Position numbers and translations under genes: made by a program
NCBI GenBank assembly: GCA_044450345.1
Contig: JBIOIY010000014.1
Span: 1-50,379, forward strand
Direction: 5' to 3'
Source of the DNA: Thermodesulfovibrionales bacterium
GTDB lineage: Bacteria; Nitrospirota; Thermodesulfovibrionia; Thermodesulfovibrionales; UBA6898
DNA length: 50,379 nt
Shown: one piece after another, positions 1-50,379 of the stretch
Position numbering within the stretch: the first letter of the stretch is position 1
Layout: each line of letters opens with the position of its first letter
Notes under the pieces: model-generated
Seen by the model: the letters and a program-made list of their open reading frames with translations, nothing else
Database searches by the model: none
What the model was told of the DNA's origin: nothing

Positions 1-1
1 C

Positions 2-151
2 GAGGGAGTGGAGATGGTGATGCCCGGGGACAACGTGAGTCTCTCGGTTGAGCTGATCTCGCCGATCGCGATGGAGAAAGAGCTGAGGTTCGCCATAAGA
101 GAGGGCGGCCGCACCGTCGGAGCCGGAGTCGTTACCGAGGTATTGGAGTAA
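2..151 (+). CDS. tuf: Elongation factor Tu, C-terminal fragment (truncated by window edge)
   Basis: Frame from nt 2 reads [12 protein letters not shown]...[16 protein letters not shown], the EF-Tu C-terminus; TAA at 149-151. Confidence 0.97.
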
Positions 152-153
152 AC

Positions 154-459
154 GTGAATCAAAAGATAAGGATAAAGCTAAAAGCATACGATCACAGGGT
201 ACTCGATCAATCATTGAAAGAGATCGTAGATACGGCGCAGAGGACTGGGGCGAGGGTTGCCGGACCTGTTCCGCTGCCTACCCATATCAGCAAGATAACG
301 GTCCTCAGGTCTCCCCATGTGGACAAAAAGTCGAGGGAACAGTTTGAGATCAGGACCCATAAGAGGCTCATCGATATTCACGATGCAACGCCTCAGACAG
401 TAGACGCCCTCATGAAGCTGGAATTGGCAGCCGGGGTGGACGTGGAGATAAAATTATGA
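154..459 (+). CDS. rpsJ: 30S ribosomal protein S10
   Basis: [32 protein letters not shown] start. Confidence 0.99.
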
Positions 460-1070
460 TCGGGATTTTGGGAAGAAAGCTCGGGATGACCCAGGTCTAT
501 GACGAGAGCGGAAAGATGTTCCCCGTCACTGTGATTGAAGCAGGGCCTTGCTGCGTTATACAGGTGAAGACAAAGGAAAAAGACGGCTACGAATCATCCA
601 AGATCGGATTTTCTGAGATCAAGAAGGAAAAGAAGGTCAATAAGCCCATGGGCGGTATCTTCAAGAAGATCGGGGTAAAACCCTATAAGATGCTCAAAGA
701 GTTTCCAATGGGTGACCTCAAGGTCGGCGAACTCGTGACTGTCGAGAAATTTAAGAAGGGCGATACTATTTCGGTGTCGGGTGTCTCGAAGGGCAAAGGA
801 TTCCAGGGAGTCGTAAAGAGACACCATTACGCCGGAGGTCCTGCGTCCCATGGCTCCATGTTTTACCGCGCCCCCGGCTCCATAGGGGCAAGCTCGTTCC
901 CTTCCAGGGTCTGGAAGAACAAAGGCATGCCGGGCCATATGGGCTCCGAAAGGGTGACGGTTAAAAACCTGAAGGTTGTCGATATTAAGACCGAGCAGAA
1001 TCTTCTTCTTATTTTGGGGGCGGTTCCTGGTTCCAAAGGAACGTATCTCGAAATTAGAAAGGAAAATTAG
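456..1070 (+). CDS. rplC: 50S ribosomal protein L3
   Basis: [22 protein letters not shown]; operon order. Confidence 0.99.
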
Positions 1071-1071
1071 G

Positions 1072-1701
1072 ATGCCAGAATTCGAAGTGAAAGATAAGAA
1101 CAATAAGCCGGTCGGCAAAATCAACCTTTCGGATGAAGTCTTCGGGGTGAAGGTGAAGGACGGGGTCCTTCATAATGCCGTGGTAAATTTCCTTGCAAAC
1201 CAGAGACAGGGTACCCACGCAACGAAGACGAAGGGCCTGGTCAGCGGAGGCGGCAAGAAACCGTGGAAGCAAAAACATACGGGCCGGGCGAGATCAGGCA
1301 GCAGTCGTTCCCCATTGTGGAGAGGCGGAGGCACGGTATTCGGTCCTCAGCCCAGGGATTACTCCTATGCAATACCAAAGAAGGCCAGGAGACTCGCGCT
1401 CAAGGCTGCTCTTTCCGGCAAGCTTTCCGACGGGGAGATTATCGTGGTCGAGACGCTTTCCATTGAAAAGCCGCAGACGAAGGAAATGATGTCTGTCTTG
1501 AAGAGACTGGAACTTGACGGTAAGAGCACCCTTATCATTGTCCCCGAATATAACGAAACAATCATGCTGTCCGCCCGGAATATCCCCGGCGTTACGGTGA
1601 CCAGGGTGTCGGACCTTAATTGTTATGACGTCGCAGCGCACAGCAGGCTGCTGATGACGAGACAGGCTGCTGAGATGCTGTCGGAGGCTGCTCAAAAATG
1701 A
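1072..1701 (+). CDS. rplD: 50S ribosomal protein L4
   Basis: RQGTHATKT, KKPWKQKHTGRARSGS; start moved to ATG 1072 directly after the rplC stop. Confidence 0.98.
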   Translation: MPEFEVKDKNNKPVGKINLSDEVFGVKVKDGVLHNAVVNFLANQRQGTHATKTKGLVSGGGKKPWKQKHTGRARSGSSRSPLWRGGGTVFGPQPRDYSYAIPKKARRLALKAALSGKLSDGEIIVVETLSIEKPQTKEMMSVLKRLELDGKSTLIIVPEYNETIMLSARNIPGVTVTRVSDLNCYDVAAHSRLLMTRQAAEMLSEAAQK

Positions 1702-1988
1702 ATAACGTATATACCGTAATAAAAAAGCCGCTCTTTACCGAAAAGGGGAGCGCCCTCAAAGAGTCGGAAAACAAGCTGCTTGTAGAAGTCGCCAAGGATT
1801 CCAATAAGCTTGAGATAAAGAAGGCCATTGAAGAGATATTTAAGGTGAAGGTCGAAAAGGTGGCGACCATCAAGACCCATGGAAAATGGAAGAAATACGG
1901 CAAGTCGATCGGGAAGCGGTCCGACAAAAAAAAGGCGTTGATTACCCTTAAAAAGGGAGAAAAACTTGATTTCATTGAAGGTGCATAA
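1698..1988 (+). CDS. rplW: 50S ribosomal protein L23
   Basis: [29 protein letters not shown]. Confidence 0.98.
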
Positions 1989-2806
1989 TGGGAATTAAAA
2001 AATATAATCCGACGTCCCCCGGCAGAAGGTTTCGTACAGTAGTGGACTATGCGGATGTCACGGCGACAGAGCCGTTGAAATCCCTTGTAAGGCCGCTGAG
2101 GAAGACCGGCGGACGCAACAACAGCGGATGTGTCACTGCATGGCAGAGAGGCGGCGGCAACAGGAGGAAATACAGGGTCATCGACTTCAAGAGGGACAAA
2201 TTCGGCGTCCCCGCAGTGATCGATACCATTGAATACGATCCAAACCGGTCGGCCAGAATCGCCCTGCTGAAATACAAGGACGGCGATAAGAGATATATCA
2301 TCCTGCCTGCGGGTATGAGCATAGGGGAACAGGTCGTCTCGGGCAGGGGTGCGGAGATAAAAACCGGCAATGCCCTTCCGCTCAGTGATATGCCGCTCGG
2401 TACCTTTATCCATAACATCGAGCTGCGGCCCGGACAGGGCGCGAAAATGGTGAGAAGCGCGGGCTCGCAGGCCCAGCTCATCGCAAAGGATGAAAATTAT
2501 GTCCAGGTCAAGCTGGCCTCAGGCGAAGTCAGGCTGGTGCCAGCCAAGTGCATGGCTACCATAGGACAGGTGAGCAATCCCGACCATGAGAATATTTCTT
2601 TAGGCAAGGCGGGAAGAAACAGATGGGTAGGGAAGAGACCGCATGTAAGAGGCGTCGCCATGAACCCGGTCGATCACCCCTTAGGTGGTGGCGAGGGGAA
2701 GAGTTCCGGAGGAAGGCCGCCGTGTACCCCATGGGGCGTACCCGAGGGCATAAAGACGCGGAACAGCAAGAGGACGGACATGTATATCGTGAAGAGGAGG
2801 AAGTAA
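1988..2806 (+). CDS. rplB: 50S ribosomal protein L2
   Basis: [34 protein letters not shown]. Confidence 0.99.
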
Positions 2807-2807
2807 A

Positions 2808-3092
2808 TTGCCACGGTCATTAAAAAAGGGCCCGTTTGTCGATGAAAAGGTCATGAAAAAAGTTAAAGATATGGCTTCGTCAGGCGAGAAGAAGCTGATA
2901 AAGACATGGTCTAGGCGCTCTGTGATCCTGCCTGACTTCATAGGGTATACTTTTGCCGTTCACAACGGGAAGAAATTTATCCCGGTCTATGTGACGGAAA
3001 ATATGGTCGGGCATAAGCTCGGAGAATTCTCTCCCACGAGGACATTCAGGGGCCATTCAGGCTCGACTAAGACTACTACGGTAAAGGGTTGA
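2808..3092 (+). CDS. rpsS: 30S ribosomal protein S19
   Basis: [27 protein letters not shown] start. Confidence 0.99.
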
Positions 3093-3096
3093 TGAG

Positions 3097-3429
3097 ATGG
3101 ATGCAAAAGTGACACTGAAATACGCAAGGATTACCCCGAGGAAGGCGCGGAGGATAGTCGACCTCATCAGGGGCAAGAAGGCCGGCGATGCGCTGCTGGC
3201 CCTAAGGTTCATGCCGTATCGCGGGGCGAAACACATAGAAAAGATGCTCAAATCGGTAATGGCCAACGCGGAGCAGAAGGATGCCAATGCCGATTCCGAA
3301 GCGATGATAGTCAGCGGGGCCGTGGACCAGGGCTCCATTATGAAAAGAGTGGAACAGAGATCGATGGGCAGGGCGAATGTCATAAAAAAGAAGTCCTGTC
3401 ACATAACATTGAAAATAACAGCGGAATAA
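3097..3429 (+). CDS. rplV: 50S ribosomal protein L22
   Basis: [17 protein letters not shown]; operon order. Confidence 0.98.
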
Positions 3430-3442
3430 TCAGGAGGAGATT

Positions 3443-4102
3443 TTGGGCCAGAAGACGCATCCCATAGGGATTAGGTTAGGCATTACAAGGACATGGGACT
3501 CCCGGTGGTATCTGAAGAAAGGATACGCCGACCAATTGCTCGAGGATTTGACGATCAAGAAAGAGATCAAGGCAAAGCTCTTTCATGCGGGGGTTGCCAA
3601 GATTGAGATAGAGCGTGCTGGCCAGAAGATCAGGGTTATCATACATACGGCAAGGCCGGGGATTATTATCGGGAAAAAGGGTTCGGAGGTGGAAAAGCTC
3701 CGCAAGGACCTGGAACTGATGACCGGAAAACAGGCTATGGTCGATATCAAAGAGATAAGGAAGCCTGAGGTAGACGCCCAGCTTGTTGCCGAAAATATCG
3801 CTCTCCAGCTTGAAAAAAGGGTCGCCTTCAGAAGGGCGATGAAAAAGGCCGTTGCATCGGCGCTGCGGTTCGGCGCCCAGGGAATCAAGATCACATGCTC
3901 GGGCAGACTGGCGGGAGCTGAAATCGCCAGGACCGAGTGGTACAGGGAGGGGCGGGTGCCTCTCCATACATTCAGGGCCGATATACATTACGGATTCGCC
4001 AAGGCGAAGACGACATACGGAATAATAGGTGTGAAAGTCTGGGTCTATACGGGCGACGTACTGCCTGAAGTGAGACCCAGTACGGAAGCAGCGGCTATAT
4101 AA
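3443..4102 (+). CDS. rpsC: 30S ribosomal protein S3
   Basis: [27 protein letters not shown] start after AGGAG. Confidence 0.99.
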
Positions 4103-4114
4103 GGGGACTTTGTT

Positions 4115-4534
4115 ATGTTGATGCCCAAAAAAGTTAAATTCAGGAAGATGCAGAAAGGCAATATGAATGGCAAGGCCTACGCCGGCTCTGATGTGTCCTT
4201 CGGCGAGTTCGGCCTGAAGGCAATGGAACCCGGCTGGGTTTCATCGAGACAGATCGAGGCCGCCAGGATTGCGATTACACGACATGTGAAAAGGGGATGC
4301 AAGGTATGGATCAGGGTATTCCCGGACAAGCCTATTACAAAAAAGCCGGCTGAAACGAGAATGGGAAAAGGAAAAGGTGCTCCAGAATACTGGGTCGCCG
4401 TCGTGAAGCCGGGAAGGGTCCTCTATGAGATATCCGGCGTAACCGAGAGCCTGGCAAAAGAGGCGCTGCGGCTTGCCTCCCACAAGCTTCCTGTCTCGAC
4501 GAAGTTCGTGAAACGGGAAGGGGGCGTACTATGA
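4115..4534 (+). CDS. rplP: 50S ribosomal protein L16
   Basis: [20 protein letters not shown]. Confidence 0.99.
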
Positions 4535-4728
4535 AAGTCTCAGAGCTGAGGGAGCTGGCGGTTGAAGAGCTGCAGAGGAAAGAGCAGGATCTGAGAAAGG
4601 AGCTCTTTAATCTCAGGTTCCAGCAGGCCACCGGTGAGATTGAAAACCCGATGCGCATCCGTAGGATTCGCAAGGACATCGCGAGGGTGCTGACGATGAT
4701 CACCGAAAGGGACAAGAAGGACAAGTGA
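4531..4728 (+). CDS. rpmC: 50S ribosomal protein L29
   Basis: [24 protein letters not shown]. Confidence 0.98.
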
Positions 4729-4765
4729 AATTGCTGGTTATAAAAATGAGGTTGGAAGGTTAAAG

Positions 4766-5026
4766 ATGACTGATAAAACTTATACCGGAAAAGTAGTGAG
4801 CAGCAAGATGGACAAGACCGTCGTGGTCGCAATCACGAGACAGTTTCAGCACCCGGTTTACAGGAAGACCGTAAGGAAGGTGGCCAAGTTCAAGGCCCAC
4901 GATGCGAACAACGAATGCCGGGTCGGCGACGACGTGAAGATCATTGAGACGAGGCCGGTCAGCAAGGACAAGAGATGGCTTGTTCTTGAGATCCTGAAAA
5001 AGGCCGCAAGGAGCAGCGAAAAATGA
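4766..5026 (+). CDS. rpsQ: 30S ribosomal protein S17
   Basis: [25 protein letters not shown]. Confidence 0.98.
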
Positions 5027-5391
5027 TCCAGCTCAGGAGCATGCTTGAAGTAGCAGACAATTCCGGCGCAAAGCGGGTTCAGTGCGTTAAGGTCCTCGGA
5101 GGATCGCGCAGAAGGTATGCGGGGCTGGGAGACGTTGTCGTCGTTAGCGTAAAGGAGGCCCTGCCGGACAGCAACATCAAGAAAGGTTCGGTCACCAAGG
5201 CGGTCGTGGTCCGCACGAGGAAAGAGGCGAGAAGACCCGACGGTTCCTATATACGCTTCGATCAGAACGCGGTAGTTCTGATCAATCCGCAGGGCGAGCC
5301 TGTGGGGACGAGAATATTCGGACCGGTCGCGAGAGAGCTGAGGTGGAAGGAATACATGAAGATAATTTCTCTCGCCCCAGAGGTACTGTAG
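5023..5391 (+). CDS. rplN: 50S ribosomal protein L14
   Basis: [27 protein letters not shown]. Confidence 0.99.
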
Positions 5392-5399
5392 GAGGATAT

Positions 5400-5717
5400 A
5401 TGGCTTTAGGAATAAGGAAAGAAGATACGGTCCACGTCACGACAGGCAAATACAGAGGAAGAACAGGGCGTGTGCTTAAGGTCGACAAGGGGAAAGGCGC
5501 TATATTGATAGAGAAGATCAACATCATCAAGAAACATATGAAACCGAACAAGACATACACGCAGGGGGGCATCATCGAAAAAGAGGCCCCGATTCAGCTG
5601 TCCAATGTCATGCTCGTCTGTCCGAAGTGCAACAAGCCGACCAGGGTAGGAGCAACGGTCTTCGAAGGCGGCAATAAACACAGGACGTGCAAAAAATGCA
5701 AGGAGGTCATTGACTGA
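5400..5717 (+). CDS. rplX: 50S ribosomal protein L24
   Basis: KOW-type N-terminus, [10 protein letters not shown]; start moved to ATG 5400 after AGGAGG; two CxxC pairs near the C-terminus. Confidence 0.97.
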
Positions 5718-5719
5718 TA

Positions 5720-6262
5720 ATGGCTCCACGGCTTAAGGAAAAATACAAGAAAGATATCATCCCCGCAATGATGAAGGAGTTCTCGTATAAAAATATTATG
5801 CAGGCTCCTAAGATTCAGAAGGTCGTCCTGAACGTCGGGCTCGGCGAGGCCATCACGAACATAAAACTTCTCGATGCCGCGCAGAAGGAGCTTGCGATGA
5901 TCACCGGGCAGAAGGCGCTTGTGACAAAGGCCAAGAAATCGATCGCAACATTCAAGTTGAGGCAGGGGATGCCGATAGGCTGCAAGGTCACACTGAGGGG
6001 AGACGTCATGTACGAATTCCTCGACAGGCTGATCAGCGCGGCACTGCCGAGAATCAGGGACTTCAGAGGGGTTTCCGGAAAGTCCTTTGACGGCAGGGGC
6101 AATTTTGCCCTTGGGTTAAAGGAGCAGATTATTTTCCCGGAAATAGATTATGACAAGGTTGATATGGTCCACGGGATGGACGTCATCATCTGTACGTCCG
6201 CGAAGACGGATAAAGAGAGCAAGGCGCTCCTGCGTTACCTGGGCGTCCCGTTTAGAAATTAG
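5720..6262 (+). CDS. rplE: 50S ribosomal protein L5
   Basis: [25 protein letters not shown]. Confidence 0.99.
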
Positions 6263-6278
6263 AGAGAGGTATTATTCC

Positions 6279-6464
6279 ATGGCGAAAACGTGCATGATAG
6301 AAAAAACAAAGCGGCCTCCCAAGTTCCAGGTCAGGGCCCATAACCGGTGCAAGGTTTGCGGCCGGCCGAGAGGCTATCTGAGGCAGTTCGGCATGTGCCG
6401 TATATGCTTTAGAACGCATGCGCTCCAGGGGGAGATCCCCGGAGTGACGAAATCAAGCTGGTAG
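6279..6464 (+). CDS. rpsN: 30S ribosomal protein S14, short zinc-binding type
   Basis: 61 aa from ATG 6279; CKVCGR...CRICFR; GVTKSSW. Confidence 0.97.
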
Positions 6465-6476
6465 GGGTGAACTGAT

Positions 6477-6872
6477 ATGATGACAGATCCGATTGCAGAT
6501 ATGCTTACAAGGGTAAGAAATGCCGTCATGATAAAGTCCGAGAAGGTCGATGTGCCTGCATCGAGGATGAAACTAGAGATAGCGAAGATCATGAAGGAAG
6601 AAGGGTTTATACGGGCTTACAAGATACTGAAGGACAAGAAGCAGGGCATATTGCGGATCACCCTTAAGTATACTGCCGACGATGCAGCGGTAATTTCAGG
6701 CATCAAGAGGATCAGCAAACCCGGCAGAAGGGTATACGCCGACAAAGATTCGATACCGACCGTGATGGGCGGTGTCGGCATCTCCGTGCTCACCACGTCG
6801 AGGGGAGTGCTCGGGGACAAGGCATGCCGGCGGGAAAAAGTCGGCGGAGAAGTTCTCTGCCATATCTGGTAA
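6477..6872 (+). CDS. rpsH: 30S ribosomal protein S8
   Basis: [30 protein letters not shown]. Confidence 0.99.
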
Positions 6873-6884
6873 AGGAGAATCGAG

Positions 6885-7427
6885 ATGTCGAGAATCGGTA
6901 AAAAGCCGGTAGAGATCCCCTCAGGGGTCGATATAAAACTGCTGGATAGTACGATAAAGGTAAAAGGGCCGAAGGGCGAACTCCAGTGGAGTTTCCCGAC
7001 CGGGACGATGGTTTCGGTCAAAGATAAGGAGATCGTTGTTGGACGGGCAGACGACCAGAAGAAAAACAGGGCACTTCACGGACTGACAAGGAGTCTGATA
7101 GCGAACATGGTCCTCGGAGTTACCCAGGGATATCAAAGGGTCCTCGATATCGTAGGTGTCGGTTACAGGGCCCAGGTGCAGGGGAGGAAGATCGTTCTTT
7201 CGCTCGGATATTCTCACGCCGTTGAATATCACCTGCCGGAGGGCATAAACGCAGCGATGGACCAGAAGCAGACGCAGATTACCCTCACCGGGGTGGATAA
7301 GCAGAAGATAGGCCAGGTAGCCGCGAATCTGAGGGCACTGAGGAGTCCTGATGCGTATAAAGGCAAAGGGATCAGGTACAGCGGCCAGAGGTTGAAACTG
7401 AAGGTCGGCAAGACAGGCAAGAAGTAG
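6885..7427 (+). CDS. rplF: 50S ribosomal protein L6
   Basis: MSRIGKKPV, GVGYRA, YKGKGIRY. Confidence 0.99.
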   Translation: MSRIGKKPVEIPSGVDIKLLDSTIKVKGPKGELQWSFPTGTMVSVKDKEIVVGRADDQKKNRALHGLTRSLIANMVLGVTQGYQRVLDIVGVGYRAQVQGRKIVLSLGYSHAVEYHLPEGINAAMDQKQTQITLTGVDKQKIGQVAANLRALRSPDAYKGKGIRYSGQRLKLKVGKTGKK

Positions 7428-7479
7428 TGCGGGCGATCTGCTGATCCTCGCAGCGATATAAACGGTGTAGGAGGCTATT

Positions 7480-7842
7480 TTGGTTAAGAGCAGACAAGAA
7501 GGAAGGCATAGACGCCATGAGCGGGCCAGAAAAAAAATTACCGGTACAGGCGAAAGATTGCGTCTTTCCGTGTATCGGAGTTTAAACCATATATATGCCC
7601 AGATCATTAATGATACGGAAAACAAGACTTTGATCTCGGCTTCGAGCCTCGACAGCCCCGTAAAAGAGTTGAAGCAGCACAAGGGCAACTGCAAGACCGC
7701 AAAGGAAGTAGGGACGCTGGTGGCGAAGAAGGCGATCGAAAAAGGCATCAAGAAGGTCGTTTTCGATAAAAGCGGATATCTTTATCACGGCAGGATAAAG
7801 GCGCTGGCGGACGCTGCCAGGGAAGCGGGACTGGAATTCTAA
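7480..7842 (+). CDS. rplR: 50S ribosomal protein L18
   Basis: [36 protein letters not shown] start after AGGAGG. Confidence 0.98.
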
Positions 7843-7871
7843 CATGACTGAGAATTGTGCAAGGAGGCAAG

Positions 7872-8381
7872 GTGGGAAGGATTGACCCGGAAGGTTTGAA
7901 TTTAAAAGATAAGGTAGTTTACATAAATAGGGTAGCCAAGGTAGTGAAGGGAGGCAGGCGTTTTTCCTTCAGCGCCCTCGTCGTTGTAGGTGACGGGGAA
8001 GGGACCGTCGGCACCGGAAAGGGCAAGGCCTCCGAGGTGCCCGAAGCCATACGTAAGGCCGTAGAACAGGCGAAGAAATCCCTCCTGAAGTTCCCTTTGA
8101 AAGAGGGGACGATCCCCCACAGGATTGTGGGCCAATTCGGATCAGGGCAGGTCGTGATGAATCCTGCCAAGAAAGGGACAGGGCTTATCGCAGGCGGCGC
8201 TGTGAGGGCGGTGCTCGAGGTGGCAGGCATTCAGGACATCGTAGCGAAGTCGCTGGGGAACCATAACCCCTTCAACACCGTCCAGGCGACTATAAACGGC
8301 CTCGTAAACCTGAAGGACCCCGACCTGGTCATAAAGCTTAGGGGCAAGAGTGAGGAAGAGGTACAGGAGGTCGCGGGTTAG
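7872..8381 (+). CDS. rpsE: 30S ribosomal protein S5
   Basis: [27 protein letters not shown] 7872 follows AGGAGG. Confidence 0.98.
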
Positions 8382-8383
8382 AA

Positions 8384-8566
8384 ATGCTGAAGATAACTTT
8401 GAAAAAAGGCTACGTCGGCATTCCGGACAAACAAAAAAGGGTACTGCAATCGTTCGGTCTGAAAAAAATAGGGAGCACCGTTTTGAAAAATGACGACGCG
8501 GCGATGAAGGGAATGATACGCAAGGTTTCCCATCTTATAGAAGTCGAAAAGGTAGACAATAAATAG
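8384..8566 (+). CDS. rpmD: 50S ribosomal protein L30
   Basis: LKITLKK...GLKKIG...GMIRKVSHLI; lies between rpsE and rplO. Confidence 0.96.
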   Translation: MLKITLKKGYVGIPDKQKRVLQSFGLKKIGSTVLKNDDAAMKGMIRKVSHLIEVEKVDNK

Positions 8567-8587
8567 TCTGGAGGATTGACTGTTACC

Positions 8588-9028
8588 ATGAGGATAGAAG
8601 ATATAAAGCCTGCCGTAGGCAGCCACAAGCGCAGCAAGAGAGTCGGTAGGGGCGTTGGTTCAGGCCATGGAAAGACTTCCTGCAAGGGCCATAAAGGACA
8701 GAAGGCGAGATCCGGCGGCACAACGGGCCTCGGCTTTGAAGGCGGCCAGATGCCGCTGCAAAGAAGGCTGCCGAAGCGGGGATTCAAAAACAGGTCGAGA
8801 ATCGAATACGCCGTCATTAACCTGGACAAGATAAACGACCTCAAGGGGCTCGATGTGATTACGCCTGAAACCCTTATCGAGAAGAGGATTATAAGGGACA
8901 TCAAGGACGGACTCAAGGTGCTGGGCGACGGGAAACTCGAAAGACCCGTTACTGTGAAGGCCACGGCATTTAGTGCCTCCGCGACCGAAAAAATCACGGC
9001 TGCGGGCGGCAAGGCAGAGGTAATATAA
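8588..9028 (+). CDS. rplO: 50S ribosomal protein L15
   Basis: [31 protein letters not shown]; start uncertain (8576 or 8588). Confidence 0.98.
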
Positions 9029-9029
9029 G

Positions 9030-10337
9030 TTGGGCCGCCTTCAAAGCTTCCAGAACATTTTCAAAATCACGGAACTGAAGAACAGGATATTTTTCACCCT
9101 CGCGCTTCTGACGGTTTACAGGGTCGGCTGCCATGTTCCTACTCCGGGTATAAATGGCGAAGAGTTAAGCAAATTCCTTACCCAGCAGGCGGGCTCTTTT
9201 ATGCAGTTTTTCGACATGTTCTCCGGAGGGGCCTTGTCCAGGGTCACAATCTTCGCCCTCGGCATCATGCCATACATCAGCGCCTCGATCATTATGCAGT
9301 TGCTTACGGTTGTCATCCCTGCAATCGGGAAACTTGCGAAAGAGGGTGAGGCAGGCAGAAAGAAGATCACGAGATATACGAGATACGGCACGGTCGTCAT
9401 CAGTGCCATACAATCCTTCGGGATCGCGGCCGGGCTGGAGAGTATGTCCCAGGGCGCATTCGTACAAAACCCGGGCTGGTCGTTTAGGTTGATCACGATG
9501 ATAACACTCACATCGGGGACTGCCTTCATTATGTGGCTTGGTGAGCAGATCACGGAGCGTGGCATAGGTAACGGCATATCCCTGATCATATTTGCGGGTA
9601 TCGTCGCGAGGTTCCCCAATGCAATAATCAGTACTGTAAGGCTGGTGCAGGCCGGTGAACTTTCGATCTTCTTCGTTCTATTTCTTATCATTATAATGGT
9701 CGCGGTAATAGCGGGTATCATCCTAATGGAGAGAGGACAGAGGAAGATACCGGTGCAGTATGCAAAAAGAGTGGTCGGAAGAAAGGTGTACGGGGGGCAG
9801 TCTACTCATCTGCCGCTGAAGATAAACACCGCCGGCGTTATCCCTCCTATCTTTGCGTCGTCCATCATCATGTTTCCCGCAACGGTGGCCGGCTTCATAC
9901 AGATCCCATGGGTCCAGTCGTTCGCGAAACAGCTGTCACCTGGAACGATCGTCTATACGGTTTTATATGTGAGTATGATCTTTTTCTTCGCCTATTTTTA
10001 TACGGCCATAGTCTTTAACCCTGTCGATATCGCCGACAACCTAAAAAAATATGGCGGGTATGTGCCGGGAATAAGGCCCGGACAGAAGACATCGGAATAC
10101 CTATACCGTGTACTATCGAGGCTGACATTTGTGGGTGCGATATATCTTGCGATTATCTGCGTTATACCTGAGATCCTGATTACGAGGTTCAGGGTGCCTT
10201 TCTATTTCGGAGGTACCTCTCTCCTTATCGCGGTGGGCGTGGCCCTGGATACGGTTTCCCAGATAGAATCTCATCTGGTGACCCGTTCTTACGAGGGTTT
10301 TCTAAAGAAGGGCAGGCTCAAGGGCAGAAAGGGATGA
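9030..10337 (+). CDS. secY: Preprotein translocase subunit SecY
   Basis: IFALGIMPYISASII, WLGEQITERGIGNGISL, GGTSLLI; TTG start. Confidence 0.99.
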   Translation: MGRLQSFQNIFKITELKNRIFFTLALLTVYRVGCHVPTPGINGEELSKFLTQQAGSFMQFFDMFSGGALSRVTIFALGIMPYISASIIMQLLTVVIPAIGKLAKEGEAGRKKITRYTRYGTVVISAIQSFGIAAGLESMSQGAFVQNPGWSFRLITMITLTSGTAFIMWLGEQITERGIGNGISLIIFAGIVARFPNAIISTVRLVQAGELSIFFVLFLIIIMVAVIAGIILMERGQRKIPVQYAKRVVGRKVYGGQSTHLPLKINTAGVIPPIFASSIIMFPATVAGFIQIPWVQSFAKQLSPGTIVYTVLYVSMIFFFAYFYTAIVFNPVDIADNLKKYGGYVPGIRPGQKTSEYLYRVLSRLTFVGAIYLAIICVIPEILITRFRVPFYFGGTSLLIAVGVALDTVSQIESHLVTRSYEGFLKKGRLKGRKG

Positions 10338-10457
10338 CGCATTCGGAGATCCGCGAGGTTAATACCCGCATCTGGAAAGGATCCATTTCGTATTCGCCTC
10401 GCAGCGGTATGGCATTAATGGGACTTATGTCACAAAGACTGTTATTTGAGAATTGAT

Positions 10458-11207
10458 GTGATCTTTTTGAAATCTCCCGGGGAGATCGAAAAAATGGCCA
10501 AGTCGGGCCGGATTGTTGCGGATGTCCTCGAAGCATTGAAGGACGTGGTGAAAATCGGCCTTACAACCAAGGAGATCGAGGATTTCGCGGATGAACGGAT
10601 AAGGGCCCTTGGCGGCATTCCGGCCTTTAAAGGATACAGGGGCTATCCCGCGAGCGTCTGCACCTCTGTCAATGAACAGGTTGTGCACGGGATCCCGTCG
10701 GCGCGGGTGCTCAAGGATGGTGACATCGTGAGCATAGACATCGGTGTGTTACTGGACGGCTTTTACGGCGACGCTGCAATAACCGTTCCCATCGGTACGG
10801 TAGACAGGGAGGCCGCCGAACTTATAAGGGCGACAGAAGAGGCGCTGTATTTGGGAATCCAGAGCGCGGTTGAAGGCAATCGCCTCTATGATATTTCCGG
10901 CGCGATCCAGAGGCATGTTGAAAAGAACGGTTTCTCCATCGTCAGGCTTTTTGTCGGCCATGGAATAGGCAGGGAACTTCACGAAGAGCCGCAGGTGCCT
11001 AATTACGGGGTGCCTGGTCAGGGCCCGAGGCTGAAGAGGGGAATGACCCTGGCGATAGAGCCGATGGTCAATGCAGGCAGTCATGAGGTGATAATACTGG
11101 ATGACGGGTGGACGGCAGTTACAAAGGACGGAAAAAAGTCCGCTCACTTCGAGCATACGGTGCTGGTGACCTCGGATAAACCGAGAATATTGACTAAATA
11201 CAATTGA
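10458..11207 (+). CDS. map: Methionine aminopeptidase type I
   Basis: CTSVNEQVVHGIP, GHGIG..LHEEP, AIEPM, SAHFEHT; probable GTG start at 10458. Confidence 0.98.
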   Translation: MIFLKSPGEIEKMAKSGRIVADVLEALKDVVKIGLTTKEIEDFADERIRALGGIPAFKGYRGYPASVCTSVNEQVVHGIPSARVLKDGDIVSIDIGVLLDGFYGDAAITVPIGTVDREAAELIRATEEALYLGIQSAVEGNRLYDISGAIQRHVEKNGFSIVRLFVGHGIGRELHEEPQVPNYGVPGQGPRLKRGMTLAIEPMVNAGSHEVIILDDGWTAVTKDGKKSAHFEHTVLVTSDKPRILTKYN

Positions 11208-11219
11208 GAAAGTTATACT
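11190..11219 (+). promoter_or_regulatory. Sigma70-type promoter for infA
   Basis: TTGACT-18 nt-TATACT, ending 8 nt before the infA ATG. Confidence 0.55.
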
Positions 11220-11227
11220 TCTAACTT

Positions 11228-11446
11228 ATGGCAAAAGAAGAAAATATAGAAGTTCAGGGCACAATCCTCGAGACCTTGCCGAATGCAATGTTTAGAGTTG
11301 AGCTGGAAAACGGCCAGATAATTCTTGCATATGTCTCGGGCAAGATGCGGATGCATTTTATAAAAATCCTTCCCGGAGACAAGGTGACCATCGAATTGTC
11401 GCCTTATGATCTTTCTAAGGGAAGAATAACGTATAGATTCAAATAG
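11228..11446 (+). CDS. infA: Translation initiation factor IF-1
   Basis: [38 protein letters not shown]. Confidence 0.99.
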
Positions 11447-11466
11447 TTACACAATTAAGATATAAT
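11438..11466 (+). promoter_or_regulatory. Sigma70-type promoter for rpmJ/alpha operon
   Basis: TTCAAA-17 nt-TATAAT upstream of the rpmJ SD (AAGGAG). Confidence 0.5.
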
Positions 11467-11480
11467 TTTAAGGAGCTATC

Positions 11481-11594
11481 ATGAAGGTTCGTTCATCGGT
11501 AAAACCGATCTGTGCAAAGTGCAAGATCATAAAAAGAAAAGGTGTAGTACGCGTTATTTGTGATAACCCGAAGCATAAACAGAGACAGGGATAG
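11481..11594 (+). CDS. rpmJ: 50S ribosomal protein L36, zinc-binding type (below the ORF-track length cutoff)
   Basis: Manual translation [45 protein letters not shown]. Confidence 0.98.
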
Positions 11595-11665
11595 AACAGT
11601 GAAATATGACAGTGAACAGTGCAGCTGCGATTGATAAGCGACACTGACACTGAAAAGGAGAATAT

Positions 11666-12040
11666 ATGGCGAGAATCGCTGGAGTTGATCTACCCAAGAA
11701 TGAACGCATCGAAATAGCCCTCACCCGCATCTTCGGGGTCGGGAGGCCGCTTTCCCAAAAGATCCTCGGAGAGTCAGGGGTAAGTCCGAACATACGGGTG
11801 AAAGATCTTAAGGATGACGACGCAGTGAAGATAAGGGCCATCATAGAAAGAGACCTCAGGGTTGAGGGCGATCTCCGGCGCGACATATCGATGAATATCA
11901 AAAGGCTTATCGATATAGGCTGCTACAGAGGGACGAGACACAGGCTGTCGCTGCCGTTACGGGGGCAGCGGACAAAGACGAACGCCAGGACGAGGAAAGG
12001 TCCCAGAAAAGCGGTCGTCGGCAAGAAGAAGGAGGCGTAG
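11666..12040 (+). CDS. rpsM: 30S ribosomal protein S13
   Basis: [24 protein letters not shown]. Confidence 0.99.
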
Positions 12041-12043
12041 GGA

Positions 12044-12430
12044 ATGGCCCAGAGAAAAAAGGGAGTTAAGAAAGACAAACGTCATATTGCGAGCGGTGCG
12101 GCCTATATTCAGGCGACCTTTAACAATACGATTGTGACCATAACAGATCCGGCCGGCGGAGTGGTCACGTGGTCGAGTGCAGGGAATCTCGGATTCAAGG
12201 GTTCGCGCAAGGGAACGCCCTATGCGGCCCAGATCGCAGCCGAGTCGGCCGCCAAGAAGGCGATCGATGTCGGAATGAAACAGGTCGATGTGTATGTCAA
12301 GGGACCGGGCGCTGGAAGGGAATCCGCGATCAGGGCCCTTCAGGCGGCAGGCCTCGATATCAATCTTATCAAGGATGTGACGCCGGTGCCGCATAACGGC
12401 TGCAGACCGCCTAAGAGGAGGAGGGTGTAA
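12044..12430 (+). CDS. rpsK: 30S ribosomal protein S11
   Basis: [30 protein letters not shown]. Confidence 0.99.
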
Positions 12431-12431
12431 A

Positions 12432-13058
12432 TTGGCAAGATATACTGGACCCCAATGCAGGCTTTGCCGCAGGGAAACGGAGAAACTTTTTCTCAAAGGC
12501 GACAGGTGTTTTACTGAAAAATGCGCTGTTGAGAGGAGGCAATATCCCCCTGGACAGCACGGTCAGAGAAGGGGAAAATTGTCCGACTATGGAGTACAGC
12601 TCAGAGAAAAGCAGAAGGTGAGGAATACCTACGGTGTTCTCGAAAAACAGTTTAGAAAGTACTTCCATAAAGCCGAGACGAAAAAAGGCGTTACGGGTGA
12701 GGTGCTTCTTCAGTGCCTCGAAACGCGTATGGATAATGTCGTGTATCGCATGGGTTTCGCGCCTAACAGAAACGGCGCCAGGCAGCTCGTTACACATGGT
12801 CACTTCCAGGTGAACGGCAGAGATGTTAATATACCGTCCTTCAGTATGCAGGTGGGCGATGTTATTGAGGTGAGGACGTCGAGCCGGGATATGGATGCGA
12901 TAAAAGACAGCATTGTAAGGGTAGAACAGAGGGGGATCCCTTCCTGGGTTGAGATGGATTTTCAGAATTTTAAGGGAAAAGTTCTCCAGATACCTTCGAG
13001 AGAAGATATCCAGCTCACAGCCCAGGAGCAGTTGATTGTCGAGCTTTACTCCAAGTAG
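12432..13058 (+). CDS. rpsD: 30S ribosomal protein S4 (Cys-containing N-terminus)
   Basis: [36 protein letters not shown] start. Confidence 0.99.
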
Positions 13059-13143
13059 GATAGGGTGTTCGCGAGTTGGGGATTCACTCTTTAAGATAAA
13101 GATTAACGGCTAAAATATAAATTTGAAGCAGATGGGAGGCCTT

Positions 13144-14181
13144 ATGAATCTGAAGAAAAAAGGCTTTCAACTACCTGACAAAATCAGGTTTGATGAAGAG
13201 ACGCTGAGCAGTACTTATGGAAAGCTTATCGTGGAGCCGTTGGAGCGCGGCTTCGGTACCACTATGGGAAATTCACTCAGGAGAGTGCTGCTCTCATCGC
13301 TTGAAGGCGCCGCAATCACCGCTGTAAAAATTGCCGGTGCGCTTCATGAGTTTTCGACGATCAACGGAGTAAAAGAAGACGTCATAAACATAATCCTGAA
13401 TCTCAAGCAGCTGAGGTTCAAATTCCACGGGGAAGGCAGCAAGATCGGCACCTTTAATGTAAAAGGGCCGGGACATGTGACCGGTGCGGACCTTCATGTT
13501 GATTCGACCGTCGAAGTGCTGAATCCCGAGACGCCGCTCGCGACACTCGATAAGGGCGGTAATTTCGACGCGGAGGTCTATATCAGGAAAGGCAAGGGGT
13601 ATATCTCCTCGGAATTGAACAAGGAGGACCTGCCCGTCGGGATGATAGCTGTCGACGCGGCCTTCACCCCTCTCAGAAAGGTCAATTTCTGGGTTGAAAA
13701 AACGAGGGTCGGCAGGGAGACTGACTATGACAGGCTTATTATGGAGATATGGACGGACGGGAGCATCTCCCCTGAGAAAGCCGTATCGCAGGCAGCCTCG
13801 ATAGTCATCGAGCATATGGACCTGTTCATATTCGAGGAGGAAGACGAAGACATGCCGGCATCGGATGAAGTCGGAGTCGGTCATTCGGACAGCGTCCAGT
13901 TCTCTTCGTCAAACGATAACCTCTTCAAGAACGTGGACGAACTCGAGCTTTCAGTCAGGTCTTTTAATTGCCTTAAGAACGCAAACATCAAGACGATCAT
14001 TGAACTTGTCCAGAAGACCGAGCCGGAGATGCTCAAGACGAAGAACTTCGGGAGAAAGTCGCTGAACGAGATAAAAGAGATACTCGGCAGGATGGGGCTC
14101 CACCTCGGCATGAAAATAGACGTGGACAACCTTGCCAAGGAAGCCATGCAGAGCGGAGGTATCAAACAAAATGCGTCATAA
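13144..14181 (+). CDS. rpoA: RNA polymerase subunit alpha
   Basis: EPLERGFGTTMGNSLRRVLLSS, ELELSVRSFNCLKNA, NFGRKSLNEIK; ATG 13144 after GGAGG. Confidence 0.99.
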   Translation: MNLKKKGFQLPDKIRFDEETLSSTYGKLIVEPLERGFGTTMGNSLRRVLLSSLEGAAITAVKIAGALHEFSTINGVKEDVINIILNLKQLRFKFHGEGSKIGTFNVKGPGHVTGADLHVDSTVEVLNPETPLATLDKGGNFDAEVYIRKGKGYISSELNKEDLPVGMIAVDAAFTPLRKVNFWVEKTRVGRETDYDRLIMEIWTDGSISPEKAVSQAASIVIEHMDLFIFEEEDEDMPASDEVGVGHSDSVQFSSSNDNLFKNVDELELSVRSFNCLKNANIKTIIELVQKTEPEMLKTKNFGRKSLNEIKEILGRMGLHLGMKIDVDNLAKEAMQSGGIKQNAS

Positions 14182-14665
14182 AGTAGATGGAAGATTATTC
14201 GGCAGGCCGGCCAACCAGAGGAAGGCGCTTTTGCGCGGCCTTGTCACTGCCCTGTTCGAGCAGCAGAGGATTGAGACGACCGTGGCGAAGGCAAAAGAGG
14301 CCAAGAGGATCGCGGAGAGGATGATCACGTTCGGAATAAAGGGCGACCTCCATTCGAAGCGGCAGGTGCTTTCTTATGTTACTTGCAGGGACATTGCCTC
14401 AAAATTCTTCAGCGAGATCGCCCCTCGTTTCCAGGGCAGAAACGGCGGCTACCTGAGGATAGTACATACCAGACAACGGCTGAAAGACTCAGCGCCGATG
14501 GCGATACTTGAGTTTATCGATTATGAGAACATAAAACAGGCCAAAGGCAAGTTAAAGAAGGAAGAGAAGCCCGAAAAGGCAGCGGAGAAGAAGGCAGAAA
14601 AGAAACCAGAAACGAAGCCCGAAAAGAAGACCGTGAAGAAGACTGAAAAGAAGGCATCTGCATAA
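14171..14665 (+). CDS. rplQ: 50S ribosomal protein L17 with Lys/Glu-rich C-terminal tail
   Basis: MRHK, IETTVAKAKE, RNGGYLRI; start at ATG 14171. Confidence 0.98.
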   Translation: MRHKVDGRLFGRPANQRKALLRGLVTALFEQQRIETTVAKAKEAKRIAERMITFGIKGDLHSKRQVLSYVTCRDIASKFFSEIAPRFQGRNGGYLRIVHTRQRLKDSAPMAILEFIDYENIKQAKGKLKKEEKPEKAAEKKAEKKPETKPEKKTVKKTEKKASA

Positions 14666-14805
14666 TGAGCGATTTTCTGATATTACTTGCAGTTGTTGCA
14701 GCGTGGATAATACTGCAGACGGTAATCCTGCCAAGGATTGGCGTGCCGACCTGAGCTGTGCCGACGGTCCCGGGCAAGACCGACAAGAAATGTAAACACC
14801 AGTAG
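14665..14805 (+). CDS. Small single-pass membrane protein, candidate selenoprotein (UGA at codon 30); 29 aa if UGA is a stop
   Basis: ATG overlaps the rplQ stop (TAATG); MSDFLILLAVVAAWIILQTVILPRIGVPT-TGA(14752-14754)-AVPTVPGKTDKKCKHQ-TAG; hairpin GGTC-N8-GACC begins 11 nt after the TGA. Confidence 0.6.
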
Positions 14806-14835
14806 AGATTCATCTCTAAGACGGTGTAAATAATC

Positions 14836-14861
14836 AAAGGGCTCTGTGAGGAGCCCTTTTT
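14836..14861 (+). terminator. Intrinsic terminator of the ribosomal superoperon, possibly bidirectional
   Basis: AAAGGGCTC-TGTGAG-GAGCCCTTTTT between convergent genes. Confidence 0.85.
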
Positions 14862-14953
14862 AGTTTTTAATTCTCATTCCGAACTGCTGTTGAATCACAC
14901 GCTCTGTCCCGGGCATCGAAAACATGCCCATACTCCTTCGTAAATAATCCGGG

Positions 14954-15403
14954 CTAGCCCTTCTCCAATACATACCCTCCGGTAATATAGCTTTCGAGGT
15001 CACTGATCGTGATTTTCTGCTCGGTGATGAGCGCATTAACAACGTCGCCGATGCTGATCATTCCCAGGAGACGGCCGTGATCAAGGACCGGCAGGTGCCT
15101 CATCCTTTTGGCGGTCATCAGCGCCATGCATTCCTCGATTGTCTTGTCCGGTTCTATATAGAACACAGGCGAATTCATGAGTTCGCCGACTGACGTGGCC
15201 TTTGAGGACCTTCCCTTCAATATCACCTTTCTCGCGTAGTCTCTTTCCGAGAAGACACCGACGATCTCTTCACCGACAACCACCAGCAAGGCGCCTATGT
15301 CCTTGTCTGCCATCATTTGAAGTGCGTCGTATGCGGTAGCCTGGGGCGAGATTCTCCATACGTTGCCGCCCTTGGTCTGCAACACTTTTCTTACCGTTAT
15401 CAT
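14954..15403 (-). CDS. Stand-alone CBS-pair (Bateman module) protein
   Basis: DIGALLVV...GVFSERDYARKV...RMRHLPVLD...GMISIGDVV; SD GAGGAGG. Confidence 0.93.
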   Translation of the reverse strand: MITVRKVLQTKGGNVWRISPQATAYDALQMMADKDIGALLVVVGEEIVGVFSERDYARKVILKGRSSKATSVGELMNSPVFYIEPDKTIEECMALMTAKRMRHLPVLDHGRLLGMISIGDVVNALITEQKITISDLESYITGGYVLEKG

Positions 15404-15454
15404 CGTCCTCTCCTCCTCTCTTCGTGTAAGGGTTCGTCACTTTCGTTACTCAAG

Positions 15455-15496
15455 AAAAAAAAGGCCGAACTGCGGAGGTCTTACCGCAGTCCGGTC
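15455..15496 (-). terminator. Intrinsic terminator/attenuator about 50 nt upstream of the CBS gene
   Basis: Minus strand CCGGACTGCGG-TAAGACCT-CCGCAGTTCGG (11-bp stem) then CC and T8. Confidence 0.88.
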
Positions 15497-15652
15497 CATA
15501 GATCAAGCAGTTATCCGGCTCTTATTGTTCCCTCCCCTCCTAAGGAGGTCTCTTCTTTCCGGTCCACTGCCCTCGGGTGAGAATTGCCGCTTACCTTCAC
15601 CCTGATTTACCTCAAGAACCCCAGAGTATCCGGGGGCCACCTTATGCTATTA
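15455..15652 (-). ncRNA. ~200-nt structured RNA (riboswitch-like leader or sRNA), family not recognised
   Basis: Bounded by a near-consensus promoter and a terminator; several hairpins; no ORF-track call on this strand. Confidence 0.6.
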
Positions 15653-15657
15653 ATCTA

Positions 15658-15686
15658 ACGATACTCCCCAGCCTCACTGATGTCAA
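15658..15686 (-). promoter_or_regulatory. Sigma70-type promoter driving the structured RNA and CBS gene
   Basis: Minus strand TTGACA-17 nt-TATCGT. Confidence 0.7.
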
Positions 15687-15799
15687 TTAGGTAATTTTGG
15701 TTACCAGGAAGGCTAAAGCGGACGGTTTACGGTGATCGGATGCTCGGATAGTACGCCGGGGGCCGGGTTTTGAGTTTCGTCGCGAATTAGAGAGGAAAG

Positions 15800-16381
15800 C
15801 TAAGGCGCCTTTCTTTCGTGCCGCTCCATTGAATAGAACATCGCCCCGGCCATGAGGACGACAAAGGCTATCACGACCCAGTGATTTATCCCCAAGAGCC
15901 CGGGCAAGGTTGCGGTCCCCAACCCTGATGACATGTAAAAATTCTCAATGACAGGATAGACGACCGCAAATAGCAGAGACCCCGCGATCATACCGAAAAT
16001 AGCGATTAGGGCGTCAATTCTGCCGCTTCCGAGAGCCGCGACCGCTGTGCCCGGACAATATCCAGCCACAAGGTAGCCCAGCCCAAAGAGAAATCCGCCC
16101 GCCATTTGCGGCCAGAAATAGGTGGGGACGATCCAGATCCTGCTAATATCGAGAAGTTCCAGGTCGCCTAGAAGATAGAGACCACTGGATGCTACGAGTA
16201 TGGCCGTAAACATAACCTTCGGCACGGTAAAATCCCTAAAATAAAACACGCCCGTGAGCTTGTGCGGGTTGCCGAGCCCTCCTCTTTCCAGGAACAAACC
16301 AAAGAAGAGACCCACGACCAGTGCCACGATGAGGCTGGCGCCTTCACTAAATAATCCGTATTCATAAAGAGGAGCGTTCAT
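15800..16381 (-). CDS. YeeE/YedE family sulfur-compound transporter, second half
   Basis: GLFFGLFLERGG, GGFLFGLG..VAGYCPGT; start at ATG 16381 overlapping the upstream stop (ATGA). Confidence 0.88.
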   Translation of the reverse strand: MNAPLYEYGLFSEGASLIVALVVGLFFGLFLERGGLGNPHKLTGVFYFRDFTVPKVMFTAILVASSGLYLLGDLELLDISRIWIVPTYFWPQMAGGFLFGLGYLVAGYCPGTAVAALGSGRIDALIAIFGMIAGSLLFAVVYPVIENFYMSSGLGTATLPGLLGINHWVVIAFVVLMAGAMFYSMERHERKAP

Positions 16382-16887
16382 GACCAAAGCCTCCTGAAGA
16401 TCGCGGCAAATAGAAAGCCGCTTATAAACATTGATATCACAAATACCCATCCCCCTATTGCCAACTGTGCGCCCCCCGTAAGGGCGACTCCGCTTGTACA
16501 ACCCCGCGCCAGTCTTCCCGCAAAACCCAGCAGGATGCCGCCCCCAAAGGCTGTGAATAGCCTCGTGGTGCTGCCCATGCCGGCCCCCTTGTCGAATTTA
16601 AACTTAAAATTCCTGCTGAGAAGAGACCCTGCGAATGCTCCCACCAAAAGGCCGAGTATCTCGAACACAATCCAGTCCTTAAGGGGAGAATCACCGCTGA
16701 AGTAGCGTGAAAAATACTTAAGGCTTCCTGCGTATTCCGGATTTATTCTTTCGGTGGCTACCGCAGAGACGATCGAAAACGCGCTTGATGCGCCAAGACC
16801 TTTTCCCATAATGTAAAATGCAGCGAGGAGGGTTAACCCAAGACCAATGCCCGCTAGATAGGGCGACCAGAAATTGTTCTTTTCCAT
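16378..16887 (-). CDS. YeeE/YedE family sulfur-compound transporter, first half
   Basis: WSPYLAGIGLG, LGASS, GFAGRLARGCTSG; SD AAGGAG. Confidence 0.88.
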   Translation of the reverse strand: MEKNNFWSPYLAGIGLGLTLLAAFYIMGKGLGASSAFSIVSAVATERINPEYAGSLKYFSRYFSGDSPLKDWIVFEILGLLVGAFAGSLLSRNFKFKFDKGAGMGSTTRLFTAFGGGILLGFAGRLARGCTSGVALTGGAQLAIGGWVFVISMFISGFLFAAIFRRLWS

Positions 16888-17181
16888 ACCTCAACTCCTT
16901 AATTAAAGTTCTCCTTATATATTACTCCTAATATATCAGTTTAGCAACCATGCAACTCCTGAACCAAAATCCCTATACTGCATATTGTTTCCTATTCAAG
17001 CTTCCTCCGGTGTGGAAACTGGTTCCAAAGATTACCGTTTTCTCCCTCTGTTTTTTATTCGTGCCTTTTGATCTTTTTCTTTATCGCGGGACTATCTGCT
17101 CGATCCTTTTTTACGGAAAAGGGACAAATTTTTTTGTCAAGCGGGGGCCTCTTTTGTCCGGTTTATGACAAATGAAAACGC

Positions 17182-17211
17182 TTGTCAGCAATTTTGCGGT
17201 TAGGGTATACT
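17182..17211 (+). promoter_or_regulatory. Sigma70-type promoter for smc
   Basis: TTGTCA-18 nt-TATACT. Confidence 0.5.
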
Positions 17212-17253
17212 AAGACACTCTTAAAAACGGGCAACTCATCTCTTTATTAAATA

Positions 17254-20200
17254 ATGCGCATCGAAAAAATCGAACTTATAGGGTTCAAGTCGTTTGCCGA
17301 CAAGACCACTTTCGCCCTGCATCCGGGCATCACCGGCATCGTCGGCCCTAATGGCTGCGGCAAGTCCAATATCGTCGACGCCTTCAGATGGGTCCTGGGC
17401 GAGCAGTCCGCCAAGAGCCTGAGGGGCGATAAGATGGAAGAGGTGATCTTCAACGGCTCCTCTCTCAAGAAGCCGAAGGGCATGGCAGAGGTCTCGATGG
17501 TAGTTTCCGGCCTCAACGGCGCTGGTGCAGCCGGCAACGGGGGACAGGGTGATCAGCTGACCGTATCGAGGCGGCTCTACAGGTCCGGCGAAAGCGAATA
17601 CATGATCAACAAGGCCCCCTGCAGGCTGAAGGACATCAAGGACATATTCCTCGATACCGGTCTGGACTTCAGGAGCTATTCGATCCTCGAACAGGGCAGG
17701 ATCGGCGAGATACTCAACTCGAAGCCGATAGAGAGAAGATTCATCATCGAGGAAGTGGCGGGCGTGATGAAGTATAAGATCAGGAGGGCCGAGGCCCTCT
17801 CGAAACTCGAATCCTCCCGGACGAACCTCCTCAGGATAACAGACATTATCGCCGAAGTGAAAAAGCAGATCAATATCCTCGACAGGCTTGCGAAAAAGGC
17901 CGAACGGTACAAGAAGCTGTCGGCCGAGATGCACGCCATCGAACTGAAGATAGCCAGGAACGAATTCCAGAAGATTAGAGATGCCCTCGCCGCGATACTT
18001 CAGGAATATAACGATCTCAGGGAAAAAGAGGCGGTCATGAACGCCGAGATCTCCGAGGCCGAGACAAAGACTGAATCAAGAAGGCTCACCCTTCTCGAAA
18101 AGGAGAAGGGCCTCGAGCTTGTCCAGAATGAATTTCAGACGATGGAGCGGGAGATATCGGAGATCGAACGCGGGATCGCGGTCGCCAAAAACGACATAAG
18201 CAACCTCGGAGAATATCAGGCAAAGCTGGTCGGCCAGGAAGAAGAGGTCGAAACGAGGAGAGCCGAGATGTCCGCGAAGTGCGAAGAGCTAAGGTCGAAC
18301 GCCGAGAAACTCTCCAACGAGATCGATGGCCATACCGTTATGCTGAGGGAAAAGGCGGAGGCGTTCCGGTCCATAGAAGAAGAGCTTGCAGACAAAGAAG
18401 AGCAGATCGAGGACAAGAGGAAGGAGATCTTCAGGGTCTCTGAACAACTGAGCGGCCAGAGGAACGAGATCGGCAGGCAGCAGACTGCGTATGAGTCGCT
18501 TGAACGACGCGAGGCCGCAGCGATGAGAGAGGGCGAGGATTCCAGAAAGATACTCACCGGGATCGAAGCTTCGATCAGCGAGGCGGAGTCGGGGATACAC
18601 GGCAGCAATAACGAGGCGCTTCTCCTTAGGGAGAAGAAAGAAGTGTTGCTGCATGAACTCTCGGGAGCCAAAGGCAGGGTCGAACTCCTCCTGAAGTCCG
18701 TAGCAGAGGCGCGAGAGGAATTTGCGTCTTTTACCTCGAGGCTCGATTCGCTCAAGGAGATCGTCTTTGACACCCCCACAAGGGAGTTGCTTTCGTCGGC
18801 CGTCGAGGTGACCATCCTTGCCTCGATGTCGGACATACTGGAGGTCGACGCCCTCTATGAAAAGGCGATAGAAAGCGCCCTTGCAGAGAAATCAGACTCT
18901 CTTATCACGGGCTCGGCCGATGACATCCTCCGGGCGATATCCTCGCTCAAGGGAAAGGACGTGGGGAAGAGCGCCTTTATTACCGTCTCTCCGCCACAGA
19001 CCCTGACCTATGGCGATTTGCCGGAGGGTATTATCGGAAGGGCATTGGATTTTGTGAAGGTGAAGGAAGGATATGCAAAGGTCGCCGAAAACCTTCTCGG
19101 AGGGGTACTGATTACCAAGGACATCGAGACCGCCTTAGGCCTGAGGGCGTCGGACATGACCTACACCTTTGTGACTGACGAGGGCGAGGTCGTGGAGCCT
19201 TCCGGTGCGGTTGTCCTCGGAGGAGACAAAGGCATATTCCGGAGGAAGCGCGAGATAAGAGAACTTCAGGAGATAATAGAGGCGAAGAAGGTCCTCATCG
19301 AAAATATGAGTGTCGAGCTGCAGTCTGCCCAGGAGGGCATCCTTGAGAAGGAGGCTGCGGTAAAATATGTCGAGACCTCCCTGCACAACCTGGAAAAGGA
19401 GATCTCCCTTTCGAGGCTTACCGTCGACAACTACACTGAGGAGAAGGAACGCACGAACAGGAAGCTCTCGTACCTCACGCTTGAGACCGAGGAAATAGTG
19501 CGTGAGAAAGAAGCGTTGCATGCGGCCATCGCAGCAGGCGAAGAACAGATCAGGTCGGTCGAGGCGAAAAAGGCAGGGCTTGAGCAGGAAAGCCTGCTGA
19601 TCCAGGAAGGGATCTCATCCAGGAAGGCGGAGATCGAGGAGTACCGTTCCGAAGTCACCGACCTCAGACTCCTTATCGCATCGAACAAAGAGAGGCTCGA
19701 GGCGGTGAGGAGCGAGACCGAGTCTTCCTTCAAGACGATAGAAGACCTCAAACAGAAGAAGATTGAACTTCAGTCCGAGAAGGAGTCGGTCCGCGGGCGC
19801 ATTGCCCAGAGGGACGCGGAGATCCTCGAACAGGAAAGCAGGCTGAGGAAAATTGTTGCCGGCGCGGACACCCTCAGGATGGACATCTCGAAAAGGAAGG
19901 ATGAGATCGAGCAGGAGAACCAGGAGCTCCTCACGGTCGAGCATGGGCTCAAGGCGATGAGACAGCAGTCATCCTCGGCGGCGCAGAGGGTATCCGAACT
20001 CGACGTGGCGAGGGCAGAGCACAAGCTCCGTCTCGAGAACCTTGCAGAGAATGTGAGAAACAACTACGGCTGTGAGATAGAGGAATTCGATATCTCGGTG
20101 GTAAGCAACGAAGAGGAGGAGAGGCTTGCCGAGCTGAGGAACAAGATACAGGAGATGGGGGCCGTGAATCTCGGCACGCTCGACGAATATGAGGAACTGA

Positions 20201-20760
20201 ACACCAGATACGAGTTCATGACAAAGCAGCACGAAGACCTTACGAGGTCTATAGCTGAGCTCGAGGAGGCGATTTCGAAGATCAACAGCACGACCAGAAA
20301 GAAGCTGAAGGATGCCTACGAGGAGTTGAACGCGAAATTCGGAGAGGTCTTCCGGACTTTATTCGGCGGCGGAAGGGCTGAATTAGTGCTGACGGACGAG
20401 AACAATATTCTCGAATCGGGTATCGATATTGTCGTGCAGCCCCCGGGAAAGAAACTGCAGAATATCCATCTCCTATCGGGAGGCGAAAAGGCCCTGACCG
20501 CGCTCGCTATCCAGTTTGCAAGCTTTTTGATCAAGCCGACGCCCCTCTGCATCCTCGATGAGGCCGACGCGCCCCTTGATGAATCCAATACGGAGAGGTA
20601 TTCCAAGATGCTCAATGACCTCTCCTCTCAAACACAGTTCATAGTCGTGACACACAATAGGACAACGATGGGCGTTGCACAGCACCTCTATGGCATTACA
20701 ATGGAAGAGGCAGGGGTCTCGAAGGTGATCTCTATGCAGATGGCCGAGGTCCCTACGTAG
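17254..20760 (+). CDS. smc: Chromosome partition protein SMC
   Basis: GFKSFAD, Walker A GPNGCGKSN, long coiled coils with central hinge, LSGGEK signature, Walker B ILDEADAPLD; 1168 aa. Confidence 0.98.
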   Translation: MRIEKIELIGFKSFADKTTFALHPGITGIVGPNGCGKSNIVDAFRWVLGEQSAKSLRGDKMEEVIFNGSSLKKPKGMAEVSMVVSGLNGAGAAGNGGQGDQLTVSRRLYRSGESEYMINKAPCRLKDIKDIFLDTGLDFRSYSILEQGRIGEILNSKPIERRFIIEEVAGVMKYKIRRAEALSKLESSRTNLLRITDIIAEVKKQINILDRLAKKAERYKKLSAEMHAIELKIARNEFQKIRDALAAILQEYNDLREKEAVMNAEISEAETKTESRRLTLLEKEKGLELVQNEFQTMEREISEIERGIAVAKNDISNLGEYQAKLVGQEEEVETRRAEMSAKCEELRSNAEKLSNEIDGHTVMLREKAEAFRSIEEELADKEEQIEDKRKEIFRVSEQLSGQRNEIGRQQTAYESLERREAAAMREGEDSRKILTGIEASISEAESGIHGSNNEALLLREKKEVLLHELSGAKGRVELLLKSVAEAREEFASFTSRLDSLKEIVFDTPTRELLSSAVEVTILASMSDILEVDALYEKAIESALAEKSDSLITGSADDILRAISSLKGKDVGKSAFITVSPPQTLTYGDLPEGIIGRALDFVKVKEGYAKVAENLLGGVLITKDIETALGLRASDMTYTFVTDEGEVVEPSGAVVLGGDKGIFRRKREIRELQEIIEAKKVLIENMSVELQSAQEGILEKEAAVKYVETSLHNLEKEISLSRLTVDNYTEEKERTNRKLSYLTLETEEIVREKEALHAAIAAGEEQIRSVEAKKAGLEQESLLIQEGISSRKAEIEEYRSEVTDLRLLIASNKERLEAVRSETESSFKTIEDLKQKKIELQSEKESVRGRIAQRDAEILEQESRLRKIVAGADTLRMDISKRKDEIEQENQELLTVEHGLKAMRQQSSSAAQRVSELDVARAEHKLRLENLAENVRNNYGCEIEEFDISVVSNEEEERLAELRNKIQEMGAVNLGTLDEYEELNTRYEFMTKQHEDLTRSIAELEEAISKINSTTRKKLKDAYEELNAKFGEVFRTLFGGGRAELVLTDENNILESGIDIVVQPPGKKLQNIHLLSGGEKALTALAIQFASFLIKPTPLCILDEADAPLDESNTERYSKMLNDLSSQTQFIVVTHNRTTMGVAQHLYGITMEEAGVSKVISMQMAEVPT

Positions 20761-20782
20761 ATGGCCCCATGTTGGGCCGCTC

Positions 20783-20810
20783 GTAGGGGCACGTCGCGAC
20801 GTGCCCCTAC
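20783..20810. repeat. GTAG-family REP-like perfect 28-bp palindrome
   Basis: GTAGGGGCACGTCG|CGACGTGCCCCTAC is exactly self-complementary. Confidence 0.85.
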
Positions 20811-20828
20811 CATCATCAACCTCCCTGA

Positions 20829-22181
20829 ATGAAAAAGTTAGCGGAAATACTCCCGGGCAAGATCTCGACCGAGCCGGAAGACCTTCTCTGCTACGGCTTC
20901 GACGCCTCGGGTCTCGATGCTGCTCCTTCAGCGGTAGTCTGGCCCCGGAGTGTGGACGATGTCGTCAAGATACTCGGCTTCGCGTATGCTAATGATATCC
21001 CGGTAATCCCCAGGGGGGCAGGCAGCGGGATGACGGGCGGATCTGTTCCCTCCAAAGGAGCTGTTGTTTTAAGCCTCGAGCGGATGAACAAGATACTCGA
21101 TATCGACAGGGAGAATATGAGCGTCCTTGTCGAGCCCGGGGTCATTAACGGAAAACTCCAGCGTGAACTCGAACGGCATAAACTTTTTTATCCTCCTGAT
21201 CCTGCAAGCATGAATTTTTGTACGATAGGCGGAAATGTCGCAGAAAATTCCGGGGGTCCCAGGGCGATCAAATACGGCGTCACGAGGGACTATGTGATGG
21301 GAATCGAGGCGGTTCTGCCGGACGGCCGGATCATCAATACCGGCGTGAAAACAGCGAAGGGAGTTGTGGGCTATGACCTTACGCGGCTCATCGTCGGTTC
21401 CGAGGGGACCCTTGCCGTCGTGACGAAGATCAGGCTCAGGGTATTGCCCCTCCCGGAGGATGTGATTACTCTTCTTGCGCTCTTTAATGACACCGGCAGG
21501 GCAGCAGAAGCGGTCAGGCTGATACTTGCCCAGCGGATAATCCCAAGGACCCTCGAATTCCTCGACAGCGGGGCCATAGATGCGGTCGAAAATTATAGAC
21601 CCACCGGCATTCCGAAGGATGCTGAGGCGCTGCTCCTGATAGAACTCGACGGTCATCCCCAGACAATTACCAAAGAGGCGGAGAGGATATCAGAGATCAT
21701 CGGCAGACTCCAGGGAGAGGTGACGATGGCCGAAGACGAGGCCGCCAGGGAGAAGATATGGGAGGCTAGGCGGGCTGTTTCGCCCGCACTTTATCACCTG
21801 AAGCCCACGAAGATAAACGAAGACATCGTTGTGCCGAGGAGCAGGATACCGGAGATGCTGAATGTCCTCAAAAGACTGTCCGAAGAGACCGGCATCACAA
21901 TAGTTAATTTCGGCCATGCCGGAGACGGCAATATCCACGTGAACCTCATGGTCGACAAAAAAAACAAGGAAGAATATGACAAGGCGCAAAACCTGGTAAA
22001 GGAGATCTTCAGGGCGACGATCGAGCTGGGAGGCACAATATCGGGAGAGCACGGCATAGGTCTCACGAAGGCCGCTTATATTTCGATGGAGATACCGCCG
22101 TCGGAACTCGATCTTATGAAGAAGATCAAGGCTGTTTTTGATCCGAAGAATATCCTGAATCCAGGGAAGATATTCCCATAG
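20829..22181 (+). CDS. FAD-linked oxidoreductase, GlcD/D-lactate dehydrogenase family
   Basis: PRGAGSGMTGG, YPPDPAS, TIGGNVAEN, GSEGTL, FGHAGDGNIH, GTISGEHGIG, LNPGKIF. Confidence 0.93.
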   Translation: MKKLAEILPGKISTEPEDLLCYGFDASGLDAAPSAVVWPRSVDDVVKILGFAYANDIPVIPRGAGSGMTGGSVPSKGAVVLSLERMNKILDIDRENMSVLVEPGVINGKLQRELERHKLFYPPDPASMNFCTIGGNVAENSGGPRAIKYGVTRDYVMGIEAVLPDGRIINTGVKTAKGVVGYDLTRLIVGSEGTLAVVTKIRLRVLPLPEDVITLLALFNDTGRAAEAVRLILAQRIIPRTLEFLDSGAIDAVENYRPTGIPKDAEALLLIELDGHPQTITKEAERISEIIGRLQGEVTMAEDEAAREKIWEARRAVSPALYHLKPTKINEDIVVPRSRIPEMLNVLKRLSEETGITIVNFGHAGDGNIHVNLMVDKKNKEEYDKAQNLVKEIFRATIELGGTISGEHGIGLTKAAYISMEIPPSELDLMKKIKAVFDPKNILNPGKIFP

Positions 22182-22185
22182 CAAG

Positions 22186-22349
22186 ACAATTAATAGAGAC
22201 AAAAAGAGACTGTCTTGTCGCTCATTCTCGGTCGCCGCTGCGACCTGCGAGGCATTTTCTCCGTCCGTCAATGATGATACAGACGGGCGAATACGAGAAA
22301 ATGAAACCGCTCAAAGACAGTCTCTTTCTGCTTATTTGTTATTAATTGT
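22186..22349. repeat. ~165-bp nested foldback element (MITE-like or structured RNA)
   Basis: Nested inverted repeats ACAATTAATA/TATTAATTGT, AAAGAGACTGTCTT/AAGACAGTCTCTTT, CATTTTCTC/GAGAAAATG, CGTCCGTC/GACGGGCG. Confidence 0.7.
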
Positions 22350-22439
22350 ATAAGCTTTAAAATGGGCTAGCGCAACTGTCTCGCCGGCTGTTGTGCATTA
22401 GGGATAGTATCTGTAAAATATAGTAATGACTAGAGCGAG

Positions 22440-22991
22440 GTGCCTGGTGATATGGCCGGTATAAGGAAACTTTTTTTATGTATCTCCTGTTTCATATTTC
22501 TGACGGCCATGGGTGCGACTCCGCCCGCAGGCAGTGAAAAAAAACCTGTTTCACCTTCTGAGGTCGACAAGCTCGAAAAGAACAGGGCCCCGGACTTCTC
22601 ATTGAAGGACCTCAGCGGAAGGCCGGTAACGCTCTTGTCGTTGCGGGGAAAGGTCGTCCTTCTGAATTTCTGGGCGACATGGTGTCCTCCCTGCATATCG
22701 GAGATGCCGGTATTCAACAGACTCTATAAAGAGATGAGAGCGTGCGGACTCGAGGTCGTTGCGATTTCAGCTGATCGCTCCGAGGGCTACGTAAGGGACT
22801 ATACAAGCAAGCACAGCCTTGACTTCAGGGTACTCTACGATGAAAGCCGCGACGTAGTCAAACGGTACAAGGTGTTTTCGATGCCGACTACGTTTCTGAT
22901 AGACAAAAACGGCTTTATTGTAGAGAAGTTTTTCGGCGAGTATGACTGGACCGACCAGGAGATAAAGAAGAAGATCGAGAAGTTGCTTTAG
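22440..22991 (+). CDS. TlpA/ResA-like periplasmic thiol-disulfide reductase
   Basis: Hydrophobic N-terminus, APDFSL, LNFWATWCPPC..EMP, PTTFLID. Confidence 0.93.
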   Translation: MPGDMAGIRKLFLCISCFIFLTAMGATPPAGSEKKPVSPSEVDKLEKNRAPDFSLKDLSGRPVTLLSLRGKVVLLNFWATWCPPCISEMPVFNRLYKEMRACGLEVVAISADRSEGYVRDYTSKHSLDFRVLYDESRDVVKRYKVFSMPTTFLIDKNGFIVEKFFGEYDWTDQEIKKKIEKLL

Positions 22992-23120
22992 GGTATATTT
23001 CTGTTCCGATACGGCTTTCAGGCCGAAACCTTCAGGCAAAACTACTTCCTATCCTGCGCACCCCGAAACGTTTTCTCCCGCTACAGGATACAAATAACAC
23101 CGATCAAAGAACGCAGGCCG

Positions 23121-24182
23121 CTAGAATATGCTGAACTTGAAATACTTACGCGGCTGCTCCTTTATGTCTTTCATCAAGTTCTTGAGTTCAGCGACGGTCT
23201 CTTTTACCTCTTTGGCCAGTTCCTTGTCCCCGACAAGTGCCCCAGCCGCCCCTTCGCCTGTATCGATTTTTTCCAGAATCGATGAGATGTGCAGGGAAGT
23301 CTTGTTGAGGTTATCATACAGCGCAGGGTCTTCTATAAGTTTACTTACTGTCCCTGAGGAGTTGTTAAGTTTATTACCGAATGTCTCAAGTGAAGACGTC
23401 GCCCCGACAAGGCGGTTATAGAGGAGGTCATCTTCGACCAGTTTATTCAGAGTTCCCGACCCTTTCTCAAGCTTCAAGCTGAAGCCTTCAAGGGACTTGG
23501 TGGTACTTGAAAGCCTCTCATAGAGCGAAGGGTCCTTCACTAGCATACCGATGGTCCCCCGCCCTTCTCCGATGTCTTTTGCGATGAGGGCGAGATACTT
23601 CGATGATTCCTTAAGGTTGTCGTAAAGGGAAGGGTCTTCAAGAAATCTGGAGAGGGTCCCCTTGCTTTTTTCGAGCCTCTCTGCGAGTCTTCCCATTTTT
23701 TCGATGAAGTCGTTTATCTTCTGGACCGACTCGCCGCTTGCCGCCATCATGTCCTTGAGGTCGATCTGCGAAACCCCGCGAATCATCTCCCCTGCCTCAA
23801 GGGGCGGAGACTTCGATGTGCCGGGGTTCAGCTCAATGTATTTGTCGCCCAGCATACCCATCGTTAAAACACTCGCTGCGGAATCCTTCTTCAGAAAACC
23901 GAGCACTTTTTTATAGACAGATATAGTAACTACCGTCCCGTATTTCGCATCGAGACTTATGTCTTCCACAGACCCTTCCTCGATGCCGTAGACCCAGACA
24001 GGGGCGCCTTTTTTCAGCCCCTTGACGTCTGATACGGCGGCCTTTATCGTGACCTTTGGGTAGAGAAGCCGCTCGATGCTCCCAGCAAAAAAGACGCTGA
24101 GGAAAAGGATCCCAAGGGCGAGCGTCAAAATTATCCCGGTCTTTATCTGCGCCCACCGGACCTGCTTTTTCATATCAAACAT
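23121..24182 (-). CDS. mlaD: MlaD/MCE family protein with long helical repeat extension
   Basis: N-terminal TM helix, GLKKGAPVWVYG, MGMLGDKYIEL; repeated G-T-h-x-x-h-h-x-D-P-x-L-Y units. Confidence 0.9.
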   Translation of the reverse strand: MFDMKKQVRWAQIKTGIILTLALGILFLSVFFAGSIERLLYPKVTIKAAVSDVKGLKKGAPVWVYGIEEGSVEDISLDAKYGTVVTISVYKKVLGFLKKDSAASVLTMGMLGDKYIELNPGTSKSPPLEAGEMIRGVSQIDLKDMMAASGESVQKINDFIEKMGRLAERLEKSKGTLSRFLEDPSLYDNLKESSKYLALIAKDIGEGRGTIGMLVKDPSLYERLSSTTKSLEGFSLKLEKGSGTLNKLVEDDLLYNRLVGATSSLETFGNKLNNSSGTVSKLIEDPALYDNLNKTSLHISSILEKIDTGEGAAGALVGDKELAKEVKETVAELKNLMKDIKEQPRKYFKFSIF

Positions 24183-24203
24183 ATCGTCCTCCTCTTGTCT
24201 GTG

Positions 24204-24953
24204 TCATTTGGGCCTCGATGGACCGTGGTGAGACATATCACTGATAAAGAACTTTATATCAGGGATATCAGAATTAAACAGCCCCTGCCTGCCGCCGTCA
24301 AAAAGCAGTTCACCGTTTTTTAAAAACATAAACCTGTCGGCGACCTTCATCGCGTCGGACACCTTGTGGGTCACCATAATGAAGCCTTTTCCGTCCTTAG
24401 AGAGGTCCGCGATCAACCTGCATATGTTGTCTGCATTTAGCGGGTCCAGCCCTGTTGTCGGTTCGTCGTAAAGAAACATCCTTGGCGTAGCCAGGGCGAG
24501 TGACCGGGCGAGGGATACCCTCCGGTGCATACCGCCGCTCAGCTCCTCAGGCATGAGTTCCAGCGCCTGCTCGACGCCTACCGTGCCGAGGATCAGCCTC
24601 ACCTTTGCATCGATCTCTTCCTCTGACATCTTTGTATATTCCCGGAGGCAGTAGGCGACGTTTTCCTTTACATTCAGGGAATCGAAGAGGGCTCCTTCCT
24701 GGAACACGATATTAAACTTCATCCTTACCTCTCGGAGTTCGCTTTCCCTTTTGGCCGTGATGTCCTCGCTGTCGACGAATATCCTTCCCGCATCAGGCCT
24801 TATGAGCCCCAGGATGAGCCTAAGGATTGTCGTTTTCCCTTCTCCGCTTCCGCCGAGAACTGCCACACGCTCGTGAAACCCTACGGAAAAGTCGACTCCC
24901 TTAAGGATCTCTCTGGAGTTGTAAGAAAAATGGACCTTCTCGAATACGATCAT
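24204..24953 (-). CDS. mlaF: MlaF-like ABC ATPase
   Basis: GGSGEGKT, FQEGALFDSL, ELSGGM, YDEPTTGLDP; start moved to ATG 24953. Confidence 0.92.
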   Translation of the reverse strand: MIVFEKVHFSYNSREILKGVDFSVGFHERVAVLGGSGEGKTTILRLILGLIRPDAGRIFVDSEDITAKRESELREVRMKFNIVFQEGALFDSLNVKENVAYCLREYTKMSEEEIDAKVRLILGTVGVEQALELMPEELSGGMHRRVSLARSLALATPRMFLYDEPTTGLDPLNADNICRLIADLSKDGKGFIMVTHKVSDAMKVADRFMFLKNGELLFDGGRQGLFNSDIPDIKFFISDMSHHGPSRPK

Positions 24954-25726
24954 ACCGAGAACCCCAGGACATAGAGGAGCAGTCTTGTGAGAAGGAAGTC
25001 CGAGACGATGATCATTACGATCGACATCACCACGGCCTTCGTCGTCGACTGTCGCAGCCCGATCGAGCCTCCCTTTGTGGAAAGCCCTGTGTAGCAGCAT
25101 ATGCAGGAAATCAGGTATCCAAAGACAAAGGGTTTTATGGCCCCGGCCAGCACGTTTTCGATAGTCAGTATATTCCGGATGGAACTCCAGTAGAACGAGC
25201 CGCTCTGATGGCTCACGTACACCGCAATGTAATAACCGCCGAGCAGTGAGACGGCTACACCGATAACCGTCAGCGCCGGCAGCATGATCAGGGAACTCAC
25301 TATCCTCGGGGTCACGAGTTTTTTTACCGGATCAAATCCGAAGACGCGGATCATGTCGACCTGGTGCCCCAGGACCATGGACCCCAGTTCCGAGGCCATT
25401 CCTGCTCCAACGCGGCCGGTGAAGACAAGGGCTGTCACTACCGGCCCAAGTTCCCTCACAACAGAAATGCCGACGATCATGCCTATGTACATCTTCAGCC
25501 CTAAGCTTGAGAGCTCCGCAGACAACTGGAGGGAAAGGGCCATGCCGACAAAGAGATTGACGATAAAGACGATCACGAGAGAGCCGGCCCCCGCATAATC
25601 CATCTGCAGGACAGCGTCTTTCAGGTAAAAAGGCCGGCGGACTATACCCAAAAGGCCCGTGAGGGACAGGGAATAGAAATTCTGAAGGTCGCATATCGTT
25701 TCTTTTATCTTCATTCTTCCATTCAA
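24950..25726 (-). CDS. mlaE: MlaE-like ABC permease
   Basis: VRELGPVVTAL, GRVGAGMASELGSM, LVTPRI, TTKAVV. Confidence 0.93.
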   Translation of the reverse strand: MNGRMKIKETICDLQNFYSLSLTGLLGIVRRPFYLKDAVLQMDYAGAGSLVIVFIVNLFVGMALSLQLSAELSSLGLKMYIGMIVGISVVRELGPVVTALVFTGRVGAGMASELGSMVLGHQVDMIRVFGFDPVKKLVTPRIVSSLIMLPALTVIGVAVSLLGGYYIAVYVSHQSGSFYWSSIRNILTIENVLAGAIKPFVFGYLISCICCYTGLSTKGGSIGLRQSTTKAVVMSIVMIIVSDFLLTRLLLYVLGFSV

Positions 25727-25771
25727 TTACGGCGGGACCGTTTTCGACTTAATGGTCTTACGCGGTTATTC

Positions 25772-25800
25772 ATATTATTATCTTTGTCTTGCGGCGTCAA
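25772..25800 (-). promoter_or_regulatory. Sigma70-type promoter for mlaEFD
   Basis: Minus strand TTGACG-17 nt-TAATAT. Confidence 0.45.
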
Positions 25801-25827
25801 CAAAATATTATCATGACTTGTTGCCGC

Positions 25828-26799
25828 CTACTCATAGGGGTTCCACAGATGACACGAGACGAGCCTCCCGCGGCTCTCTTTCAGTTCAGGCACCACCCTG
25901 TCGCAGGGCCCGAATCGTTTCGGGCATCTGGGGTGGAATGGACATCCGGGCGGTATATGTATCGGGCTCGGCACCTCGCCTTTAAGCAGCACTCTCGCAG
26001 CCTTTTTTGCACCTTCCGGTCTTATTCTCGGCGCCGAGGCAAGGAGGACCTCGCTGTAAGGATGGAAGGGCTTCTCGAAGAACTCTTCTGTTTTTGCCTG
26101 TTCCACTATCTTCCCGAGGTACATAACGCCGACCTCATCGCTGAAATAGTTGACCACCCTGAGGTCGTGGCTGATGAAAAGAAACGATATCTTCGTCTTT
26201 TTTTTAAGTTCTATTAGGAGGTTGATTATCTGGGCCTGTATGGAGACATCGAGGGCCGACAGCGGCTCATCGGCAACGATTATCTCCGGAGACACGGCAA
26301 GCGCCCGTGCGATGCATATCCTCTGCCGTTGTCCGCCGCTGAACTCATGGGGGTAACGGCCAAGGGTCTCGGGTCCGAGTCCGACCTGACCGATGATGTC
26401 TACGACCGCATCCTTCATCTTCGGCCTCGAGATCAGCTTATGTATCACAAGGGGCTCCGATATTGTATCGTACACCGTCCTTCTCGGATTCAAAGACGCG
26501 AAGGGGTCCTGAAAAATGATCTGGACCGATTTCCGGAACATTTTTATCTCAGGCCCTTTCAATGTGAAGATGTTTTGCCCTTTGAACAAGACAGACCCTG
26601 CCGTAGGCTCCATCAGCCTCAGGACCAGTCTTGCGACCGTGGATTTTCCGCATCCGCTCTCTCCCACCAGTGCGAAAACACCGTCTTTGCGGATTGAAAA
26701 ATTCACCCCGTCGACAGCCTTAAGCATTACGCGGTCCGATGCGAATGTCTTCCTGACCGTGAAAAACTTCTTTAGAGAATCAGTCCTGAGAAGTTCCAT
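25828..26799 (-). CDS. Oligopeptide/dipeptide ABC transporter ATPase (OppF/DppF-like)
   Basis: GESGCGKS, FQDPFASLNP, YPHEFSGGQRQR, C-terminal GCPFHPRC. Confidence 0.93.
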   Translation of the reverse strand: MELLRTDSLKKFFTVRKTFASDRVMLKAVDGVNFSIRKDGVFALVGESGCGKSTVARLVLRLMEPTAGSVLFKGQNIFTLKGPEIKMFRKSVQIIFQDPFASLNPRRTVYDTISEPLVIHKLISRPKMKDAVVDIIGQVGLGPETLGRYPHEFSGGQRQRICIARALAVSPEIIVADEPLSALDVSIQAQIINLLIELKKKTKISFLFISHDLRVVNYFSDEVGVMYLGKIVEQAKTEEFFEKPFHPYSEVLLASAPRIRPEGAKKAARVLLKGEVPSPIHIPPGCPFHPRCPKRFGPCDRVVPELKESRGRLVSCHLWNPYE

Positions 26800-26821
26800 G
26801 TTGTTCCTGCAGTGATATTTT

Positions 26822-27769
26822 TCATGTCAGTCCGCACCTCACGAAATGCCCTTCTGAAATCTCGAGGAAAGGAGTGTCTGACTCTGTGCACGCGCCGACG
26901 GCCTTTGTACATCTTTCCGCGTATCTGCACCCAGCCGGAAAATCTTCAGGCCCCGGAACGCTCCCCGAGATGGGTTTTAATGGCGCCCCTTTTCCCTTTG
27001 GAATAGACTCAAGAAGCCCTATGGTATAAGGGTGTCTGGGATTATTGAATATCTCCGAGGTGTCGGCCAGTTCGACGAGTTTGCCCGCGTACATGATGGC
27101 GACCCGAGACGCGTTTTCCGCGATCACACCGAGGTCATGAGTAATGAAAAGGATCGACATCCTGCGCTCTTCCCTGAGTCTTTGTATGAGGTCGATTATC
27201 TGGGCCTGGATAGTGACATCAAGGGCGGTTGTGGGCTCGTCCGCGATGAGGAGAGAAGGGTTGCACGCGATCGCCATGGCGATCATGACGCGCTGTCTCA
27301 TGCCTCCGGACATCTGGTGCGGATACTCCTTTATTCTGACTTCGGCCGAAGGGATCTTTACCGCGTTGAGAAGCTCGACCGCCTTGTCCATCGCATCTTT
27401 CTTTGACATGCCGCGATGGGTAACGAGTACTTCTGCGATCTGGTATCCTATGGTGAGGACCGGGTTGAGAGATGTCATAGGTTCCTGAAATACCATGGAC
27501 ATTTCGTTTCCCCTCAGACGTCTCTTGGATTCCTCGTCAAACGTAAGAAGGTCTTTCCCCTTGAACAATATCTGCCCATTCGCAAATGCGTTCCGAGGCA
27601 GGATCCCCATGATGGAGAGGGCCGTAATACTCTTGCCGCAACCGCTTTCGCCGGCGAGACCGAATATTTCCGATTCCTCTATGGAAAAATTAAGACCCGA
27701 TACGACCTCGACAGGGTTGGATGCGGATCTGAAATAGATATGGAGATCCCTTATGTCGAGAAGGGACAC
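26822..27769 (-). CDS. Oligopeptide/dipeptide ABC transporter ATPase (OppD/DppD-like)
   Basis: GESGCGKS, FQEPMTSLNP, YPHQMSGGMRQR, DEPTTALDVTIQAQI. Confidence 0.93.
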   Translation of the reverse strand: MSLLDIRDLHIYFRSASNPVEVVSGLNFSIEESEIFGLAGESGCGKSITALSIMGILPRNAFANGQILFKGKDLLTFDEESKRRLRGNEMSMVFQEPMTSLNPVLTIGYQIAEVLVTHRGMSKKDAMDKAVELLNAVKIPSAEVRIKEYPHQMSGGMRQRVMIAMAIACNPSLLIADEPTTALDVTIQAQIIDLIQRLREERRMSILFITHDLGVIAENASRVAIMYAGKLVELADTSEIFNNPRHPYTIGLLESIPKGKGAPLKPISGSVPGPEDFPAGCRYAERCTKAVGACTESDTPFLEISEGHFVRCGLT

Positions 27770-27775
27770 TGTTTG

Positions 27776-28480
27776 TTATTTTTCCTCTTTTTTCAGGAGC
27801 CTGAGATAATTTTCGGCTTCTTTCAGGCCGGGGTTGTCCTGGAGGGCCTTTTCCCATTCCTCAAAGGCCAGTCCCGTGAGTCCCTGCATGCAGTAAGTCA
27901 GGCCGAGCTGGACCCACGCAGGGCCGTACTTCGGATTGATCTTCTTTGCATTGACGAAATGGACGACCGCCTCTTCCGTAAGACCTTTGTTCCTCAGCGC
28001 GATGCCGAGTTTGGTGTGTACGTCGGCAAGTCTCGGATGAAGCTTCACCGCCTTTTTGTATTCTTCAATGGCCTCGTCGTTCATGGAGAACTCGAGGTAC
28101 ATATTCCCCAGTTTATAATGCTCGTTGGCAAGTTTCCCTGCGATGAAAGGATCAAGGGCATTTGGGTCAGGACTGGCGATCTGGGCCGCCATCGTGAAGA
28201 CCTCCTGCGCTTTCTTGAATTCGCCGAGGTCGTTATATGTTACGGCGAGGTTGAGCGACGCCTCGGTGTAGCTCGGATTGATCTCAAGCGCCTTCTCGAA
28301 ATAGTGAGATGCCTTCCTGAGTTCCCCCTTCAGGTTGCATATTATCCCCATCTTGTTATGGACGTCCGCATATCCGGGATTAAGGGCTATGACTTCCTGC
28401 AGCAGCGGCGCAGCTTCATTAAGTTTGCCCTCGTCGAAAAGTTTCGTGCCTAGTTCATAAAGCTCCTGCAATGTTGACAT
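27776..28480 (-). CDS. Tetratricopeptide repeat protein
   Basis: Repeated A-h-x-h-N-P-x-Y / L-G TPR pattern with ~34-aa spacing. Confidence 0.9.
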   Translation of the reverse strand: MSTLQELYELGTKLFDEGKLNEAAPLLQEVIALNPGYADVHNKMGIICNLKGELRKASHYFEKALEINPSYTEASLNLAVTYNDLGEFKKAQEVFTMAAQIASPDPNALDPFIAGKLANEHYKLGNMYLEFSMNDEAIEEYKKAVKLHPRLADVHTKLGIALRNKGLTEEAVVHFVNAKKINPKYGPAWVQLGLTYCMQGLTGLAFEEWEKALQDNPGLKEAENYLRLLKKEEK

Positions 28481-28488
28481 ACGTATTT

Positions 28489-28518
28489 ACTATAGGTATT
28501 TAAAGGAAAATTTGTCAA
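28489..28518 (-). promoter_or_regulatory. Sigma70-type promoter for TPR-oppD-oppF
   Basis: Minus strand TTGACA-18 nt-TATAGT, 8 nt before the ATG. Confidence 0.65.
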
Positions 28519-28619
28519 GAAATCGCATTGCGGGGCAGTTGTCATAATTTGGGGAAGGGGTGTGAATTATTAAGCTATGCGCAAATCAGGACACTATCCA
28601 TTGCGGCGTATACGTGGAC

Positions 28620-29042
28620 TTATGCCTTCACGGTCTTAAGCCGGAAGTGCCTATCCGCGTATTCGTCGGTCTTCTTAATGAGAAGCCAGTCTTTCTCCTT
28701 GCCCGACATCCTGGCCAGGACGAACATGCCCTTAAGCTTTTTCCCCTTGAGGACTATCTCCAATTTCCCGGTCCCGATACTGCCTCCCTTCAGTTCGAAG
28801 GCGCCCTTGTCCCATATAAAAACCTCTCCGGCCCCGTACATCCCCTCTGGTATAGTGCCTTCAAAGCCCGCATAGTCGAGAGGATGGTCGTCGACCATGA
28901 CCGCGAGCCTCTTTTCGGCGGGGTTCATCGAAGGGCCTTTGGGAACGGCCCATGATTTCAGTACTCCGGCCATCTCGAGTCTCAGGTCGAAGTGGAGCCT
29001 CTTTGCATGGTGCTCGTGGACAACGAAGATCGACATGTTCAC
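28620..29042 (-). CDS. Stand-alone LigD-type 3'-phosphoesterase domain protein
   Basis: FVVHEHHAKRLHFDLRLE, LKSWAVPKGPS, KRLAV..DDHPLDY, WDKG. Confidence 0.93.
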   Translation of the reverse strand: MNMSIFVVHEHHAKRLHFDLRLEMAGVLKSWAVPKGPSMNPAEKRLAVMVDDHPLDYAGFEGTIPEGMYGAGEVFIWDKGAFELKGGSIGTGKLEIVLKGKKLKGMFVLARMSGKEKDWLLIKKTDEYADRHFRLKTVKA

Positions 29043-29069
29043 CTCATACCCGCATCTCTGGAGAGCCTG

Positions 29070-29804
29070 TCAGTTCTCTCTCCTTATCTTGAGAGCAAGG
29101 AGCGTCGACATCCCTGCTAAAAAAAGTATACCACCGATAAGGGCCCATAATGCGCCGGGGTCCCTGCTCACCTCTATGAGAGCCGCCGGGAAAGGTTGAA
29201 ACCTCACGGTTTTTATATAAATGCCGAATCCGCCCTGGAAAGAGGGGCTGTTGGGCTTTATGACATCACTCCTGAACCGGGCCCCTTCCCTCAGATAACT
29301 TATCTCGGCAGACCAATCGCTGATATATCCCGAGAGATCCGCTTCAGCCGTGATCTCTTCAAAGCGTACGGTCGTGCCGTCGGCAAGCGTGACGGCAGAC
29401 CCTTTCGTTACAAAGCCGGTGTCCCTCGAACTTCCATAGGAACTTAGGAGGTGTGCAAGAAGTACGAAGAGGAACCCTATATGAATTACCTGCGGAGACA
29501 GAACAAGAAGAAGATTTTTCGCACCCCTCTTTTTTAAAACGGATTCGATGCTGCAAAAAAGCGTATTGGCGGTAAGGAGCGAAAGGACCCCTATCGCGGC
29601 CCATAACCACCAGACAACGCCTAAAGGGTTCTCCGTCATCCACTGGAAAAGCGGCACAGCATGCAGCGTCTGAAATTCTTCCTTCACCGGCATAAGGAGC
29701 GAGCCGTAAAAGAGGATGCATAACAGCGCAAAAAGCATCCCTATGGCGGTCCTCAGGGAGAGGAAGAAATCAAGGATTTTCTTGAGCATATGCATCCCCG
29801 CCAC
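29070..29804 (-). CDS. ResB/CcsB-like cytochrome c biogenesis protein, compact form
   Basis: FFLSLRTAI N-terminus, TM His (HIGFLFVL), C-terminal RDPG plus TM helix; adjacent to ccsA. Confidence 0.82.
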   Translation of the reverse strand: MAGMHMLKKILDFFLSLRTAIGMLFALLCILFYGSLLMPVKEEFQTLHAVPLFQWMTENPLGVVWWLWAAIGVLSLLTANTLFCSIESVLKKRGAKNLLLVLSPQVIHIGFLFVLLAHLLSSYGSSRDTGFVTKGSAVTLADGTTVRFEEITAEADLSGYISDWSAEISYLREGARFRSDVIKPNSPSFQGGFGIYIKTVRFQPFPAALIEVSRDPGALWALIGGILFLAGMSTLLALKIRREN

Positions 29805-29807
29805 TCT

Positions 29808-30566
29808 CTAAAATGCATGTGAGCTTTTCATAAACAGGCTCACGCCGAGGTAGGTGAACATTACGATAACAAACCCGATTATCCCGAGCACCGCCGAAGG
29901 TTTTCCCGACCACCATTGTCTCAATCGCGCATGAAGGTAGAGACTGTAGAACAACCATAGTATCACCGTCCATAATTCCTTCGGGGTCCAGAGCCAGTAA
30001 GTGCCCCAGGCCAGGTAAGCCCATATACCCCCGAAGACCATGGCCGCAGAGAAAAGGCAGTAGCCAACAAGGATCGCTTTGTACTGGAGTACTTCTATGT
30101 TGTCGATAGAGACGTTTGCCGAAGCGGAACTGCTATCTCTCCTGTTTCCCCTGAAAATAATAAAGGTCACACCGAATGACGCAGCTATGCCGAAAAGCGC
30201 GTAAGAAAAAAAAGAGAGGGTCACATGCGATTCGAACCAGAAAGTCTTAAGCACAGGGGGCATGGGGGCGTTGTGCTGCGGATAAAAAAAAGAGATAAGA
30301 GCGAAGAAGATTGCAAGGCCTACAACCGGGGACAGATGCCTTCGCCTGTCTTCCAGCCCGAAGGTCATCGCCAGTCCAAAAAGAACAGTCGAGACCGAGA
30401 GGAAATAAAGTGTATCGTGCGGACCCAGGATCGGCAGCCTGCCCAGCTGCGCACCCCGGTAGAGCATATACCCTGCTTGGATGATAAAACCGGTGTAGAT
30501 AAAAACGGTCCTGTGAAATCCTAGAAGATAAAGGCCGGCAGGAAGGAGAGGGATGAGATTTGTCAT
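29808..30566 (-). CDS. ccsA: CcsA/ResC cytochrome c synthase (system II)
   Basis: WFESHV, GGIWAYLAWGTYWLWTPKE (WWD domain), YSLYLHAR. Confidence 0.9.
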   Translation of the reverse strand: MTNLIPLLPAGLYLLGFHRTVFIYTGFIIQAGYMLYRGAQLGRLPILGPHDTLYFLSVSTVLFGLAMTFGLEDRRRHLSPVVGLAIFFALISFFYPQHNAPMPPVLKTFWFESHVTLSFFSYALFGIAASFGVTFIIFRGNRRDSSSASANVSIDNIEVLQYKAILVGYCLFSAAMVFGGIWAYLAWGTYWLWTPKELWTVILWLFYSLYLHARLRQWWSGKPSAVLGIIGFVIVMFTYLGVSLFMKSSHAF

Positions 30567-30595
30567 GCCATGGTCAAGTTACGCCGTCCTAGCGA

Positions 30596-31069
30596 TCATC
30601 TCTTGAAGGTGCCGCTCTTCCCTCCGCGTTTTTCAAGAAGGAGGATGTCGGAGATTATCATCTCCCTGTCGACCGACTTGCACATATCGTATATCGTCAG
30701 GGCTGCAGCGGCTACGGCAGTGAGGGCCTCCATCTCGACGCCCGTCACGCCCCTTATCTTGGCCCTCGACTCTATGAGTATCCGGCCCCTTTTTTCGTCG
30801 TATTCGAATGCGACCTCGACCGAAGTAATATTCAGAGGATGGCACATAGGTATGATCTCGGCTGTCTTTTTCGCCGCCATTATGCCGGCAATGCGCGCAA
30901 CTCCCAGAACATCGCCCTTCGACATTTTCCCGTCCCGTATCATCCCCAGGGTCGTCTTCTTCATTGACACGGACCCCTTGGCAACTGCCTCTCTCACAGT
31001 CTCAGGTTTTTCAGAGACATCCACCATCCGGGCCCTTCCCCTGGCATCAAAATGAGTAAGTTTGCTCAT
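30596..31069 (-). CDS. moaC: Cyclic pyranopterin monophosphate synthase
   Basis: [36 protein letters not shown]; start ATG 31069 overlapping the moaA stop. Confidence 0.97.
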
Positions 31070-32064
31070 CCGCCGATTTTCGACATCGGTCTTCTCCTGT
31101 TCTGATCGAGGGCCGCGGGTCCAATGAGGGCCATGTTGTGGCCCTCCGGTTTTATCTCGATCGAGAGCCTGATAAGACGTTCTATCTCCGAATCCGGTTC
31201 GCCGCATCTCATGGCGGCCCTCAGATCGATCTCGGTTTCAGAGAAAAGGCATGGCCTTAGCTTGCCGTCAGACGTCAACCGCAGACGGTTACAGTCCCCG
31301 CAGAAATGATGAGTGAGGGCGCTGATGAATCCGATGACGCCCTTCGCCCCTTTCAGTCTGAAATATCGTGACGGCCCGTCTTTTCTCATTCGGACCGGAC
31401 TCAGCGGTGCGATTGTCTCTATCTTCTTTCTGAGTTCATCGGTGGTTATATACTTATCAGGACTCCAGTAATCATTATGGCCCGAAGGCATGAACTCTAT
31501 AAATCTGACGTGATATTCCGAGTCGAGGGTAAGACGGGCGAAGTCGAGTATCTCGTCGTCGTTTACTCCCCGTATGGGCACCATGTTTATTTTGATAGGG
31601 CGGAGGCCGGCCTTTTCAGCAGTTGCAAGCCCTCTCAAGACAACATCGAGATCGCCGCCCCTTGTGATCTCCCCGTATCTCACCGGATCGAATGAATCAA
31701 TGCTTATATTTACCCTGTTAAGGCCTGCTGCCGCTATTTCGGTGCAGTATTTTTCCAGGAGGATGCCGTTCGTCGTCAGGCTCAGGTCTTCGACACCGGG
31801 TATTTTTTTTATCGAGGAGACAAGGAACGCAATATTCTTCCTTGTCAGGGGTTCACCGCCGGTGAGCCGGACCTTTCTCACTCCCAGCCCGGCCCCGATT
31901 TTCACTATCCTGACTATCTCTTCATAGGTGAGGATGTCCTTGTGTTCAGAAGGGACGACACCGTCGGGCGGCATGCAATAGAGGCACCGCAGGTTGCAAC
32001 GGTCTGTGACAGAAACCCTCAGGTAATCTATGACCCTGAGAAAGTTGTCCTTCAGTCCGGTCAT
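31066..32064 (-). CDS. moaA: GTP 3',8-cyclase (radical SAM)
   Basis: [41 protein letters not shown]-terminal MSKIGG. Confidence 0.97.
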
Positions 32065-32945
32065 CTCTTTTTTCCGGCGGGTTTTTTCTCAAGCTCGGCG
32101 ATCTTCTTCTTCGCGAGAGCGGCTTCCTTCGAGTTGGGGTATTTTTCCAGGAGCCGTGCGAGGATCGTTTTGCCGGTTTTTTTGTCCCCTATCTCGATGA
32201 AGGACAGCCCCTGCTTCAAAAGTGCGCCGCTTGTTTTGTCGCTCTCCGGATATTTTTTTAGAAGCGTTTCGTAAGCGAGGATGGCGCTCTCAAAATCCTT
32301 CTCAGCATAGTAGGTCTCGGCTACCCAGAACTGCGCGTTTCCTGAGAGTTTGCCCTTAGGGGAGTCCTTCAGGAACGCGTCGAACTTTTCCCTCGCCTCT
32401 TTATACTTTTTTTCCTTGAACGCCTGATATGCGGCCTCATAGGCGTTGGTCTTATCATTCTCGGTTTCCTTCGCCTGCTCTTCACCTGTTGGTTCGGTCT
32501 TTGCCTGCTCGGGCTCTGTCTTTTGACCTTCAGCAGGCTTCTGCGCAGCGCCCTCTATGGATGCGAGTTTGTCTTTGAGGGCCTTTACCTGGGTCTCGAT
32601 CGAGGCTATCTGTGCCCGCGCGATGTCCTTTTCGGCAACTACATCTTTCAGTGTTTTTTCCATATTGTACTTGTATTCTTCAAACCGTCCCTGCAATTCA
32701 CGGAGGTTGCTTGAGACTTCTGAAAGTCGAGAGTTGACATCGGTCTGGCTTTCCCGAAGCGCAGCGAATGACTCCTCCTTGACCACTCCGGACGTTTTTT
32801 CCTTCAGGAAATCCACTTCCTTTTTCGTCTCGACGGATTCTCGCCGCACGTCATTGATGTCTCGCCTGAGCGTGTCAAAGTCGCTTGAAGAAGCACACGC
32901 AGTGACAAGAAGAAACAGGAGCAGAACAGAGGTCAGGCGTGCCAC
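32061..32945 (-). CDS. cpoB: Cell division coordinator CpoB (YbgF), predicted lipoprotein
   Basis: GTG 32945 overlaps the pal stop; LVTAC lipobox, coiled coil, TPR C-terminus (NAQFWVAETYY, ALLKQG). Confidence 0.9.
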   Translation of the reverse strand: MARLTSVLLLFLLVTACASSSDFDTLRRDINDVRRESVETKKEVDFLKEKTSGVVKEESFAALRESQTDVNSRLSEVSSNLRELQGRFEEYKYNMEKTLKDVVAEKDIARAQIASIETQVKALKDKLASIEGAAQKPAEGQKTEPEQAKTEPTGEEQAKETENDKTNAYEAAYQAFKEKKYKEAREKFDAFLKDSPKGKLSGNAQFWVAETYYAEKDFESAILAYETLLKKYPESDKTSGALLKQGLSFIEIGDKKTGKTILARLLEKYPNSKEAALAKKKIAELEKKPAGKKR

Positions 32946-33502
32946 TAATTGCCCGCCTTCCCCAGTACAACGAAGTGCGCACGACGGTTCTTGGCCCAGC
33001 ACTCTTCCGTCTGTTCGGTGCAGAGAGGTTTTTCTTCCCCGTAACTGATAGTCTCGACCTTGGATGACGGGACGCCGAGGGAAACTAAAAAGTCCTTCAC
33101 CGCCTTCGCCCTTCTGTCGCCCAGGGCGAGGTTGTATTCGTTTGTTCCGCGTTCGTCGCAGTGGCCTTCAACAGACAGTTTCGCTTTGGAGTTTTTTGTC
33201 ATCCACGAAGCAACGGACTTCAGTTCGGACTTGTATTCGTCTTTTATTGTGTATTTGTCATAATCGAAGTGGATGTCTTTGAACATGCCTTCTTTTTCTT
33301 CCAAAGCGCCGGCGCCCTTCTCCTGCGACTCAACGGATTCTTTCCCTGATGCAATCTTCTGTTCGGTTATCTTTTCCGGGGTCTTCTGAGCACCCTCTTT
33401 CTGCTCTTTGGCCGGCTGTTCAGCCTCAGGTTTGGTCGCCGCCTTCTGGCACCCGAACGAGATAAAAGCTACTAATGCAAACAACACCCAAAACCTTTTC
33501 AT
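32945..33502 (-). CDS. pal: Peptidoglycan-associated lipoprotein
   Basis: Lipobox ISFGC, IHFDYDK, VEGHCDERGTNEYNLALGDRRA, ISYGEEKP. Confidence 0.97.
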   Translation of the reverse strand: MKRFWVLFALVAFISFGCQKAATKPEAEQPAKEQKEGAQKTPEKITEQKIASGKESVESQEKGAGALEEKEGMFKDIHFDYDKYTIKDEYKSELKSVASWMTKNSKAKLSVEGHCDERGTNEYNLALGDRRAKAVKDFLVSLGVPSSKVETISYGEEKPLCTEQTEECWAKNRRAHFVVLGKAGN

Positions 33503-33532
33503 GATATTCCTCCTCTACATAAAAATAAAATA

Positions 33533-34966
33533 TTAATTAGGAGACCATCTCGGACCAAAGGCCCTCAGGTCTTTCGGGGTTATCCTGTGCTGTGATTCGC
33601 CGTTTGCCCTCATGATATAAACACTCTTCGCACGGTCCCTGTCGGAAGTGAACGCAATATACCTTCCATCCGGCGAAAAAGAAGGGTCTTCGTTATTGCC
33701 GGCATCGGTAAGTTGGGTCAGTTCAGAACCGTCGGGCTTTACAATGAAAATCTGGTTCTTGCCTCTTCTTCCCGAAAAGGCGATCCTGTCACCGTTTGGC
33801 GACCAGCAGGGAGAGGTATTATAGTTGCCCTCAAACGACACCCTCCTCACCTCACTGCCGTCTGAGCGCATGACGTAAATCTGGGGGGTCCCGCCCCTGT
33901 CGGAAACAAAGGCGATGAACTGCCCGTCAGGAGAAACCGAAGGAGATACTTCGATCCCATGGGTGGAAGTCAGTTTCTTCAGGCCGCCGTTATCGATATT
34001 ATAGGTAAACAGATCAGGGGTACCGTCTTTTGTGGATGAGAAGACAAAACTGTTACCTTTCGGGAAAAAATCACCGGCCATATTTGTTCCCTTCGAAACG
34101 AAAATCCTCTTTTCCGTCATTTTCAGAAAGTCTAACAAATATATGCCCCATTGTCTACTCCGTTCAGATGCATAGATTGCTCTCGTCCCGTCTGCAGACC
34201 AATGGGGAGAAAGCAGGAGAGAACTCCTCAGTCCAAGCTTTCTGAGCCTCTGTCCGTCCCAGTCCATCACGTAAAGGTCCTTCTCTCCCCTACGTTCTCC
34301 TGCGAAAAGGATCCTTGTCCTGAAGACACCGGGCCTTCCCGTCAGCAGGCCATAGATGTCATTTGAGATTGTATGGCCGAGCTGCCTGAGCAGGGATCTC
34401 TCCGCCTGATACTCTTTGCTGAGCACCGCCTTTCCTTCTGAGGTGTCGTAAAGGGTTATGGATACAGTCAGTTTTGTGTCTTCCCGGACCGCCCCCTTGA
34501 CTACCGCCTCTACGCCGAGCGGTGTCCAGTTCTTCGGATCGAAAGGCTGCGAGATCGGTTCAATGTACGCTGCGCTATCGACATAGGTGAAGAGCCCTGT
34601 AAAAACGAGGTCGTCCCTGATCACGTCGGAGATTTCCTTACCCCCGGCGCCGGACAGCTCATAAATAGCGATCGGGACTTTTTTCGCGGAGGGGGAGGTG
34701 ATGTCGATATATATCTTCGCCTCTGAGGAAGTGAATAGTGAAAAGTAAATAGTGAAAAGTGCAAAGAAAAACCACATATTACGGATGCCAAAAGTAAAGC
34801 CCCGTCCCGGTGTTATTCCGTCATTCCGGCTTGTCCGGAATCTTTCTTTGTTTTCAGAAGGATTCCCGACGCGCTTCGCTTGCGGGAATGACAATCGTGT
34901 GGCCTCACTTACAACTTTCTCAGTAAGACACGGTTTTGATATGTGCGACTGGGACTTTCTTTTCAT
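33533..34966 (-). CDS. tolB: Tol-Pal beta-propeller protein TolB (start uncertain; alternative ATG at 34777)
   Basis: KIYIDIT N-domain, repeated SPxxSPDG..IAF.S.R blades; lies between tolA and pal. Confidence 0.94.
   Translation of the reverse strand: MKRKSQSHISKPCLTEKVVSEATRLSFPQAKRVGNPSENKERFRTSRNDGITPGRGFTFGIRNMWFFFALFTIYFSLFTSSEAKIYIDITSPSAKKVPIAIYELSGAGGKEISDVIRDDLVFTGLFTYVDSAAYIEPISQPFDPKNWTPLGVEAVVKGAVREDTKLTVSITLYDTSEGKAVLSKEYQAERSLLRQLGHTISNDIYGLLTGRPGVFRTRILFAGERRGEKDLYVMDWDGQRLRKLGLRSSLLLSPHWSADGTRAIYASERSRQWGIYLLDFLKMTEKRIFVSKGTNMAGDFFPKGNSFVFSSTKDGTPDLFTYNIDNGGLKKLTSTHGIEVSPSVSPDGQFIAFVSDRGGTPQIYVMRSDGSEVRRVSFEGNYNTSPCWSPNGDRIAFSGRRGKNQIFIVKPDGSELTQLTDAGNNEDPSFSPDGRYIAFTSDRDRAKSVYIMRANGESQHRITPKDLRAFGPRWSPN
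34731..34765. repeat. Degenerate 7-bp tandem repeat (5 units) in the tolB signal peptide
   Basis: GTGAATA GTGAAAA GTAAATA GTGAAAA GTGCAAA. Confidence 0.7.
34820..34892. repeat. Palindromic repeat element (GTCATTCC...GGAATGAC; RPE/dRS3-like)
   Basis: Terminal inverted repeat plus internal hairpins ATTCCGG-N5-CCGGAAT and ATTCCCG-N14-CGGGAAT. Confidence 0.8.
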
Positions 34967-34972
34967 TAGTAT

Positions 34973-35647
34973 CTAGTTTTTTGGTGAAAACCTGATCCCT
35001 ATCTCCATTTCGTACTGCGGACGGGTGACGGGACTCGCTTTCTGGATCGTCTCCAAAACATATCTATCGTAAAATCTGTTGCCGGATTTTTTTTCAAAGC
35101 CTTCGACGGTGAGTGTTCCGTCCCTTCCTATCTTTACAGATACAATAGCTTCAAGATCTTTATCCCTAAGAAAATCGGGTACCTCCCAGTGGGACTGAAT
35201 CTGGCCTGTAATCTTATCTATATAACTCGCTTCACCTTCTCCCACGGCGGAACCAGAGCTAGTGCCCTGCATAGGCGGCTTTACTGAAGTCCGGCTTCCT
35301 TTCCCCTGGATAGAGACAAGGGAACGCAACCTTACAATCTGATGCAACTTCTCTTCTGCCTTCCTCTTGGCTTTGAGGGCCGCGATGCTTTCGTCGATTG
35401 TCTTGAGCTCTTTTTTTTCTTCAATATGGGTTGTTGTCTGATTTTTTTCGACTGGGGATACGGCTCCGGTTTCAGCCGCCGCCCCTCTTTTTTGGGTCTC
35501 GCCCGCGGGGCCGACCAGGCTTACGATGTATGGGGAGGGCATAACCATTTCATGGGATTGTCTCAGGATAAGGAAAGACAGAAGAACGAACATCATATGA
35601 AGGCCGGCGGAGAGGACCGCTGTCTTCTGGAGAGAAGGGCCTTTCAT
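34973..35647 (-). CDS. tolA: TolA/TonB-like energy transducer
   Basis: N-terminal S-x3-H TM motif (SAGLH), TonB-type C-terminal domain (IQSHWEVP, SGNRFYD); position in the tol operon. Confidence 0.85.
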   Translation of the reverse strand: MKGPSLQKTAVLSAGLHMMFVLLSFLILRQSHEMVMPSPYIVSLVGPAGETQKRGAAAETGAVSPVEKNQTTTHIEEKKELKTIDESIAALKAKRKAEEKLHQIVRLRSLVSIQGKGSRTSVKPPMQGTSSGSAVGEGEASYIDKITGQIQSHWEVPDFLRDKDLEAIVSVKIGRDGTLTVEGFEKKSGNRFYDRYVLETIQKASPVTRPQYEMEIGIRFSPKN

Positions 35648-36045
35648 TTCATGTCAAGCTTCGGTTCTGTGATCATCCCGAGTTTTTCTATCCCTGCCTC
35701 CTTTATCTCGCCCATGACTTCGACAACAAGTCCGTAGGGAACGTCTTTGTCTGCCTTGAGAAAGATATTTGGGTTTAATTTACTGATCGCCTCCAGTTTC
35801 TGGCGCATATGAGGGATCGTGATCGGCGTGTCGTTCATGTAAATGGTGCGATCTCTTTTTATCACAAGTGAGATCCTCTCTTCGGGAGGCAACTCCTTGC
35901 CCTTTGCCTTCGGAAGGTTTACGTCCACCCCCTGCTGAAGAAGCGGTGCGGTCACCATAAAGATGACCAGGAGGACGAGCATTACGTCCACAAAAGGCGT
36001 GACGTTTATCTCGGAGAGGACGGTCCTGTCTCTGTTGGTCTTCAT
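35644..36045 (-). CDS. tolR: TolR
   Basis: SEINVTPFVDVMLVLLVIFMVTAP, KADKDVPYG. Confidence 0.95.
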   Translation of the reverse strand: MKTNRDRTVLSEINVTPFVDVMLVLLVIFMVTAPLLQQGVDVNLPKAKGKELPPEERISLVIKRDRTIYMNDTPITIPHMRQKLEAISKLNPNIFLKADKDVPYGLVVEVMGEIKEAGIEKLGMITEPKLDMK

Positions 36046-36671
36046 TCGCCTGCTGTGGTGAAGAGCTCGAGGAGGTCCTCCGAGAAATCCTCCATCTCGA
36101 CTATCATCTTCCTTGACATACTCAGATAGTAGTTGTAGGCGATGACCGCAGGGATGGCGGCCGCAAGCCCCACGGCGGTCGCAATGAGTGCCTCCGCGAT
36201 ACCAGGGGCGACTACCGCGAGCGAAGCGGAGCCGGCAGTCCCTATCCCGTGGAACGAATTCATAATGCCCCAGACAGTGCCGAAAAGGCCTATAAAAGGT
36301 GAAGTGGAACCGGTCGTGGCGAGGAAATTAAGGTATTTTTCGAGCTTTACCGATTCGAGGGTCTCGTATCTTCTCAGTAGCCGCTTTACCTCGCTTCTGT
36401 CACGGTCTGCTCCGTCTGCATAAACGGACTTAAAGACATTTGCGATCGGGCTGATAGAAAGATTTTTTGTTGCTTTGAAAAGGTTTTTGGGGTCACGGTT
36501 TGTCCGGTAGATCCTCAAGAACTGTTCCGACTCGTTGTTTGCCTTCGAAAAGTACCTCTGTTTAAAGAAGATAATCGCCCACGACATGACAGAGAAAAAC
36601 AAGAGTATCAGCAGAACTATTTTTACAACGATACCTGCATGGAGTATCACTGAGAAAACTGAATCTTTCAT
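36042..36671 (-). CDS. tolQ: TolQ
   Basis: LATTGSTSPFIGLFGTVWGIM, VAPGIAEALIATAVGL. Confidence 0.96.
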   Translation of the reverse strand: MKDSVFSVILHAGIVVKIVLLILLFFSVMSWAIIFFKQRYFSKANNESEQFLRIYRTNRDPKNLFKATKNLSISPIANVFKSVYADGADRDRSEVKRLLRRYETLESVKLEKYLNFLATTGSTSPFIGLFGTVWGIMNSFHGIGTAGSASLAVVAPGIAEALIATAVGLAAAIPAVIAYNYYLSMSRKMIVEMEDFSEDLLELFTTAGE

Positions 36672-36838
36672 TCACTACCCCTTAGAAGTTTTGTTAGAAT
36701 TTAAAAAATTCGTCCGATAAAAGTCAAATTAAGATTTATTCACCATATCTATAATACCTTATATTGTATATCGTAGACACGAATTAATTAATTGATGTCT
36801 TTCAGGTGATACGAGAGGTGCTCATTGATCGGGCAGTT

Positions 36839-36852
36839 TTGAGGAAGATCAA
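36839..36852. promoter_or_regulatory. FNR/CRP-family binding site candidate
   Basis: TTGAG-GAAG-ATCAA, 9/10 match to TTGAT-N4-ATCAA; weaker TTGAT-GTCT-TTCAG at 36792-36805. Confidence 0.5.
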
Positions 36853-37078
36853 ATATATTCGCGCACAATAAGATTCTGAACAAGGGTGCAATTTCTTTGA
36901 AGGCCACGAGGACTAGAATGACGAGGTCGGATGTCGGCGGGCCGCATATAATTGCTGTTCATTCCCCCGCTGTGGATGGGGCATAATACCACTTGTTTGC
37001 CGTGATCTATTTGATAAGATGTAATTGTAGAGAAAGAGGACCAGTGAGAATGTCCAGGAGGACAAAAGGAGCATCAAA

Positions 37079-37450
37079 ATGGTGAGAATAAGGAACATAG
37101 GCGGGGAGAGAGTAAGGAAAGGGAATTACTGGAACTTTTCGACAGGTGAGAGGGTGTATATGGAAGAGGCCGGGACTCTTCCGGGGGATGAGACGCAAAG
37201 GTACTACAGAGTTCCTCCAATAATAATACTTATTGTGGGACCTATACTGGGATTGATGTATTTTTTAATTTTTCCGTTTATCGGAGTAGCAGTGTTTGCG
37301 GCAGTGCTTTTCAAAAAGCTCTCCGGAAGATTCGCGCGGAGCGCTCATAGGGGCGCGGCATTCGGCTGGAAGCCAAGTGAGGCTTACCTGGCGAGAACGA
37401 AACACAAGGCGAAGAAGGGGGAAAGGAGCGAAGAGGAAAAGAAAGAATAA
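37079..37450 (+). CDS. Hypothetical membrane protein
   Basis: SD AAGGAG; soluble N-terminus (GNYWNFSTGE), ~35-aa hydrophobic stretch, charged tail. Confidence 0.8.
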   Translation: MVRIRNIGGERVRKGNYWNFSTGERVYMEEAGTLPGDETQRYYRVPPIIILIVGPILGLMYFLIFPFIGVAVFAAVLFKKLSGRFARSAHRGAAFGWKPSEAYLARTKHKAKKGERSEEEKKE

Positions 37451-37782
37451 GAGTCTGCAAAATGGGGGCAAACTGATAATCACTCGCCACGCAGGCGAAA
37501 TAATAATGGAAATACAATGTGCAAAAACTAAAAGTGCTGAAGTTCAACTGTTACCATGCTAAAATTTGGAAAAAGCCTTCTACACTCCTGAGGGGAGGCA
37601 AGGGAATGCTTGGAAGTGTGTCCCGCAACATTCTCATGCATTCCAAATGTTCTCTTTTGATCGGGAAGACATGCCCATGAAGAGCAATACGGACAGGCTT
37701 TCATGCGATCTGGACCCCTGCCTATCCTGCTGATATTTCTCAGAATGACTCTCGCGTTTTTCCGGGAGCATAGGAGGCGCAC

Positions 37783-39102
37783 ATTAATATCCCCTTATTC
37801 CTGCTGAAATACTTGGAATTCCGGAGGAACGCGCGCCGGACACCACAGGAATTCTCAGAACGCCGTTTGAGAAAATTCCGCAAGTTCGTCGGATTCATAA
37901 ACAACCGGTCGCCATACTATGCGCGGATCATCAGGGAGCGCGGCATTGATGTCAGTACGTGCGTTCCCGAAAGCTTCCCAGTCCTGACAAAGCGTACTCT
38001 CATGGAGCATTTCGACGATATCGTCACTACGCCGGCCATTACGAAGGAGGGGATCGCGGATTTCCTCTCCCGGTCGACCGATCCCCTTGAACTCTACAAA
38101 GGGGACTTCGTAGTCCTCCATACATCCGGATCATCAGGGGAGATCGGATACTTTGTCTATTCCCGGAATGACTGGTCGCGGGGGTATGCGCAGTTTTCCA
38201 GGCTCCACCCGTTCTCGTTCCGGAGGCGCACGACCGCGTACTTCGGCGCGACGCAAGGACACTTTGCCGGTGTCACCTTATTTCTCACGTGCAGGCGTTC
38301 ATTGCTGAAGCTCCTGTACCGTGCGGAGATATTCGAGATAAACGGCCCGCTGCAGCCCATCATCGATCGACTCAATGCCCTGCAGCCGGATATCCTGAGC
38401 GGCTATCCCTCGGGCCTTTTGATGCTCGCCCACAAGCAGCTGACGGGAGAACTCCGGATCGCGCCATCGTTCATGGATACCGGCGGCGAGCCGCTCAGCC
38501 CCGATGCCCGCCGCGTCATCGAAAAAGCCTTCCAGGTCCCTCTGCTGGATCTCTATGCCAGCACCGAACACATGCTCATGGCCATGACGCACCAGCCGCA
38601 CGGTGGTATGTATCTGCTCGAAGACGATCTAATTTTCGAACTGCATTCCGATCATGTCTGTGTAACGAATCTCTTCAACCGGACCTTGCCGCTCATCCGC
38701 TACCGCATGGAAGACGTACTGCAAGCGATGCCGGGTGCCGATTGGCATCTCCCCTACACAAGGGTCAAGGACATAGTCGGCAGGATGGAACAGGCGCTTG
38801 TCTTTACGAACCGTCACCGCAGCGAGGACTTCATCTGTCCCATCATCATCGTCGAGGTGCATGTCAGGAACCTGCGCCGCTTCCAGATCCGGCTCTTGAG
38901 CAGATCGTCCTTTTTGTTCAGGGCGTGTCTCGAAAAGGACCTGGGGGCAAAGGAGCGGGAAGAAGTGTTTCGGGACATTCGAATGAAGTTGCAAGAGATA
39001 CTAAACCAAAAGGAAATGGACAACGTCACGTTCGATATCGAAGAGGTTGATGACCTGCAGGTGGATCCGAAGACCGGCAAATTCAGACTGATTACCAACT
39101 GA
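37783..39102 (+). CDS. Adenylate-forming enzyme, phenylacetate-CoA ligase/F390 synthetase-like
   Basis: HTSGSSG P-loop, GYPS, TGGEPL, DLYASTE, VTNLFNRTLPLIRY, TGKFR; SD AGGAGG points to ATT 37783 (ORF track start is TTG 37813). Confidence 0.88.
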   Translation: MNIPLFLLKYLEFRRNARRTPQEFSERRLRKFRKFVGFINNRSPYYARIIRERGIDVSTCVPESFPVLTKRTLMEHFDDIVTTPAITKEGIADFLSRSTDPLELYKGDFVVLHTSGSSGEIGYFVYSRNDWSRGYAQFSRLHPFSFRRRTTAYFGATQGHFAGVTLFLTCRRSLLKLLYRAEIFEINGPLQPIIDRLNALQPDILSGYPSGLLMLAHKQLTGELRIAPSFMDTGGEPLSPDARRVIEKAFQVPLLDLYASTEHMLMAMTHQPHGGMYLLEDDLIFELHSDHVCVTNLFNRTLPLIRYRMEDVLQAMPGADWHLPYTRVKDIVGRMEQALVFTNRHRSEDFICPIIIVEVHVRNLRRFQIRLLSRSSFLFRACLEKDLGAKEREEVFRDIRMKLQEILNQKEMDNVTFDIEEVDDLQVDPKTGKFRLITN

Positions 39103-39104
39103 TC

Positions 39105-39168
39105 GCCTCACAGTCTCCCCGCCGCCAGACTCCTGATGTGGCGGGACGCCGGACGTTTTCTGTGAGGC
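39105..39168. other. Long hairpin between convergent genes
   Basis: GCCTCACAG/CTGTGAGGC outer stem, CCCGCCGC/GTGGCGGG inner stem; no U-tract. Confidence 0.55.
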
Positions 39169-39277
39169 TGTATCTGCTGGCAATATACCCCCATTCGTGG
39201 AGGCTGTAAAGTTACCCGGAGGATGTAGAAGCTATTGGACCTTACTTGCGCTGCTGAACGAGTTGTCCGGGCATAGG

Positions 39278-39904
39278 TCATTTCCCGTGTTCTTCTATTT
39301 CTTCGTATCCTGTAAACATCTCCTTGATATGCTCAAGAGTAGTCGTGCCGAGAGTGGTAAGATATACATGCACGAATAGGAATGCTGTCAGGAAAAAGAA
39401 GACTATCACATGTACCATGTCGACGACCTTGAGTCCGCCCAGAAGGCCGATCCAGTGCGCAAACATCTTGATGTCCCAGAGCAAAACGCCGGATATAAGC
39501 TGCAAAGGCATGAGAAGCAGCATGATCATAAAGTATGCCGCCTGCTGGAGGGGGTTAAATTTATTGTCGGCTGTGGCGTGATGGGGGTTCTCTTCTCCGA
39601 TGAAAAGACCGTATCCGTAATAGCGTGCCTGTTTGAGAGCGCCCGTTAAGAACTTTTTCAAGTTCAGCGGAACATACATCCTGATCTTTCCGGTAGGGAC
39701 ATAATAGGCAAGCCAGAGGAAAAAATCCAGGACAACGATGAAGCCGAAGAAGTTGTGTATTCCCACCGCAGTCTTGAACGTCCCGAAGCTCGCTATTTCA
39801 CGGTAACGTATTTGTATGCCGGTGATGATGAGAACTATAAAACCAACCGCATTTACCCAGTGCCATATCCTTACCACAAGCGGATGCAGAAATATCTTCT
39901 TCAT
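39278..39904 (-). CDS. Di-heme cytochrome b (Ni/Fe-hydrogenase b-type / CbcB-like)
   Basis: HPLVVRIWHWVNA, GIHNFFG, KFNPLQQAAY, VHVI..FLFVHVYL, MFTGY; ATG 39904 overlaps the cytochrome c stop. Confidence 0.92.
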   Translation of the reverse strand: MKKIFLHPLVVRIWHWVNAVGFIVLIITGIQIRYREIASFGTFKTAVGIHNFFGFIVVLDFFLWLAYYVPTGKIRMYVPLNLKKFLTGALKQARYYGYGLFIGEENPHHATADNKFNPLQQAAYFMIMLLLMPLQLISGVLLWDIKMFAHWIGLLGGLKVVDMVHVIVFFFLTAFLFVHVYLTTLGTTTLEHIKEMFTGYEEIEEHGK

Positions 39905-41646
39905 CGTTTTTCCCCCTTTCCGGACCCTTCGGATTTCCTCTTCTTTCTCAGGGGAGCGGTGAGGACCCTGATTGTGACATGCGCGATCGGAAAGAGCAGC
40001 GCACAACATACTATAAACAGGCCCGCCCAATCCAGCAACGATACCCTGGTGCCGCCGAGCACATAAAACTGCCTCGAAGAGAGCGTCGAAAAGATCGATG
40101 TTAAGACATCGGGTTCTAATGTATAGCGCTCCATGCCGCCTTCCGCCTTGACTACCGCAAGCGTGACGCGTTTAAGGAACTTCGAGTCTTTGCTGTGGCA
40201 GCTTTCGCATTCGCTTATGGCATTCTTCTTTAACGAAAGCTGGTGTGCCTCGGAATATTTATTGACATCCATCCTGCCAAGATAGGTCACCCTTGCCCCG
40301 GCGCCTCTTTCATTCAACTGCTTCAGGATGTAGGAAAGCTCATAGGAATCCAGCCCCTGTCCATGTGCGTTTAGCCGCTTGGATAACTCTTCACTGCTGG
40401 TACCGAGCAGCGGCAGGATCTGCTCCCGGGTAAAAGGCTCGCCGGTCTTCTGATCGACCAACTGCAGATAGATGCCTTTTCCCGATGCAGGCGCATGACA
40501 TGCGGCGCAGGCGACCACTCTCAGATGGAGTTCACTATTGGGAAGCCATTTCTTATGCGCACCTTCTACCCCTTTGTGACATCCCAGACACGCGGCCTTT
40601 ATCTTGTCTGTCATCGCAGTGAACTTAATCTCGTGAGCGAAATGGCAGGAGGCGCAGAGGGGCGCCCGATGCTCACCCTTCGCCCTTGCCATGCCGTGGA
40701 CGCTTTGTGCGTATATCACGAAGATATCTTCATGACATTTTCGGCAGGGGATACCGCTCAATGTCTCATAGGTAGTTTTAGGGCCTACCGCGTGGAAGCC
40801 GTGGCAGTCTGTACATACCGGCGCCTTCGGATTGCCTCTACGGACAAACGTCCCTCCCACGTGAAACGAAAGGTTGTAATGTATGCTGCCCCGCTGAGAC
40901 GCATACTTATCCTCATGACATTTCCCGCATATCTCAGAAACCGAAATCGAATGCTCCCTCCTGTCCGAAAAAGTCTTTACCGGGTGGGAATCCCTGGTAT
41001 ATTCGGCATGGCAGTCGCTGCAGTCATGTTTATTGTGCACGGACGACGCCAAATTGTCAGGGTCTATCAGGAGCGACAGTCTTTCGCCGGACCCGAGGAT
41101 CTTGCTGATACTCTGGCGGTGGCACGTCAGACAATACTCCTTGCCTCGCAATGAATACTTCCAGTCAGTAACACGCCGCACATCATGAGCGCCATGACAT
41201 CCTGCGCATAATGGAGCGTCTGCCTTTTCGACCATATAGGCGTGGTTCGCCTTTGCCTTGAGCTGGTTGTCGGCGTGGCAGTTTCTGCACGCCCCCGAAG
41301 CCTCTTTCGCAAACGCGCCTCTGCCCTCAATGACCCTTCCCGGATGTGAATCCAGGGAGACCTTCTGATGACAATCGGTACAACTCAGGACGCTGTGCAC
41401 GGTCTTGCTGAAATCATTCGAAGAGACAAAAACGGACATTTTTTCCCCATTTTTGAAGGAAAGAGCGAGGTCTTTGGAGGCATGGCATGCCATGCATGCC
41501 CCGGCATTTTCAAGGACAGGAAGCTTTTTTGCACCTGAAACACCGGGAAAAAGCAGGCCTCCCGTCCACGTGACAAAAAAGAGCAAGAACAACAGGGTGT
41601 GCAATATTCTTTTCCGGCCGCTTTCCTTCATTCCTTCCCTCTTCAC
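39901..41646 (-). CDS. Membrane-anchored multiheme cytochrome c (13 CxxCH)
   Basis: Signal peptide, 13 counted CxxCH motifs, C-terminal TM helix with His (PIAHV); SD GGAGG. Confidence 0.94.
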   Translation of the reverse strand: MKREGMKESGRKRILHTLLFLLFFVTWTGGLLFPGVSGAKKLPVLENAGACMACHASKDLALSFKNGEKMSVFVSSNDFSKTVHSVLSCTDCHQKVSLDSHPGRVIEGRGAFAKEASGACRNCHADNQLKAKANHAYMVEKADAPLCAGCHGAHDVRRVTDWKYSLRGKEYCLTCHRQSISKILGSGERLSLLIDPDNLASSVHNKHDCSDCHAEYTRDSHPVKTFSDRREHSISVSEICGKCHEDKYASQRGSIHYNLSFHVGGTFVRRGNPKAPVCTDCHGFHAVGPKTTYETLSGIPCRKCHEDIFVIYAQSVHGMARAKGEHRAPLCASCHFAHEIKFTAMTDKIKAACLGCHKGVEGAHKKWLPNSELHLRVVACAACHAPASGKGIYLQLVDQKTGEPFTREQILPLLGTSSEELSKRLNAHGQGLDSYELSYILKQLNERGAGARVTYLGRMDVNKYSEAHQLSLKKNAISECESCHSKDSKFLKRVTLAVVKAEGGMERYTLEPDVLTSIFSTLSSRQFYVLGGTRVSLLDWAGLFIVCCALLFPIAHVTIRVLTAPLRKKRKSEGSGKGEKR

Positions 41647-41789
41647 TGTTCGACCTCCTGCCCGAAGACGTTACATTTGGATAGTCATCCTAATATTTAC
41701 ACCTGGATGGTCACCCTCACATTTACACCATATCACTAAAAGAACGCACACACAATTCATTATTCATTTTTTTATATTCAGGGGTAGTT

Positions 41790-41818
41790 GTCATACTAAT
41801 GACCCTTTTTAGTCATTA
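41790..41818. promoter_or_regulatory. Inverted-repeat operator candidate in the divergent promoter region
   Basis: TAATGAC-N8-GTCATTA (41797-41818) overlapping GTCAT-N4-ATGAC (41790-41803). Confidence 0.45.
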
Positions 41819-41876
41819 TTCGCCTGAGGGCTGTCCGGCTCTTATAATGCGGCACCTTATTTGATAGAATGGGGTT

Positions 41877-42191
41877 ATGGAAGATGACGTATTGGCCAGG
41901 GTGATCTCCGTTGAAAAGGAGATACAGGCCCGCCTCGGGGGTGAGAGGACCAAGGCCGCGGAATGGCTTGAAAAAATGAGAAAAGAGACAGAGGGGGAAT
42001 GCATAAAGGCGGAAGAATGCATCAGGGAGGCCTCGCGAAAGTCTGCAGAGCAGGCCCGGGATGAGGCAATGACAGGGGCGAAAAATATCATCGGAGAGGC
42101 TGGAGACAGGGCGGGGCGGCTACTGAATCTGAGCGACGAGACCCTCAGGGGGATTATCATGCGAAGGCTTAATATGATCCTTCCGGAATGA
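41877..42191 (+). CDS. V/A-type ATPase peripheral stalk subunit H/G
   Basis: 104-aa Glu/Ala/Arg-rich coiled coil, first gene of the operon. Confidence 0.78.
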   Translation: MEDDVLARVISVEKEIQARLGGERTKAAEWLEKMRKETEGECIKAEECIREASRKSAEQARDEAMTGAKNIIGEAGDRAGRLLNLSDETLRGIIMRRLNMILPE

Positions 42192-42195
42192 AGGC

Positions 42196-44073
42196 GTGAT
42201 AGTCAGGATGTCAAAGGTCGAGATCGTCGGCCCGAAGGCCCTGCTCGAGGGCACACTCCAATGTGTTCGGGATCTGGGGATATTCCAGATCGAACCGGCC
42301 GCGGTAGGCTTTATAGAAAAGGGGCTTGAAAAGAGCATTCGGACCTTTTACCCTGATGAAAGGACGGCGCTGGAACGGCTTTTTCTCCAGGAACTCCTCC
42401 TTAAAATAGACGAACTCATCTCCCTTCTCCCGAAGGGTGAGGTGAGGACCAGCTATATCGAACCGCGTTCTGTAATCGATGCCGTCGCCAAGACAATAGA
42501 CCGGCACATTTTGCGCGCACGGGATTTGCTCAGCAGGATGGACGCACTGCAGAAGGAGCAGGCCGAACTCGGACATTATATGATATTCCTGACCGCCCTC
42601 GCCTCACTTGTCGGCAGCGCGAAGGAAACGCCTGATCTCGATTTTATCGGCCTCACGATCCGGGAACCCGGGATGGTGGACCACCTGCGAGATGCGATAT
42701 CCCGCATCACTGACTGGAAGTTCGAACTCATTACCAGTGCCGCCGACGATGGTACGCTTGTCGGCCTGATAACGGTCGAAAAGGGGATCTCTGAAAAGGT
42801 GAAAAAATCTCTCAGCGACGAACAGATACCCGAAATGAGTTTCCCCGCTTCTTTCAGCGGGCTTACCTTCCCTGAGAAGGTCGTATTTGTGAAGAAACGG
42901 ACAGAGGAGGTCTCTTCAGAGGTCCGGCAGATGCATCTGGAAATGGAGCGGTCAGCTGGGCAGTGGATACCGATCTACCTGAGGGTAAAGGAATGGGTAC
43001 AGGACCGTCTGTCGCTCATTACGACAACGGCATCAGCCTACGAGACGAAGATGTGTTTTTTCATAAACGGCTGGATGCCTTCCCGGGACATGGAGAAGCT
43101 CCGGAAGAGCCTGGATGACGCCTTCGGCAGCAGGGTGGTACTCGATGAAAAGGAGATGAAGGAAGCTGACCTTGACCGCGTGCCGATCGTCCTGAAAAAT
43201 TCCCCCTATTTCAAACCCTTCGAACTCTTCACGGGCCTTCTGCCCCTGCCTGCATATACCTCATATGACCCTACCCCTTTTATCGGTATATTCTTCCCGG
43301 TATTTTTCGGGATGATACTCGGTGACGCCGGTTACGGCCTCGTCCTCGGCATCATAGCCATTGTATTGCTGAAGCGGCACCGAAAGAGACAGGCCGTAAG
43401 AGACGGCGCAAAGATACTCTCGGTCTCCTCCCTGTATGCGGTATTCTTCGGTCTGCTCTATGGCGAGTTCTTCGGCGATCTCCCCCAGAGGCTCTTCGGC
43501 ATAGAACCCCTCTGCATCGAGCGGCGCACAGCCATCATACCAATGCTCTGTTTCGCCGTAACAATAGGCGTTGTCCATGTCTTTCTCGGCCTCATCCTCG
43601 GAGCGGTCACCGCATTCAAAAAAAAGGAAAGGAGGGAAGTGCTCTACAGGCTGCTTACTATTGTCGTCATCCTTTGCATCATTGCCGTTATCGCATCGCT
43701 CTCCGGACTTTTCCCTTCGGTGCTCGTCCGCCCCGTCATTATTGCGATACTCTTCCTGGCCCCTTTTCTCTTCTTCGCAGGCGGACTGCTCGCACCCCTT
43801 GAGCTGCTGAAGAGCATCGGTAATATCATCTCCTATGTGAGGATCATGGCGATAGGGCTCACTTCAGTCCTCCTGGCCTTTGTCGCCAACCGCCTCGGCG
43901 GGCTGACCGGAGATGTCGTGACAGGAGTGGCCGTGGCAGCCCTGCTTCATCTTCTGAATATCATCCTCGGGGTCTTTTCCCCGACCATACATACACTTAG
44001 GCTCCACTATGTGGAATTCTTCAGCAAATTTGTCGAACACGGCGGCAGAAGGTTCGAACCTCTAAAAAAATAA
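42196..44073 (+). CDS. V/A-type ATPase subunit I (a)
   Basis: MSKVEIVG, INGWMP, DPTP, FFGMILGDAGYG, NIISYVRIMAIG (essential Arg), HTLRLHYVEFFSKF. Confidence 0.96.
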   Translation: MIVRMSKVEIVGPKALLEGTLQCVRDLGIFQIEPAAVGFIEKGLEKSIRTFYPDERTALERLFLQELLLKIDELISLLPKGEVRTSYIEPRSVIDAVAKTIDRHILRARDLLSRMDALQKEQAELGHYMIFLTALASLVGSAKETPDLDFIGLTIREPGMVDHLRDAISRITDWKFELITSAADDGTLVGLITVEKGISEKVKKSLSDEQIPEMSFPASFSGLTFPEKVVFVKKRTEEVSSEVRQMHLEMERSAGQWIPIYLRVKEWVQDRLSLITTTASAYETKMCFFINGWMPSRDMEKLRKSLDDAFGSRVVLDEKEMKEADLDRVPIVLKNSPYFKPFELFTGLLPLPAYTSYDPTPFIGIFFPVFFGMILGDAGYGLVLGIIAIVLLKRHRKRQAVRDGAKILSVSSLYAVFFGLLYGEFFGDLPQRLFGIEPLCIERRTAIIPMLCFAVTIGVVHVFLGLILGAVTAFKKKERREVLYRLLTIVVILCIIAVIASLSGLFPSVLVRPVIIAILFLAPFLFFAGGLLAPLELLKSIGNIISYVRIMAIGLTSVLLAFVANRLGGLTGDVVTGVAVAALLHLLNIILGVFSPTIHTLRLHYVEFFSKFVEHGGRRFEPLKK

Positions 44074-44092
44074 GGAGGCAAAGGAGGGAGAT

Positions 44093-44311
44093 ATGGAAAA
44101 GGTATTGATCGCATTTGCAGCAGCACTCGCGATAGGTCTGACCGCGATCGCGACGGCTTGGGCACAGTCGAGGATTGGGGCCGCGGGCTCGGGAACACTC
44201 GCTGAAAAACCCGAGCTGAGCGGGACTATAGTCATACTCCTCGCCATACCCGAAACGATGGTGATACTCGGGTTTGTCGTGGCAACGATGATACTCTTCA
44301 CCGGCAAGTAA
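44093..44311 (+). CDS. V/A-type ATPase proteolipid subunit K (c), single hairpin
   Basis: 72 aa, two TM helices, AQSRIGAAG...AIPET (Glu54). Confidence 0.95.
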   Translation: MEKVLIAFAAALAIGLTAIATAWAQSRIGAAGSGTLAEKPELSGTIVILLAIPETMVILGFVVATMILFTGK

Positions 44312-44312
44312 C

Positions 44313-44897
44313 ATGGGTTGCGAAGAGCTGATAGAATCACTCCGGAAAGAGGCGGAGGCAAAAACCCTCGAGATCTGGAAGGAGGCAGAGGAAGAGGCCG
44401 GGAAAATCAGGGCCGCTGTCTCTCTCAGGCTCGAAGCACCGGAGCGGGACAATGCGGCGGAACGCGCTTCTGAAGAAGGGGCGAGGAAGGTCCTGCTGGA
44501 GGCTGAGACCAGGGCAAGGATGATCAGACTCACCTCTGAAGACAGCCTCTCTGCGCGGCTTTATTCTCTTGCCTCCGCTTCTCTGGGTCTTCTTAGAGGA
44601 GAACGCTACGAAGAAATTTTTGGGAGGCTGGTCATGGAACTTCCTTCCGCCGGATGGCAAAGGGTAAGGGTGAATCCTGATGATTCGGGGCTCGCGAAGA
44701 AGTCTTTCCCGGAGGCGGAGATCGTAGCGGACAAGAACATCGCCGGGGGTATGGAGACGGAGGCAGAGGGAGGAAGTGTGAGGGTCGTCAATACCTTTGA
44801 CAAGAGGCTTGAGAGAGCATGGCCGCAGATGCTCCCGGACCTGCTGGCCGACATATACAGAGAGGTCATGGACAGTGGGACTCCTCCAAAGAGTTGA
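44313..44897 (+). CDS. V/A-type ATPase subunit E
   Basis: N-terminal coiled coil, VNPDD, IAGG, VVNTFDKRL. Confidence 0.9.
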   Translation: MGCEELIESLRKEAEAKTLEIWKEAEEEAGKIRAAVSLRLEAPERDNAAERASEEGARKVLLEAETRARMIRLTSEDSLSARLYSLASASLGLLRGERYEEIFGRLVMELPSAGWQRVRVNPDDSGLAKKSFPEAEIVADKNIAGGMETEAEGGSVRVVNTFDKRLERAWPQMLPDLLADIYREVMDSGTPPKS

Positions 44898-45828
44898 AAA
44901 CAGGGAATATCCGGCAGACTACCTCCTTTCCAGGATAAGGGGAAAGCGGGCGGGTCTCATAGCCGACTGGACAGCGCTCATATTCGGCGGAGCTCCGTTT
45001 GAATATCTTGCTACGTCACTTTTCAGGGGCTTTGTGACCGATAGGTCGCCTGAAGGCCTTTGGAAAGACCTGATGAAGGAATACCGGTGGGTCTATCTCA
45101 GAATGAACAGGAAGTTCCTTGAGATATTCAGGCCCTTCTTTCTCTACTGTGAACTCCGGACGATCTTTATCTGCCTGCGACATATCAAAGGCGGGAAGGC
45201 ATTGAGGGCCGGGGGAGTCTTGTCTCCCAGCCTCCTCTCGGAGGAGATGAAAAGGACCCTTAGGGAGAGCAAAGACCTTTCGACAGCGGCAGGGGAAATC
45301 GAAAAAGCCTTTCTGAAACTGTCACATGCGTTCGCAGGGGTTGCAGAGACCTGCGAACGGGAAGGGTTGGAGGGTTTCGAGCGGGAGTTGACATCAAGGT
45401 ATCTCGTGACGACCGCCAGGAGCAGACTGCATCCGCTCATGAAGGCTTTCTTTATACGCATCATCGATTCAAGGAATATCCTCGCCCTTTATAAATTCCT
45501 GAGACTGGACCCGAAGACAGCGCCGACCTTCATCCCTGCCGGCAGTATCAGCGAATCCGGCTTTGCGGGGATCGCCGAAAGAAAGGATATCATGGAAGTC
45601 TGCCGAAGGGCAGGAATAAAAGACGAAGGGCCCGGCCTGTCGAACGTGGAGACCGCGCTTTATAAGAATATATCGGTCTTCCTGAGAAAGGCCGGGAGGG
45701 ACCCCCTTGGCATGGGGTCGGTCCTTGATTATCTCTGGAGGAGCGAACGAGAAGTAATGAACCTGGGAATTCTCTCTTACGGCCGCGAAATCGACAGAGA
45801 GACGATCAGGAAGGAGTTGGTCTATTGA
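44875..45828 (+). CDS. V/A-type ATPase subunit C (d)
   Basis: YLLSRIRG, IDSRNI, LDYLWRSEREVMNL; probable GTG start at 44875. Confidence 0.85.
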   Translation: MGLLQRVENREYPADYLLSRIRGKRAGLIADWTALIFGGAPFEYLATSLFRGFVTDRSPEGLWKDLMKEYRWVYLRMNRKFLEIFRPFFLYCELRTIFICLRHIKGGKALRAGGVLSPSLLSEEMKRTLRESKDLSTAAGEIEKAFLKLSHAFAGVAETCEREGLEGFERELTSRYLVTTARSRLHPLMKAFFIRIIDSRNILALYKFLRLDPKTAPTFIPAGSISESGFAGIAERKDIMEVCRRAGIKDEGPGLSNVETALYKNISVFLRKAGRDPLGMGSVLDYLWRSEREVMNLGILSYGREIDRETIRKELVY

Positions 45829-46145
45829 AAAAGATAGCCTTTATCACTCCTAAGGATGCTGAATTCGGCTTCGGCCTTGCCGGCATGTCCCAATATGTCG
45901 CCGCAGAAGAAGACGCTGAAGACACCATGGCAAAAATAATTTCCGATCCTGACACCGGGCTGGTCATCATCGACGAAAGGATTATCAGACGAATAGACGA
46001 CGAGAAGATGCGGGAGACAGAAGGACGGTGGCGCGGGATACTGCTTGTACTTCCGTCTCCGGAAAAAAAACCTTCTGAAGTCGAGGACTATGCCGCCCGG
46101 CTCATAAGAAGGGCCATCGGCTACCACGTGAGGTTGCAGCTGTGA
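45825..46145 (+). CDS. V/A-type ATPase subunit F
   Basis: KIAFI...GFGLAG, GLVIIDE, LIRRAIG. Confidence 0.9.
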   Translation: MKKIAFITPKDAEFGFGLAGMSQYVAAEEDAEDTMAKIISDPDTGLVIIDERIIRRIDDEKMRETEGRWRGILLVLPSPEKKPSEVEDYAARLIRRAIGYHVRLQL

Positions 46146-47770
46146 CCGGCAGGATACTCGGGATATCAGGGTCTACCGTAAGCACCGACCTCAGAGGCCT
46201 TAAGCTCTATGAGCGGGTCTATGTCGGTCACTCCGTGCTTACCGGGGAGGTAGTTAGGCTTGAACACGACAGGGCCGTCATCCAGGTCTATGAAGATACC
46301 CGGGGCCTTGCGGTCGGAGAGCCGGTGAAGGGCATCGGGCTTCCCCTTACGGTAAGACTCGGCCCCGGCCTCCTCTGTGGGATGTTCGACGGGCTGCAAC
46401 GTCCGCTGAAGAGGCTGAGAGAAGAGATGGGCCCTTTTATCACAGGAGGCAGGGAAATTTATGGGCTGGATTATCAGAGAAGATGGGACTTTTCTCCTGC
46501 AGTAGCGGCCGGCGATGAAATTTTTTCAGGGCGACTCCTCGGTACTGTTGAAGAAGGCGCCTTCAGGCATCTTCTTATCTGCGGTCCTGACAGCCGGGGC
46601 CGGGTCTCAAGGATTAAAGAAGGAGAATTCAGCCTCGATGAGCCTCTCGGTGAATACGACGACGGCAGAAAGATATACGGATGGCACGAGTGGCCTGTGC
46701 GGGGTCAGCGTCCATACCTGAAAAAATTTCCTCCCGCCGAACCTCTTGTGACGGGCCAGAGGAGTATAGATTTTCTCTTCCCGATCGCAAAAGGAGGGAC
46801 CGCGATCTTCCCCGGGGGGTTCGGCACCGGAAAGACGATCCTTGAGCAGTCGATAGCGAAATTCGCTGACGTGGATGTGGTCGTATATGTCGGGTGCGGC
46901 GAGCGCGGCAATGAGATGGCCGAGATGATCCAGGAATTCGAGGACCTAAAAGACCCGTGGACAGGAAGACAACTCATGGAGAGGACGATCCTCGTGGCAA
47001 ATACCTCCAATATGCCGGTTGCCGCACGGGAGGCGTCCATATATACGGCGATCACTATGGCGGAATATTATCGAGATATGGGATATCACGTGCTCTTCCT
47101 CGCAGACAGCCTTTCGAGGTGGGCTGAGGCCTTGAGAGAGATATCTTCTTCCCTCGAGGAGATGCCCGGGGAAGAGGGATATCCGACATATCTCGCCTCC
47201 AGGCTTTCAGGCTTTCTTGAAAGGGCCGGTGTTGTCGAGACCCTTGGAGGCAGGACCGGCTCACTCACGATGATCCTCTCAGTGTCGCCCCCCGGTGGTG
47301 ACTTCACCGAGCCGGTCACTCAGGCATGTCTCAGGACGACCGGAGCATTTTTGATGCTGGATACGGCCCTTGCCCACAGAAGGCACTTCCCGGCCATAAA
47401 CTGGTTCCAGAGTTACTCGCTTTATTCTGTCGAACTGGAAGGCCATTTCAGAGAAAAGGTCTCCCCGGAATGGGAGACCCTGCAGCGCCGCTGCCGGGAG
47501 GTGCTGCAGAAAGAGGCGACACTGAGGGAGGTGTCCGAGATTGTCGGCGTCGAAGGGCTTCAGGACGCCGACAGGCTCCTGATGCTTGTCGCGGAAAGAA
47601 TAAGAATGGAATTCCTTTCACAGAACGCATACGGCGAGGACGCGTTCTCTCCCTTGGAAAAAACCTTCTCTCTCATCAGCCGGATAGTGACGTTCTATGA
47701 CCGTGCTCTTGAACAAATGGTGCAGGGTATCACCCTCGAAGAAGCGTTGAAGGCGGGAGACGGGGCATGA
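46142..47770 (+). CDS. V/A-type ATPase catalytic subunit A
   Basis: QVYEDT, Walker A GGFGTGKT, VGCGERGNEM, NTSNMPVAAREAS, EMPGEEGYP, VSPPGGDF. Confidence 0.98.
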   Translation: MTGRILGISGSTVSTDLRGLKLYERVYVGHSVLTGEVVRLEHDRAVIQVYEDTRGLAVGEPVKGIGLPLTVRLGPGLLCGMFDGLQRPLKRLREEMGPFITGGREIYGLDYQRRWDFSPAVAAGDEIFSGRLLGTVEEGAFRHLLICGPDSRGRVSRIKEGEFSLDEPLGEYDDGRKIYGWHEWPVRGQRPYLKKFPPAEPLVTGQRSIDFLFPIAKGGTAIFPGGFGTGKTILEQSIAKFADVDVVVYVGCGERGNEMAEMIQEFEDLKDPWTGRQLMERTILVANTSNMPVAAREASIYTAITMAEYYRDMGYHVLFLADSLSRWAEALREISSSLEEMPGEEGYPTYLASRLSGFLERAGVVETLGGRTGSLTMILSVSPPGGDFTEPVTQACLRTTGAFLMLDTALAHRRHFPAINWFQSYSLYSVELEGHFREKVSPEWETLQRRCREVLQKEATLREVSEIVGVEGLQDADRLLMLVAERIRMEFLSQNAYGEDAFSPLEKTFSLISRIVTFYDRALEQMVQGITLEEALKAGDGA

Positions 47771-49095
47771 GACTCCCTGAGCATGTATATCGCACAATCT
47801 CCGCCATCGCGGGACCGTTGCTCTTTATAAAGAAGGTCTTCACCGCAAGGATAGGGGAAGTGGTAACGGTGATCTCTCCGGACGGGGCACGGACAGACGC
47901 CGAGGTCCTGGAGATACAAGGCGATACCGTACTCATCGAGGTCTTTGGAGAGACAAGAGGTCTCGATATCGGAAAGACGTCGCTTGCATTTACAGACTCC
48001 GTAAGAAAGGTCCCGTTGTCCCGTGACATTGTCGGCAGGATATTTAACGGCTCTTTCAGCCCTGTCGACGGTATGCCGATGTTCATACCCGAAAAGTGGG
48101 CGCCCATCACCGGTGCGCCGATGAACCCCTCAGCCCGCGCCAGGCCTGAAGAGTTCATCGAGACCGGTTTTTCTGTCGTAGACGGCCTGAACACGCTCGT
48201 CAAGGGGCAGAAACTCCCTGTGTTTTCCTGCGCGGGCCTGCCGTCAAAGGAACTGGTCGCAGGTGTGCTGAAGAATTCCAGGCTCACGGCAAAGGGTGGA
48301 GCTTTCATCGTTGTCTTTGCCGCCCTCGGCCTCGCCTTTCATGAATACTCCTATTACATGGCGGTGCTTGAGGACATGAAGACAGGCTTTGTCGCGTTCA
48401 TAAACAGTGCTGATGAACCTGTGATGGAGAGGCTCCTTGCGCCGAGGTTCGCCCTGACGGTCGCCGAATATCTCGCATTTGAGAAAGGGATGGATGTGCT
48501 GGTCATCATCACTGATATGACAAATTACTGCGACGCACTGAGAGAGATATCCACGGCCAGGGAGGAGCTGCCGGGCAGGAGGGGCTATCCGGGCTATATG
48601 TACTCTGACCTCGCATCGCTCTATGAAAGGGCGGGACGGGTGAGGGGTATGGAAGGTTCGATAACATTGCTGCCGGTAGTCACCATGCCCGAAGATGACA
48701 TCACCCACCCTATACCCGACCTCACCGGATACATCACCGAAGGTCAGATTGTCCTCAGCAGGGAACTCCACCGACTTAATATTTTCCCGCCCGTCGATGT
48801 ACTCCCGAGCCTTTCGAGACTCATGCAGAAGGGGATAGGCACAGGCCTCACGCGAGAAGACCATAGGAAAATATCGAACAACCTGTATAAATATTACGCA
48901 ACGGGAAGGGACATGAGAAGGCTTGAGGCGATTGTCGGGAGGGACGGGATGACTGAAAAGGACCGGAAAATGCTCGATTTCGCCGACTCGTTCGAAAAAG
49001 AGTTCGTAGACCAGGGAAAGAGCAGGAGGACTATTGCTGAGACTCTCGACACAGGGATCGTCCTTATGAGGCGGTTCTCGCTGGAGATTACATGA
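47767..49095 (+). CDS. V/A-type ATPase subunit B
   Basis: GQKLPVFS, TDMTNYCDALREIS, PGRRGYPGYMYSDL, DDITHPIPDLTGYITEGQI. Confidence 0.98.
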   Translation: MRLPEHVYRTISAIAGPLLFIKKVFTARIGEVVTVISPDGARTDAEVLEIQGDTVLIEVFGETRGLDIGKTSLAFTDSVRKVPLSRDIVGRIFNGSFSPVDGMPMFIPEKWAPITGAPMNPSARARPEEFIETGFSVVDGLNTLVKGQKLPVFSCAGLPSKELVAGVLKNSRLTAKGGAFIVVFAALGLAFHEYSYYMAVLEDMKTGFVAFINSADEPVMERLLAPRFALTVAEYLAFEKGMDVLVIITDMTNYCDALREISTAREELPGRRGYPGYMYSDLASLYERAGRVRGMEGSITLLPVVTMPEDDITHPIPDLTGYITEGQIVLSRELHRLNIFPPVDVLPSLSRLMQKGIGTGLTREDHRKISNNLYKYYATGRDMRRLEAIVGRDGMTEKDRKMLDFADSFEKEFVDQGKSRRTIAETLDTGIVLMRRFSLEIT

Positions 49096-49715
49096 TACAT
49101 CCGACAAGGACAAACCTTCTTCTGATAAGGGAGAAGGCACTATCGGTCGTCAACAGCATACGGATACTGAAGGCTAGGAAACAGGCCCTGACAAGAGAAT
49201 TTCTCGACACCACAAGGCCCTTTCTCAGGTCCAGGGAGGATATCAGGGCGCGATACGGAAAGGCGCTGGCCGGACTCGCGTTAAGTCTCGGACACGAGGG
49301 AGAAGAGGCCATAGAATCCATAGCCATCGTTGCATCAAGGGATTTCAGGATCGATATCACCGAAAAGGCCATATGGGGACTGAAGTATAAGGAGGTAGCG
49401 GCACATGATATCCCGGTGCGGGACCCTTGTGAGAGGGGATATGACTACCTCTCCACAACCTCCCATCTCGAAGAATGCATACATCAGTTCGAAAAGATAC
49501 TCGAGTCCATGATCGACATGGCCTCCTTCGAAGGGAAACTGAAAAGACTCGGTGATGAGATACTCAAGACAACGAGGAGGGTCAGGGTCCTTGAAGAAAG
49601 GGTGCTGCCCGGATTGAATGCCCAGGTGAGGGCGATTGCGCAGCATATAGGCGAACGGGAGAGAGAGGCATACTGCAGACTGAAGCGTTTTAAGGGCAGA
49701 AAGTCCGAGAAATAA
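49092..49715 (+). CDS. V/A-type ATPase subunit D
   Basis: HPTRTNLL, LKARKQAL, KTTRRVRVLE, EREREAY.RLK. Confidence 0.95.
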   Translation: MIHPTRTNLLLIREKALSVVNSIRILKARKQALTREFLDTTRPFLRSREDIRARYGKALAGLALSLGHEGEEAIESIAIVASRDFRIDITEKAIWGLKYKEVAAHDIPVRDPCERGYDYLSTTSHLEECIHQFEKILESMIDMASFEGKLKRLGDEILKTTRRVRVLEERVLPGLNAQVRAIAQHIGEREREAYCRLKRFKGRKSEK

Positions 49716-49808
49716 ATATTGCCTTGAAAGAGCATCCGAAGTGAGTAAGAATATTTTTATAGCGAAATGCGATAGAAGGTTTTATCCGATACCAGGGGGA
49801 AGACGGTT

Positions 49809-50312
49809 ATGGGCAAGCGCACCGGTTTGTATCTTGTAAAGACCTACACATGGTATGTGGAGAGGCTCGTATGGCTCGTCGCGGGGACTGATGTCCTCGC
49901 CAGTTCCGTCCTGACCGTTGTCAACGATCCCAACTGGGCGTTTTCTATCCTCTTTGTCGGGCTCTGTTCCATAACGGTAGCGCTGACCGGTTTTTGCGTT
50001 GTCGGCAACATCCTCTGTCTGTTAGGCGCCAGGCCGATGATACCGATGAAGGCGGAGTCCGGCGGGAAATGGCGCAGGTCTTTGTACTTTATGCAAACCG
50101 ACCATTGGTTTCTCGAAAGGTATATCTACATGTTCGTGGGGGTCAACCTCTCCATCAGTTCGATGCTCGCGAGATTTTACAATCCCAACTGGCTTTTTTT
50201 TACCGGCTTTGTGGGAACGGCAACGATCACATTCGCCTTCACGGGTTTTTGCATAATGGCCAATCTTCTTTACAGGCTGGGTGCAGAACCGAGACTCTGC
50301 AGATATATTTAG
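49809..50312 (+). CDS. Tandem DUF2892/YgaP-like membrane protein
   Basis: Two internal repeats ER...G...PNW...FVG...TGFC..N.L..LGA.P. Confidence 0.78.
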   Translation: MGKRTGLYLVKTYTWYVERLVWLVAGTDVLASSVLTVVNDPNWAFSILFVGLCSITVALTGFCVVGNILCLLGARPMIPMKAESGGKWRRSLYFMQTDHWFLERYIYMFVGVNLSISSMLARFYNPNWLFFTGFVGTATITFAFTGFCIMANLLYRLGAEPRLCRYI

Positions 50313-50379
50313 AATCCTTCCATTTCGGCCGCTACTCCAAACGGTGCAAGACTCCTCTTTATTGTGTGGGCATAAAATA

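Follow-up and report, generated by a model that had tools for sequence, protein, structure and literature searches.

The locus examined here raises the question of whether rplQ is really the last gene of a ribosomal superoperon, or whether it is followed by a further, very small gene in which an in-frame TGA is read as selenocysteine (Sec). In the window, that is, the whole stretch of 50,379 nucleotides of Thermodesulfovibrionales DNA that was analysed, rplQ is the last annotated gene of an S10-spc-alpha superoperon that extends from 154 to 14665 and includes secY at 9030-10337. Reading of the sequence reveals an ATG that shares letters with the rplQ stop (TAATG), followed by 29 codons, the TGA, 16 more codons and a TAG at 14803-14805 (Table 1). 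The elements named in the original prediction, i.e. a start within the rplQ stop, one transmembrane helix, an in-frame TGA and 16 further codons, can all be seen in the sequence, and the operon terminator that the open reading frame (ORF) was said to precede was found as a stem at 14836-14859 followed by a T run. RNA contigs from four metatranscriptome runs (X16-X19) lie on rpoA and on rplQ up to position 14580, short of the ORF. Considering the evidence presented below, we regard it as very probable that this ORF is a real gene with a predicted selenocysteine codon, the UGA at codon 30, and a 46-residue single-pass membrane protein as its predicted product.

Table 1. Features of the rplQ-proximal region and their positions in the window.
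Feature	Position	Strand	Evidence or remark
rplQ (ribosomal protein L17)	14171..14665	+	Pfam Ribosomal_L17, E 1.7e-33; its TAA stop shares letters with the ATG of the small ORF
Small ORF, TGA taken as Sec: MSDFLILLAVVAAWIILQTVILPRIGVPT-U-AVPTVPGKTDKKCKHQ	14665..14805	+	46 codons plus TAG
Predicted single transmembrane helix, residues 4-22	14674..14730	+	Hydrophobic stretch
In-frame TGA, codon 30, predicted selenocysteine codon	14752..14754	+	Conserved codon; Cys at this column in homologues
SECIS-like hairpin, C-GGTC / CCGGGCAA / GACC-G	14765..14782	+	Stem start 10-11 nt after TGA; RNAalifold covariation
TGT, Cys43 (KKC motif), conserved second redox or ligand residue	14791..14793	+	Tail Cys in 47/50 clade sequences
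Intrinsic operon terminator, a 10-bp stem with a T run behind it	14836..14866	+	31 nt past the ORF stop

An ORF that is very short, unannotated and without a match to any family model may be suspected of being a chance occurrence or an assembly artefact, with no gene behind it. The likelihood of this is practically nil, and the view is already refuted by the conservation of sequence, position and frame among relatives and by the existence of a large cross-phylum family. The ORF with its in-frame TGA was recovered by search in 53 of 61 related genomes, to which reading of the DNA added one more (G049), giving 54 of 61; such a recurrence, with the TGA at codon 30 in the 53 found by search, lies far beyond chance. 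Several single-contig genomes (G041, G042 and G050) are among the carriers. A sample of 301 genomes from the phylum returned 59 matches, 57 of them with the TGA and every one within the window's own class. Genus g25 scored 0 of 11. In all 30 loci examined U occupies codon 30, and in 29 of them rplQ is directly upstream, with a stop/start overlap in 20 and a gap of at most 14 nt in the remaining nine, which supports the proposed co-translation with L17. Of 57 loci across the clade, 50 have the gene behind rplQ, and five, belonging to certain genera, have it behind secG.

A split YeeE/YedE pair (Sulf_transp), to which attention had been drawn, is indeed present at 15800-16887 on the minus strand, yet it is not conserved. 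Of 57 loci, just two have YedE close to the ORF and six a CBS gene, and a link with the small ORF was rejected.

A more serious objection is that the TGA could be an ordinary stop, in which case only a 29-residue membrane peptide would be produced and the conserved 3' sequence would represent an RNA element, for instance a stabilising or processing hairpin. This is how gene callers treat the locus, since 112 of 120 listed database relatives are 29-residue stubs designated "hypothetical protein" or left unnamed, which bears out the expectation that the full gene would be invisible to standard annotation. Furthermore, the most conserved part of the protein in the alignment precedes the TGA, the hairpin behind it is itself conserved, and these genomes do use TGA as a true stop, given that several ORFs of the clade end at one immediately after the tail Cys. 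On the other hand, the sequence past the TGA behaves as coding sequence, as had been anticipated, with an open frame, a synonymous excess and a retained Cys. Of 51 distinct sequences, 50 show no stop in frame 0 for 13-20 codons, and frame +2 is mostly closed within 16 codons. Among the codon differences in the 14-codon tails (n=23), 29.7% are synonymous in frame versus 6.3% and 7.8% out of frame; for the 16-codon tails (n=16) the figures are 16.5% versus 10.2% and 5.8%, the coding signal being weak in this class. The tail Cys is kept through both of its codons (TGC in 25 and TGT in 22 sequences), the KK that precedes it is written in all four possible ways, and a tail lacking Cys occurs in 3 of 50 clade sequences. 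A synonymous-site excess confined to frame 0, together with the use of both Cys codons, argues against an ordinary stop, as do the Cys homologues described below, which continue through the TGA column to a second Cys, and the absence of the gene from one genome devoid of selA, selB and selD. Termination at residue 29 as the whole story is accordingly considered very improbable.

With selenocysteine decoding as the preferred reading, homologues would be expected to display either TGA or Cys, and not TAA or TAG, at codon 30, and this is what is seen both in relatives and in other phyla. Twelve Cys homologues align their Cys to the U column within the motif PKLGIPT-C-MSGAC, and derive from metagenome-assembled genomes labelled Planctomycetaceae, Myxococcales/Polyangia, Deltaproteobacteria, Desulfobacteraceae, Bacteroidota and Chloroflexota; in this alignment (A3) no residue other than C or U occurs at that column. 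A profile search returned 1896 representative proteins at E<=1e-3, Cys forms included, and the best 152 of these 1896 include 101 with C at this column plus C at +5, 21 with W and 2 with G, W and G being what TGA yields under genetic codes 4 and 25. In metagenomes, at least 120 loci match P-K-[LF]-G-x-[ST]-T-TGA-ATG, and about 119 of the 120 listed are family members; such Sec forms (T-U-MxxxC) carry Cys at U+5 in 106 of 108 cases among the matches listed.

These proteins delineate a single-pass microprotein family, PKLG-x-T-[C/U]-x4-C (e.g. MBN2804016.1, a "hypothetical protein"), characterised by an N-terminal helix with W..LQ, a P-[KR]-[LIF]-G-[VI]-x-T segment that leads into a Cys or Sec at or close to residue 30, and a basic, disordered-looking tail, with a hairpin after the UGA in the Sec forms. 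The window protein conforms to this pattern (helix W..L[QN], then P-[KR]-[LIF]-G-[VI]-x-T-[C/U]; alignments A1 and A3 and the profile search), and its W14, L17 and Q18 fall on family-invariant columns of the helix in A1. It differs in that no Cys is present at +5, where A-V-P-T-V occupies +1 to +5 and Cys follows at +13. Within its clade the distance from U to Cys is 13 or 14 in 34 of 50 sequences, 8-10 in nine and 15 or 17 in four, with no such Cys in three; the clade proteins have a very short tail, measuring 43-50 residues in total, have a weaker hairpin and are fixed behind rplQ or secG. Because its second Cys is not at +5, the window's clade is viewed as a divergent sub-branch.

The second element expected of a bacterial selenoprotein gene is a SECIS. 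The hairpin proposed at the outset is present and covaries in the clade: the TGA is followed by 11 nt (GCTGTGCCGAC), GGTC at 14766-14769, the loop CCGGGCAA and GACC at 14778-14781, with a further pair possible between C14765 and G14782. RNAalifold recovered a 5-bp helix in the clade with compensatory changes at all five pairs, in which 80.7% of cells are paired versus 65.8 +/- 2.2% in shuffles and 30 cells are changed on both sides versus 12.8 in shuffles, neither value being reached by any of 500 shuffles; slid controls gave 55% paired or less. In one genus the hairpin adopts a different register, again starting 11 nt after the UGA. The bSECIS criteria applied here consist of a stem-loop at SECIS distance after the UGA and a G in the apical loop, and the window hairpin has both, being a small structure of 4-5 bp with a loop of 6-8 nt and an apical CGGGCA/CCGGGCAA containing G.

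Thermodynamic measures are less distinctive. In the window, the 51 nt past the UGA have a minimum free energy (MFE) no better than that of shuffles (z +0.49), and the clade means (z = -0.73 to -0.91) represent a modest stability signal. A contiguous hairpin of at least 5 bp located 6-16 nt after the UGA occurs in 39 of 51 clade sequences (76%) versus 38% of random TGA triplets of the window's genome, a frequency that gives this simple criterion a high background. Among the matches listed, the metagenome Sec forms have such a hairpin in 101 of 108 cases versus the same 38%, and one of at least 7 bp in 46% versus 7% of the random triplets. No consensus helix was obtained with RNAalifold from codon-anchored metagenome Sec forms (neither a hand-picked 20 nor all 106) because their stems differ in register; in a fixed register 69.3% of cells are paired versus 62.4% in shuffles. 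Rfam returned no SECIS, the gathering scan of the window being empty and the E-value scan of 14600-14900 giving chance-level snoRNA and sRNA matches.

Compared with established SelB/SECIS-dependent genes, such as E. coli fdhF and the FdhA-like and selD genes of this same genome, the small ORF likewise displays an in-frame UGA, a stem-loop within the coding region and homologues with Cys. The stem is, however, much smaller in the window, and its loop CCGGGCAA is unlike the GGUCU loops of two of the genome's three FdhA-like SECIS elements. As the downstream frame has only 16 codons, the SECIS fills most of the remaining gene. The 11-nt spacing agrees with that of the E. coli SECIS, whose upper stem-loop is placed 11 nt from the UGA in an excerpt of PMC8659212, as the original prediction had held.

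Decoding of the UGA also requires the corresponding machinery, and the four components whose presence was to be verified, selA, selB, selC and selD, are all encoded in the window's genome (G000), where selA, selB, selD and tRNA-Sec (70.5 bits) all score above curated cut-offs. Its selD itself contains one in-frame TGA, as does each of its three FdhA-like genes. Co-loss is illustrated by a 99% complete relative (G015), the only one without selA, selB and selD, which has no ORF behind rplQ, and its congeners G027 and G034 possess all three genes together with the ORF. Five of the 61 relatives (G045, G047, G055, G057 and G060) have selA and lack the ORF behind rplQ; in view of these and of genus g25, the gene is dispensable.

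Taken in order, the proposed mechanism is that the small ORF would share a transcript with rplQ, its translation probably being coupled to that of L17, and that SelB would decode its UGA as selenocysteine with the aid of the small hairpin starting about 11 nt downstream. Since bacterial Sec insertion competes with termination, the truncated 29-residue peptide is probably also made. In this regard, the UGA might serve mainly as a selenium-dependent switch, in which the ratio of 29- to 46-residue products, or ribosome pausing, reports selenium status and both isoforms have roles. Such a function overlaps with the preferred explanation and does not exclude it. According to an excerpt of PMC4513850, UGA recoding in E. 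coli reaches just 30-40%, requires sufficient selenium and is subject to competition by RF2, and the location of the gene in this clade, terminal in constitutive operons (rplQ or, less often, secG), would also suit a sensor. However, no regulatory target is indicated by the sequence, the terminator does not overlap the hairpin, and the Cys versions found in unrelated contexts in other phyla argue for a function of the full-length protein. A switch as the main role is thus deemed improbable.

Returning to the full-length selenoprotein, its charge distribution is strongly biased, with 0.00 K/R and 1.02 D/E in the N-terminal tail versus 2.16 K/R and 0.22 D/E in the first 15 residues past the helix, from which, by the positive-inside rule, we infer an N-terminus outside and a C-terminus inside. 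By this predicted topology U30, seven residues past the helix, would be located at the cytoplasmic face of the membrane, and the flexible Pro/Gly/Lys-rich tail would carry Cys43. U30 and Cys43 (U/C-x4-C in the wider family) may constitute a redox-active selenylsulfide couple, and the membrane-tethered arm may connect membrane proteins with sulfurtransferases or thioredoxins of the cytoplasm, carrying reducing equivalents, or sulfane sulfur or selenium, between them. Such a redox-active arm with Sec or Cys at the inner face of the membrane is suggested by the setting of the Cys relatives among rhodanese, thioredoxin, DsbD/CcdA and TauE genes: three loci are flanked by an MBL-rhodanese fusion on one side and by TauE with Pyr_redox_2 on the other, and four are accompanied by thioredoxin, DUF6132 and a DsbD_TM-thioredoxin fusion. 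Neighbours of Sec forms include rhodanese (4/32 loci), DsrE, DsbD_TM and a CsoR-like repressor. Outside the clade the surroundings of the gene differ from locus to locus, which makes this functional reading thin, and the "redox or metal-binding" role originally put forward was not supported, resting as it does on motif and context.

No established family accommodates these proteins. Pfam has no family for the window protein or for the Sec or Cys forms, and when the window protein was compared with NCBIfam together with 8 Sec forms and 11 Cys forms, the only matches had E 0.02 or worse, far below cut-offs. In the ESM Atlas, the look-alike of a Cys form is just an unnamed 56-residue cluster. The functionally uncharacterised small prokaryotic selenoproteins that are represented in NCBIfam or listed in Table 1 of PMC13188914 (e.g. 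TsoA LULAXC, KCU-star/DUF466, UXX-star and the hypothetical proteins DG/DW/DF) are comparable in being short, in having Sec near Cys and in having been predicted from Sec/Cys pairing and bSECIS; none of their models matches the window protein or its relatives, and among the 119 families and subfamilies of that table there is no U-x4-C or U-x13-C spacing behind a membrane helix. Literature searches for a selenoprotein at rplQ, for the CMSGAC motif and for small membrane selenoproteins yielded no description of the family. As far as these searches and that table show, it would be the first type of single-pass membrane micro-selenoprotein to be reported from bacteria.

A broader view can be entertained with reference to eukaryotic SELENOK and SELENOS, which combine a single-pass membrane anchor with a short Pro/Gly/basic, probably disordered cytosolic tail bearing Sec. 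The window protein has the same outline, a single-pass anchor with a short Sec-bearing tail, and may belong to the branch, tied to the ribosomal operon, of a large and so far unrecognised group of micro-selenoproteins in bacterial membranes that would be the prokaryotic counterpart of SELENOK/SELENOS and provide a constitutive Sec/Cys arm at the cytoplasmic membrane face. As a whole, this proposal is speculative and rather unlikely. In that case the gene, which in this class is found last in the secY superoperon or directly behind secG, would be expressed constitutively along with the machineries of translation and translocation. The arm would serve thiol, persulfide or selenide chemistry as a selenylsulfide relay, possibly located at the Sec translocon. 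Differences are evident as well, as the sequences are unrelated (Pfam gave nothing at E<=10) and Sec, which adjoins the C-terminus in SELENOK/SELENOS, is residue 30 in the 46-residue window protein and is followed there by 16 more, with bacterial decoding and a SECIS inside the ORF.

Catalogues of selenoproteins have been built mostly on proteins that are long enough to be called and that have a known domain, and a 46-codon gene is systematically shortened to a 29-residue "hypothetical protein" or left uncalled. If the present interpretation is true, it would add a selenoprotein family that has no known domain, it would indicate that a bacterial SECIS can function inside a tail of 16 codons, and it would offer a tiny, tractable system in which to study Sec insertion near a stop codon. 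For the sulfate-reducing Nitrospirota, in turn, the fixed site of the gene behind rplQ or secG would suggest a housekeeping role for membrane selenium.

The feature itself is real. The window sequence matches the original prediction in every element described, namely the reading frame, its TAATG overlap with rplQ, the TGA, the hairpin and the terminator. Since the ribosomal superoperon ends with rplQ and the terminator lies behind the small ORF, this ORF is the last reading frame before the operon terminator; its 29 codons before the TGA encode a hydrophobic helix followed by the motif PRIGVPT. The L17 protein encoded just upstream carries a Lys/Glu/Pro-rich, strain-variable C-terminal extension of about 45 residues, and it is exactly here that RNA contigs of related strains part from the window. 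In many related assemblies the ORF, with coordinates near 14.2-14.8 kb, sits some 14.5 kb from the end of its contig. The break in these assemblies is probably just upstream of rpsJ, a duplicated tuf gene being the likely site, and EF-Tu-like fragments are found at contig ends in the window's own genome (G000:C8:24-92 and C12:52858-52926).

Coordinates of the small ORF, its surroundings and associated loci
Feature	Position	Strand	Remark
S10-spc-alpha ribosomal superoperon, rpsJ to rplQ	154-14665		secY within, at 9030-10337
L17 C-terminal extension	14530-14662		loose end of RNA contigs at 14580
Start codon ATG of small ORF	14665	+	A shared with the TAA stop of rplQ
In-frame TGA	14752-14754	+	window sequence
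Tail of 16 codons after TGA, AVPTVPGKTDKKCKHQ	to TAG at 14803-14805	+	window sequence
Hairpin GGTC-CCGGGCAA-GACC	14765-14782	+	11 nt past TGA; range includes an extra C-G pair
Canonical intrinsic terminator with T run	14836-14859		downstream of small ORF
CBS-domain gene	14954-15403	-	window
Split YeeE/YedE (Sulf_transp) pair	15800-16887	-	window; overlapping frames
secG-linked loci	L076, L078, L081, L089, L098		genomes G058, G237, G316, G260, G046; one family of the order
DUF6132 small membrane proteins	L057:1279-1485, L063:1584-1910		C-x-x-G-G-C motif; adjoin Cys forms

Of 61 genomes from the window's genus, family and order, a six-frame search recovered the peptide with its in-frame TGA in 53, and a diverged copy in one further genome (G049) was added by reading the DNA behind rplQ. 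Every one of the 30 best loci has the TGA as codon 30, and 29 of the ORFs lie directly behind rplQ, the L17 stop overlapping the ORF start in 20 (TAATG, TAGTG, GTGA, ATGA) and preceding it by at most 14 nt in nine. Within a phylum sample of 301 genomes 59 matched, all from the window's own class, with the TGA present in 57 and the other two matches stopping short of it, while families of other classes yielded none (0/64 and 0/50, for example). Of 57 loci, among which some genomes are counted twice, 50 have the ORF behind rplQ; in five genomes of three genera it lies directly behind tpiA-secG, and one locus, L090, is elsewhere. In this class the gene rides on constitutive operons. Both conserved positions are 3' ends of housekeeping operons that encode a Sec-translocon subunit, an association with secY and secG that is a lead rather than evidence, and no sec gene was found near family members in other phyla.

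The codons beyond the TGA behave as coding sequence. In 50 of 51 distinct sequences from the class (hereafter the clade) frame 0 is open over 13-20 codons, the remaining one having no stop within the stretch read, and most frames stop zero to three codons past a conserved Cys; frame +2 is usually closed within 16 codons. When the share of pairwise codon differences that are synonymous was computed per frame, it reached 29.7% in frame 0 versus 6.3% and 7.8% in the other frames for 14-codon tails (n=23), 16.5% versus 10.2% and 5.8% for 16-codon tails (n=16), and 42% versus 11.9% and 5.7% for the 29 codons before the TGA. The tail Cys is present in 47 of 50 sequences, encoded by TGC 25 times and TGT 22 times, and the two lysines preceding it use all four AAR combinations. 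The open frame, the synonymous excess and the Cys and Lys codon usage together argue that the tail is under protein-level selection, weaker than that on the helix, and so bear out the coding conservation for which the original prediction had called. A reassigned genetic code is ruled out as an explanation of the in-frame TGA because in several clade ORFs a TGA immediately behind the Cys terminates the frame, so that TGA is still a stop codon in these organisms.

Outside the clade, homologues carry cysteine where the clade has TGA, as anticipated for a selenoprotein. Scanning the clade alignment against one genome per species found 13 loci, 12 of them clear homologues in MAGs labelled Planctomycetaceae, Schlesneria, Myxococcales/Polyangia, Deltaproteobacteria, Desulfobacteraceae, Bacteroidota and Chloroflexota; these have Cys at the TGA position and a second Cys five residues on (W..LQ.W[IV][FL]PKLGIPT-C-MSGAC-VP), and the C/U column is invariant in a joint alignment of the clade and the Cys forms. 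The thirteenth, an Actinomycete match, looks spurious. When 1.84 billion representatives were searched with a profile, 1896 proteins scored E<=1e-3, 70 of them E<=1e-10. Among the best 152 of the 1896, 101 have the Cys together with a second Cys at +5; at the Sec column 21 have W, two have G and six stop. W and G are the residues that TGA yields when a metagenome gene caller uses genetic code 4 or 25, as is sometimes the case. Two of the 152 are Cys forms of the window's own 'AVP' type. In a few database relatives (P0108, P0153, P0182, P0267 and others) this column holds E, R, S or L, each a single-base neighbour of TGA or the product of a one-base deletion (P0108 corresponds to a frameshifted TGA GCG GTC CCC); sequencing error or a genuine loss of Sec may account for them. 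Sec forms are also found in metagenome DNA, where the pattern P-K-[LF]-G-x-[ST]-T-TGA-ATG matched at least 120 stretches; about 119 among the matches listed are family members by reading, their frame running on for 15-40 codons, and 106 of the 108 distinct Sec proteins among these matches have Cys at U+5.

Regarding the putative SECIS, 30 clade sequences aligned with MAFFT gave, in RNAalifold, a single helix of 5 bp closing a 6-nt loop, and compensatory changes occur in all five pairs (for example GGTC/GACC, GGCC/GGCC, GGAGC/GCTCC and GGGTT/AATCC), so that the expected conserved hairpin was indeed found. Paired cells amount to 80.7% versus 65.8 +/- 2.2% in shuffles, and cells changed on both sides number 30 versus 12.8, each value reached by 0 of 500 shuffles; pairing falls to 55% or less when the 3' partner is slid. 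One genus with two extra codons has another hairpin, CCCGA-AGGTN-TCGGG, which again starts 11 nt past the UGA, as expected of a distance-constrained SECIS. The original prediction gives the same spacing for E. coli fdhF, and a review (PMC8659212) puts the E. coli upper stem-loop 11 nt from the UGA. In G000 (the window's own genome) two of the FdhA-like genes have GGUCU loops, unlike the loop of the small ORF; the stems of these two, and both hairpins past the selD UGA, begin 13-18 nt after the UGA. The thermodynamic signal is modest, with a folding-stability z of +0.49 for the window and a clade mean of -0.73 to -0.91, and a simple criterion (contiguous stem of at least 5 bp starting 6-16 nt past the TGA) holds for 39 of 51 clade sequences, yet also for 38% of random TGA triplets in G000. 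Hairpins of the metagenome Sec forms are strong, with the consensus UGA AUG NGN NAN GCCUGUC-AGGU-GACAGGC: among the 108 listed, 101, 81 and 50 have stems of at least 5, 6 and 7 bp, against a genomic background of 38%, 17% and 7%, while 7, 2 and 1 of the 12 Cys forms reach these lengths. Fixed-register pairing among the matches listed is 69.3% versus 62.4% shuffled (reached by 0 of 500); RNAalifold found no consensus helix in their alignment because stem length and register vary.

The machinery for Sec insertion, the lack of which would have spoken against the prediction, is all present in G000: selA (608.7 bits), selB (382.4 bits), tRNA-Sec (70.5 bits) and selD (357.8 bits), the last carrying one in-frame TGA, as does each of three FdhA-like genes. 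Among 61 relatives selA is found in 60, the sole exception being G015 (99% complete), in which selB and selD are also missing and only a terminator, with no ORF, follows rplQ; its congeners G027 and G034 have both machinery and ORF. This joint loss is a single event, in the predicted direction. Five genomes (G045, G047, G055, G057 and G060) have no ORF behind rplQ although selA is there, and 0 of 11 genomes of genus g25 matched in the phylum sample; thus the gene is not essential to Sec users. Taken together, comparison strongly supports the predicted selenoprotein.

The family appears to have gone unnamed. Neither Pfam nor NCBIfam (release 20.0) has a model that matches the window protein, eight Sec forms or 11 Cys forms; in the ESM Atlas the nearest cluster has no name, and 112 of the 120 close database relatives listed are 29-aa stubs, unnamed or called 'hypothetical protein', in keeping with the suspicion that standard annotation would miss it. 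Table 1 of a 2026 review (PMC13188914) gives 119 prokaryotic selenoprotein families or subfamilies, each with a model identifier, and no entry in the whole table corresponds to the small ORF protein. The deep-Sep paper (PMC12013277) adds three domain-less families now provided with NCBIfam models, which do not match it, and no account of the family turned up in the literature searched.

As to function, the YeeE/YedE pair to which attention had been drawn is an inconsistent neighbour, being nearby in only 2 of 57 loci; the window YedE half has GCTSG, the Cys form of the GUxSG motif listed for Sec-containing YeeE/YedE proteins (PMC13188914). Some other neighbours relate to redox and sulfur metabolism. 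In 3 of 12 loci a Cys form is flanked by an MBL-rhodanese fusion on one side and by TauE plus a pyridine-nucleotide-disulfide oxidoreductase on the other; in 4 of 12 it is accompanied by a sigma-54 activator, thioredoxin, DUF6132 and a DsbD_TM-thioredoxin fusion. DUF6132 is a second uncharacterised Cys-motif microprotein in these clusters, and in L057 it shares an operon with thioredoxin and the DsbD_TM-thioredoxin fusion. The 32 distinct Sec loci have as neighbours rhodanese (4), Pyr_redox_2 (2, with a Pyr_redox_dim-rhodanese protein in a third locus), DsrE, DsbD_TM and a CsoR-like repressor, along with many unrelated genes. Four of them (L115, L155, L171 and L181) repeat the order 4Fe-4S dicluster protein (~330 aa), unknown protein without Pfam family (~160 aa), small gene, followed by an ECF sigma factor in the last three and, in L115, by a methyltransferase as the next Pfam-matching gene. 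The N-terminal tail averages 0.00 K/R and 1.02 D/E and the first 15 residues past the helix 2.16 K/R and 0.22 D/E, a bias of the same sign in metagenome Sec forms and Cys forms; this charge distribution predicts a cytoplasmic C-terminus, in which case Sec30 would sit at the membrane's cytoplasmic face. With the redox and sulfur neighbours, this predicted topology makes a membrane-tethered Sec/Cys redox arm, which may act in thiol or sulfane-sulfur chemistry, the best-supported reading of the family.

Follow-up and report, generated by a model that had tools for sequence, protein, structure and literature searches.

The window (the whole stretch of 50,379 nucleotides analysed here) harbours on its minus strand a promoter and an RNA element (15686-15455), placed ahead of a gene for a CBS-pair protein (14954..15403, 149 aa; Pfam PF00571, E = 8.5e-25; nearest solved structure 4fry_A, E = 7.7e-46) that we regard as the ancestral cis target of the element. 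The promoter is of the sigma-70 type (15658..15686, 10/12 matches) and consists of TTGACA (15686-15681), a 17-nt spacer and TATCGT (15663-15658), from whose position transcription is predicted to start at about 15657-15650; it is the sole promoter-like site found between 14800 and 16600. From just past the -10 hexamer to the end of the T-run (15455..15657) extends an RNA of approximately 200 nt, whose minimum-energy fold (-77.2 kcal/mol, z = -3.24; none of 200 dinucleotide shuffles folded as well) contains the hairpins CCCCGGA/TCTGGGG, GGGTGA/TCACCC and CCTCC/GGAGG. Its 3' end is formed by an intrinsic terminator stem-loop (15465..15494; 11 pairs, 8 of them G-C; -22.8 kcal/mol), built from two segments (C and D), and by a T8 tract (15455..15462; 7-8 T in all 11 sequences of the element collected here), which is separated from the ATG of the CBS gene (15403) by 51 nt. 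The preliminary description of this DNA, made from its letters alone, had read the locus in the same way (i.e. a TTGACA-17-TATCGT promoter, a structured RNA of ~200 nt with these three hairpins and a strong terminator some 50 nt ahead of the CBS gene), and all of these features were recovered.

Upstream, on the same strand, lies a pair of overlapping ORFs (15800-16887) that match the N-terminal and C-terminal halves of PF04143 (YeeE/YedE/TsuA-like) and may represent a split or two-piece transporter. On the other side, a hairpin (14836-14859) has the position of a bidirectional terminator common to the CBS gene and the convergent rpoA-rplQ operon, and is still there in loci devoid of the CBS gene. 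The convergent rplQ was found downstream in 8/8 genomes of the genus and in one metagenome locus (L137), and was unmatched on the short contigs of two others (L135 and L136). The YeeE-like gene lies upstream in only five of the 11 loci, and we therefore conclude that the RNA unit has its own promoter. Within the eight genomes of the genus the -35 hexamer is invariant and the -10 region is conserved as GAGTA(T/A)(C/G)GT, while an A/T-rich conserved block (GCTTTAGCC..TAAyy.AAATTAyC.yAA, 15687..15719, minus strand) abuts the -35 hexamer on its upstream side and may function as an UP element or activator site.

The element's own genome (3.19 Mb, 86 contigs, 91% complete) carries one copy only, and BLAST recovered the element from all seven other genomes of the genus and from none of 33 genomes of other genera (41 genomes in all). 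A covariance model built from the eight genus sequences only (R2) found, under strict filters and among 151 sampled genomes of the order, no further element of this kind beyond the genus, and a pattern scan of metagenomes added three further loci only; within the genus, metagenome loci included, the 11 loci score 160-218 bits. The alignment of these 11 sequences (8 genus genomes and 3 metagenome loci) is too small for a strong covariation test, within which limit 94.4% of its cells are paired (as compared to 28.6-53.8% when the 3' partners are slid by 1-3 columns), five pairs have both partners changed (20 of 500 column shuffles give at least as many) and the covariation score is attained by one shuffle in 500. 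These compensatory changes, brought to light by the homologue collection and covariation analysis that the preliminary description had proposed, are confined to two 5' hairpins (H1 and H2) and to the inner part of a long-range helix (A:B); since the remaining helices are invariant, covariation neither supports nor contradicts them. The purine-rich linkers that had been highlighted as features of the RNA do exist, yet they are its least conserved and fastest-evolving parts. At the same time, the CBS proteins differ within the genus by up to 28%, while long blocks of the RNA are invariant across the 11 sequences.

Read from its 5' end, the RNA opens with H1 (CCCCGGA-UAC-UCUGGGG, 15619..15635), which varies in sequence and length, retains its pairing (three of its seven pairs are changed on both sides) and is absent from the canonical relatives described below. 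It is followed by H2 (GGGUGA...UCACCC, 15575..15602), with a conserved outer stem and one pair changed from G-C to A-U in four of 11 sequences, and by segment A (GGCAGUGGACCGG, 15559..15571), in which GGCAG and CGG are invariant. Further downstream stand the hairpin P4 (CCUCCUU-AGGA-GGGGAGG, 15531..15548), with CCUCC and GGAGGGGAG invariant in 11/11 sequences, and segment B (AGCCGGAUAACUGC, 15507..15520), whose ACUGC pairs with GGCAG of segment A in a helix that shows one compensatory change (C-G to U-A) in its inner part. None of the segments A, B, C and D varies, and they are complementary to one another. As had been proposed from inspection, the stretch GCAGTGGACCGG / GCAGUGGACCGG (15570-15559) can engage in mutually exclusive pairings, either with 15518-15507 (-13.2 kcal/mol) or with the 5' arm of the terminator (-13.1 kcal/mol). 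Across the sequences the terminator duplex amounts to -20.6 to -27.1 kcal/mol and the alternatives to -10.4 to -14.0 (A:B), -8.3 to -13.3 (A:C) and -5.6 to -13.1 kcal/mol (B:C), so that the alternative pairings fall short of the terminator by 8-17 kcal/mol. The terminator stem is paired in 100% of its cells (11 sequences), and the sole two changes within it preserve the pairs. Moreover, the terminator still belongs to the best fold when segment A is blocked, and this persistence, together with its far greater strength, implies that the RNA should terminate without an outside factor. Folding prediction for the nascent RNA places the formation of A:B ahead of the synthesis of the terminator. A segment that must serve two partners may be unable to change its sequence, and a working switch would show the same pattern.

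Four mutually complementary segments are likewise characteristic of trp-type leaders, in which a ribosome translating a leader peptide would decide between the folds; no ORF conserved in start, frame or length was found in the eight genus sequences, and we rejected a leader-peptide attenuator as highly improbable. Inspection by eye for TRAP, ANTAR or Hfq-ARN-type repeats revealed no conserved pattern. The preliminary description had also considered an sRNA that titrates CsrA/RsmA through its many GGA motifs, and the RNA does carry nine GGA triplets in 203 nt, with AGGA in the P4 loop. The numbers observed (8-10 in eight sequences) are nevertheless close to those of dinucleotide shuffles (means 6.6-8.6; 56-251 of 500 shuffles reach the observed count), the GGA of the H1 loop is unconserved, and no match to PF02599 was detected in the 91%-complete genome, while control genomes gave one. 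With csrA not found (it could sit in the unassembled 9%) and GGA not enriched, this sponge was discarded as the least credible of the explanations considered.

At the gathering score, Rfam 15 yielded no family match anywhere in the window, in agreement with the earlier failure to place the RNA by eye in a known riboswitch family. The Rfam scan proposed at that time, when relaxed to E<=10 on 15300-15850, returned two chance-level matches only, neither of them to GEMM-I (c-di-GMP-I), and at the same threshold the seven other genus loci gave nothing relevant (no RF01051 or RF03167). The genome itself contains six canonical GEMM-I riboswitches over the RF01051 cut-off (C23:37545-37620, C10:24148-24228, C25:39764-39840, C3:10235-10310, C43:3586-3662 and C66:5359-5435), and even at E<=1 the element is not among its RF01051 matches. 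These six riboswitches, together with 20 GGDEF-domain matches, indicate that c-di-GMP signalling is active in this genome.

The connection to GEMM-I emerged when R2 was applied to 54 genomes from the family. Beyond the genus loci it matched 12 places at 23.6-42 bits (in five other genera and at a second locus of one genus member), of which 11 are RF01051 or RF03167 (c-di-GMP-I-GGC) at gathering score and the twelfth (L022) is RF03167 below threshold (23.1 bits); one of the matched loci (L024) holds a second element besides these 12 places. By these assignments, a model trained on the genus only appears to retrieve GEMM-I riboswitches and nothing else. Three of the places (L021, L022 and L023) immediately precede a CBS-gene orthologue, and two of these (L021 and L023) are canonical GEMM-I. 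In addition, 80 loci that encode CBS-protein relatives were retrieved, and an Rfam scan of 20 of these (18 labelled Nitrospirota/Thermodesulfovibrionales and 2 others) detected GEMM-I in seven; in six loci (L070, L087, L095, L100, L101 and L108) the riboswitch ends 76-130 nt ahead of the CBS start. The promoters of the CBS-linked riboswitches are alike (..aatagaaTTTGACA-17-TATAGAT, followed by TTAAT). A reverse model (R3), built from ten CBS-linked GEMM-I leaders including their terminators, matched eight of the 11 elements in collinear and correctly placed fashion at 11-21 bits (the window's own element, here G000, reaches 16.8 bits, with E = 0.0015 over the 44 kb searched), and in the other three (L005, L006 and L008) it matched the terminator only, at ~10 bits. 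It is very probable, in our view, that a CBS-linked GEMM-I riboswitch gave rise to the element, which has since left that family; the element escapes Rfam entirely, and this descent becomes apparent only through synteny and intermediate sequences. Of the novel attenuator put forward at the outset, the conserved promoter-to-terminator RNA stands, while its standing as an unrelated new class gives way to a probable origin from GEMM-I in front of an orthologous CBS gene. The suggested link to the adenosyl ligands of CBS pairs found no support, the ancestral ligand being c-di-GMP.

Degenerate forms of such leaders occur ahead of CBS orthologues elsewhere in the phylum. Four of them (L053, L054, L061 and L113) score 39.5-55.1 bits with R3, have lost P1/J1 or P1b or have a shortened P2, and keep the terminator; a fifth (L131, 1330-1450, in the genus genome G004) was judged by eye to be a degenerate GEMM-I leader and gave no R3 match at E<=10. 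L061 possesses a 5' extension of ~110 nt that has short motifs in common with the element (AGCAUAAGG, GGGGUUCUU and CUCACCC), and in spite of these it is not matched by R2; indeed R2 aligned none of L053, L054, L061 and L131 to the genus-specific 5' domain (L113 was outside the R2 search). A search of the literature brought up no report of CBS-linked or remodelled GEMM-I in Nitrospirota, nor one of the widespread ~145-aa CBS-pair protein as what these loci suggest it to be, a recurrent c-di-GMP-regulated gene of this phylum.

The GEMM-I loci gathered in the course of this comparison display several further regularities. Blocks resembling the A/T-rich one at 15687..15719 are also found upstream of other GEMM-I promoters, and a form of it fused to the -35 hexamer (CTAAAGTTAYAAnTTGACA) is common to riboswitches of several genera (L017, L018, L019, L020, L021, L026 and L027, as well as L031 and L034 of the element's own genome), which points to an UP element or activator site shared across the c-di-GMP riboswitch regulon. 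A hairpin (GGGGAUGAGC-nnnn-GCUCAU) recurs 10-40 nt past the GEMM-I terminator, ahead of genes for secreted proteins (L018, L020, both copies of L024, L027 and L034), and related GEMM-I copies lie near genes for multihaem cytochromes and secreted proteins. L024 carries two GEMM-I riboswitches with terminators (1501-1664 and 2279-2455), ~780 nt apart and with no convincing ORF between them. In L070, a CRISPR repeat (2434-2470; RF01322, at threshold) lies ~800 nt downstream of the CBS orthologue.

Relative to this ancestry, three parts of the riboswitch were kept (i.e. the P1b hairpin, the CCGG remnant of the 5' strand of P2 and the terminator). P4 aligns to canonical P1b in both directions of the comparison and would be its remnant, CCGG of segment B would be what is left of the P2 5' strand, and the CCGG half of segment A occupies the expected place of the 5' strand of P1. 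Among the ligand contacts that are named for GEMM-I in the source are G20, A47 and C92, which lie in junctions (PMC5888326). As far as these contacts go, the sites equivalent to G20 and A47 would fall in the linkers that flank P4 (15549-15558 and 15521-15530), which are unconserved in sequence and length across the 11 sequences; a C92-like C (in ACUGC-GG) is invariant but inside the terminator stem. In the R3 alignment of G000, non-equivalent residues stand at the contacts and the lower stem of P1a is non-canonical. Of P2 only the palindromic CCGG core persists, its outer pairs being broken by one-sided changes in 6/11 sequences. In GEMM-I, a GNRA tetraloop on P1b docks into a receptor in P2; the P4 loop is GNRA-compatible (GGGA) in five sequences and AGGA in six, and P2 is too remodelled for its receptor to be recognised. 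From the variable linkers, the altered P1a stem and the broken P2 pairs we infer that the binding of c-di-GMP has been lost. The gains comprise ~60 nt at the 5' end, with H1 and H2, and the GGCAG/CUGCC helix (A:B), which reaches from the 5' flank to the former P2 loop, encloses P4, and is new in both its halves (GGCAG of segment A and ACUGC of segment B). This helix competes with, and would lock out, the ancestral antiterminator.

The tabulation of downstream genes, also among the checks proposed at the outset, placed the CBS gene behind the RNA, ~50 nt away and on the same strand, in nine of the 11 loci, while promoter, RNA and terminator are kept in all of them. In the two exceptions the gene is deleted: in G004 by a 469-bp deletion (window 15376-14908) with collinear flanks, and on the metagenome contig L137 by a deletion that corresponds to window 15422-14915. 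L137 groups with G000 (96.6% identity in the element; on the rplQ side, 95% to G000 vs 82% to G004) and the 5' breakpoints of the two deletions differ by 46 nt, so the losses are independent. A comparison of G000 with G004 gives identities of 88% (179/203) for the RNA, 82% for the promoter block, 71% for the leader and 47% for the adjacent intergenic DNA; the Shine-Dalgarno sequence in the leader of G004 has decayed, and its genome encodes elsewhere a CBS paralogue (54% identical) behind another GEMM-I remnant, the L131 leader mentioned above. Each CBS-less lineage has a single change in the terminator, with the pair preserved. From this comparison the RNA appears to be maintained independently of the downstream gene, in two of 11 loci; its retention in L137 says little, on account of the closeness of this locus to G000 (95-97% identity). 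The stand-alone sRNA that had been offered as an alternative thereby gains real support.

A gene loss of this kind could also point to a decaying relic, in which function is gone, promoter and terminator survive and the RNA has no role. The degenerate CBS-linked leaders found elsewhere in the phylum (L053, L054, L061, L113 and L131), taken with the CBS gene losses, might signify that selection on the entire unit has relaxed. We deem such decay very unlikely: the RNA is far better preserved than the neutral intergenic DNA beside it (88% vs 47%), its long blocks are invariant in 11 sequences though the CBS proteins differ by up to 28%, the pairing of H1 and H2 is kept by means of compensatory changes, and both the 5' extension and the A:B helix were added rather than lost.

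A co-directional CBS gene ~50 nt behind the RNA, as in nine of the 11 loci, gives the RNA the look of a purely cis-acting leader. The element could therefore still be a riboswitch or attenuator of this gene and nothing else, in which the 5' domain (H1, H2 and segment A) or the reshaped GEMM-like core would bind an effector (c-di-GMP bound in an altered pocket, some other nucleotide signal or an RNA-binding protein) and the binding would free or stabilise the antiterminator A:C or B:C. The ancestor was itself a cis-acting ON switch whose aptamer 3' strand (P2/P1), as in the canonical relatives, is the 5' arm of the terminator; the conservation of the gene at this distance, the invariance and mutual complementarity of segments A-D (as two-partner switch segments should have), the active c-di-GMP signalling and the GNRA-compatible P4 loop of five sequences are all in keeping with such a role. 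It is harder to reconcile with the lack of conserved junction nucleotides at the would-be GEMM-I pocket, with Rfam scores devoid of a relevant match even at E<=10, with antiterminators 8-17 kcal/mol weaker than the terminator, with a P2 remnant in decay and with an RNA that is retained where nothing lies downstream to be regulated. On balance, we regard an exclusively cis-acting element as possible but rather unlikely.

Three metatranscriptome runs from two studies contain one short contig each (15460-15621, 162 nt; 15464-15614, 151 nt; 15426-15605, 180 nt) and nothing else on 15100-15900; together these contigs lie within the element and 29 nt of its leader, and differ from the window mostly in the variable linkers, with one difference in the P4 loop. 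They are low-depth assemblies whose ends and strand are not resolvable and in which DNA carry-over is possible, and hence amount to a weak hint only of an abundant small transcript from the element; by the same token, the uncovered CBS and YeeE genes are not evidence of silence. Terminated leaders accumulate in the case of ordinary riboswitches as well. One DNA run covers the flanks of the element, and the DNA runs that contain this stretch derive from peat, soil and river metagenomes.

The reading that we favour, and to which we would give an even chance, is one of termination by default, with an RNA of ~200 nt that is kept for its own sake and, possibly, a residual gating of the CBS gene. 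In this scheme the A:B helix would shut out the ancestral antiterminator and the RNA would, in consequence, terminate by default at the T8 tract in vivo; the terminated RNA would accumulate as a small RNA, and occasional read-through may still serve the CBS gene in those loci that possess it. The RNA bears the hallmarks of an sRNA as judged from its predicted transcript ends (a promoter of its own plus a U-tailed Rho-independent terminator, both in 11/11 loci), and Hfq is encoded in the genome. The terminated RNA, we believe, would have a function of its own in trans, as a riboswitch exapted into an sRNA that would probably depend on Hfq. More tentatively, and with somewhat less than even confidence, we propose that the element is an exapted second-messenger riboswitch that lost its c-di-GMP pocket, then gained a lock-out helix along with a new 5' domain, and became either a trans-acting sRNA that outlived its cis target or a new class of attenuator with a sensor in its 5' domain.

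In wider terms, the element illustrates that a riboswitch can drift far from its family model while under selection. If the terminated RNA acts in trans, the locus would document a route from cis riboswitch to sRNA, in which the canonical, the degenerate and the remodelled form all precede the same orthologous gene within a single phylum; if the exaptation is true, the intermediates retained by sister genera would make it a traceable natural case of a riboswitch becoming a different regulator. Should the element have remained a switch, its additional 5' domain would represent a novel sensor.

Among known systems, GEMM-I itself (RF01051/RF03167) is the closest, as it lies between a similar promoter and an orthologous CBS gene, has a homologous P1b, shares the CCGG of P2 and is connected to the element by a weak reciprocal match. 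The element departs from it by variable junctions, a lost lower stem of P1a (in G000), ~60 additional nucleotides at the 5' end, a new helix and an Rfam score that does not reach even E<=10, as well as by its persistence without a downstream gene in two of 11 loci. The degenerate leaders (L053/L054, L061, L113 and L131) precede the same gene family and contain the same remnants of aptamer and terminator, but R3 still gives four of them 40-55 bits, and they are shorter, with the exception of the long leader of L061. Riboswitch variants whose specificity has shifted, among them GEMM-Ib (3'3'-cGAMP) and variants of the guanine, FMN and guanidine classes, likewise re-use a known aptamer scaffold after changes in the binding site; these changes concern a few pocket nucleotides and leave the fold and the model score intact, whereas the element has unconserved junctions and a rebuilt architecture. 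Finally, SreA and SreB of Listeria are SAM riboswitches that act on prfA. They are terminated leaders that keep ligand binding and are still members of their class, whereas the aptamer of the element seems lost; what they have in common with it is the accumulation of a terminated riboswitch leader with a role of its own, as we propose for the element.
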